From contig DATKIY010000217.1 of NCBI GenBank assembly GCA_035543875.1, forward strand, positions 1 to 40,900: 40,900 nt of DNA, in the 5' to 3' direction. The DNA is from Actinomycetes bacterium (GTDB lineage Bacteria > Actinomycetota > Actinomycetes > JAHEKZ01). Positions within the stretch are counted from its first letter, which is position 1, and the number at the start of each line of letters is the position of its first letter. The translations under genes were made by a program, and so were the position numbers. This document shows positions 1-40,900 of this stretch, piece by piece. The notes below the pieces were generated by a model. The model was given only the letters and a program-made list of their open reading frames with translations. It was not told the DNA's origin and made no database searches.

Positions 1-407
1 ACTTCGAAGGTCCTGCCACGAATCGTGGGCAGAATGAAGAAGTCGCCGTCGATCGCGGAGACAGCGTGCGGCGCTTGGTTCTTCACCATCTCGCCAGTCT
101 TGGTTCGCGTACCTATGTGTGATCGAAGCAAGGTGGGGTACGCCTTGCGTGGGTACACACCCATCACGACTTTGGCGCTCTGGTCGTATGTCGTCCCTAC
201 CGGATAGTTGACGCTGGCTGAGTAGCGTTTGATCATGCTGTGGCCAGCAAATGGTTGGTTGCTCTCGAAGTGAAGTCTCTTCACACCCACGTGACACGGA
301 CTACCTGCTGTCGCGACGTTGGGCACGGCAGCGGCCAAGCCAGCAACTACAGCTGCCGACGTGAGGAACACCAGGGTTCGATGTCTCGGGTGTCTTTGCT
401 GAAACAT
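1..407 (-). CDS. exported protein, N-terminal part only (gene continues past the left edge); possibly phosphodiester glycosidase (DUF2233-like)
   Basis: Absent from the ORF track because it has no stop in the window. Reverse-strand ATG at 405-407 follows a GGGAGGAA RBS. It translates MFQQRHPRHRTLVFLTSAAVVAGLAAAVPNVATAG (signal peptide) ...KNQAPHAVSAIDGDFFILPTIRG. The AI(D/N)GDFF motif is reminiscent of phosphodiester glycosidase domains. Confidence 0.55.
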   Translation of the reverse strand, partial: MFQQRHPRHRTLVFLTSAAVVAGLAAAVPNVATAGSPCHVGVKRLHFESNQPFAGHSMIKRYSASVNYPVGTTYDQSAKVVMGVYPRKAYPTLLRSHIGTRTKTGEMVKNQAPHAVSAIDGDFFILPTIRGRTFE

Positions 408-755
408 GTTCCTCCCTCGTGAGGGTGGACGAGTTTTCAGTGAAGTTCCACAAAATAGCCCACGCTAACCGGGGAAATGCAACCCTCTCGCGCCATCGTT
501 TTTAGCCAGTTACGTCGTGGACATCTGTCACTACAGAATGTGAACGCAATGGCTGTAGCCCCGGCCGTCGCAGTGCGTTGTAAAAATGGGGATGCAGCGG
601 CGCTGTGCGTCGCCGAGTAACTGTCGCCGCACTCTCGGTGATTCTTACGGACACGTAAACTTGTCCAACTTCAAGTGATCGTTGTCTGAATAGCGAGACC
701 GTTTTTGGTTCACTATCAGGCCGCGGAGTGGGAGCAACAGCTGAGTTGATGATGG

Positions 756-1328
756 ATGCCAAATGAATCCAGTGACGGGGCGAGTAGTCGGCGCCGCCTT
801 TCTGTCATTGGGGTGTCGTTGTTGCTTTTCGCAGGTGGCGGCACGAGTTCTGCCGCGGGGCCATAGATCAGCTTGATCTCGCAGAGCACGGACGGCACGC
901 GAGCTGATCTGCCTAGTTTCGACGCGAGCTCGACGCCCGACGGCCGCTAGGTCGTGTTCTACTGCGAGTCGGACAACCTTGTTCCCGATGGACTCGGCCA
1001 CACCGACATCTTTCTGCGCGACACCGTGGCGGGAACCACCGAGCTCATCTCGGCGAACGAGGCTGGCACCCGAGCTAATAGCTTCAGCCGCTCGCCAGTC
1101 ATCTCCGAGGACGGTCGCTACATCCCTTATATGTCCGCAGCCACCGGCCTCGTTTCGCAGGCGACGGTCGGCTCAAATGCGTATCTGTATGACCGTACGA
1201 CAGACGAGACGACCCTGCCGTCGGTAGCCGCGCCAGGTGCTTACTGCAGTCGGGAACGGGATTCGGATTCACTAACGACGCCGCAGCGCCTCCCTAGCGT
1301 CACACCGAGTCGCCCCGACCGGACCTGA
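756..1328 (+). pseudogene. PD40/TolB-like beta-propeller repeat exported protein, interrupted by two in-frame TAG codons
   Basis: One frame from ATG 756 reads MPNESSDGASSRRRLSVIGVSLLLFAGGGTSSAAGP (signal peptide), then TAG 864-866. It continues ISLISQSTDGTRADLPSFDASSTPDGR, then TAG 948-950, then VVFYCESDNLVPDGLGHTDIFLRDTVAGTTELISANEAG...SEDGRYIPYMSAATGLV...AYLYDRTTDETT. The repeats fit the PD40 pattern S.DG..A...S..P.IS.DGRYV.F.S.A.NLV..D.....D.F.RD. The ORF track shows only the 954..1328 tail. Confidence 0.7.
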
Positions 1329-1348
1329 ATCCGGGGAGGCCATACCCG

Positions 1349-2131
1349 TCACGGCCCTGCAGCGACAAGGACTGTTTCGCAATCAGCCGTCACGGAATCG
1401 CGAGCGTCGACATATGCCACGTCGTCGTTGCCTGGGCCGCAGTCGACGTTGTCGGTGTAACCGTCCTGTGCGTACATGATGTCATCACCGGCCTGGCCCA
1501 ACAGGACGTCCTTGTTACCGGACCCCTTGATGCGGTCATCGCCGTCGCCACCTTCGAGGCGGTCCGCTCCGTACTTGCCGTTGAGGAAATCCACCCCACG
1601 CCCACCGAAGAGGATGTCGCCATGATGGCGCCTCCACCCAGGGGACCCCACTAGTCGGTCGCGGCCCCGTCCACCGTAAAGCGTGTTGCGGCCACCAAGG
1701 GATCCGCCGTACAGGTGGTCATTGCCCAAACCGCCGACCAAGGTGTCAACACCTTCGCCGTCGGCGAAGCTCACGATATCGTCGCCACGGCCACCGGACG
1801 CCCAATCCCTTCCCTTCCCGTCGTATACGTGGTCATCCCCAGGGCCGCCGCGAATCGTGTCAGCACCGTTGCGGCCGTAGCCCACATCATTACCACCCAA
1901 AAGACACACATGGTTGTCACGGCGGTTGGCCGAGATCTCGTCGCTGCCCTGGGTCCCCGTAAACGCCAGATCACACGACGCCCGGACCGCCAAACCCGAT
2001 GCTGGACCGGTCAGCCCAAGCAACACCGAACCCATGGCTGTGCCTATCACCAGCCAACGGCCAACGCGACCCAAGGAAGGCAAGCGAGAACACGTTGCCC
2101 GCGCGGTGCCTACCTCCGCGAGACTACGCAT
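1349..2131 (-). CDS. exported RTX-like calcium-binding repeat protein
   Basis: ORF 1349..2167. Tandem GGxGxD nonapeptide-type repeats (GGNDVGYGRNGADTIRGGPGDDHVYDGKGRDWASGGRGDDIV...GGLGNDHLYGG...GGRGRDRLVG...GGDGDDRIKG). Hydrophobic signal-like segment RWLVIGTAMGSVLLGLTGPASGLA. Start placed at ATG 2129-2131 (MRSLAEVG...), but the start is uncertain. Confidence 0.7.
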   Translation of the reverse strand: MRSLAEVGTARATCSRLPSLGRVGRWLVIGTAMGSVLLGLTGPASGLAVRASCDLAFTGTQGSDEISANRRDNHVCLLGGNDVGYGRNGADTIRGGPGDDHVYDGKGRDWASGGRGDDIVSFADGEGVDTLVGGLGNDHLYGGSLGGRNTLYGGRGRDRLVGSPGWRRHHGDILFGGRGVDFLNGKYGADRLEGGDGDDRIKGSGNKDVLLGQAGDDIMYAQDGYTDNVDCGPGNDDVAYVDARDSVTADCETVLVAAGP

Positions 2132-2545
2132 TGCAGAGGTATACCTCACCGAGTCCAACACCAGCAAGGGCCGAGAGTGCCCGTGGCTGGCACCGTGCCA
2201 GCCAAGTGCCAGATTGCACCTACATCGTCGACACAGTCTCGCTCCAGGGTCCCATCAAGCACGGATGGTCAAGCGAGGTGCGGAGGGCTGCTACCAGAAA
2301 TCGTTAGGGAGTTGTAGAGAGTGGATCGTTTCGGGCTGTTCGATGAAGATGCGGAACCTCTCCACGACACGGGCTCGGACAGCCGGAGACGTTAGCACCG
2401 TCGAACTCGATGGTTCCGGGTCAAAACGATTTGATACTTCGTGCTCGATCACCCCTATCAGCACATGTATGTCTGAATCGTAGGCATCTCCGGCATGTGC
2501 TCCTCCTGTGGACTGACGGAGGCAAAGTATCCAAGTGCATGTTGA

Positions 2546-3138
2546 CTGGGTCCGACAAACTCATTGACAAATGACTCCAATGGCTTCACGGACGCATTTG
2601 TCCGCGATCGCGCGGCGAAGAAGACCGAACTTGTGTCGGTGAATGGGGACGGTAAGCAGGCGACCGCTAACACCAACTGGCAGCCGAACATTGCTGGTGG
2701 CGGACGCTTCGTCACCTTTGCCTCAGCGGCGGACAACCTCGGTGGCGTCGACAACCACAACACCGCGGACGTCTTCATCCATGACCGCGAAACCGGCGCA
2801 ACCAAGCTCGTTTCCAAAACAGATCAAGGGGTAAGCGGAACCGGTACCGCACCGCTGATCAGCGTCGATGGCAGCTCGATCCTCTTCACTCGTCCGGAGC
2901 GCTGCTTCCCGCCGACCTAAATGGCGCCTACGCCGACGTCTACCTTTGGGATCGGGTCAATCAGCAGATGCATCACATCTCAACGCCTCTTACTGGGACG
3001 CAGGAGATGAGGGTAAGTCAGGCGAGCGGCATCTCAGCGGATGGTCGGTTCGCGTTCTTCCTCAGCGCGGCGAACAACCTCATACCCAACGACACGAACA
3101 TCAACGACGACCTGTTCATGTTGGACCGGACAGGTTGA
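2546..3138 (+). pseudogene. PD40/TolB-like beta-propeller repeat protein fragment, 5'-truncated and frameshifted near 2888-2893
   Basis: The frame of ORF 2564..2920 reads (L)TNDSNGFTDAFVRDRAAKKTELVSVNGDGKQA...GGRFVTFASAADNLGGVDNHNTADVFIHDRETGATKLVS...SVDGSSILFT. The repeat then continues in another frame as SSGALLPADLNGAYADVYLWDRVNQQMHHIS...SADGRFAFFLSAANNLIPNDTNINDDLFMLDRTG, stop 3136-3138. No signal peptide or start precedes it; an in-frame TGA lies at 2543-2545. Confidence 0.65.
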
Positions 3139-3188
3139 GTCGAGACCGCTAGGCGTTATTGGTCCAGGCTCCAACACGAGCCCTTGCT

Positions 3189-3737
3189 TTAGAGGAACCA
3201 CCCGTGTGTTGGGGCGCGATCTGGGTGGGCTGGGTGATTCAGCGAGTATGAGCGCACACGCCATCGGACGTGTCTGGTTGGGTGAATTGTCGACAGTCGA
3301 ATGCGGCACCGCGCGACCTTTCCATGCTGGACGAAACGTCCCCTGGGTGGGTGTAGTTGATGTTTTGGCTGCTTTCTCTCCACGTAGCAGCCAGCGCCGT
3401 TTAGGTCGGCGTTTACGAGAGTCATGCGAAAGTCCGGTTTGTTTCCATGCCTGGAGTCAAGTCCAACCTGCATCCGCCAGTAGTTGCCTAGCTTGCGGTA
3501 CACGCGGACGCGGATGACCAGAACCCGGTGATCCGACATCTTCACAACGCGCCTTGACGTCAGTTGAATATCTGGCGATGGCCCCTCAGGGAAATCCCGC
3601 TGATCCCAGCCGGTTTCGCTGTATTTGATAGTGCCATCCCCGCCAGTCGTGGCCGCAGAAACCGTTCCAGGTTCCATTCCGGTCACTAGCACGATGAGGC
3701 AGGTGAGGGCGCTGCCCAACTTGTTCCGACATTTCAT
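3189..3737 (-). CDS. hypothetical exported protein
   Basis: ORF 3189..3749. ATG 3735-3737 follows a GGGAG RBS and gives MKCRNKLGSALTCLIVLVTGMEPGTVSA (signal peptide). No family recognised. Lies in a visibly A/T-richer stretch. Confidence 0.5.
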   Translation of the reverse strand: MKCRNKLGSALTCLIVLVTGMEPGTVSAATTGGDGTIKYSETGWDQRDFPEGPSPDIQLTSRRVVKMSDHRVLVIRVRVYRKLGNYWRMQVGLDSRHGNKPDFRMTLVNADLNGAGCYVERKQPKHQLHPPRGRFVQHGKVARCRIRLSTIHPTRHVRWRVRSYSLNHPAHPDRAPTHGWFL

Positions 3738-4037
3738 CGCAACTCCCAACTTGACGTCAACCGACCTTCACGCGAATCTTTGCCGCGGTTTGTTGGCGAC
3801 TGTCATTAAGCGACGTGACGTGAATGCTCACATTTAACTGAGAGTCGGGCTGGGCGTACGAGTGGTCTGTTGCGCGGGAACCTACTCTGGTTAGTTCATG
3901 GTGTGAAGCCTTGGCGCTCGCGGGGAAGTTCCAGCGGCGCAGCGAAATCGTGGTTGAACCGTTGTCGAAACTTGGCTCAGGCATCCGACTGACGGGTTAC
4001 ATTGCTCGTCAACAAGCTTTGGTGAACGGGGACCTCG

Positions 4038-4601
4038 ATGCCACGGTTACGACTTAGCGCCTGCGCCGCAGCAATCCTCCTGCTAGCCGTTGGTGCGCAA
4101 TTCCCAACGTCGATCGCGTCCGCCGTGAGGAGTCATCAAAAGTGCACCATCACAGGGACAGGACACCGTGACCATCTGGAAGGCACGTCAGGGAAAGATG
4201 TCATCTGCGGGCGCGGTGGACGAGACCACATCGTAGGTCGCGGCGGGGAGGACATCATTCGCGGTGGTGGCGCAGACGACTATGTCGATGGTGGATTCGG
4301 ATCTGATGTTCTGCAGGCGGGCCGAGGCGACGACGCGGTTGCGGGCGGCGGTGGGGGAGACCGGTTGGTGGGCAGAACCGGTTGGGATCGAATCAGCGGC
4401 GGGGATGGTCACGACTCGTTTTCCGGTGGACATGGTTGGGACTGTCTCGATGCCAAGGATGGCGTTAGGGACTCGCTGCACGGTGGTTCTGGCAATGACT
4501 GGTCGTACTCCGATCGAGGTCTTGGAAGTCACCCTGCGGACTTGAGAAGAGACGTTGAACATGAAGAGGCGTTCTGTCCCGAACATCCGGCAGCTTCGTG
4601 A
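4038..4601 (+). CDS. exported RTX-like calcium-binding repeat protein (paralogue class of 1349..2131)
   Basis: Signal peptide MPRLRLSACAAAILLLAVGAQFPTSIASA. It is followed by GTSGKDVICGRGGRDHIVGRGGEDIIRGGGADDYVDGGFGSDVLQAGRGDDAVAGGGGGDRLVG...GGDGHDSFSGGHGWD repeats. Confidence 0.7.
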   Translation: MPRLRLSACAAAILLLAVGAQFPTSIASAVRSHQKCTITGTGHRDHLEGTSGKDVICGRGGRDHIVGRGGEDIIRGGGADDYVDGGFGSDVLQAGRGDDAVAGGGGGDRLVGRTGWDRISGGDGHDSFSGGHGWDCLDAKDGVRDSLHGGSGNDWSYSDRGLGSHPADLRRDVEHEEAFCPEHPAAS

Positions 4602-4618
4602 CCGGCTAGGCGCTTACT

Positions 4619-5143
4619 TCACTGAACTAGTTGCGCCGGGCAACTCCACACCAGCCCGCGCATCGCGTCGCGAGTGAACTTCGCTGGCCGGCCCGTGGCG
4701 CCATCGACCACTTTGGCAGAACAGCCAACCATCGGCCAACGAGATCGGACGACTTTGGTGAGCTCGGGGCCAATGCCACCGATGCATTCGGCAGGAGCCT
4801 GGCTCACAAGTACCGAAATCGTGGTGACCCGCGTCGCTTCGGCCATGCCGGAAGTCAGTTGCTTGGATCGGCGCACGTTGACTTCACGAAACGGTTGGCA
4901 CATTGACGTGGGCAATTCAATCTTGAGCGCGTGTCCCTCGTGGCGGACGGCTATTACCGTAAACCGCTGTTTGATCTGTGATGACGGATCCGAAGATGCC
5001 GTATCTGTCATCGGACTCACGCTGTGTGATTTGGCAGGTGTTGGTTGCTCGCTCAACGGAGTTGGCGTCCCGCTGCAGCCGGCGGTGAGGATCGCAAGGC
5101 AGACTCCGACGGCGCCTAGCTGAACCCCGAGCAGGTCTGGCAT
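4619..5143 (-). CDS. lipoprotein, unknown function
   Basis: ORF 4619..5185. ATG 5141-5143 follows an AGGAG RBS. The N-terminus MPDLLGVQLGAVGVCLAILTAGCSG carries a lipobox (LTAGC). Confidence 0.6.
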   Translation of the reverse strand: MPDLLGVQLGAVGVCLAILTAGCSGTPTPLSEQPTPAKSHSVSPMTDTASSDPSSQIKQRFTVIAVRHEGHALKIELPTSMCQPFREVNVRRSKQLTSGMAEATRVTTISVLVSQAPAECIGGIGPELTKVVRSRWPMVGCSAKVVDGATGRPAKFTRDAMRGLVWSCPAQLVQ

Positions 5144-5392
5144 GTCGCTCCTACCGGCCGAGATATCTTTGCTGTCGGACGCCATGGCCAGGCATCCGGT
5201 TCCGCCGTCACTCCAACCGCTGACCGGCCGTGAGCCGAATGGCGGATACCCGAACTTCGTTTGGCTCGGTAGAAATTAGGTGCCCTGAAAAGGGACTCGG
5301 GGGAGTGGCTCCGCCGAGATTTGGGGGTGTTCCCTCGGCGGGGCCGCCCATTTTCCCAAAGATCTTGCATTGATACCCGCGCGCGGGAGTGA

Positions 5393-6148
5393 CTAGTCGT
5401 AGTGACGCATCGTGCGCACGTTGATGAACAGCATCAGGCCGACGAAGCCCGCAGCCACCAGGAAACCCCGGCTGATGACCACCCAGTTGAAGTCTTCAAG
5501 AATGAGTGAACGCATCGCTTCCATGACGTAGGTAACTGGGTTCAACGTTGCGGCGATCTCCATCGGACGCGTGAGCAACTCGCGCGGTACGAAGTTTGGC
5601 GTGAGAAACAGAAGCGGAAAGAAGACCAACCCGGCAGAGTTTGTCGCTGCGGCGCTGCGGGTTTTCAAGGCGACGAACTGCAGAAATCCCGAGTAGCCGA
5701 CAGCCCAGCCAGCCGTGAGCGCCAACAGCAGTAGGAAACCAAAGACTCCGCTCGCGATTCGGATTCCGAACGGCAGCGCCACCAACACCAGCAGCGTTGT
5801 CATGCCCAGCGACTTCACGGCCTCGGCCGACAAGCGGCCAAGGGCGAGCGACGAACGCGAAACTGGTGCGGCCCGTAACTTGTCGAAGTAGCCGTTCTCG
5901 ATCTCTTCCACCAAGTAGAGCGCGGCCGTGCCGAACGAGGCTGCCAACAGGAGTGTGATGGGCAGCTGGAACGCCGCGTAGTTCTGACCCTTGAGGAAGG
6001 CGGTGGAGTCAGTGGGGAAGATCTTTGCCGCCTGGCCGACATTGACCACCAAGAAGAACAGCGGGATCAACAAGGTCGGCAGGAGCGCATCTGGGGTTCG
6101 TTTGGCCTCACGAAGAGCTCGCTCACCCAGCACCATGGTCTGGCTCAT
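5393..6148 (-). CDS. ABC-2 type exporter permease (DrrB-like)
   Basis: 251-aa polytopic membrane protein. It has a 4-nt ATGA overlap (6145-6148) with the upstream ATPase gene, the usual DrrAB-type pair. Confidence 0.8.
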   Translation of the reverse strand: MSQTMVLGERALREAKRTPDALLPTLLIPLFFLVVNVGQAAKIFPTDSTAFLKGQNYAAFQLPITLLLAASFGTAALYLVEEIENGYFDKLRAAPVSRSSLALGRLSAEAVKSLGMTTLLVLVALPFGIRIASGVFGFLLLLALTAGWAVGYSGFLQFVALKTRSAAATNSAGLVFFPLLFLTPNFVPRELLTRPMEIAATLNPVTYVMEAMRSLILEDFNWVVISRGFLVAAGFVGLMLFINVRTMRHYD

Positions 6149-6945
6149 GCCTGCACCTCCTGGACTTCGCCTGCGCCGCGTTCTCGATTGCGCCCGGTGA
6201 CGTCGAGGAAGACGTCGTCGAGGCTCGGTTCGGTCTCGAGTCCGCGTCGCGTTTTGAGCTCAGACTTCAACTGGCTCGGGCTTCCTTCGCGAACAATCAA
6301 ACCGCCGTCGATAATCGCAAGACGCTCGCACAACTGATCTGCTTCTTCTAGGTACTGAGTGGTTAGGAACACGGTGGTGCCGCGGTGGTTAATGCGTCGA
6401 ACTTCATCCCAAACCACCAATCGGCTGGCTGGGTCGAGACCGGTGGTTGGTTCGTCGAGGAACAGGACATCGGGCTCATGGACGAGCGCTGACGCAAGGT
6501 CGAGGCGTCGCTTCATGCCTCCCGAGTAACCCTTGATGAGCCGATCGGCGGCGTCCACCAGCTCGACAAGCTCAAGGAGTTCTTCTGCTCGCTGGCTTGC
6601 TGTAGTTCTAGACATACCGAACAGGCGTGCTTGAAGGACCAACAGCTCTCTTCCGGTCTGCCGGGGATCGAGTCCGGCCTCCTGCAGGGCGACGCCAATC
6701 TTTCGACGTGCTTCGTCGGGCTCTTTCTCGACATCGACACCCGCGACGCGAGCGATGCCAGCCGTGATTTTGGTGAGTGTGGTGAGCATGCGAACGGTGG
6801 TTGATTTTCCGGCGCCATTGGGGCCGAGGAATCCGAAGATCTCACCGGCTGCCACCGCCAGATCTACGCCACGCACTGCTTCGATCGATTCGCCCTTGGC
6901 GCTGAAGGTCTTTACCAGGCCGTGGGCCTCCACTGCTGTAGTCAT
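6145..6945 (-). CDS. ABC transporter ATP-binding protein (DrrA-like)
   Basis: Walker A GPNGAGKST, signature YSGGMKRRLDLA, Walker B VLFLDEPTTGLD. Confidence 0.9.
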   Translation of the reverse strand: MTTAVEAHGLVKTFSAKGESIEAVRGVDLAVAAGEIFGFLGPNGAGKSTTVRMLTTLTKITAGIARVAGVDVEKEPDEARRKIGVALQEAGLDPRQTGRELLVLQARLFGMSRTTASQRAEELLELVELVDAADRLIKGYSGGMKRRLDLASALVHEPDVLFLDEPTTGLDPASRLVVWDEVRRINHRGTTVFLTTQYLEEADQLCERLAIIDGGLIVREGSPSQLKSELKTRRGLETEPSLDDVFLDVTGRNRERGAGEVQEVQA

Positions 6946-7316
6946 GCGCGGGACCTTATGCGGCTGGTCCGACAGTGGGTCAAATCATTTGAACTGAGAC
7001 ACCGTTCGACGTCACGCCGAGCCAGATTCAGACCTGGAAGATGTGGGATGAACAGATTGGGACCCCGCTGCCGACGGGGGATGCAGCAGCGGGGTTGAGA
7101 AAAAACTAGCGCTTCACGCCCAGAAATGCAGTTGAATGGGCAAATAGGATGGTTCGTGGCGGATGACTCCAACGTCCTCCGCGATTGCGTAATCGGCCGA
7201 CGATCGCGTGTCAGTCTGGGACTTGGGCCCAATGTGTAGTCGTTCGGACGTTCCGTCACAGTTGCTGATCACGCCGTCTGGCGGTGAGCCCAACTAATAG
7301 GGCGTACTGTCGACAC

Positions 7317-7517
7317 ATGAATAGCAATCAAGCAACGCAGACCGGCAACGATCTCTCCGAGTACCGAACAGCCGTGGAGAGGTTGGCCGAATTCCTGAAG
7401 ACGATCGAGGGACAGCCGCTCACGGACGAGAAGCGCGATCAACTCAAGGCGCTCCAGGTGGCTGAGCGCATGGCTAAGAAGCAGCACAAAGAAGGACTGG
7501 CTGACGACTTCGACTAG
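7317..7517 (+). CDS. small hypothetical protein (66 aa, helical, charged)
   Basis: ORF 7284..7517, with the start moved to ATG 7317 (MNSNQATQTGNDLSEYRTAVERLAEFLK...). No recognised family, and only moderate third-position GC bias. Confidence 0.35.
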   Translation: MNSNQATQTGNDLSEYRTAVERLAEFLKTIEGQPLTDEKRDQLKALQVAERMAKKQHKEGLADDFD

Positions 7518-7578
7518 TCGAAGTCAGCTCCACCCGTAGGTGACGCTGCAGATTTGCTGAGTGTGGTTGTGCGGCGAC

Positions 7579-9090
7579 TCAGCACAGGAAACTGCAGTTG
7601 TCACCGCTTTCTGTATCGATGCCCTGGTAAGGCGGCACCACAACACGCCGGTCGCCTGCTGGGCCTCGAATGAAGATCTTGCGCAGGGCCACGTTGTTGG
7701 CATCTGTGACCTCGTACAGCCGACCGTCTGGGTTCGCCCGGACCTCAACGAAGTACTTTCCGTTTGGCAGATCAGTGACGTCAAACGATTGACCCGGTCG
7801 GTACTGCGCGTAGGTGTCACCCCAACCGGTCTGTAGCACTTCGCGAATCCAAAGCGAGTCGAGCTCGCCACACGCTGTGCCCAGCCCTTCGAGCCAAGGT
7901 CGCATCGATGCACCAGCGACCGTCAGGTCGATGATGTCGGTTGGCGCAAGACAGAAGGCTTCTTTGGTGCTTCGGACCACCTGGGTCTTTTCTGCGTTGA
8001 GTAGTGAGTAGTTCGCAAAGTCGCGGAAGTGCCAATGCTCATGTCCGTCGGCGTGGTCGTACTCCATGGTTCCTGCACGAGCCTTACCGACCAGGTCACC
8101 GTCGCGGTAGAAGTACTGAAAAGCCTTCATGATTTCGGTGTTGTCTTCGCGGAAGCCCTCAACCACCAATGGTGATGGACCTCGGTTCCACACCGTGGCG
8201 CCGAAACGGATATACGAGCGCCCGCTCTTGCGGTGATTGTCGACGTTGATGCCCCAGGCTGGTAAAGCCGCGATGTCGGGCAGTGCGTCGGGACCCGGAA
8301 CGGTGCTGCGAGCTTCGGTCAAGGAGGACTGACCCGATCGACGGAGATCAGACCGACCAATCTTGGCGGTTCGTGTGGTGCTGGACTTGGTCACCACATC
8401 GACATTGGTCGTGAAGGCTGCGTCCTCGGGAGCCACCTGGAACTGGTCTCGGTAGAACTTTGTGAGTGAGACGCGAAGCTGGTAGCTGCCCTCAGGGAGC
8501 AGGTGATGGATATGCAAGTAGCGCCGTACCTGAGTGGCCCATCCTCGGTCGATTCCCCAGATCATTCCGACGGTAAAGGGGTTGGTGTAACACATTTCTG
8601 GGTACGTCTGGTTCTCGGGGCCGTTGTCGTTCACTCGTTGACCGCGGTAGTCGTTGGGACAGAAGTCGTACTTCCTGTCTCTAATCGCCTCGCCCTTGCT
8701 GTTGGTAAACGTGATCCTGAGGAACTCGGGAAGGCCGTGTCGCAGATCCGTGACGGTGATGTCGGGAAGCGGTTGAATCAGCTTGACGTCGCCGTCGCGT
8801 TGCCGCACTACCTGACTTACGACCAGCGGTTCGCTGTAGCTGGCGCGCTGGGCCCACAGTTCGAATGCTCCGCCGGCTGATGCGACGTAGGCGCTCGGTG
8901 AGACGTACAGGCCGTTGCGTCGCGTCTGGACGACGGTCATTTGATCCTGGGTGCCGATGAGTCGGACACTCGGGAGAGTCGAAGTGCCAGAACTCCCCGC
9001 GGAAGCGGGGACTGTTGCTGCCAAGAGCGGAATCGTGATGGCCGCAGCGGTGGAGACGATCGCGACGAAGCTGCGACGACTGGTGCGCAT
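7579..9090 (-). CDS. exported lysyl-oxidase-like (LOX catalytic domain) copper amine oxidase homologue with unknown N-terminal domain
   Basis: Signal peptide MRTSRRSFVAIVSTAAAITIPLLAATVPASA. The C-terminal about 210 aa aligns by eye with the animal LOX catalytic domain in five blocks. LPDIAA matches LPDLVA. IRFGATVWNRGPSP matches LRFPQRVKNQGTSD. GHEHWHFRDFANYSLL matches CHQHYHSMDEFSHYDLL. TKEAFCLAPTD matches HKASFCLEDTS. GWGDTYAQYRPGQSFDVTDLPNGKYFVEV matches [29 protein letters not shown]. Confidence 0.75.
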   Translation of the reverse strand: MRTSRRSFVAIVSTAAAITIPLLAATVPASAGSSGTSTLPSVRLIGTQDQMTVVQTRRNGLYVSPSAYVASAGGAFELWAQRASYSEPLVVSQVVRQRDGDVKLIQPLPDITVTDLRHGLPEFLRITFTNSKGEAIRDRKYDFCPNDYRGQRVNDNGPENQTYPEMCYTNPFTVGMIWGIDRGWATQVRRYLHIHHLLPEGSYQLRVSLTKFYRDQFQVAPEDAAFTTNVDVVTKSSTTRTAKIGRSDLRRSGQSSLTEARSTVPGPDALPDIAALPAWGINVDNHRKSGRSYIRFGATVWNRGPSPLVVEGFREDNTEIMKAFQYFYRDGDLVGKARAGTMEYDHADGHEHWHFRDFANYSLLNAEKTQVVRSTKEAFCLAPTDIIDLTVAGASMRPWLEGLGTACGELDSLWIREVLQTGWGDTYAQYRPGQSFDVTDLPNGKYFVEVRANPDGRLYEVTDANNVALRKIFIRGPAGDRRVVVPPYQGIDTESGDNCSFLC

Positions 9091-9275
9091 GGCACTCCTT
9101 GGTGGTGAGCGATACGTAGGTGGCCGATGTATAGCATCCGGCGGTCACTTTCGGCGGTATTCTCCACACCTTTGGAGCCCAATCGGGACATCAGGTTCTC
9201 CTGATGCCGGACAAATCCGGCGGTGTCGAGCGGTTAGTCCTTAGACCGCCCTTTCGGTGCCCTTAGGGTGATCGA

Positions 9276-10394
9276 GTGGCAGCGCCCCAAGCCTCTTCAC
9301 CGAACCCGTTGCCTCCCGAGGCGACGGGTTCTCCGCCGAGTACGCAGTCGGTGGTTTTCAAGGTGATGAGCGCGATGCTGACCGGGGCGTTGCTTGCTCT
9401 CATTGCGTTCTATCTCATCCCCAAGCTTTCGGGGTATGCCAGCGTCGGTGAGTCTCTGCGCAACATGAGCGGGATCGAACTGGTTCTGCTCATGCTCGGC
9501 GGAATCACCATCATGACCCTCAACGCAGCGGCCATGAAGACACCGCTTCACCACCTCGGCCTCGGCCGCGCCTTCGTCGCGCAGCAGGCGTCAACCGCAG
9601 TGTCTAACGTGATCCCAGGCCCATCGGGAACGGCTGCAAGATTTGCGATTCTTCACTCGTGGAAGGTGTCTGTCGAAGACTTCACTCGGGCGACGTTTGC
9701 TGTCAGCGTGTGGAGCAACGTCGCGATGATTTCGATGCCCGGAATTGCATTTCTGACCCTGGCGATCCTCGAAGGATCAACGTGGGACGGCAAGAATCTG
9801 TACGTGCTCGCTGGGCTCACTTTGTTGGTCTCAGTGACTGTAATTGCCCTGGTGATTGGGCTGCTCCGCAGCGTCAGGTTCACCCGATTCCTCGGGCGGC
9901 TGACGCAGCGACTGGTGAACCCGCTTCGAAAGCTATTTCGACGCAGGCCAATTTCTGGCCTAGAGCATCAAGCAGAACTCCTCCGTGAACGGACCCTCGA
10001 TGTGCTCCGCGATCGAGGAGGCCGTCTGACCGCGATCACCCTCGGGAACTACTGGCTCAACGGCCTGCTGCTCGTTTTCAGCCTGTGGTTTGCGGGAATC
10101 CCTCGCAGTGAACTTCCGCTCATCGTTGGACTGGCTACCTACAGCATCGGCCGCCTGTCGACCATCATTCAGGTCACTCCCGGCGGCGTCGGCGTGGTCG
10201 AGATAGCCTACACCGCGGTTTTCGTCGCAGTGTTGGGCGACAAGTGGCACGACGATGTCGTAACCGGTGTTCTGGTGTACCGGCTTCTCACCTACGTCAT
10301 GCCGATCGCGGTGGGTGGGATTTGCTACGTGATTTGGCGACGTATGCAAGCGCATGCACACAAAGAAGAACTCGCCACCACGCCTGCCGGCTAG
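9276..10394 (+). CDS. UPF0104 / lysylphosphatidylglycerol-synthase-TM-like (flippase-like) membrane protein
   Basis: Polytopic membrane protein. Its C-terminal GRLSTIIQVTPGGVGVVEIAYTAVFV motif is typical of the LPG_synthase_TM/UPF0104 family. GTG start. Confidence 0.6.
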   Translation: MAAPQASSPNPLPPEATGSPPSTQSVVFKVMSAMLTGALLALIAFYLIPKLSGYASVGESLRNMSGIELVLLMLGGITIMTLNAAAMKTPLHHLGLGRAFVAQQASTAVSNVIPGPSGTAARFAILHSWKVSVEDFTRATFAVSVWSNVAMISMPGIAFLTLAILEGSTWDGKNLYVLAGLTLLVSVTVIALVIGLLRSVRFTRFLGRLTQRLVNPLRKLFRRRPISGLEHQAELLRERTLDVLRDRGGRLTAITLGNYWLNGLLLVFSLWFAGIPRSELPLIVGLATYSIGRLSTIIQVTPGGVGVVEIAYTAVFVAVLGDKWHDDVVTGVLVYRLLTYVMPIAVGGICYVIWRRMQAHAHKEELATTPAG

Positions 10395-11152
10395 TCAGTT
10401 ATCGCAAGTACCACAGCGATGTACTGCGTGATGTACGCGGCGATCGTCATCGCATGAAACACCTCGTGGAACCCAAACCAGCGCGGGAATGGATTGGGCC
10501 GCTTGAAGGCATAAACGATCGCGCCAAAGGTATACAGCAGCCCACCCGCCATGATGAGAATGACGACAACAGCTCCACCGCTTCGCCAAAGCGCTGGGAG
10601 ATACGCGACCGCGGCCCACCCCAGACCTATGTAGAGCGCGACATAAAGCGGACGGGGTGCGCCGACCCACAACACGCGAAACAGCACCCCGAAGGCTGCC
10701 ACCGTCCACACCAGTATCAGCAAGATTTCGCCTTGCCGGCCGGTAAGCAGGGCAACTGCGAAGGGGGTGTACGAGCCAGCGATGAACAAGTAGATGTTTG
10801 AGTGATCGAGTCGTTTGAGCACTGCTTCCGTCCGGCTACCCCACACCCGCCGGTGGTAGGTGGCGCTGACGGCGAACAACAAAACGGTTGTGATCAGGTA
10901 GACGACGACGGCCCAGCGGACCTTGCCTGCTGGTGCGAGTGCCACAGCGACGATGCCCAACACGATGGACAGCGGCACCGCACCTAGGTGGAGCCAACCA
11001 CGCAACTTGGGCCGAACGGACTCGGGCACATGCCCTACCACGCGAACGATGCGCCGCTCTGCTGTGTCGAGCGCCCGATCGACTGCTTGGTCGACCGGGG
11101 TTGGAGCGCCCGACTTCGACGATCCGTTGGTCATGGGAGGAGCATGCGCCAT
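10391..11152 (-). CDS. hemolysin III / PAQR family membrane protein
   Basis: Seven-TM protein with HSNIYLFIAGSYTPF and a C-terminal HEVFHAMTIAAY motif. Its stop overlaps the convergent stop of 9276..10394 (CTAG at 10391-10394). Confidence 0.8.
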   Translation of the reverse strand: MAHAPPMTNGSSKSGAPTPVDQAVDRALDTAERRIVRVVGHVPESVRPKLRGWLHLGAVPLSIVLGIVAVALAPAGKVRWAVVVYLITTVLLFAVSATYHRRVWGSRTEAVLKRLDHSNIYLFIAGSYTPFAVALLTGRQGEILLILVWTVAAFGVLFRVLWVGAPRPLYVALYIGLGWAAVAYLPALWRSGGAVVVILIMAGGLLYTFGAIVYAFKRPNPFPRWFGFHEVFHAMTIAAYITQYIAVVLAITD

Positions 11153-11205
11153 TAGCGGGCAGGTGCCAAATTCTGTGCCAGGGCTTCGCGCTCGATTGGG
11201 GTTGC

Positions 11206-11877
11206 TTAGACCGGAATCGAGGTGAACATGTCGGAGTCTGACTCGCGAACAGCAGCCGCCGGAACGGCTCCGTCATGGTTGGCCAGCGAGGAGAGAGCAG
11301 CAGATTTGTCGGTCCCTGTCACCAACCAGACAATCGCGTCCGCGCGATTCACCATGCGCGGGGTGAGAGTCACCCTGGGGAAGCCGCGGAAGCTGTTGAT
11401 GGATGCAACATCGGCTGCAGCCGAGATCACGGCGGCATCACCAGGTGGCCAGGACGCGGTATGCCCGTCGTCGCCAAGGCCAAGGTGAATCACGTCGATT
11501 CGTTGGCCTGCGATCATGCTGATTGTCCTGCCGTACTCCGATGCTGCCGCTTCTGGTGTGAACGACGTGACCGGAATTGCGTGGCGGTGTGATCGCGGGA
11601 TGCCAGCAGGTTCGAGAAGTCCTTGCGTCAAGCCGGTCCAGTTGCGATCCGGATCGCCGTCGGGAGCAACACGTTCGTCGACTTGAAACACATGCACCGC
11701 CTGCCAGGGAACGTCCATCCTCGCGAGCTCATCGAACATGACTTGAGGGGTCTTGCCTCCGCTGAAAGCCACGCTTGCCTGTCCCTGCAGATCGACAAGT
11801 TCGGTCAGTCGATTCGCCAGACACGAAGCGGCGCCAACTGCGGCCTCCAGCTCATGTTCGGTTCGGGTGATTCTCAT
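11206..11877 (-). CDS. pgl: 6-phosphogluconolactonase
   Basis: ORF 11206..12123, trimmed to ATG 11875-11877 (MRITRTEHELEAAV...). Motifs FSGGKTP, VFQVDERV and HLGLGDDGHTASWPPGD. The longer ORF would overlap the zwf 3' end. Confidence 0.8.
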   Translation of the reverse strand: MRITRTEHELEAAVGAASCLANRLTELVDLQGQASVAFSGGKTPQVMFDELARMDVPWQAVHVFQVDERVAPDGDPDRNWTGLTQGLLEPAGIPRSHRHAIPVTSFTPEAAASEYGRTISMIAGQRIDVIHLGLGDDGHTASWPPGDAAVISAAADVASINSFRGFPRVTLTPRMVNRADAIVWLVTGTDKSAALSSLANHDGAVPAAAVRESDSDMFTSIPV

Positions 11878-11902
11878 CAGTGCATCACCGGGGGGAGCGA
11901 GG

Positions 11903-13309
11903 TCATATTTGTGACTGCTCATCGCCGGGTTGATGCCAATGATGATGGCCGAGTAACTCGCTAGCTTCTTCTGGTCCCCAGCTCCCGCGTTCGTAGAAAT
12001 AGATCGGTGACGGTTGATCGAACGCAGGTTGAACCACTCGCCACGCTTGCTGAACTGAGTCTGACCGTGCAAATCGACGCGCTTCGCCGTCGAGGGCGTC
12101 GTCAAGCAGACGTTCATACGCATCCTGCCTCGCGCCGAGTGCGTGGTCGAAATCTACCCGCATCGCGACGTCACGCGTTGCCAGCTCTCGCCCGGGCCGC
12201 TTGGCCTGAACGCCAAGCGTTACGCCGTCGTCCTTACCCAATCTGAAGCGAATCGTGTTGGCGTGTGGCTGCGGTACGGCGTCATCGGTGAACATCATGC
12301 GAGGTGGTGCTCGAAACTCGACAACAGCTTCGGTCCAGGTGGTGGCAAGTGCCTTGCCGACCCGGATATAGAACGGCACACCCGCCCAGCGCCACGAGTC
12401 AATGCGCAGATGTAGGGCTGCGAACGTCTCGACGGTGGAGTCAGGCGCAACGCCAGGTTCCTCTCGATACCCGACGTACTGACCGCGGACGAGGTGAGAT
12501 GGGTCGATGGGACGCATCGCCTTGAGGACGCGAACCTTCTCGTCGCGCAACGCGTCGGCGTCCTTGTCCAGCGGCGGCTCCATGGCGAGGAGCGACACGA
12601 CCTGGAGCATGTGGTTTTGTACGACGTCTCGGATAGCTCCGACATCTTCGTAGAAGGCACCTCGTCCTTCAACGCCGAACTCCTCGGCCATTGTGACCTG
12701 CACGCTGGCGATGTTGTTGCGATTCCACACCGGTTCCAGAAACGAGTTCGCGAACCGGAAGACCAAGAGGTTCTCGACTGCCTCTTTGCCGAGGTAGTGG
12801 TCGATGCGAAAGATGCGGCGCTCGTCAAAGTGCTCGTGCAAAATTCTGTCGAGTTCGATGGCTGATGGGAGGTCGCGGCCGAACGGTTTCTCGACGATGA
12901 CTCGACCGTTTTGGGTGAGCCCTACCGCGGCAAGGTGTTCGGCAACAACGGAGAACATCAGTGGGGGGATCGCGAGGTAGAAGGTTGGCCAACGAATGCC
13001 TTCCAGTTTGGCCGCCAGTCGCTCGAACGTCGCCGCGTCGTTGTAGTCACCGTCAACAATGCACAGCTGCTTGGCCAACTTCGCAAACACCGACTCGTCG
13101 ATCGCACCTCGGGCGGTCAGGATCGCTTGTCGCGCATGATCGTGCAGCACACTGTCGTCCCATGTCGAGCGGGCAACCCCCACGATGGGCACGTCGAGCT
13201 GATCTCGCTCGGCCATTCGGTAAAGCGATGGAAACAGTTTCTTCTTGGCCAGATCGCCGGTGATGCCGAACAGGACCAAGGCATCAGAGCGCGGAAGTCG
13301 ATTCGGCAT
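11903..13309 (-). CDS. zwf: glucose-6-phosphate 1-dehydrogenase
   Basis: GITGDLAKKKLFPSLY dinucleotide-binding motif and the RIDHYLGKE active-site motif. Confidence 0.92.
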   Translation of the reverse strand: MPNRLPRSDALVLFGITGDLAKKKLFPSLYRMAERDQLDVPIVGVARSTWDDSVLHDHARQAILTARGAIDESVFAKLAKQLCIVDGDYNDAATFERLAAKLEGIRWPTFYLAIPPLMFSVVAEHLAAVGLTQNGRVIVEKPFGRDLPSAIELDRILHEHFDERRIFRIDHYLGKEAVENLLVFRFANSFLEPVWNRNNIASVQVTMAEEFGVEGRGAFYEDVGAIRDVVQNHMLQVVSLLAMEPPLDKDADALRDEKVRVLKAMRPIDPSHLVRGQYVGYREEPGVAPDSTVETFAALHLRIDSWRWAGVPFYIRVGKALATTWTEAVVEFRAPPRMMFTDDAVPQPHANTIRFRLGKDDGVTLGVQAKRPGRELATRDVAMRVDFDHALGARQDAYERLLDDALDGEARRFARSDSVQQAWRVVQPAFDQPSPIYFYERGSWGPEEASELLGHHHWHQPGDEQSQI

Positions 13310-13311
13310 GA

Positions 13312-14340
13312 CTATGAAGCACTCCCAGTGGATGGTTGTTCGTGGTGGCCGCCAAATTGTTTCCGCATGGCCGACAGGATGCGATCGGCGAAGTCAGCGT
13401 TACCTCGTGAGCTAAACCGTGAATACAGCGCGGCGGTCAGTACGTAGGCGGGCACACCCTCGTCGACTGCGGCGTGAACCGTCCATCGCCCCTCGCCCGA
13501 GTCGGACACCCGACCTTGGAAGCTCGCCAGGTCGGGTTCTTCGTTCAGCGCCTCTGCTGTGAGGTCGAGTAGCCAGGAACTCACAACGCTGCCGCGTCGC
13601 CAGAGCTCGGTGATAGACGCCAGGTCCAGGTCGTACGCGTAGAACTCTGGGTGAGCGAGCGGCGCGCTCTCTGCGTCTGCTGCGCGGGGGCGGGTCCCTG
13701 CATCGGCTCCTTTCAAAATGGCGAGCCCTTCTGCGAGTGCGGCCATCTGTCCGTACTCGATTCCGTTGTGGACCATCTTGACGAAGTGACCCGCACCGCT
13801 CGGGCCGCAGTGCAGCCAACCTTGCTCGGCGGTGCTTGCTTCACCTGTGCGGGACGGTGTGCGTGGCGCGGCGTCGACTCCTGGTGCCAGCGTTCCCAGC
13901 AACGGTGACAGGCGACGTACGGCTTCTTGGTCTCCACCAACCATGAGGCAAAACCCTCGCTCGAGTCCGAATACGCCACCGCTGGTCCCAATGTCGACGT
14001 AGTGGATGCCACGGGTCGCGAGCGCGGCAGCTCGCCGGATGTCGTCCTGGTAGAAGGAGTTACCCCCGTCGATGATCGTGTCGCCGGGGGATAGCAGCCC
14101 GGCGAGCTCGTCAACGGTTGTGTCGACCACGGCGGCTGGCAGCATCACCCAGACAACGCGCGGGGCTGTTAGTTGGTTCACCAGATCAGTCAGCGAACTC
14201 GCTCCGGCGGCTCCCTCGGCAGCCAACGTGGTCACGGCTACCGGGTCGATGTCGTGAATCACGCAATCGTGGCCGCCCCGTTTGGATCGCCGCACCAGAT
14301 TGGCACCCATCCGCCCCAGGCCGACCATGCCTAACTGCAT
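13312..14340 (-). CDS. gnd: 6-phosphogluconate dehydrogenase (decarboxylating), short Gnd/YqeC-like form
   Basis: ORF 13312..14421, trimmed to ATG 14338-14340 after a GGGAGAG RBS. It begins MQLGMVGLGRMGANLVRR (Rossmann) and contains GGNSFYQDD and DIGTSGGVFGLERG. Only 2 nt separate its stop from the zwf start. Confidence 0.85.
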   Translation of the reverse strand: MQLGMVGLGRMGANLVRRSKRGGHDCVIHDIDPVAVTTLAAEGAAGASSLTDLVNQLTAPRVVWVMLPAAVVDTTVDELAGLLSPGDTIIDGGNSFYQDDIRRAAALATRGIHYVDIGTSGGVFGLERGFCLMVGGDQEAVRRLSPLLGTLAPGVDAAPRTPSRTGEASTAEQGWLHCGPSGAGHFVKMVHNGIEYGQMAALAEGLAILKGADAGTRPRAADAESAPLAHPEFYAYDLDLASITELWRRGSVVSSWLLDLTAEALNEEPDLASFQGRVSDSGEGRWTVHAAVDEGVPAYVLTAALYSRFSSRGNADFADRILSAMRKQFGGHHEQPSTGSAS

Positions 14341-14555
14341 CTGACTCTCCCTTTGCCCATCGTCCGGAATCACCGGTGTGTGTCGCCCGGTCAGTCTGCT
14401 GGGCGGATGCCCACGGAGCAATCGCGGCCCGCTGTCGAAGTCAGCCCGGGTCCTCGAAATGACGGCGACCGGGGTAACTAATCAGAAATGACGGTTTTTG
14501 ATGACATGCGCCTCACGGGCTAATCATTTGAGGGGAGTCGTCCGATGACTATGCC

Positions 14556-14804
14556 GTGAGTCCGAACTGTCCTGACCCCATCGTGCGAGCAACGCTTGTC
14601 GCGGTGCACCGACGTGATCACTCCCACCGCGCGGACCCGAATCTCCACCAGGGAGCCGACAGTTGTCACCCGCACGACATCGAGGTCGTGCGTCTGGGGC
14701 CGGCTGCCATGGCCGTGTGTCATGACTGCAGCTACGAGTTCGGGTTCGACGACACCCACGTCTGCGAAGAGGTCGCGCTTCAGCACCGTTCCGCAACCGC
14801 CTGA
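14556..14804 (+). CDS. small Cys/His-rich hypothetical protein
   Basis: GTG-start ORF with about 74% GC at third positions by my own count. Alternative frames do not show this bias. Contains CPDP...CHPHD...CHDCSYEFGFDDTHVC. Its 3' end overlaps the convergent 14780..16345 gene by 25 nt. The RBS is weak. Confidence 0.3.
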   Translation: MSPNCPDPIVRATLVAVHRRDHSHRADPNLHQGADSCHPHDIEVVRLGPAAMAVCHDCSYEFGFDDTHVCEEVALQHRSATA

Positions 14805-16345
14805 GTCTCACGTGCTTCAAGGTTCTCGTCACCGTCAGTGTCAGCGTCGTCGTCAGCGTGCCCACCAGAATCCAAGTCCTCTGCTGCCCGCGTGATATTG
14901 CGAACCATCGAACCGAAGACAATGCCGTGAAACGGCGCAACTACCCACCAGTACATGTGACCGAGCAAGCCGCGCGGGTGGAAGATGGCTCGTTGGTGGT
15001 AAACGGTCGGATGTGACTCCACGCGCATCTCAAGCCAGGCGAGTCCGGGAAGGCGCATCTCGGCGCGTAGTCGTAGGAGGTGACCTGGCTCGCGCTCCTC
15101 GACCCGCCAGAAGTCGAGTGACTCGCCAACCATCAGTCGATTGCGGTCGCGACGACCGCGCCGTAGTCCCACGCCGCCAGCGAGACGATCGAGCACCCCG
15201 CGTAGCTCCCACGCGAGCGGGAAGGAGTACCAGCCTCGGTCGCCACCTATGCCTTCGATGATTTGCCAGATCGCGCGGGGCGATGCGGTCGACGGACGCT
15301 CGCGCTCGTCGACGTACAGACTGCCTCCTGCCCAGTCGGGATCAGTCGGAAGCGGATCGCTCGGGGCTCCGCGAACGGAGGCGTTCGACCACCTAGTCGC
15401 TACATCGGCGTCCTTGATCCGCCGCAGTGCTAGCTCAACCGCACGGTCAATGCCGATCAGCCCACCGGTTGGTGAGGGAACATAGCTCTCGATGTCATGC
15501 TCGCGACAGAACACCTCGTGGCGTAGCGACTCGACGAGGGGCCGGGCGATTGAGCTAGGAACCGGTGTGATGAGCCCAACCCAGTGACTGGAAAGCGTCG
15601 GCGAGAGCACGGGTACTGGCAGGATCACGCGGCGACTCAGACCAGCCACTGCCGCGTACCGCTGCATCATCTCGGCGTAGGTGAGTACGTCTGGTCCACC
15701 GATATCGAATGTGCGGTTCAGCGTTTGTGGCAGTCTCGCGGCCGCAACCAGGTACCGCAGGACATCGCGGATAGCGATTGGTTGGATTCGGTTGTGCACC
15801 CAGCGGGGCGTAACCATCGCTGGTAGGCGTTCGGTGAGGTAGCGAAGCATCTCGAACGACGCCGACCCGGACCCAATGATGACCGCGGCGCGCAACTCGA
15901 TGGCTGGCACGCCTGACGCCCGCAGAATTTCGCCAACTTTCATGCGCGACTTGAGGTGTGGAGATAAGTGCTCACCGGTCGGGACCAGTCCTCCGAGGTA
16001 GATGATGCGACCAACGTGCGCGGCTTCTGCCGCGGTACCGAATGCGTCCGCCATTTCCTGTTCAACGCGCTCGAATCCGTCGCCCGTGACGAGTGAATGC
16101 AGAAGGTAGTACGCCACCTCGATGTTGGCGAGTGACCGTGCCAGAACGTCCTCGTCGCTAGCATCGCCAACGACGATGTCGACGTCCGCAAACCAGGGTC
16201 GGTCGCGCAGCTGTTCAGCGCGACGCGTCAGTACCCGGACGTGGAAACCTGCCGCAAGTAGTTCGGGGACGAGGCGACCACCGATGTAGCCGCTGGCGCC
16301 AGTGACGAGCGCGCGGCCCGTTGGGGCGTCCGGAGGTATGTTCAC
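14780..16345 (-). CDS. NAD(P)-binding SDR/NmrA-like protein with C-terminal DUF2867-like domain
   Basis: N-terminal Rossmann motif ALVTGASGYIGGRLVPELL. Length and C-terminal half resemble the SDR plus DUF2867 architecture. Acidic C-terminal tail. Confidence 0.7.
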   Translation of the reverse strand: MNIPPDAPTGRALVTGASGYIGGRLVPELLAAGFHVRVLTRRAEQLRDRPWFADVDIVVGDASDEDVLARSLANIEVAYYLLHSLVTGDGFERVEQEMADAFGTAAEAAHVGRIIYLGGLVPTGEHLSPHLKSRMKVGEILRASGVPAIELRAAVIIGSGSASFEMLRYLTERLPAMVTPRWVHNRIQPIAIRDVLRYLVAAARLPQTLNRTFDIGGPDVLTYAEMMQRYAAVAGLSRRVILPVPVLSPTLSSHWVGLITPVPSSIARPLVESLRHEVFCREHDIESYVPSPTGGLIGIDRAVELALRRIKDADVATRWSNASVRGAPSDPLPTDPDWAGGSLYVDERERPSTASPRAIWQIIEGIGGDRGWYSFPLAWELRGVLDRLAGGVGLRRGRRDRNRLMVGESLDFWRVEEREPGHLLRLRAEMRLPGLAWLEMRVESHPTVYHQRAIFHPRGLLGHMYWWVVAPFHGIVFGSMVRNITRAAEDLDSGGHADDDADTDGDENLEARETQAVAERC

Positions 16346-16411
16346 ATTGACAGTGTTACCCCGTCAGCGCGTGAGCACACCTTGTGCGGGTTGCCATGAA
16401 ACGATCCCGCC

Positions 16412-16897
16412 ATGAGTCCGTGGCTGGAGATCGTCATTTTCGCGGTGATGATGGTTGGGTTTGTTGGACTGGTGCTCCCCGTGTTGCCTGGACTGCTGTT
16501 GATGTGGGCCGCCACGTTGGTGTGGGTGTTGCTCGACGGGGGCGGAGCCATTCGCTGGGCGACGTTCGCGATCGTCAGCGTGCTCGCTATCGCCGGGACC
16601 GCCGCCGCCACCTGGATGTCTGGCCGCAACGCGTCCGAGGTGGGGGCTCCCTGGTGGGTGCTTGCCGTCGGTGTCGTCGGCATGATCGTTGGCTTCTTCA
16701 CCATTCCGATCTTGGGTTTGCTCGTAGGAGGAGTCGGAGCGATCTGGGTTGCCGAGCTGGTCCGCCTGCGCAGCCCCCGCCTGGCCTGGGACACCACGTG
16801 GGCGGCTATCCAGGGATATGGCGTCGGTACCACCATCCAGCTGGCGGCAGGGGTCGCCGTGCTCCTGGTCTGGCTGGTCGCGGTCTGGCTCACCTAG
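16412..16897 (+). CDS. DUF456 family membrane protein
   Basis: Four hydrophobic segments. The N-terminus MSPWLEIVIFAVMMVGFVGLVLPVLPGLLLMWAA is characteristic of DUF456. Confidence 0.7.
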   Translation: MSPWLEIVIFAVMMVGFVGLVLPVLPGLLLMWAATLVWVLLDGGGAIRWATFAIVSVLAIAGTAAATWMSGRNASEVGAPWWVLAVGVVGMIVGFFTIPILGLLVGGVGAIWVAELVRLRSPRLAWDTTWAAIQGYGVGTTIQLAAGVAVLLVWLVAVWLT

Positions 16898-17038
16898 TGG
16901 CCCTGGGCCGCCTTTCGTCGAAGACGCGCGGCCGCGGGTGGTGGTGATCCACCAGGCCATGGGGCAGAATGCCAAGTGCCCGGTTTCCACGGGGCGAGGC
17001 CGCTGGGGAAGGCGACCCTCGCAAAGGAGGCCGGAGCA

Positions 17039-17545
17039 ATGACGCACGCTTCGACGACGCGCGGTGTGGTGTTCATCCACTCAGCGCCCGCAGCGCTGTG
17101 CCCGCATGTGGAATGGGCGATCGCCGGGGTGTTGGGCGCAGAAGCCAGTCTGGAGTGGATACCGCAGCCGGCTCAGACCGCCTGCTACCGCGCCGAGCTG
17201 AGTTGGCAGGGCGCATCGGGGACCGGCGCCAAACTCGCTTCCGCCATGCGTGGTTGGCAGCACCTGCGCTATGAGATCACCGAAGAGCCGAGCGCTGGTT
17301 TTGAAGGTGAGCGCTACTCCTACACCCCGAGCCTTGGAATTTTCCACGCGGTCATGGGTGTCCACGGCGACATCGTCGTGCCTGAGGATCGACTTCGGTT
17401 CGCGATGCTCGAGGCCGAAGACGGTGGGCCGGCGCTACCGATTGCGCTGGAACAACTCATGGGTAAGCCATGGGACGACGAACTTGAAACCTTCCGCTAC
17501 GCCGGTGACGGTGCGCCGGTCCGTTGGCTGCATCAGGTGATCTAG
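17039..17545 (+). CDS. DUF3145 domain protein (conserved actinobacterial, commonly next to fab genes)
   Basis: ORF 16976..17545, trimmed to ATG 17039 after an AAAGGAGG RBS. It reads MTHASTTRGVVFIHSAPAALCPHVEWAIAGVLG...LSWQG...RYEITEEPS. Confidence 0.75.
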   Translation: MTHASTTRGVVFIHSAPAALCPHVEWAIAGVLGAEASLEWIPQPAQTACYRAELSWQGASGTGAKLASAMRGWQHLRYEITEEPSAGFEGERYSYTPSLGIFHAVMGVHGDIVVPEDRLRFAMLEAEDGGPALPIALEQLMGKPWDDELETFRYAGDGAPVRWLHQVI

Positions 17546-17691
17546 GGCATTCGGTGAGCTCGGGCAGAGCTAAGGCAACGCCAAGCAATGGGAGGAACGT
17601 TCGAACCACAGACTGCATCAGGCGCGTCTAGCCGATCGACAGCCTGATGTGCTGACCGGACAGCTCCCCTTCCCAAGTCCGGTCGCGATAA

Positions 17692-17719
17692 GGCCCCCCT
17701 CGTCCGCACGAGGGGGGCC
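17692..17719. terminator. GC-rich perfect hairpin between convergent genes (candidate bidirectional terminator)
   Basis: GGCCCCCCTCGT-CCGC-ACGAGGGGGGCC forms a 12-bp perfect stem with a 4-nt loop. It lies in the 246-bp gap between the 3' ends of DUF3145 (+) and accD6 (-). There is no clear U-tract, as is common in actinobacteria. Confidence 0.6.
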
Positions 17720-17791
17720 CTCGCACATCCCCGTGAACCAAGGGATGATTTTTCGCCGAATTCTGACTGAACCCTTCGATCACAGGGGCGG

Positions 17792-19243
17792 TCAGAGCGG
17801 GATGTTGCCGTGGCGGCCGCGTAGCGGGGCCGCAGCCACGATCGCTGCCGCGATGGCCGACCGAGTGCGGTCAGGAGACACGACCTCGTCGACGACGCCG
17901 AGCTCCTTGGCCTTGTCGAGGCCACCCGCGATCAGCTCATGCTCGTCAGCAAGCTCCTGCTCCATCTCGGCCCGCATGTCCTCAGGAAGCTCGGCGAGCC
18001 GTCGGCGATGCAGGATGCGGACAGCGGCGATGGACCCCATGACGGCAACCGTGGCTTGCGGCCAGGCGAAGACCTTGGTGGCACCGAGTGCCCGTGAGTT
18101 CATAGCGATGTAGGCGCCGCCGTAAGCCTTGCGGGTCACGACAGTTACTCGCGGAACGACAGCCTCGGCAAACGCGTGCAGCAGTTTGGCGCCACGACGC
18201 ACGACGCCGTCCCACTCCTGACCAACACCGGGAAGGTAGCCGGGCACATCGACAATGACCACTAGTGGAATACCGAAGGCGTCGCACATGCGGACGAAGC
18301 GCGAGGCCTTCTCGGCCGAAGGTGAGTCGAGACACCCACCGAGCCGCAACGGGTTGTTGGCGATAACGCCAACTGTGCGACCACCCAACCGTCCCAGTGT
18401 TGTCACGATGTTGGGCGCCCACCGTTCATGCAGTTCGACGCTGGTGTCGGGGTCGAGCATGCCGGCTACCAACGGGTGCACGTCGTACGCGCGCTTGGCT
18501 GATTCCGGGAGGTGACCGGACAGATCGACGTCGACAATCTCAGTCGTTGCCTCTAGCTCGCCCTGAGTGCCGAGCAACCGGGTAAGCGCTCGAGCTTTTG
18601 AAAGAGCTTCTTCGTCGCTGTCGGTGGTGATGTGGACGACACCACTACGTCGACCGTGTGGTTCTGGCCCGCCAAGCCGTTCCATGTTGACGTCTTCACC
18701 CGTGACAGAGCGAACAACCTCTGGACCGGTGACGAAGACTCTGCCGTTGGGACCGAGAATGACGATGTCGGTGAGAGCTGGACCGTATGCCGCACCGCCA
18801 GCCGCAGCGCCTAGGACGACGGAGATCTGCGGGATTCGTCCGGACGCCCGCGTCATGATGTTGAACACCTCGCCCACCGCATGCAGTGAGACGACGCCTT
18901 CAGCCAGCCGCGCCCCACCCGAGTGCCACAACCCAATGATGGGGACGTCGTCAGCCAAGGCACGGGCGTAGGCGGCCAGAATGACTTTGCATCCTTCGGC
19001 GCCCATCGCGCCGCCCATAATGGTGGCGTCGGAGGCGAAGGCAACCGCGTGTGACCCATTGACGATTCCGTGTCCGGCGAGCATGCCCGAGTCGCCGTCG
19101 GCGGTGAGTTGGACGAACGTGCCGGCGTCGAAGAAAGCAGTAAGACGCTTCTTTGGATTGCGTGGATCGTCCGCTCGGTCGATCTTTGGCTTCTTCGCCG
19201 CTGTTGTAACAGCAGGACCCTTCGCCGGTTCGGTGACCGTCAC
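17792..19243 (-). CDS. accD6: acyl-CoA carboxylase carboxyltransferase beta subunit (AccD6-like)
   Basis: 483-aa carboxyltransferase-domain protein at the end of the fab operon. GTGA start/stop overlap with fabF (19240-19243). Same position as accD6 in the mycobacterial fasII operon. Confidence 0.85.
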   Translation of the reverse strand: MTVTEPAKGPAVTTAAKKPKIDRADDPRNPKKRLTAFFDAGTFVQLTADGDSGMLAGHGIVNGSHAVAFASDATIMGGAMGAEGCKVILAAYARALADDVPIIGLWHSGGARLAEGVVSLHAVGEVFNIMTRASGRIPQISVVLGAAAGGAAYGPALTDIVILGPNGRVFVTGPEVVRSVTGEDVNMERLGGPEPHGRRSGVVHITTDSDEEALSKARALTRLLGTQGELEATTEIVDVDLSGHLPESAKRAYDVHPLVAGMLDPDTSVELHERWAPNIVTTLGRLGGRTVGVIANNPLRLGGCLDSPSAEKASRFVRMCDAFGIPLVVIVDVPGYLPGVGQEWDGVVRRGAKLLHAFAEAVVPRVTVVTRKAYGGAYIAMNSRALGATKVFAWPQATVAVMGSIAAVRILHRRRLAELPEDMRAEMEQELADEHELIAGGLDKAKELGVVDEVVSPDRTRSAIAAAIVAAAPLRGRHGNIPL

Positions 19244-20505
19244 GAGGTGCTCCGGAATGCGAGGGCAACATTGTGGCCGCCGAAGCCGAAGGAGTTGTTC
19301 AGTGCGATCGCGCCCGGGAAGCGATCAGCCGCGAGTTTGCGCGCCTGCCCGGCAACGATGTCGAGTTTGACCTCTGGGTCGAGGTTGTCGAGGTTGATAG
19401 TGGGCGGCACGATGCGCTCGTACAACGCGAGAACGCATGCCATCGACTCGACGGCCCCGGCCGCTCCAAGCAAGTGGCCGGTCATCGACTTAGTCGAAGT
19501 AACAGCAACTTCAGAGGCGGCGTCTCCAAGCGCGGTGTGAATCGCCAGCGCCTCCGCGAGGTCGCCTTGCGGCGTGCTGGTGCCGTGGGCGTTGATGTGA
19601 ACCACATCGGCTGGAGAGCTACCAGCATCGTCCAAAGACATCCGCATGGCACGCGTTGCGCCTTTGCCCTCAGGATCTGGCTGAGCGATGTGGTGACCGT
19701 CGGCGGTAATTCCGGCCCCTGCCACCTCGGCGTAGACGCGCGCCCCACGAGCCTCAGCGTGTTCCGCGGTCTCCAACACCAGCACGGCAGCGCCTTCACC
19801 GAAGACAAACCCGTCACGTTCGGTGTCCCACGGTCGCGAGGCTGCCGCTGGGTCGTCGTTTCGCTTGCTCAAGGCGCGCATGGCAGCGAACGCCGCCAAG
19901 GGGAGCGGATGGATGCACGCTTCGGTACCGCCAACTACGACGACGTCGGCACGCCCGCTTCGGATCATCTGCAAGCCCTGCGCGACGGCTTCCGCACCCG
20001 ACGCACACGCCGACACCGGTGTGTGGACACCCGCACGTGCGCCCAACTCGAGTCCAACGATTGCCGCTGGACCGTTGGGCATAAGCATCGGGATGGTGTG
20101 CGGACTAACTCGGCGCGGACCAGACTCGCGCAGCACGTCCCACTGACCGAGGAGCGTGAGGGCCCCACCGATGCCAGTGGCAATGCTGACGGCGAGGCGC
20201 TCAGGGTCGACCGTAGGACTGCCAGCGTCCTGCCACGCTTCGCGGGCCGCGATGAGCGCGAGTTGTTGAGTGCGGTCGAGCTTGCGCGCTTCGACTCGAT
20301 CCAACGCGTCCATGGGGTCGACTGCTGCCGACGCCGCAAATGTCACCGGCAACTCCGACGCCCACTCCTGGGTGAGTGAGCGAACGCCGGAGCGACCGGC
20401 CAGTAAGCCTTCCCAGGTCGACGTGACATCGCCGCCGACCGGCGTCGTAGCGCCAAGCCCGGTGACAACGACCGTCGAATCGTCCGACCTGGAGGAGCTC
20501 GCCAT
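19240..20505 (-). CDS. fabF: 3-oxoacyl-ACP synthase II (KAS II / KasA-like)
   Basis: Active-site Cys in PVSACASGAEAV. His motifs INAHGTSTPQGD and KSMTGHLLGAAG. C-terminal NSFGFGGHN. Confidence 0.92.
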   Translation of the reverse strand: MASSSRSDDSTVVVTGLGATTPVGGDVTSTWEGLLAGRSGVRSLTQEWASELPVTFAASAAVDPMDALDRVEARKLDRTQQLALIAAREAWQDAGSPTVDPERLAVSIATGIGGALTLLGQWDVLRESGPRRVSPHTIPMLMPNGPAAIVGLELGARAGVHTPVSACASGAEAVAQGLQMIRSGRADVVVVGGTEACIHPLPLAAFAAMRALSKRNDDPAAASRPWDTERDGFVFGEGAAVLVLETAEHAEARGARVYAEVAGAGITADGHHIAQPDPEGKGATRAMRMSLDDAGSSPADVVHINAHGTSTPQGDLAEALAIHTALGDAASEVAVTSTKSMTGHLLGAAGAVESMACVLALYERIVPPTINLDNLDPEVKLDIVAGQARKLAADRFPGAIALNNSFGFGGHNVALAFRSTS

Positions 20506-20508
20506 GGT

Positions 20509-20754
20509 TCAGGCACCCGCCTGCTGGATGTACGAGACAGCGTCTCCAACCGTGCGCAGATCCTTGACATCGTCGTCCGGAATCTTCACGCCGAACTTCT
20601 CTTCGGCCGCGACGACTACCTCGACCATGGAGAGTGAGTCGATATCGAGATCGTCGGTGAACGACTTGTCGAGCTGGACGTTGTCGACGGGAACGCCGGC
20701 AACCTCGTTGACGATCTCGGCGAGGCCGCCGAGAACTTCCTGCTGATCCGCCAT
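20509..20754 (-). CDS. acpP: acyl carrier protein
   Basis: 81 aa with the phosphopantetheine site DLDIDSLSMVEVV. Confidence 0.92.
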   Translation of the reverse strand: MADQQEVLGGLAEIVNEVAGVPVDNVQLDKSFTDDLDIDSLSMVEVVVAAEEKFGVKIPDDDVKDLRTVGDAVSYIQQAGA

Positions 20755-20873
20755 CGGAACTCCTTGTTTTCGTTACTTGCTATCTGACCGAACGTTTTCC
20801 TTGTTTAGTTGAAGTCTCGTGCGGTAGTGCGTCCTGCTCTGGTGAAGCAGCTGATTACTCGCTGGTTTGGTTG

Positions 20874-21878
20874 CTAAGGAAGTACCACGACCTGGGCTGA
20901 GTAGACCAGACCCGCACCAAAGCCAATCAGCAAGGCGAGGTCGCCACTTTTTGCCTGTCCGGTCTCTAGCATGCGCGCCATCGCCAGGGGGATGGACGCT
21001 GCTGAGGTATTTCCGGTCTCGGCAATATCCCGCGCGACGGAGACTGACGACGGAAGCGAGAGCTGCTTGATCATGGCGTCGGTGATGCGCATGTTGGCCT
21101 GGTGAGGGATGAACGCGTCGAGCTGGTCGACGGTGATTCCTGCTGCGTCGAGTGCCTGCTGAGCCACCTTCGACATCTCGAACACTGCCCAACGGAAGAC
21201 CTGCTGTCCGCTCATCTGCAGCGAAGGAAAGGCGTGGCCGGGTTCGTCGCGCAGCGTGGTCCAAAAGACGTCTTGCATGATCGCGTCAGCTTGGGCACCG
21301 TCAGATCCCCAGACGACAGGACCAATTGCTGGCTCGTCCGACGGTCCTACGACGACGGCTCCCGCTCCGTCGCCGAAGATGAACGCGATGCTGCGGTCGT
21401 TGGGGTTGACCATGTCGGAGAGCTTCTCGACGCCGACGACCAGCACATGGTGTGCGCTGCCGCCGCGGATCATGTCCTGCGCGAGGCTGAGCCCATAGCT
21501 AAAACCTGCGCACGCAGCACTGATATCGAATGCAGCAGGCTCGTTCGTCCCCAGTCTGAACGCAAGTTCGGCGGCAGCTGAGGGTGTTTGCGTGAGATGT
21601 GTGACCGTTCCTACGATCACGGCGTCAATCTGGTCGACACTCACGCCGGACGCGGCGATCGCTTTCTCTGAGGCTGCCACCGACATCTCAACCACACCCT
21701 CATCTGGGGCGGCGAAGTGTCGCGTGACGATTCCGGAGCGTTCTCGGATCCACTCGTCAGAGGAGTCGATGTGCTCGATAATTTCGGCGTTGGTGACGAC
21801 GCGTGACGGGCGATACCCACCAACGCCGAGGATTCGCGCGTACGCGGCGCCGGGACGTGGTTCAAGCCGTCCACTCAT
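20874..21878 (-). CDS. fabH: 3-oxoacyl-ACP synthase III
   Basis: DISAACAGFSYGL (Cys), IPHQANMRI (His) and GNTSAASIPLA (Asn). ATGA overlap with the fabD stop (21875-21878). Confidence 0.92.
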   Translation of the reverse strand: MSGRLEPRPGAAYARILGVGGYRPSRVVTNAEIIEHIDSSDEWIRERSGIVTRHFAAPDEGVVEMSVAASEKAIAASGVSVDQIDAVIVGTVTHLTQTPSAAAELAFRLGTNEPAAFDISAACAGFSYGLSLAQDMIRGGSAHHVLVVGVEKLSDMVNPNDRSIAFIFGDGAGAVVVGPSDEPAIGPVVWGSDGAQADAIMQDVFWTTLRDEPGHAFPSLQMSGQQVFRWAVFEMSKVAQQALDAAGITVDQLDAFIPHQANMRITDAMIKQLSLPSSVSVARDIAETGNTSAASIPLAMARMLETGQAKSGDLALLIGFGAGLVYSAQVVVLP

Positions 21879-23059
21879 GAGTTGACCTCATGGGGGTGTA
21901 AGCGCACGACCGGTTGTCCTGGGCCGACCGGGTCGCCATCTTCGGCCAACCACTCAACGATCGTTCCACCGTGCGGCGCAACGATGGGTTGCTCATCGCG
22001 GTTGGTGACGATGCGCCCAACGAGCGCACCGGACTCAAGGTCATCGCCAACCTTGACGTCCGCGTGGTGGAACATGCCTTTGGCTGGGGCGACCAACATG
22101 CGCCAGCTCGGTGTGGTCGACATGGGGCTGGGGCTGCCGTGGCGTTCGACCAGGTCGCGCGCGGCCTCGATGTCGTCAGGGGTCTTGAGCGCGACGATCT
22201 CAATGCCCGGTAGTGAGCGCTTAGCCAGGCCGGCGAGTGTTCCGGCTGGTGGCACCTCGATCAGTGCAGTAACGCCGAGCTCGCTCATGGTTCGCATGCA
22301 GAGATCCCAGCGCACCGGATTGCTGACCTGCAGGACGAGTCGTTTGAGATACTCACGACCACTTTGCACCACGGCGCCGTCTGCGTTCGACAGTAGGCGA
22401 GTGCGCGCGTCGTGAGTAGACACGGCCTTGGCATACGAGCCGAGCACCTCGACGGCGGGTTGCATGTAGTGAGTGTGGAACGCGCCAGCGACTGATAGTG
22501 GTCGCAGTCGTGCGCCCTCTGGCGGGTCGTCGTGAAACGCCGCCAAATCCGTTTCGCTCCCAGCAGCGACGATTTGCCCGCCGCCGTTGTTGTTTGCGGC
22601 AGTTAGGTTGTGCTTTTCGATGCTTGCCTGCACAACGTCGGGGTCGCCGCCGAGCACGGCTGTCATTCCGGTCTTGGTTGCGGCCGCGGCTGTGGCCATG
22701 GCCTTTCCACGTTCGCGAACGAACACCATCGCCTGCTCGGCGGAGATGACGCCAGCGGCGGCGGCCGCTGTAATTTCGCCGACGGAGTGACCGGCGCCGA
22801 TCCCGACCAACTTGAACGCGTCGGTGGGGTGGGGGAAGAGACTAAGAAGTGAGACCAGTCCGGCGCCCACCAGAAGTGGCTGCGCAATGGCCGTGTCTCT
22901 TATCTCGTCCGCGTCGGCCTTGGTGCCGTAGTGAATGAGATCGAGGTTGGCGCAGGCGGACAGCCATCGAAGTCGATCTTCGAACCCGGGTAGTTCGAGC
23001 CAGGGTTGGAGGAAGCCAGGGGTCTGAGCGCCCTGTCCTGGCGCGACGATGACAAGCAC
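21875..23059 (-). CDS. fabD: malonyl-CoA:ACP transacylase fused to a C-terminal biotinyl/lipoyl-like domain lacking the modifiable Lys
   Basis: aa 1 to about 305 carry APGQGAQ and the GHSVGE nucleophile elbow. aa about 320-389 (MLVAPAKGMF...GRIVTNRDEQPIVAPHGGTIVEWLAEDGDPVGPGQPVVRL) resemble a BCCP domain. GTG start after an AAGGTGGG RBS. Confidence 0.88.
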   Translation of the reverse strand: MLVIVAPGQGAQTPGFLQPWLELPGFEDRLRWLSACANLDLIHYGTKADADEIRDTAIAQPLLVGAGLVSLLSLFPHPTDAFKLVGIGAGHSVGEITAAAAAGVISAEQAMVFVRERGKAMATAAAATKTGMTAVLGGDPDVVQASIEKHNLTAANNNGGGQIVAAGSETDLAAFHDDPPEGARLRPLSVAGAFHTHYMQPAVEVLGSYAKAVSTHDARTRLLSNADGAVVQSGREYLKRLVLQVSNPVRWDLCMRTMSELGVTALIEVPPAGTLAGLAKRSLPGIEIVALKTPDDIEAARDLVERHGSPSPMSTTPSWRMLVAPAKGMFHHADVKVGDDLESGALVGRIVTNRDEQPIVAPHGGTIVEWLAEDGDPVGPGQPVVRLHPHEVNS

Positions 23060-23125
23060 GTGCCCACCTTGGTCGACGTTGCGGGTGATCCGTGTACCGG
23101 CCGCGACGACGTTGCGACCAGGGAT

Positions 23126-23142
23126 TTGTAGGAATCCTACAA
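23126..23142. promoter_or_regulatory. perfect palindrome TTGTAGGA-A-TCCTACAA upstream of fabD (candidate FasR/MabR operator)
   Basis: 8-1-8 perfect inverted repeat in the 77-bp fasR-fabD gap. It is centred 75 bp upstream of the fabD GTG and overlaps the fasR stop codon. A related copy lies at 24364-24380. Confidence 0.5.
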
Positions 23143-24321
23143 CCGGGGCCGCGGTCGGTCGTCGAGGCGACCCAGCGTGAGGGCCACCTTGAGGGTAAAT
23201 GCGTCGCGTGGCTCGGTGGGTGTGCGGCCGCAGACCTCCGCGATTCGGCGCATCCGGTAGCGCACGGTGTTGGTGTGCACGAACAACTGACGAGCTGCGC
23301 CCTCGAGCGACGGTGACTGTTCGAGTACAGCTGCGGCCGTGTCCAGCAGGCCACCTCCGGCTTCAACGAGGGGGCGGTAGACCTGCTCGACGAGTCGGCG
23401 GCGGGCTTCTTCGTCTCCGTCGAGGGCTCGTTCGGGGAGGAGCTGATCTGAGGAGACGGGCCGCGGCGCATCGGGCCATGCTGCCGCCGCGCGAAAGCCG
23501 GACAACGCGGCCGATGCTGATCCCGGAGCGGCTGACAGGTCCGGGACCACTGGTCCCACGACGACCGGTCCGGAACCGAAGGCCGTTGCAAGCTGCGCGG
23601 CGGCTGGCAGTGGGTCGACGCTTTGGCCGAGGTCGCCGCCGAAGACCGCAACCAGCTCGTGGCCATGAACGCCAGTGACCACGTCGAGGCCAGCGTGCCT
23701 GGACGCTCGGCGCAGTGCGTCGACCACGGTTGCAGCGGTGGCATCAGGGGTCTGACCTGCAACGGCGAACACGTGCGGTGAGGCACGCCAGCCAAGTGCC
23801 GCGGCCCGTGAACGTACTTCGTCATCGAACTCGCCGCGTAACAATGAGTCGGCCAACAGTGCTTCTAACCTCGCGTCCCAGGCGCCCCGCGCCTCGGCGG
23901 CTCCCGCGTAAACCTCTGCCGCTGCGAATGCCACCTCACGCGCGTAGACAAGTACAGACTCACGAAGCTGGCTTTCGTCTCCTGGTGCGGCGAGTTCTGC
24001 GCTGCGTTCCTCGACCACCTCGATGGTGACGCGAACCAGTTCCACCGTTTGTTGCAGCGAGACAGCGCGAGTGAGCTCGCGGGGTGCTGAGCCAAACACG
24101 TCAGCGGTGATGGTGCGTGCTGCCTCAGGGCGGCCGTACCACTCAACGAATGCGCCGATACCCGCTTGCGCTACCAAGGTGATCCACGAACGGTCCTCGG
24201 CTGCCATTCCGCGAAACCAGGGGAGGGTTGCTTCCATGCGGGTCATAGCTTCGCTGGCCAGGTCGCCGGATGCCCGTTCCAATCGACGAACGGTCGCGGC
24301 ACTTGCTCGGGCAGTCGGCAC
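23137..24321 (-). CDS. fasR: PucR-family transcriptional regulator, FasR/MabR-like (regulator of the fab operon)
   Basis: 394 aa with a C-terminal PucR-type HTH (LFVHTNTVRYRMRRIAEV). It lies immediately upstream of fabD, as do S. coelicolor FasR and M. tuberculosis MabR (Rv2242). GTG start at 24319-24321; the start is uncertain. Confidence 0.75.
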   Translation of the reverse strand: MPTARASAATVRRLERASGDLASEAMTRMEATLPWFRGMAAEDRSWITLVAQAGIGAFVEWYGRPEAARTITADVFGSAPRELTRAVSLQQTVELVRVTIEVVEERSAELAAPGDESQLRESVLVYAREVAFAAAEVYAGAAEARGAWDARLEALLADSLLRGEFDDEVRSRAAALGWRASPHVFAVAGQTPDATAATVVDALRRASRHAGLDVVTGVHGHELVAVFGGDLGQSVDPLPAAAQLATAFGSGPVVVGPVVPDLSAAPGSASAALSGFRAAAAWPDAPRPVSSDQLLPERALDGDEEARRRLVEQVYRPLVEAGGGLLDTAAAVLEQSPSLEGAARQLFVHTNTVRYRMRRIAEVCGRTPTEPRDAFTLKVALTLGRLDDRPRPRL

Positions 24322-24363
24322 GACAGCAGCGTAGGCAGGAGGTGGTTTGCTTCGCTGGACGGG

Positions 24364-24380
24364 TTGTGGATCACCTACAA
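24364..24380. promoter_or_regulatory. imperfect copy of the fabD-proximal palindrome (TTGTGGAT-C-ACCTACAA) upstream of fasR
   Basis: It begins 43 bp upstream of the fasR start, in the divergent fasR/pirin intergenic region. It shares TTGT.GG...CCTACAA with 23126-23142. Confidence 0.4.
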
Positions 24381-24503
24381 CGACTCAGTGCCGGTTTTTG
24401 CCGTCGCTAGGGTGGATTTGGGAACAGAATCCGGAGCGCGAGGCGTTGCTCAGGGGCCGCGCAGGCACCGGCCCTGGCGGATTGGCAGATGAGGAGCCGC
24501 TCC

Positions 24504-25265
24504 ATGACGACGGTCGATATTCGTCGCTCCGACCAGCGATTTGCAACCAACCTTGGTTGGCTGGACTCGCATCACAGTTTTTCGTTCGGCGGTCACTACG
24601 ACCCGAAGAACACGCACTTTGGACTGTTGCTCGTGAGTAACGACGATGTGGTTGATCCTGGCACCGGCTTTGAAACCCACCCCCATCGCGACATGGAGAT
24701 AGTCACCTGGGTCCTTGATGGCGGACTCGTGCATCAGGACTCGCAGGGCCATAACGGCGTCATCTATCCGGGTTTGGCGCAGCGGATGAGTGCTGGCACC
24801 GGAATCTTGCACAGCGAGAAGAATGACTCGTGGCGACTCACAGGCGAGGCCACCCACGACGACCCCGTTCACTTCGTGCAGATGTGGGTAGTGCCAGATG
24901 AGCGTGGAATCACGCCAGGGTACGAGCAACTCGACATCGGAACTGAGCTTGCCGGCGGTGGGCTCGTCCCAGTGGCGTCGGGGATGACCCGACACGAAGA
25001 CTCATCGGCGATAACCATTCACAACCGACACGCTGCTTTGCTAGCGGCGCGGCTTGCTCCCGGCGCAGTCGTCGACATCCCCACCGCGCCGTTCGTCCAC
25101 CTCTACGTTGCACGAGGCACCGTCGACCTCGAAGGCGTCGGTCAGTTGGAAGCGGGGGACGCGGCGCGAATCTCAGCCAGTGAGGGACAACGCCTGTCAG
25201 CCAAGACAGACGACACCGCAGATGCGGAAGTCCTTATCTGGGAGATGCACGCCACCCTCACCTAA
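24504..25265 (+). CDS. pirin family protein
   Basis: ORF 24489..25265, trimmed to ATG 24504 after a GAGGAG RBS. Cupin metal motif HPHRDMEIVTWVLDG...H.D. Confidence 0.85.
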   Translation: MTTVDIRRSDQRFATNLGWLDSHHSFSFGGHYDPKNTHFGLLLVSNDDVVDPGTGFETHPHRDMEIVTWVLDGGLVHQDSQGHNGVIYPGLAQRMSAGTGILHSEKNDSWRLTGEATHDDPVHFVQMWVVPDERGITPGYEQLDIGTELAGGGLVPVASGMTRHEDSSAITIHNRHAALLAARLAPGAVVDIPTAPFVHLYVARGTVDLEGVGQLEAGDAARISASEGQRLSAKTDDTADAEVLIWEMHATLT

Positions 25266-25346
25266 AAGTTGACCAAGCAAGTCGCACCGGAGACGTCCGT
25301 CTGTTGGGCTAGCAGACCAACCGGGCTTTGCGCCGATCTCTTAAGC

Positions 25347-25688
25347 ATGCGCGAGGTAAAGGACACGTCCGCAGCAATTCAAAGTGACGAGCCAAGTTTT
25401 GAGCGACCAGGGGCGGAGCTGAGGAATCCACAACGGTTCGCTCGCGCAGAAATCCGACCGGAGCCAGCCGAGTGGGAGCCGTATTACGGCGTGCGGTTTG
25501 GGCGAAACGCTCGAATCCTGCTGTCGGTCTTGCTGCTTGGGCCGGCCGCATTCTTGGCACTGGGCGGCACCATCTTGTTTCTCTGGGGCACAAATCCGAT
25601 GGTGGGAATCCTCTTTTTGGCGATGCTGGTGCCCGTATGGCCGTTTGCCCGTATGGCGTTCCGAGACCTCTGGCGCCCAAGCGACTAG
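25347..25688 (+). CDS. hypothetical membrane protein
   Basis: ORF 25269..25688. Two hydrophobic segments (ILLSVLLLGPAAFLALGGTILFLW and VGILFLAMLVPVWPF). The start is uncertain, either TTG 25269 or ATG 25347. Confidence 0.4.
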   Translation: MREVKDTSAAIQSDEPSFERPGAELRNPQRFARAEIRPEPAEWEPYYGVRFGRNARILLSVLLLGPAAFLALGGTILFLWGTNPMVGILFLAMLVPVWPFARMAFRDLWRPSD

Positions 25689-25713
25689 CGGAACTCACGT
25701 CCCTGTTCAACTG

Positions 25714-26511
25714 TCATTGGAGGGTGGCGGCGTGGTCGGGGACGTAGGTGAAGTGGTCGCGTGACGGACGCTTGTAACCGGCGGACTTGGGATGTGGCGG
25801 CAAATCCGGCAGCGGTTGCTCGACGCTCGTGTAGTCCAGCGTGCTGAGGAGGTGGGCCAGCATGTTGACCCGCGCTCGTCGCTTGTCGTCGGCTTCGACC
25901 ACGAACCAGGGGGCTTCGGGGATGTCGGTGAACATGAACATCTCGTCCTTGGCTCGTGAGTAGTCCTCCCACCGAAGGATGGACTCGGTATCCATGGGTG
26001 AAAGTTTCCACCGACGTAACGGATCGTTGCGTCGATCGCGGAACCGTCGCTCTTGCTCCCCATCGCTCACGCTGAACCAGTACTTGCGAAGCAAGATGCC
26101 ATCTTCGACGAGCATGCGCTCAAGGGTCGGGGCTTGGTGGACGAACCTGCGGTACTCCGCGTCCGTGCAAAATCCCATCACCCGTTCGACGCCTGCGCGG
26201 TTGTACCAACTGCGGTCGAACAGCACGATTTCGCCGCCCGCTGGCAGGTGCTGGATGTATCGCTGGAAGTACCACTGAGTGCGTTCCCTGTCGCTCGGAG
26301 CCGGCAGGGCCGTGACTCGTGCGAACCTAGGGTTCAGATACTGGGTGACGCGTTTGATTGCGCCGCCTTTTCCAGCAGCGTCTCGGCCCTCAAACACGAT
26401 CGCGACTCGTTGTCCGGTCTCACGAACCCAAAGCTGTACTCGCGCGAGCTCCACTTGAAGGCGGTACAGCTCCTTCTCGTACTTCTTCTTGGCTAGGCGC
26501 GCTGGTGTCAT
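25714..26511 (-). CDS. ppk2: polyphosphate kinase 2 (single-domain PPK2)
   Basis: Walker A FEGRDAAGKGG, followed by the FDRSWYNR and lid-region motifs typical of PPK2. Confidence 0.88.
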   Translation of the reverse strand: MTPARLAKKKYEKELYRLQVELARVQLWVRETGQRVAIVFEGRDAAGKGGAIKRVTQYLNPRFARVTALPAPSDRERTQWYFQRYIQHLPAGGEIVLFDRSWYNRAGVERVMGFCTDAEYRRFVHQAPTLERMLVEDGILLRKYWFSVSDGEQERRFRDRRNDPLRRWKLSPMDTESILRWEDYSRAKDEMFMFTDIPEAPWFVVEADDKRRARVNMLAHLLSTLDYTSVEQPLPDLPPHPKSAGYKRPSRDHFTYVPDHAATLQ

Positions 26512-27764
26512 GGTCCAAGAGTCAACAGTTGGACGGGTCCGAGCAAGTTAAAGTTGCCATTTCCGACCAGAAAGCGTGGCAGCTCGCCGGGCAGCACCGT
26601 AATGGCTTGCACATCAGTGCCCGCCCCATCGGTCGAGGGCAGCGGAACCCGCGTCCAGTCGGGCAGGTCGCCTGGATTCAGGTACAGGAAGTCTCGTGGG
26701 TTGACCACGGCGGCAGGCGGTTCTGCTCCGCGGGCGACCACGATGTCGGGCAGCCCATCTCCGTCGGCATCGGCCACCGCGACGCTGAGGAGGTGGGGCA
26801 CCGTGTCGACTGTCGTGGTTGGAGCGAACGTGCCGTCGCCATCGTTTAGCTGGTATGCGACCTCGCTATACCTGACGCCAACAATGTCGAGAAATCCGTC
26901 GTGGTTGATATCGGCGAGCTCGCAGTCCGTGTACTGCCTTCCGATCCCGATCTGCTGACCGAGCGACTCGAAGTGGCCGTCGTTGTTCTGGAAGTAGTAC
27001 AAGATGTCGGTGCCGCAGACGAAGAGGTCCTGGTCGCCGTCCGCGTCCCAGTCGATGGCCCAACCGCACAGTCCGTAGCCGTACGACTTGTCAAGCCCGA
27101 ACCTTGGGGCTTCACGGAAATGGCCATGTGCGCGTTGGATGAAAAGCTTGTTTACGGTCAGCGCCGCGTCTGGGTCGCCGTCGCGCGGTTGTGAGTTCAT
27201 GGAGTAGATGTCGAGACGGTTATCGCCGTTTGCATCAAAGATGATGGAGTCTTTTCCTCGACCGTACGGATCGCCGACGCCGCGCTGGGTGCCCCGATCT
27301 ATGAAGCTGCCGTCATCTTGTTGAAACCACAGTTCGTTGTCGTAGTCGCTGCCCTTGACCCAGTTCTCCAGTGTTCTGCCCACCGAGCAGTACGCGTCCA
27401 TCAGCCCGTCAGCGTTTACGTCAGCCCAGTCACACCCATGCCGGTCGACGTACTTGGACGTCTGCTTCGGCCATGCCGAGACGCTGGCAGGTGGTCGGGT
27501 GAACGTGCCGTCTTGGTTGTTAAGCAGGAGCACGCCCCCACGGTCGTGGCCGGCGAGCCAGATGTCGTTATAGCTGTCGTTGTTTACATCAACCACATCG
27601 TTGTTGAAGCTTTCACTGACCTGATAGACGCCCGCCTCAACGGCTGTGTCAACAATGGGCGGCTCATCAGCGCTCGCGGCCCCGGTGAAGGCCCAGCCAG
27701 CCAGCGATCCCCAACCCACCGTGGCCGCGATCAGAGCGGCGACGCCTGAACGTGGTCGTCTCAC
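26508..27764 (-). CDS. exported FG-GAP/VCBS repeat protein
   Basis: Signal peptide MRRPRSGVAALIAATVGWGSLAGWAFTGAASA. Repeated Ca-binding DxNxDGxxD loops: DVNADGLMDAY, DANGDNRLDIY, DWDADGDQDLF, DINHDGFLDIV and DADGDGLPDIVV. Its stop overlaps the ppk2 start by 4 nt. Confidence 0.8.
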   Translation of the reverse strand: MRRPRSGVAALIAATVGWGSLAGWAFTGAASADEPPIVDTAVEAGVYQVSESFNNDVVDVNNDSYNDIWLAGHDRGGVLLLNNQDGTFTRPPASVSAWPKQTSKYVDRHGCDWADVNADGLMDAYCSVGRTLENWVKGSDYDNELWFQQDDGSFIDRGTQRGVGDPYGRGKDSIIFDANGDNRLDIYSMNSQPRDGDPDAALTVNKLFIQRAHGHFREAPRFGLDKSYGYGLCGWAIDWDADGDQDLFVCGTDILYYFQNNDGHFESLGQQIGIGRQYTDCELADINHDGFLDIVGVRYSEVAYQLNDGDGTFAPTTTVDTVPHLLSVAVADADGDGLPDIVVARGAEPPAAVVNPRDFLYLNPGDLPDWTRVPLPSTDGAGTDVQAITVLPGELPRFLVGNGNFNLLGPVQLLTLGP

Positions 27765-27887
27765 GAGTGCCTCCCCAGGCCGTACCCGCTCTCCCGACGG
27801 GCACGGCTTCGACCCTAGGGGAAACGGGAATCACGGTGGGGTGATAGCGCGAAACTGGCCCTGCTGACGAGCCGGAGCCGGACCTGC

Positions 27888-30623
27888 TCAGGCGTCGCCC
27901 ATCCCTGCGCCGGGGTCCGCGGCACGCGGATCGTCGATCCGGTAGCGGTCAAACGCCTCAGCAACCACCTCTCGCTTGACTTCGCCGAGCCGCGCGAGCT
28001 CTTGCAGCGTGCGGACGGCGATCGACTCGGCATCGATCCGGAAATGCCGTCTAAGCGCGCCGCGGGTGTCGGACAGCCCAAAGCCATCAGTGCCGAGTGT
28101 CACGTAGTCGCCGGGAACCCAAGGTCGGATCAGCTCCTGCACCGCCCGCTGGTAGTCGGAGACGGCGACGATCGGTCCCGATACCTGCTCAAGTTTTTGT
28201 GTGACGTAAGACGTCTGCGGTTCGACGGTTGGGTTCAGCATGTTGTGCGAGTCAACCGCGAGCCCTTCGCGATGCAGCTCAACCCAGGACGTGACAGACC
28301 AGACGTCTGCGCTTACCCCCCAGTCGTCGCCGAGGAGTCGAGCAGCCTCCAACGTGGCTGGCATGGCCGAGCCGCTCGCCAACAGCTGCGCATGAGTACC
28401 GCCGTTGCGCGTACTGGTCTGGTAGCGGTAGAGCCCGCGCAGCAACCCTTCGACATCGACATCAGCGGGCTCGGCGGGTTGCTCGATGGGCTCGTTGTAG
28501 ACGGTCAGGTAGTAGTACACGTTCTCGGGTGACTTGCCGTACATCCGTCGTAGGCCGTCGCGCACGATGTGACCGATTTCGAAGCCAAACGCCGGGTCGT
28601 AGCTGACAACGGCCGGATTGGTCGCAGCAAGCAGCAGCGAGTGCCCGTCTTCGTGTTGCAGACCTTCCCCATTGAGCGTGGTGCGACCAGCGGTTGCGCC
28701 GATGAGGAACCCGCGCGCCATCTGGTCTGCTGCCGCCCAAAAAGCATCGGCGGTCCGCTGGAAACCGAACATCGAGTAGAAGATGTAAATCGGGATCATC
28801 GGTTCGTCGTGCGTGGCATAGGACGAGCCGACGGCGGTGAACGAAGCTGCTGACCCTGCCTCATTAATGCCTTGGTGAAGTAGCTGGCCGTCTGTGGCTT
28901 CCTTGTACGACAACATGAGTTCGCGATCGACGGATGCATACGTCTGACCGTGAGGGTTGTAGATCTTCTGGACGGCGAACATGGCGTCCATGCCGAAGGT
29001 GCGCGCTTCGTCGGGGATGATTGGGACGATGCGGTGCCCGATCTCTGGGTCCTTGAGCAGGTCTTTCAGCAAGCGAACAAACGCCATCGTCGTTGCGATG
29101 TGTTGCTTGCCGGCCCCTCGGCGTGCCACTTCATACACGGGGTCGCCCGGCAGGACCAGTGGTTTGCTCTCGGTGCGGCGTCGCGGCAAGTAGCCGCCCA
29201 GTGCCTTGCGTCGGTCGTGCAGGTAGCGGGTGATGTCGCTGTCCTCGCCTGGGTGGTAGTACGGCGGCAGCTTCTCGTCGATCCGGTCGTCTTCGATCGG
29301 GATTTGGAGGCGGTCGCGGAATCCCTTGAGGTCGTCGAGCGTCAGTTTCTTCATCTGGTGCGTGGAGTTACGCCCCTCAAAGTGCGAACCAAGAGTCCAA
29401 CCCTTGATGGTCTTAGCCAAGATGACGGTCGGCTGTCCCTTGTGCTCGACCGCCGACAGGTACGCACCGTAGAGCTTGCGGTAGTCGTGACCGCCGCGCT
29501 GTAGCGCCCAAATCTGGTCGTCCGTCCAGTCCTCGACCAGCTTGCGCGTGCGTGGATCGCGGCCAAAGAAGTGGTCGCGGATGAACCCGCCGTCTTCGGA
29601 CTTGTAGGTCTGGAAGTCTCCGTCAGGAGTGGTGTTCATGACGTTAACCAAGGCACCGTCAGAGTCCTGAGCAAGCAACGGGTCCCAGCTTCGACCCCAG
29701 ATCACCTTGATGACGTTCCATCCGGCGCCACGGAAGAACGCCTCCAGCTCTTGGATGATTTTCCCGTTGCCGCGGACCGGGCCGTCGAGCCGCTGCAGGT
29801 TGCAGTTGACGACGAACGTGAGGTTGTCGAGCTCTTCGCGCGCGGCGAGGCCGATGGGGCCGAGCGACTCCACTTCGTCCATCTCGCCATCGCCGAGGAA
29901 CGCCCACACGTGTTGGTCGGAGGTGTCCTTGATGCCACGGTTGTGCAAGTAGCGGTTGAACTGCGCCTGATAGATCGCATTGATAGGGCCGAGGCCCATA
30001 GAGACGGTGGGGAACTCCCAAAAGTCGGGCATGAGACGTGGATGCGGATACGAGGGGAGACCACCTGCTGGGTGCGACAACTCCTGTCGGAAGCCATCGA
30101 GCCGGTCCTCGGTCAGGCGTCCTTCTAGGTACGCGCGCGCGTACACACCTGGCGATGCGTGACCCTGGATGTAAATCTGGTCGCCGCCGCCTTCGTGCTC
30201 GCGTCCGCGAAAGAAGTGGTTGAACCCGACTTCGTACAACGACGCGCTGGACGCGTACGTGGAGATGTGGCCGCCAACTCCCACGCCGGGACGCTGCGCA
30301 CGGTGAACCATGATGGCCGCGTTCCACCGGATGTACGCGCGGATTCGTCGCTCGACCCACTCGTCGCCCGGAAACCACGGTTCTTGTTCGGGCGGGATGG
30401 TGTTGATGTAGTCCGTGGTGGTCAGGGACGGAACGCCGACATTCTTCTCGCGGGCACGTTGGAGCAGGCTGAGCATGAGGTACCGCGCCCGATACGCGCC
30501 CTGGTCGTCGATCACCGCGTCGAGTGAGTCGCGCCACTCCTGCGTCTCCTCGGGGTCGACGTCGACCAGCTGCGTGGGAAGCCCGCTGCTGATGAGAGGT
30601 TCGCGCTCGCGCCCGTTAGTCAC
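27888..30623 (-). CDS. aceE: pyruvate dehydrogenase E1 component (homodimeric type)
   Basis: ORF 27888..30839, trimmed to GTG 30621-30623 after an AGGAAGGG RBS ([30 protein letters not shown]...). ThDP motif [12 protein letters not shown]...NCNLQRLDG. About 911 aa, as expected for AceE. Confidence 0.9.
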
Positions 30624-30798
30624 GCTGGTGCCGCCCTTCCTATGAGCCGCTTGGACTGCTCGAACTGCTCCCGGCAAGTCCGTCAGGGTTTGGGACCTGG
30701 TCCGGCGTGCCCAGCCTACGCGCGACGGGCTACCCCTTCCCCTCGGCGCGTTCGCGCGGCAGGGTGAGCCACGGGGGAGCAGATTCAAGGAGGTCGCA

Positions 30799-30993
30799 AT
30801 GCATGCCAGCGTGGGTGAGAAGCTCGTTTTGCACGCCAATCACGTGGGCGAACCCGATCGGCTGGGTGAAATTCTCGAGGTACGCGGGACCGACGGCGGC
30901 CCGCCGTTTTTGGTGAAGTTCGACGATGGCCACGAGGGTTTGGTGTTCCCGGGACCAGATGCTGAGGTCAAGCACCGACCCGGCAAACAGTAA
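30799..30993 (+). CDS. DUF1918 domain protein
   Basis: 64 aa after a CAAGGAGG RBS: [44 protein letters not shown] matches the DUF1918 pattern. Confidence 0.75.
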
Positions 30994-31095
30994 CTGGGGC
31001 CGCAGAACACGCCGATGTGCTTGCGCGCTCGCGCTCGCTGTAATGGACTAGCGCGACAGCCCGAACCTCGGGCCGACGAAAGGGGAGGGTTTTCG

Positions 31096-31524
31096 GTGAG
31101 CGCGACCGGCGCGGATGCCGACGCCCAGCGCGGGCAGGCAGCGCGCTTGGGGTTTGCACAGGGACAAGTGGTGCTTGAGATCGGCTATGACGAGGACTGC
31201 GACGACGAGCTGCGGCAGGCGATCTCAGCCACGATCGGCACTGAAATGGTCGACGAAGACTTTCAAGACGTGGCAGATGTCGTGCTGCTGTGGTGGCGGG
31301 AGGACGACGGCGACCTGGTAGACGCACTGGTCGATTCCATCAGTGGCATCGCAGCTGGTGGCGTGGTGTGGCTGCTGACTCCCAAAGCCGGACGGGACGG
31401 TCACGTCGAGCCGAGCGACATCGGTGAGGCAGCTCCAACTGCTGGTCTGTCGTCCACCAAGAGCACCAGCGCCGCCCGAGACTGGTCAGGCACCCGCCTG
31501 GTGGCCCCCAAAATCAACCGCTAA
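31096..31524 (+). CDS. DUF3052 domain protein
   Basis: ORF 31015..31524, trimmed to GTG 31096 after a GGGGAGGG RBS. Contains LGFAQGQVVLEIGYDEDCDDELR...VLLWWREDDGDLVDALVD...VWLLTPKAGRDGHVEPSDIGEAAPTAGL. Confidence 0.75.
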   Translation: MSATGADADAQRGQAARLGFAQGQVVLEIGYDEDCDDELRQAISATIGTEMVDEDFQDVADVVLLWWREDDGDLVDALVDSISGIAAGGVVWLLTPKAGRDGHVEPSDIGEAAPTAGLSSTKSTSAARDWSGTRLVAPKINR

Positions 31525-31609
31525 CTCCAGACCCTTCGCGCCGCACTTTCCTGCGAGAACGACGCGTTCATGCCCTTATGCGTACGAAACGCCGGCATCT
31601 TGCTGAGTC

Positions 31610-32245
31610 TTATGCGAGCCAGGGCTGGCTTTGCACAAGTGAAGTTGACTCCCAAACTTTGCCCAGACCCCATGTGCGTCCTGCTTCAAACAGCATGAGC
31701 ATGATGAGGACCACTGCATAAATCATGTGGTCATCGACGATGGGATTGTTGAAGGCACCTTGACCGGTCTTGGGGTCAACTGTGTTCGCCCACGGCGCTT
31801 CGGCGAGATACATCAAGCCCAACATCACGACGCCCGAAATCGCAGCGATGCGCATGAACACGCCGAGCGTCAGCGAAAGCCCAATTCCGAGCAGCCCAAT
31901 CATGAACAGCCAGTTGGTCCAATGGTTCGGATCAGGCGCTTCGCCCGGACGCAGTCCGGTGAAGGTGCTGGCGAAGGGACCCTCGGGGTTTGTGCCGAAC
32001 TTCAGGAATCCAAATGTCGGATCACCGTCGCCGGTTCCGAGCGCCCAACCTTGATTGTTTGGGGTCGCAAACTGCAGTCCAAAGTTCTTGTCGAGGAATG
32101 CCCACAGGAAGGTGAACCCGAGGAGAACTCGGGCGATTGCCGCCCAGTACCGGGTGGTCGCTGCAGGACGGAAGCCGTGGTACCAGCCACTTTTCGGCTC
32201 TTCTGATGTCTCGACCGTAAGGGTGTGACGGGCCTGGGTGGTCAT
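31610..32245 (-). CDS. DoxX-like membrane protein
   Basis: ORF 31610..32272, trimmed to ATG 32243-32245 after a GAGGAG RBS. Contains RYWAAIARVLLGFTFLWAFLDK plus three further TM segments. The family call is tentative. Confidence 0.5.
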   Translation of the reverse strand: MTTQARHTLTVETSEEPKSGWYHGFRPAATTRYWAAIARVLLGFTFLWAFLDKNFGLQFATPNNQGWALGTGDGDPTFGFLKFGTNPEGPFASTFTGLRPGEAPDPNHWTNWLFMIGLLGIGLSLTLGVFMRIAAISGVVMLGLMYLAEAPWANTVDPKTGQGAFNNPIVDDHMIYAVVLIMLMLFEAGRTWGLGKVWESTSLVQSQPWLA

Positions 32246-32443
32246 GAGTGGCTCCTCGTGCTTGGCACGCATGGATGATCCTGACTAACGCTCCCGCCCT
32301 CACCATCGCACGGCCAGGGACTTTCTTCCCTATTGGTTCCGCCAGAGGTCACTCGGATTCGCGGCGTGGCTTGATGCCTGTTTGACTGTGCCTTGGCGCC
32401 CGCCCACGTGGCAGGTCCGACGATGGAAGGGATTCGCGAACCC

Positions 32444-32902
32444 ATGACTGCTGAGCTCGGGCAAGAGGCACCAGACTTCACTCTCCCGAACCACCACGGT
32501 GAACCCGTCACCTTGTCTTCCTACCGTGGCAAGAAGAACGTCGTCCTCATCTTCTATCCCTGGGCGTTTACTGGCACCTGCACGGCGGAGCTGTGCGAGA
32601 TTCGCGAGCGTATGCCGTCCTTCGATAACGATGACACTGTGACGTTCGCGATCTCCTGTGACGCCAAGTTCAGTTTGCGCATCTATGCCGAGCGCGAGGA
32701 TTTCGAATTCGACCTACTCAGTGACCACTGGCCGCATGGTGCGACTGCAAAGTCGTATGGCGTTTTCAACGAGAAGGCTGGCGCGGCAAATCGAGGAACG
32801 TTCATCATCGACAAAGAGGGCATCATCCGCTTCGTCGTTGTAAACGGCATTCCAGACGCACGCGACCCGGGCGAGTACGAGAAGGCGCTCGCAGCCCTCT
32901 GA
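32444..32902 (+). CDS. ahpE: peroxiredoxin, AhpE-like (AhpC/TSA family)
   Basis: ORF 32393..32902, trimmed to ATG 32444 after a GGAAGGGA RBS. Reads APDFTLPNHHGEPVTLSSYRGKKNVVLIFYPWAFTGTCTAELC, with the peroxidatic Cys in the PxxxTxxC context. About 152 aa. Confidence 0.85.
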   Translation: MTAELGQEAPDFTLPNHHGEPVTLSSYRGKKNVVLIFYPWAFTGTCTAELCEIRERMPSFDNDDTVTFAISCDAKFSLRIYAEREDFEFDLLSDHWPHGATAKSYGVFNEKAGAANRGTFIIDKEGIIRFVVVNGIPDARDPGEYEKALAAL

Positions 32903-32945
32903 TTTCGGTCAGCAACTGGTGCGCCGGTACGCTCGGTGCTCGTTC

Positions 32946-33017
32946 GGGCGTATAGCTCAGCGGTAGAGCACTGGTCTTACAAACCAGCGGTCGTAGGTTC
33001 GATCCCTACTGCGCCCA
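32946..33017 (+). tRNA. tRNA-Val: tRNA-Val (anticodon TAC)
   Basis: The cloverleaf folds by hand. Acceptor GGGCGTA/TGCGCCC, D arm GCTC-AGCGGTA-GAGC, anticodon arm CTGGT-CTTACAA-ACCAG. Variable loop CGGTC, T arm GTAGG-TTCGATC-CCTAC, discriminator A. CCA is not encoded. Confidence 0.93.
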
Positions 33018-33058
33018 CCCATCCCGACGTGCGGCGATGACGAATCACAGCGACGTAC

Positions 33059-33583
33059 CTACGCGTCCGAACGTTGCGAAGGTAGGGCCGCGCTAGGGTC
33101 CGGTCGCAGCAGAACAGCTCGACGCGATGCGTCGGCAACCTTCTCCTCTTCGAACAGGTGCGTGTAGACCGCTGCGGTGAACTCCGGCGTGGAGCGACCG
33201 AGTCTCCTGCTGATCCCAAGCATCGACTCACCGGCAGCGTGACCGAGTGACGCTGAAAGGTGGCGCAGGTCGTGGAGCCGACAGACGCGCACACCCGCGC
33301 GCTCGGCCGCCCGTTGGAACGCTTGAGTGAGTGACTCGGGGAGGTAGGGCTGGCCGTTTTCCTTGACGAACACACAGTCGTTGACTTCGTACGCCTCGCC
33401 CCACGCAAGTCCCTCAGCGGCCTGCTGCCGTTTCCACTGACGCAAGACGGCAACGGTGTCGGTCGTGGAGTGAACGGCGCGACCTGTTCCTGCTTTTGTC
33501 TTCGGGATTCCTTCGTGGACGTCGCGGTCTAGCTGACGCTCACACCCAAGTTGACCTGGGCCGAGGTAGGCAGTGGCAGGCGT
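33059..33583 (-). pseudogene. tyrosine recombinase (phage-type integrase) remnant, C-terminal catalytic part only
   Basis: The C-terminal about 175 aa of ORF 33059..34000 read IPKTKAGTGRAVHSTTDTVAVLRQ...VRVCRLHDLRHLSASLGHAAGESMLGISRRLGRSTPEFTAAVYTHLFEE (HxLRH box and the Y of the catalytic tail). The N-terminal domains are missing. The upstream part of the ORF is not integrase-like and overlaps the + strand gene. Confidence 0.7.
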
Positions 33584-33715
33584 TCGAGGTGGGAGCATCG
33601 ATGTCATGGAGCGAATGTCTGCCGCCGAAGGCGGCGGCAGACGGGTGGCCCGGGCATTCCGTAACGCTCTCGGAACGCCCCGACGGGAGGATCGGCGAAA
33701 AGGAGGTCGTGATCG

Positions 33716-34993
33716 ATGCCTACTGCCGTGCGCTGGCGTACCGGCGTCGTGTGGACGCTCACCTGGGCGGTGCCGGTACTGGCGATCCTCGCTGTCCTGG
33801 CCAGCCTGAAGGCGACGCTCGAGTTCACGGGAACCGGCCAGACAGCCTCCACCGCCGGCGTGGCCCTGGTCGGTCTTTGCGGAAGCGCATGCGCGCTCAT
33901 CGGCGGGACGATCTGTGCCCGAACCCCGAACATACGAATCGGTGCTCTCTTGCTCGGGCTCGGCTGGGTCATCGCTCTGACACTGGCGTGGATGTCCCAA
34001 GCGGCTCTAGACCTGCCGGGTTCGGCCTGGGTTCCGTCGCTCCTATCCCTGGTGACCATCCAGGTGTTTCCGCTCATGGCAATGGTGCTCCTGCTCTTCC
34101 CGGACGGCCACCTGCTGTCTCCCCGTTGGCGACCAGCGGTGTGGCTGATCGTGGCCATCGCGGTGTTGTCTGTTCTGCTCACCGGGTTCGATCCGCAGAT
34201 CTCTGACCCCAGAGGGGCCGAGTCGGTCGTGAACTGGTTCATGACTGACTCGGGGGCACACCTGCTGTTCACGCTGATCCCAGTGGCGTTGCTGTCAGGT
34301 GCGGTCTCGCTGGTGCTTCGGTTCCGGCGGTCGACGGGCGTCATTCACGTGCAGCTGAAGTGGTTGGCGTTCGCGGCGGTAGTCGCGACCGTTGCCCAGG
34401 TGATGCAGACCGTCTTGTGGACCCTGGCCCAGGTCTACGGCCTGCCACTGGGTGGCGTGAGCTTCGTCGTGCTGGCTCTCGGGTTCACCGCCATCCCTGT
34501 GGCGTGCGGAGTCGCCATCCTCCGCTACCACCTCTTCGACATCGATCGCGTGGTCAGTCGATCCGTGGCGTACTTAGGCGTGACCGCAGTAGTGGTGACC
34601 GTCTACCTATGCATCGTGGCCACGATGACGTATTTCCTCCCGGTGCAGACCAACCTCGCTGTGGCGCTGGGCACCCTGGCAGCAGCATCGGTGCTTGAGC
34701 CGACCCGGCGGCATGTACAGCGCGCTGTCGACCGGCGTTTCAACCGTGCGCGCTATGACTCGGTCCAGACCGTGGAGGCGTTCGGGGTCCGCCTGTCACA
34801 CGTGCTCGACGACGCGACCGTGCCCGACGACCTGCTGCAGACGGTCGCTGCCACGTTGCAGCCCAGCACCCTCGCCCTGTATGAGCGACCGTTGCCAACC
34901 AAGAACCCAACCGAGGGGCGTCCATCGCCGTCGAGCACCCGGACGATGACGTCGACTAGACCTTCGGTCTCCCGGCGCGAGGGTCGGCGGTAG
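33716..34993 (+). CDS. polytopic membrane protein with sensor-kinase-like N-terminal module, no kinase core
   Basis: ATG after an AAAGGAGG RBS, with strong third-position GC bias. About 9 TM segments, then LRYHLFDIDRVVSRSVAYLGVTAVV and QRAVDRRFNRARYDSVQTVEAFGVRLS...LQPSTLALYERP. In my memory this motif set occurs in the membrane part of actinobacterial HisKA_3-type sensor proteins. No DHp or ATPase motifs are present. Confidence 0.6.
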   Translation: MPTAVRWRTGVVWTLTWAVPVLAILAVLASLKATLEFTGTGQTASTAGVALVGLCGSACALIGGTICARTPNIRIGALLLGLGWVIALTLAWMSQAALDLPGSAWVPSLLSLVTIQVFPLMAMVLLLFPDGHLLSPRWRPAVWLIVAIAVLSVLLTGFDPQISDPRGAESVVNWFMTDSGAHLLFTLIPVALLSGAVSLVLRFRRSTGVIHVQLKWLAFAAVVATVAQVMQTVLWTLAQVYGLPLGGVSFVVLALGFTAIPVACGVAILRYHLFDIDRVVSRSVAYLGVTAVVVTVYLCIVATMTYFLPVQTNLAVALGTLAAASVLEPTRRHVQRAVDRRFNRARYDSVQTVEAFGVRLSHVLDDATVPDDLLQTVAATLQPSTLALYERPLPTKNPTEGRPSPSSTRTMTSTRPSVSRREGRR

Positions 34994-35112
34994 GGCGAAC
35001 ATCCCGACAGCCACCGAACCAACCGGACGGATTCCGAACAGCGTCAAGCGAAACCCATGTAGAAGCAAGGGACGCGGCAACACACGGCCAACAACGGACC
35101 CACGGACGGGGG

Positions 35113-35157
35113 CTTACAAACCAGCGGTCGGGGATTCAAGTCCCTCTGCGCCCACCC
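35113..35157 (+). repeat. diverged copy of the tRNA-Val 3' half (att-like junction inside the island)
   Basis: CTTACAAACCAGCGGTCG and TGCGCCCACCC are identical to the tRNA, while the T-arm differs (GGGATTCAAGTCCCTC versus TAGGTTCGATCCCTAC). Similarity to the tRNA-downstream flank continues for about 240 bp into the second integrase remnant. Confidence 0.75.
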
Positions 35158-35195
35158 ATCTCGACGTGCAGCGATGTTGAATCACAACGACGGTC

Positions 35196-35423
35196 TTATC
35201 CGTCGGAGGCGTCCAGGGCAGGGCCCACGGGAGGGCCCACGGCAGGGTGCGGTCGCAGCAGAACCGCTCGACGTGACGCGTCTGCAACTTTCTCCTCTTC
35301 GAACGGGTGCGCGCAGACGGACGCAGTGAACTCCGGCGTCGAGTGACCGAGGCGCTTGCTGATCGCGAGCATCGACTCACCAGCTGCGTCGCCGAGTGAC
35401 CCTGACAGTTGCGGCAGGTCGGC
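35196..35423 (-). pseudogene. second tyrosine integrase remnant (last about 75 codons only)
   Basis: The C-terminal part of ORF 35196..35636 is ADLPQLSGSLGDAAGESMLAISKRLGHSTPEFTASVCAHPFEEEKVADASRRAVLLRP. It is clearly homologous to 33059..33583, but the HxLRH box is degraded (ADLPQ) and the catalytic Tyr position is Cys. Confidence 0.65.
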
Positions 35424-35684
35424 AGGAGAAGACTCTGGGCAAGCTCGCCAACTCACCGAAGACACATGCGGGCTGGTATCGCCGGCCGGGTACTCGTCGG
35501 AGTGGGCATCGTGGGAGCTGAAGTCATGGCAGCCATCGCAGGCTGACTTTGCGCAAGACGAAAGCGGTCCACTTGACCGATCACACACGCTTTCACCTGG
35601 GCTGGGGAGCGTCGGGGCCGGTTCGTGTCCATACATGGCTTGCCGCGGCCGCTGCCACCGCTTGTGAGGAGCACTAACCCCGAG

Positions 35685-37040
35685 TTAGCACCCCGGCCAG
35701 TCATCGGGATCGTTGCCGCATACCGTCCCGGCCCACGTGTTGGCAAAAACGACGGACCCGATGCTGAAGAGGCCGCCACCGTCTGCCGTTGCGCGATTCA
35801 ACGTGATTGACCCACCATCGGCGAGCTGTAACGCCCCTGCCGCTACATAGACACCGCCGCCAGTGGTCGCATTGTTGAGCAGGATGATCGCATCGCCCGC
35901 CATTTTGGTCCTACCGCGGAGGACATAGACGCCGCCACCGTCGACCGCCTGGTTGTCCCCGATGGACGCGCCATTGCGAATCCTCACCCTGCCAGCTGTT
36001 GCGATGCCGCCGCCGGTCGCGGCAGTGTTTTCTGTCACCCCGGCATGGCCTTGGACGGTCACGACACCGTGAGTCGACGCCTCGATCCCACCGCCATACT
36101 GCCCCGAGGTGTTCCCGTGGACTGTTGCATCTCCCTGCACGGTAAGGCTCACGTAGCCTCGTCTGAATCCCCCGAGATAGACGCCCCCGCCATGTGCCCC
36201 GGCGTCGTTACCCACGACCGTCGAAGAGCCACCCATTTCCACTGGCGCGTCGTACGAGAAGATGCCACCACCACCATTGGCGGCATGGTTGTCTATCACC
36301 TTTACCTGGTCGTGAAGCCGTACTGCCGCCTGGTAGGTCGCCACGCCACCACCGGTGACGGCGCTGTTACCCGAGATCACCGCGCTGCCGCTGGCAGACA
36401 GAACGCCTTTTCGAACGTAGACGCCGCCGCCCCATCCGCCAACGCCATAGAGCTTGTTGTTTCCGATCGTCGCGTTGTCAGAAAGGGTCAGGCGTCCAAG
36501 AGTGAAGAAGACGCCTCCGCCATACTGAGCCTCGTTCGAAACTACCGCCGTTGACCCCGCAAGGACGAGGTCAGCACGTCGGCTATCGATCCCTCCTCCG
36601 TTCAAGGACCCCTGACCGTTTCGGATCGTCAGATCTAGGATGGTGACGTTGACCGGGGCGGCGCCTTTGGCGCCGTGGACGGTGAGGACCGTGCCACTTA
36701 GTGAACCGTCAAGGGTTGGGCTGGGCTCAGCCTGGCTTGGCTCGCCGATGAGGAACACGCTCTTGGTCACAACGAAGTTGCCAACGCAATGTCCTTGCAC
36801 CTGGATTCGATCGCCATTCTGGGCCGCATCGAGAACCATCTGGAGGCTGCTCTGCGGTCCTGTACCTGCCGTTATATCCGTGACCTGGCAGGCGCTGGCA
36901 CCGCCAATGGCGAGTGCTTCCCCGACGACCATGACACCGACCAGTGACACTGCAAATGCGGCTGCCCCGACCGGAACTCGCCGCCACCATTTCATTGACA
37001 TGTTGGACGTCCAATCATTCTGTCCTACATGTGCACTCAT
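35685..37040 (-). CDS. exported right-handed beta-helix protein with Pmp-type (GGG[IV]...N.A) repeats
   Basis: Signal-like MKWWRRVPVGAAAFAVSLVGVMVVGEALA. The N-terminal module is CQVTD...LQMVLDAAQNGDRIQVQGHCVGNFVV...PTLDG. About 13 degenerate 22-27-aa repeats follow, each with GGG(V/I)(Y/F) and (G/S)N.A. The C-terminal motif is NDPDDWPGC. The start is uncertain (ATG 37040, 37001 or 36995). Confidence 0.7.
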   Translation of the reverse strand: MSAHVGQNDWTSNMSMKWWRRVPVGAAAFAVSLVGVMVVGEALAIGGASACQVTDITAGTGPQSSLQMVLDAAQNGDRIQVQGHCVGNFVVTKSVFLIGEPSQAEPSPTLDGSLSGTVLTVHGAKGAAPVNVTILDLTIRNGQGSLNGGGIDSRRADLVLAGSTAVVSNEAQYGGGVFFTLGRLTLSDNATIGNNKLYGVGGWGGGVYVRKGVLSASGSAVISGNSAVTGGGVATYQAAVRLHDQVKVIDNHAANGGGGIFSYDAPVEMGGSSTVVGNDAGAHGGGVYLGGFRRGYVSLTVQGDATVHGNTSGQYGGGIEASTHGVVTVQGHAGVTENTAATGGGIATAGRVRIRNGASIGDNQAVDGGGVYVLRGRTKMAGDAIILLNNATTGGGVYVAAGALQLADGGSITLNRATADGGGLFSIGSVVFANTWAGTVCGNDPDDWPGC

Positions 37041-37143
37041 CCAGGGAGGAGAGCAATGCGCAGTGCCACTATCTCAGAAGGACGCAACACTAGGAAGACT
37101 GGAACTTGCGCTCCGGTGGCCCGCGCCGGTGTACGTCGAACTC

Positions 37144-37185
37144 GGTGGGCGCAGAGGGGACTCGAAGCCCCGACCGCCGGTTTGG
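37144..37185 (-). repeat. inverted tRNA-Val-like 3' fragment (tRNA pseudogene remnant)
   Basis: The reverse complement is CAAACCGGCGGTCGGGGCTTCGAGTCCCCTCTGCGCCCACC. It closely resembles copy 35113-35157 and the tRNA acceptor 3' strand. Further 5' (to about 37215), TCAGCGGTA resembles the D-loop. Confidence 0.6.
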
Positions 37186-37429
37186 TTACCGCTGACGCCT
37201 CGCCTGACCTGCGGCGAGCGAGGGCTAGGCGGGCGACCGTGAGGGCAGCTCGTCAGATCCAGCTGAGCACGTTGGCGATCGGGTACACGAGTGCACCGCC
37301 TACGGCGGCAACGACGATGCCCTGCAGCAGGGCGACGATGCCTGCGAGCGCGACTTCCGGTGCGCTCCTCGGCGGGAGACCGGCCGCTTCGCGGACCCTC
37401 GGCGCGGGCGACAAACCGGACGACCGGAC

Positions 37430-37477
37430 CTGGTCTTACAAACCAGCGATCGTAGGTTCGATCCCTACTGCGCCCAC
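37430..37477 (+). repeat. direct repeat of tRNA-Val 3' part (distal att junction of the island)
   Basis: CTGGTCTTACAAACCAGCGATCGTAGGTTCGATCCCTACTGCGCCCAC is identical to 32971-33018 except for one G to A change at 37449. Confidence 0.85.
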
Positions 37478-37512
37478 ATTTGTGCGGTCAAGCTCGACGA
37501 GGTGGACGACAG

Positions 37513-37881
37513 TCAGCGACGGTGTAGGTGGTGAACCGGCTGCCAGACTTGGCGGAATCCCTTCACCATGAGGAATCCCCAAATCCCGGCACCGATCAAC
37601 ACAAACGGGTCGAAGGTCAGCAACCCTGCCGCGAGTAAGAAGAGGAACGGCACGAGCATTCCAACGCTGGCGACTATCCGACCGACTGGGCCGAACGTTG
37701 TGTCGCTCTTGACCCACCGAGACCGCCTGGCGTTCGGTAGCGCGGACGGCAACGGGTTCGTAGGTCCTTGGCCGACTCGAGTTACCGGGTTGAATGGGGC
37801 CGCTGGCGCGTCCGACGCAGGCGCACCCGCACTGGGCGGCGGCGAGAAGAAGTCGAAGGTGTCATCGGCGGACGCGGTCAT
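37513..37881 (-). CDS. small membrane protein with Pro/Ala-rich N-terminus
   Basis: 122 aa with two hydrophobic segments (IVASVGMLVPFLFLLAAGLL and FVLIGAGIWGFLMV). No family recognised. Confidence 0.5.
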   Translation of the reverse strand: MTASADDTFDFFSPPPSAGAPASDAPAAPFNPVTRVGQGPTNPLPSALPNARRSRWVKSDTTFGPVGRIVASVGMLVPFLFLLAAGLLTFDPFVLIGAGIWGFLMVKGFRQVWQPVHHLHRR

Positions 37882-38010
37882 ACCGCAAGAATCGACCTTT
37901 TCCGGTGTCCACTTGACTGCCCGACCGATCGATTTCCGCGCGCTCCTGAGCAGCCGTGGCCGGGTCGAGTAGGCGATACCCAGTGTGTTGGAGACGCGAA
38001 GCCCTTTGAC

Positions 38011-38868
38011 CTAGTTCGTACTTGGTTCCTGGTTTGCCAGGAACTCCTGGAGGGTCATCGGTCGTTCTCCCGTAATTTGCTCAACGTCACCGCTTACGAC
38101 GTCCAGTTCGCCCTTGGCTAGTGAGACGTAGGTGCTTACCCAACCGTCAACCTCCCATGGCTCGGCGCCGAAGCCTGCTCGAGATTGGTACGCCTCCTCG
38201 ATGGTTTCCTCGACGTACGTCGTGGCGTGGCCGGTGACCGTGGTGAGTACCTCGGCCGCCTCCGTGAGGTTGAACGTGTCGGGTCCAGTCAGGTCGTACG
38301 TGGCTCCGACGTGGGCTGAGGTGTCGTCGAGCATCACTGCTGCTGCTACCCGTGCCACGTCCTCACGCGCCACTCCAGCGACCCGGCCGTCGCCACCCGG
38401 GCCACGAATCACCCCATCTGCACCGACCAGTTGTGCAACGAAGTCGAGGTACAAACTGTCGCGCAAGAACGTGTGCTGGATTCCGCGAGCGATGATGTGT
38501 TGCTCGGAGTGGAAGTGGTCGCGTCCGAACGTGAAAGTGCAGTCAGCTGAGGCGGCGAGAAAGGATGTATAGACGATGCGGCTCACACCGGCACTTGCTG
38601 CTGCGTCGATCGCACGCCGGTGAACGTCGACTCGATTCTTTGATTCCTCGGCGGAGACAAGGAACAGCGTGTCGATGCCGGTCAGAGCAGAGGTCAAGGC
38701 AGGCAGATCGTCGTAGCTGGCTTCGGCGACGGATGCTCCCTGGAGTCTGGGCGCTCTCGTAGGGTCTCTGACGATCAGACGCTGCTCAGCGCCGGCCAAG
38801 GCTAGAAGCCGCGCAACATGTCCGCCCAGCTGCCCGGTCGCTCCAGTGACCGCATACAGCGTGGTCAT
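38011..38868 (-). CDS. NmrA-like / atypical SDR NAD(P)-binding protein
   Basis: N-terminal YAVTGATGQLGGHVARLL Rossmann motif, 285 aa, with the NmrA-like layout. Confidence 0.7.
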   Translation of the reverse strand: MTTLYAVTGATGQLGGHVARLLALAGAEQRLIVRDPTRAPRLQGASVAEASYDDLPALTSALTGIDTLFLVSAEESKNRVDVHRRAIDAAASAGVSRIVYTSFLAASADCTFTFGRDHFHSEQHIIARGIQHTFLRDSLYLDFVAQLVGADGVIRGPGGDGRVAGVAREDVARVAAAVMLDDTSAHVGATYDLTGPDTFNLTEAAEVLTTVTGHATTYVEETIEEAYQSRAGFGAEPWEVDGWVSTYVSLAKGELDVVSGDVEQITGERPMTLQEFLANQEPSTN

Positions 38869-38992
38869 CGGTCGTCACCCTTCGGCACCGAAGCACCCAT
38901 CGTGGTGGTGGTTTCCCGGCTTCCCGTGTTGTCGCACCTTTTTCATCCTACGATCGCTGCGCGTGTTTCGCGCTAGATGAGGGGGATAAGTC

Positions 38993-40498
38993 GTGCGGTC
39001 TTGGGGAGCTCCGGGAATCCGCGTTTTCGCCGTTGGGTCGGTACTCGCGGTTTCATCGGCGGCATTGCTGGCTACTGCGCCAGCTGCCCTCGCCATAGGA
39101 ACCGGCTGCCAAGCCACCAACGTGACAGAGTCTGGGCAGCCCATGGCCGACCTGCAGGCTGCGATCGACCAAGCGGTGAATTTCGACACGATCGAAGTCA
39201 GCGGCGTGTGCTTCGGGAACTTCTCCGTAAACAAGCTCATCGAGCTGAAAGGCCGACCCACTCGCGCCGTCCCCAACCCCACCTTGGACGGAAATAAGGC
39301 ATCCAGTGTTCTCGTCACCGGCGGCGAAGCCGGCGTGACACTGACCGACCTCACCCTGACACACGGCAAGGCTCAGCAAGGTGGCGCGGTTGACATGAAC
39401 GGCGGAACTGTGTGGCTCCGCGGCGCGACACTAATTACGGGAAACACCGCAGTGCGGGGCGGTGGGATCCACAACGGAAACGGCTTTCTAAACATTGGTG
39501 GCTCAGCGTCGATTGTTGCAAATCATGCGCGTCGCGGTGGAGGTATCTACAGCGCTCGTGGCCTACTGACGTTCGGTGGAACATCAAGCGTTTCCGGTAA
39601 CACGGCGCTAAGCGGCGGTGGAGTCGCGGCGCCGACGGGTCACGTGACGCTCGCGGAGCAATCGGCTGTCAGTGGGAATACAGCTGGCTGGATGGGTGGC
39701 GGAATTTTGGCTGGATCTGGTCCACTCACGATCGGTGACTCAGCCACCGTTTCGGGAAACTCCGCGCGGACAGGCGCTGGAGTTGTCACTAACGGAACAC
39801 TGACCATGTACGGAGCGGCGTCCGTTTCAATGAACATTGCGTCGTCACCGAACCGAGGCGGCGGCGTGCTTAGTCTGAGTAGTGGCTCGGTCGTCATGCG
39901 CGACACAGCTCAAGTGTCACAAAACAGGGGCTATATGGGCGCTGGCATCTATAGCGAGTACGGCACGGTGGTCATGAGCGGGTCAGCGTCGGTCAGCGGC
40001 AACAGCGCGACGTGGTCCGGTGGCGGGATCCAGCTTCTCGGCGGCAAACTCGTCATGACGGATTCTTCGGGGGTACGTGGAAACCACGCTGACGGCCCCG
40101 GCGGCGGGGTCTACAACGGTGGCACCGTCGTTTTGAAGCAGATGGCGGGCATCGATGGCAACGGCGGGCTGCATGGGGGTGGTGTGACGGGGGAGGGGAC
40201 ACTGAGAATGTTCGATCAAAGCTCGTTGGCGTTCAACCGCGCTCACCAAGGTGGCGCATACATGGGGAGTGGACGGTTCACCCTCAACGGAGAAGCCAGA
40301 GTGAACGGAAACACCGCCAGAATCGGTGGTGGGTTCTACAAGGTCGGTGGTCGACTCACGTTGAATGACTCGTCAAGGATCACCTCAAACACCGCGCATA
40401 AGTTCGGTGGCGGGGTCTATAACGTCGCTGGTCCGGTCCAGGTAAACGATTCCGCCACGATCTCGGCTAACCACCCCGACGATTGTCTTGGGTGCTAG
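38993..40498 (+). CDS. exported right-handed beta-helix protein with Pmp-type repeats (paralogue of 35685..37040)
   Basis: GTG after a GAGGGGGA RBS. Signal peptide MRSWGAPGIRVFAVGSVLAVSSAALLATAPAALA. The N-terminal module is CQATN...LQAAIDQAVNFDTIEVSGVCFGNFSV...PTLDG. Fourteen repeats of about 26 aa follow, of the type GGG(I/V)..n.G.L.(l).gsa.vsGN.A. The C-terminal motif is NHPDDCLGC. Confidence 0.75.
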   Translation: MRSWGAPGIRVFAVGSVLAVSSAALLATAPAALAIGTGCQATNVTESGQPMADLQAAIDQAVNFDTIEVSGVCFGNFSVNKLIELKGRPTRAVPNPTLDGNKASSVLVTGGEAGVTLTDLTLTHGKAQQGGAVDMNGGTVWLRGATLITGNTAVRGGGIHNGNGFLNIGGSASIVANHARRGGGIYSARGLLTFGGTSSVSGNTALSGGGVAAPTGHVTLAEQSAVSGNTAGWMGGGILAGSGPLTIGDSATVSGNSARTGAGVVTNGTLTMYGAASVSMNIASSPNRGGGVLSLSSGSVVMRDTAQVSQNRGYMGAGIYSEYGTVVMSGSASVSGNSATWSGGGIQLLGGKLVMTDSSGVRGNHADGPGGGVYNGGTVVLKQMAGIDGNGGLHGGGVTGEGTLRMFDQSSLAFNRAHQGGAYMGSGRFTLNGEARVNGNTARIGGGFYKVGGRLTLNDSSRITSNTAHKFGGGVYNVAGPVQVNDSATISANHPDDCLGC

Positions 40499-40638
40499 CC
40501 GGTCTTGATACGCCGCGTTCGCGTCCACGCAGCGTCAAGTAACGTCGGCCCGCGAGGGTTGGGACTTTGATCCGAAAGATTCGATTCCCCGCCACTCGCG
40601 ACGAAGCCGCCGAAATTTGTGACCGAGGTGAGACGCGG

Positions 40639-40900
40639 ATGAATACGTGGCTGCTGTTGGCCTGCGCGATTGCTTCCGAGGTAACCGCAACTCTGGCGCT
40701 GCGAATGTCTGACGGGTTCTCAAAGTTCTGGCCAGCCGTGGTCGTTGTTATTGGCTACGGCACATCGTTTGTACTGCTGTCACTGATTCTGCGCACCGGT
40801 CTAGCCATCGGAATCGTCTACGCGATCTGGTCCGCGTTCGGTGTCGCGCTGGTCTCCGTCCTTGGTGTCCTGCTGTTCGACGACCGGATTTCCAGGCTCA
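40639..40900 (+). CDS. small multidrug resistance (SMR/EmrE-like) transporter, 3' end beyond window
   Basis: Absent from the ORF track because it has no stop. From ATG 40639: MNTWLLLACAIASEVTATLALRMSDGFSKFWPAVVVVIGYGTSFVLLSLILRTGLAIGIVYAIWSAFGVALVSVLGVLLFDD. It carries the conserved membrane-embedded Glu at position 14. Confidence 0.8.
   Translation, partial: MNTWLLLACAIASEVTATLALRMSDGFSKFWPAVVVVIGYGTSFVLLSLILRTGLAIGIVYAIWSAFGVALVSVLGVLLFDDRISRL

Follow-up and report, generated by a model that had tools for sequence, protein, structure and literature searches.

Why should a malonyl-CoA:ACP transacylase (FabD) carry at its C-terminus a domain of the biotin-carrying type from which the biotinyl lysine is missing? 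The question is raised by the fabD gene of the window, by which we mean the whole stretch of 40,900 nucleotides of actinomycete DNA analysed here (Table 1). FabD acts directly after acetyl-CoA carboxylase at the entry of fatty acid synthesis, and both enzymes are targets for antibiotics and for metabolic engineering in actinomycetes.

Table 1. Features of the fabD locus (positions within the window)
Feature	Positions	Strand	Basis and remarks
PucR-type regulator (MabR / Streptomyces FasR-like), upstream of fabD	23137..24321	-	Pfam HTH_30 and GGDEF_2
fabD ORF, 394 aa	21875..23059	-	ORF list; single frame holding catalytic part, linker and biotinyl-like domain (BLD)
Malonyl-CoA:ACP transacylase domain, aa 1-307	22139..23059	-	Pfam Acyl_transf_1, Foldseek to 1nm2
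Linker, aa 308-318, GSPSPMSTTPS, Ser/Pro/Thr-rich	22106..22138	-	pLDDT and sequence variability
BLD, aa 319-389, contiguous all-beta barrel-sandwich hybrid fold	21893..22105	-	Pfam PF00364, profile against PDB, AlphaFold, Foldseek, dN/dS
Arg354 codon (cgc), hairpin tip, motif T-N-R-D-E, biotinyl/lipoyl lysine position	21998..22000	-	HMMER alignments and sequence read
Best-conserved segment of the BLD, aa 361-389, APHGGTIVEWLAEDGDPVGPGQPVVRLHP	21893..21979	-	Column conservation
fabH (KAS III)	20874..21878	-	ORF list, sequence read; start overlaps fabD stop (ATGA)
acpP (acyl carrier protein)	20509..20754	-	Pfam PP-binding
fabF/kasA-type ketoacyl-ACP synthase	19240..20505	-	Pfam ketoacyl-synt N and C domains
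accD6-type carboxyltransferase beta subunit; closes the operon	17792..19243	-	Pfam Carboxyl_trans

Architecture of the fabD product and fold of its C-terminal domain

Both the list of open reading frames and the reading of the sequence give fabD as a single unbroken frame, which encodes a catalytic domain, a linker and a biotinyl-like domain (BLD) and ends 5 residues past the latter. The 3' end reads RLHPHEVNS before the stop codon, which overlaps the start of fabH (MSGRLE). The GC content at the three codon positions is 0.70/0.46/0.74 in the extension versus 0.71/0.48/0.71 in the catalytic part. An earlier note, made from the letters of this DNA, had described an ordinary FabD with an extension in the same frame and an ATGA overlap with fabH, and both observations hold; the interval it gave to the domain, 21893-22102, corresponds to R320 to P389, one codon off the M321 that it had named. 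A frameshift or read-through artefact is ruled out by the continuity of the frame, here and in the related loci described below, and by a third-position GC content matching that of the catalytic part. The public collection contains a 100% identical protein and at least 8000 homologues, the best 120 of which are about 394 aa long.

The catalytic residues of FabD, Q9 (GQGAQ), S92 (GHSVGE), R117 and H195 (GAFHT), are all present and are invariant in an alignment of 49 homologues, and Pfam Acyl_transf_1 (PF00698) is matched at 49.8 bits (cut-off 32.7). The best Foldseek match of the transacylase part is the FabD of S. coelicolor (1nm2; 60% identity, TM 0.97, rmsd 1.2), and residues 1-307 are 49% identical to the FabD of M. 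tuberculosis, in agreement with the earlier assignment of residues 1 to about 305 to an ordinary transacylase. The NCBIfam equivalog cut-offs are missed, both for TIGR00128 (159.8 versus 260.9 bits) and for TIGR03131 (mdcH; 175.3 versus 297.9 bits); we think that both thresholds were set with FabDs from outside the Actinobacteria in mind. The identity to the S. coelicolor enzyme, together with the context of a FAS-II operon shared with fabH, acpP and fabF, outweighs them, and the gene product is predicted to be a catalytically competent FabD.

The linker varies in sequence among the loci apart from P317, and residues 311-320 have a pLDDT of about 60 in both AlphaFold models. In contrast, the pLDDT across the BLD is about 90-97 in both; the AlphaFold model of the BLD (pLDDT 89.5) is all-beta, contiguous and without helices. 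Pfam Biotin_lipoyl (PF00364) is matched at 26.4 bits by residues 311-394 alone and at 22.6 bits by the whole protein, in both cases above the gathering cut-off of 22.1. A profile built from 15 homologous C-terminal domains finds the 1.3S transcarboxylase carrier protein 1o78 in the PDB with an E-value of 3.4e-11, and matches many other biotinyl and lipoyl domains as well. Foldseek ranks solved biotin-carrier domains highest (2evb, 5gua, 2d5d, 9a87 and 1bdo), and the BLD model superposes on them with target-normalised TM scores of 0.79-0.90, rmsd values of 1.2-2.2 Å and a probability of 1.00. The biotinyl-type fold, at first recognised by eye, is thus borne out by the family model, by the profile search and by the predicted structure. 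The BLD fails the equivalog cut-offs for genuine biotin carboxyl carrier proteins (BCCPs), with 14.1 versus 115.2 bits for TIGR00531 and 29.9 versus 87 bits for NF005457.

In the HMMER alignments R354 is paired with the biotinyl Lys (EAMKM) of 1o78, 1z6h and 2d5d and with the lipoyl Lys (TDK) of 7q5q, so that the alignment of an Arg with the biotinyl Lys in the earlier note was correct. Arg occupies this position in 70 of 75 loci and in 231 of 247 family members, and the MKM motif is absent from all of them. A search for an intermediate state with Lys or MKM among the 247 family proteins found none, and the only Lys at this position among the 75 loci (L028) stands in a non-canonical TLKEE context. 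With Arg in place of the lysine that would be modified, canonical biotinylation of the BLD is excluded on sequence grounds. The E-A-M-K-M hairpin of biotin carboxyl carrier domains has given way to (S/T)-x-R-D-E and the biotin attachment site is gone, so the BLD would carry no cofactor and could not shuttle CO2.

Distribution, conservation and genomic context of the fusion

Of 80 related genome loci, sampled at species level, 74 have an intact fusion, and it lies there in a conserved fatty-acid operon. The intact frames come from at least eight actinomycete lineages, including Kitasatosporales, Propionibacteriales, Jiangellales, Catenulisporales, Micrococcales, Nanopelagicales, Sporichthyaceae and Acidothermaceae. 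The earlier note had allowed for a fusion already characterised and widespread. Widespread it is, and the FabD-BLD fusion is an ancient architecture of Actinomycetes, not peculiar to the window; as to its being characterised, literature searches for the fusion found no paper describing it, those on plant BADC proteins alone turning up. FabD-BLD is thus a real, conserved FabD variant, apparently without a published study. Current annotations name such proteins 'acyltransferase domain-containing protein' or 'ACP S-malonyltransferase'.

Residues 361-389 of the BLD reach a column conservation of 0.82-0.87, equal to that of the catalytic core, versus 0.35-0.53 for residues 331-360. Within this segment G365, E369, G375, V378, G381, R386 and P389 are invariant and W370 is kept in 74 of 75 loci; four further invariant columns lie elsewhere in the domain. 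The median dN/dS over 74 close pairs is 0.30 for the BLD versus 0.16 for the catalytic domain. Since the ratio is low, the segment is conserved like the catalytic core and the frame is intact in 74 of 80 loci, the BLD is a functional domain under purifying selection and not one in decay.

Long ago within Actinomycetes, FabD would have acquired a C-terminal domain derived from the biotinyl domain of a biotin carboxyl carrier. A neighbour-joining tree of the catalytic domains of 50%-identity representatives, too crude for counting events, shows clusters with and without the BLD interspersed; an old gain and several losses are suggested. A profile search with the BLD also returned many proteins of 74-152 aa that seemed to be stand-alone. 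That of L081 is a gene-call artefact in an intact ORF of 392 aa, and those of L082, L083 and L084 lie in frameshift-ridden assemblies of long reads, where fabH, fabF and accD6 are fragmented too, the break between FabD and BLD in L082 being a change of frame. The remaining short matches, not checked individually, lie mostly on contigs of 0.5-3 kb and look like contig-end fragments. No convincing split FabD/BLD gene was found among the stand-alone ORFs checked, all of which were artefacts.

Upstream of fabD lies a regulator gene (for the domain architecture of MabR, see PMC11617747), and the operon ends with a carboxyltransferase gene whose product scores 618 bits against M. tuberculosis AccD6 (4fb8/4l6w) versus 378 bits against PccB, which upholds its earlier assignment to the AccD6 type. 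In nearly all loci long enough to tell, accD6 directly follows fabF. The BLD is nevertheless kept without an adjacent accD6 in L047, L072, L074 and L075, where more than 3 kb of sequence follows fabF, and probably in L035. Decay of the BLD after loss of the neighbouring accD6 was considered and rejected: BLD identity is lower in L047 and L075, but the accD6-bearing Propionibacteriaceae relatives L023, L027 and L057 share the drop, which is therefore phylogenetic and not a sign of relaxation. Of the 65 six-frame ORFs of the window with 150 aa or more, 30 were scanned, the FabD ORF included, and none has a biotin carboxylase or BCCP domain, in line with the earlier statement that no accA/BCCP gene lies there.

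A putative docking role and its alternatives

We infer that the BLD may act as a non-catalytic protein-protein docking module. Its most likely partner would be acetyl-CoA carboxylase, through either the AccD6 carboxyltransferase or an AccA3-type partner, because the only job of its biotinyl-domain ancestor was docking on the active sites of biotin carboxylase and carboxyltransferase and because the operon usually ends with AccD6. Docking would place FabD beside the site of malonyl-CoA release and so couple the synthesis of malonyl-CoA to the loading of ACP, a reading that we put forward tentatively. The C-terminus of FabD faces away from the active-site gorge, and this location, together with a short linker of low confidence in the models, speaks for an adaptor that faces outward and against a lid. 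A precedent is given by the plant BADC proteins, which are homologous to BCCP, lack the lysine and bind subunits of ACCase (PMC12706156, PMC11926652).

Several observations count against docking on AccD6. The BLD persists in the four or five operons that have no adjacent accD6, and Mycobacterium has accD6 in the operon and yet a single-domain FabD (PDB 2qc3). Apart from the Arg, the hairpin half of the BLD is its more variable half, and in real BCCPs this half is the part that contacts carboxyltransferase or biotin carboxylase. Moreover, if the BLD sat on the carrier-protein site of the carboxyltransferase, it would vie with the real BCCP for that site, so that simple tethering would inhibit as much as it channels. 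Mirror-tree comparisons across 50 loci, in which the BLD was set against every protein of the operon in turn and which have low power for a 70-aa domain, revealed no specific partner (partial r from -0.04 to 0.17); the BLD correlates no better with AccD6 (partial r -0.04 with the other operon proteins controlled for) than with FabH, FabF or the regulator.

The missing co-variation with AccD6 and the persistence of the BLD where accD6 is not adjacent would both be expected if the domain were an adaptor or structural module unrelated to the carboxylase, serving self-association or stabilisation of FabD or its docking to FabH, FabF/KasA or ACP. In this way the KS-AT arrangement of megasynthases would be rebuilt in trans. 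CphZ, aspartoacylase and succinylglutamate desuccinylase, all among the Foldseek matches, use a C-terminal hybrid domain as a structural or accessory module only, and in the window the ATGA overlap would couple the translation of fabD to that of fabH. Against this, the overlap is not conserved, most loci having a gap of 20-90 bp, no mirror-tree signal was seen for FabH, FabF or AcpP either, and in sequence and fold the nearest relatives of the BLD are genuine carboxylase carrier domains and not accessory hybrid domains. We give this explanation almost as much weight as docking on the carboxylase, and likewise tentatively.

That the BLD is a BADC-like decoy, which would compete with the real BCCP for its site on biotin carboxylase or carboxyltransferase and damp malonyl-CoA synthesis in proportion to free FabD as a form of feedback, seems unlikely. 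The domain does share the defining feature of the BADCs, being a BCCP homologue without the biotinyl lysine (PMC12706156), it has a conserved basic residue at the hairpin tip and it is probably co-expressed with accD6. However, BADCs are separate subunits that contact BC and, at the thumb protrusion of the latter, BCCP (PMC11926652), while the 70-aa BLD has the core domain alone and finds its best matches in short archaeal and transcarboxylase carrier domains; furthermore, an obligatory 1:1 inhibitor on an essential enzyme of its own pathway seems counter-productive. Even less probable, and by a wide measure, is a handle for a BCCP-recognising regulator such as a PII-type signal protein, by which FabD would come under nitrogen or energy control: Arabidopsis PII binds BCCP and the lysine-less BADC proteins (PMC12706156), but this is an analogy, and nothing in the window or in the related loci points to PII. 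Finally, a functionless vestige or an annotation or assembly artefact, which the variable first half of the BLD and the separate small ORFs in some database entries might suggest, is effectively refuted by the intact frames, by the dN/dS and by the conserved columns of the domain, the separate ORFs that were checked being artefacts themselves.

The docking of FabD on acetyl-CoA carboxylase can be drawn out into a fuller model, which we regard as speculative and somewhat improbable in its details. In many actinomycetes FabD might be plugged into the carboxylase through the pseudo-biotinyl domain, with the Arg-tipped hairpin in the carrier site of AccD6/AccA3, so that either an ACC-FabD metabolon would pass malonyl-CoA straight to ACP or the occupancy of FabD would gate the carboxylase, as an independently evolved bacterial counterpart of BADC regulation.

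Comparison with known systems

The single-domain FabDs (MCATs) of S. coelicolor (SCO2387, 1nm2), M. tuberculosis (Rv2243, 2qc3) and E. coli (1mla) share with residues 1-307 the fold and the catalytic residues, and the operon position is the same, in the order regulator-fabD-(fabH)-acp-kas-accD6. The present protein differs by 87 extra C-terminal residues, which make up linker and BLD. The structurally characterised FabDs in the PDB have 302-320 residues, consistent with the earlier remark that well-studied FabDs are single-domain, and none of the solved ones includes a BLD, all PDB matches ending near residue 308.

Among biotin carboxyl carrier domains, the comparison was made with the P. shermanii 1.3S subunit (1o78/1dcz), the BCCPs of P. 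horikoshii (2evb/2d5d) and E. coli (1bdo) and the C-terminus of AccA3 (9yx1). The BLD has the same flattened beta-barrel of about 70 aa, both APxxG half-motifs and GDxVxxGQxL. Unlike these domains it is fused to a transacylase and not to a biotin carboxylase or carboxylase subunit, and it has the family-specific conserved residues W319, H363, E369, W370, R386, H388 and P389.

The hybrid domains of membrane-fusion proteins (HlyD_3, BSH_YhbJ, BSH_CusB) share the C-terminal half-motif xPxxGxVxxxxVxxGDxVxxGQxLxxL, with 25.3 bits for HlyD_3, and the precomputed hybrid-domain models PF25997 and PF25919 match as well. The membrane-fusion (HlyD or RND adaptor) identity that HlyD_3, BSH_YhbJ and one 'HlyD family' NCBI name bring to mind was rejected as a partial-motif match: residues 359-389 alone match positions 2-32 of the 106 of HlyD_3, about 31 residues, whereas the full-length matches are carboxylase carrier domains. 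Unlike HlyD_3-type domains the BLD is contiguous, without an alpha-hairpin insertion, and belongs to a cytoplasmic protein in a FAS-II context. The membrane-fusion hybrid domains and the accessory ones of CphZ and aspartoacylase, both represented among the Foldseek matches, lack the lysine, as the BLD does.

The closest known analogues of the BLD are the plant BADC proteins, BCCP homologues without the biotinyl lysine that act through protein-protein interactions at the malonyl-CoA supply step (PMC12706156, PMC11926652). The BLD is likewise a lysine-less BCCP homologue, but BADCs occur in plastids as free-standing proteins and form assemblies with BC and BCCP, whereas the BLD is a bacterial 70-aa core, always covalently fused to FabD; the lysine was presumably lost independently in the two. 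That hundreds of species conserve a cofactor-less carrier-domain copy on FabD implies that an interaction between proteins at a control point of the pathway has gone unrecognised; it could serve channelling, assembly or feedback. Were the partner something other than the carboxylase, the BLD would still mark a lineage-specific organisation of FAS-II. Were it the carboxylase, deletion of the BLD or mutation of R354 would offer a simple handle on the coupling of malonyl-CoA supply to FAS-II, and the fusion would be the first bacterial case of the 'dead BCCP' principle of the plant BADCs.

The fabD gene and its operon

The fabD frame ends in ...RLHPHEVNS* and, as read in the DNA, shares an ATGA with the start of fabH (MSGRLE...). 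The carboxyltransferase closing the operon is a true AccD6 orthologue, scoring 618 bits to M. tuberculosis AccD6 (4fb8/4l6w) versus 378 bits to PccB. The mycobacterial order aceE-mabR-fabD-acpM-kasA-kasB-accD6 represents the same arrangement. Neither a biotin carboxylase nor a BCCP gene was found among the 30 of 65 six-frame window ORFs of at least 150 aa that were scanned, the FabD ORF included. A DUF3145 gene lies just past accD6, convergent, in most related loci, with a synteny as tight as that of the operon genes themselves; in three loci (L047, L074 and L075) it directly follows fabF.

Features of the window
Feature	Position	Strand	Remark
RTX / lysyl-oxidase ORF	1349-2167	-	secreted-protein-like
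RTX / lysyl-oxidase ORF	4038-4601	+	secreted-protein-like
RTX / lysyl-oxidase ORF	7579-9090	-	secreted-protein-like
6-phosphogluconolactonase	11206-12123	-	~220 nt overlap with next
Glucose-6-phosphate dehydrogenase	11903-13309	-
6PGD-like gene	13312-14421
DUF3145 gene	16976-17545	+	beyond accD6
Carboxyltransferase (AccD6)	17792-19243	-	4-nt overlap with fabF/kasA (19240-19243)
fabF/kasA-type synthase	19240-20505	-	after acpP
acpP	20509-20754	-	after fabH
fabH	20874-21878	-	next after fabD
fabD	21875-23059	-	394 aa, single frame
PucR-type regulator, MabR/FasR-like	23137-24321	-	HTH_30 + GGDEF_2
Pyruvate dehydrogenase E1 component	27888-30839		upstream of operon
tRNA	32946-33017	+	75 bits
Phage-integrase-family ORF	33059-34000	-	immediately after tRNA
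ORF without Pfam match	33716-34993
ORF without Pfam match	35685-37040
tRNA match, weak	37406-37476

The N-terminal part is an ordinary FabD, and the protein belongs to the FabD family. It matches Pfam Acyl_transf_1, and the AlphaFold model (overall pLDDT 88.3) superimposes on S. coelicolor FabD 1nm2 with TM 0.97 and rmsd 1.2 Å at 60% identity (49% to M. tuberculosis FabD 2qc3). Q9 (GQGAQ), S92 (GHSVGE), R117 and H195 do not vary across 49 homologues. The scores lie under the curated cut-offs of both the NCBIfam FabD and MdcH equivalogs, which we attribute to the divergence of actinobacterial FabDs. The matched solved FabDs all stop at about query residue 308, and therefore none has a C-terminal extension.

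Elsewhere in the window, the tRNA-integrase region could be an integrated element; the two tabulated ORFs are among the large ones without Pfam match beyond the integrase (33.7-37 kb). The lactonase, the dehydrogenase and the 6PGD-like gene form a pentose-phosphate cluster, in which the upstream-most lactonase start is probably not the real one. A 503-aa ORF matches a lysyl-oxidase domain (38.9 bits) and two others carry RTX calcium-binding repeats, all unrelated to FabD.

A biotinyl-like domain without the lysine

The extension carries a biotinyl-like domain (BLD), whose residues R320 to P389 span 21893-22102, and which belongs to the biotinyl/lipoyl fold family. Against Pfam Biotin_lipoyl (gathering score 22.1), residues 311-394 by themselves reach 26.4 bits and the whole protein 22.6 bits. 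A single-sequence search of the extension retrieves the 1.3S transcarboxylase carrier protein (1o78) with E 3.5e-4, improving to 3.4e-11 with a profile of 15 family members, which also matches the P. horikoshii and E. coli BCCPs, MCC/PCC/PC carrier domains and lipoyl domains. The modelled domain (pLDDT 89.5, core 94-98) has six to eight beta-strands, and its best Foldseek matches are the solved biotin-carrier domains 2evb, 5gua, 2d5d, 9a87 (Arabidopsis BCCP1) and 1bdo (E. coli), with target-normalised TM of 0.79-0.90 and probability 1.00. In every HMMER alignment Arg354 (codon 21998-22000) stands opposite the modified lysine, within EAMKM in carriers and TDK in the lipoyl domain. The observation of the earlier note (a continuous 394-aa frame running by ATGA into fabH, an ordinary FabD with a biotinyl-type C-terminal domain and an Arg for the biotinyl lysine) is therefore confirmed in all particulars.

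Two other assignments were rejected. Without the lysine that defines a functional BCCP, and with scores short of both curated equivalog cut-offs tested, the domain does not qualify as one. Matches to membrane-fusion-protein hybrid domains (HlyD_3 across 31 residues only; BSH_YhbJ and BSH_CusB as precomputed matches) are weaker and partial, reflecting a common half-motif, and membership is rejected because the BLD is contiguous, lacks a helical hairpin and sits at the protein end.

Distribution and conservation of the fusion

The public protein collection holds one protein identical to the window FabD and at least 8000 homologues, the best 120 of which are all about 394 aa long. With one genome per species, relatives occur in at least 598 species. 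The complete fusion, in unbroken frame, is encoded in 74 of the 80 best loci; four run into a contig end (L039, L063, L076, L077), one has a frameshift (L066) and one, L078, lacks the BLD. The last (uncultured actinobacterium Ja1_bin-3476; 328-aa FabD at 2392-3321+, 68% identical in the catalytic domain, fabH starting ~80 bp after) is a natural loss variant that could be used as a comparison genome. Carriers include Embleya (Kitasatosporales), Kribbella, Nocardioides and Propionicimonas (Propionibacteriales), Jiangella and Phytoactinopolyspora (Jiangellales, order checked for Jiangella only), Actinospica, Actinocrinis and Catenulispora (Catenulisporales, checked for Actinospica only), Janibacter and Phycicoccus (Micrococcales, checked for Janibacter only), Candidatus Nanopelagicales, Sporichthyaceae and Acidothermaceae. 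A 50%-identity representative library contains at least 9 distinct full-length fusion clusters, 44-65% identical to the query, interspersed with ordinary 300-320-aa actinobacterial FabDs. In a rough catalytic-domain tree BLD and BLD-less clusters are intermixed, which suggests that the domain was gained long ago and lost later in some lineages.

The four apparent stand-alone copies inspected were rejected: that in L081 is a gene-call artefact across an intact 392-aa ORF, and three others lie on long-read contigs whose neighbour genes are fragmented too. Most other short copies, on 0.5-3 kb contigs, are probably contig-end fragments. The 892-aa FabF-AccD6 product called in L084 (long-read MAG contig_9880, 4738-6414+), joining ketoacyl-synthase and carboxyltransferase domains, is probably an indel artefact of a noisy assembly. 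Two MAGs with this operon (L003, L076; ~70% identity to the window) are labelled 'Bifidobacterium breve', almost certainly wrongly. The fusion is neither artefact nor rare, and is a real, ancient and widespread FabD variant.

Compared in 74 pairs, close relatives show a median dN/dS of 0.30 in the BLD and 0.16 in the catalytic domain, so that purifying selection clearly acts on the BLD, if somewhat less strongly than on the enzyme. Residues 361-389 (APHGGTVVEWLVEDGDPVSPGQPLVRLHP) match the catalytic core in conservation: G365, E369, G375, V378, G381, R386 and P389 do not vary, and W370 occurs in 74/75 loci; the entry strand (P317, W319, R320, P325, K327, G328) is conserved too, and residues 331-360 are variable. 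Some of this pattern is a structural hallmark of biotinyl domains in general; W319, H363, E369-W370, R386 and H388-P389 are specific to the family. At the hairpin tip the E-A-M-K-M of carriers is replaced by a conserved [S/T]-x-R-D-E, with Arg in 70/75 loci and 231/247 family proteins, and MKM occurs in none of either set. The sole Lys seen at this position, in the Candidatus Nanopelagicales MAG Tobar12.5m-G5 (L028; ...IRTLKEEIPVHAPHGG...), sits in the non-canonical context TLKEE. With its new Arg-containing motif, the hairpin looks re-purposed and not simply degraded.

Proposed role and known systems

A competent FabD carries, as a fused domain, a conserved descendant of a carboxylase carrier domain that has no cofactor, and it is encoded in a FAS-II operon nearly always ending in accD6. 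The ancestral domain is known to do only one thing, to dock at the sites of biotin carboxylase and carboxyltransferase. The linker is short and modelled with low confidence, and in FabD/AT structures the C-terminus is found on the surface that points away from the active-site gorge. These points favour a BLD that would face outward and serve for docking. Its most plausible target would be acetyl-CoA carboxylase, through AccD6 or the alpha partner of AccD6, and such docking may couple malonyl-CoA production to ACP loading. We put this forward tentatively, as a possible reading; the biotinyl-type domain on FabD is secure, and the tethering to AccD6 suggested in the earlier note is a reasonable hypothesis.

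Several observations do not single out the carboxylase as the partner. In a mirror-tree analysis of 50 loci, the BLD did not co-vary in excess with AccD6 (partial r -0.04) or any other operon protein. Four loci with ample sequence past fabF (L047, L072, L074, L075), and probably a fifth (L035), keep the BLD without adjacent accD6, and mycobacteria have accD6 in the operon, yet no BLD. Moreover, a BLD docked where the carrier binds would be in competition with the genuine BCCP. Among the rival readings, an adaptor or stabiliser that has nothing to do with the carboxylase is nearly as likely as the docking module. A decoy resembling the plant biotin attachment domain-containing proteins (BADCs) is doubtful, and a binding point for a regulator that recognises BCCP, for example PII, is very improbable. 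With the frame intact and the domain constrained, a vestige or artefact is effectively refuted.

Database names for these proteins are generic ('acyltransferase domain-containing protein', 'S-malonyltransferase'); fragments go under 'biotin attachment protein', and some even under 'HlyD family'. The architecture is widespread, but no published description of a FabD-biotinyl-domain fusion was found in the searchable literature, and it is apparently uncharacterised. The closest functional analogue of the BLD is found in the plant BADCs, homologues of BCCP without the lysine, which bind to subunits of ACCase and to which PII binds in turn (PMC12706156, PMC11926652); however, BADCs are free-standing and interact with BC and BCCP, whereas the BLD is the core domain only, fused to the next enzyme of the pathway.
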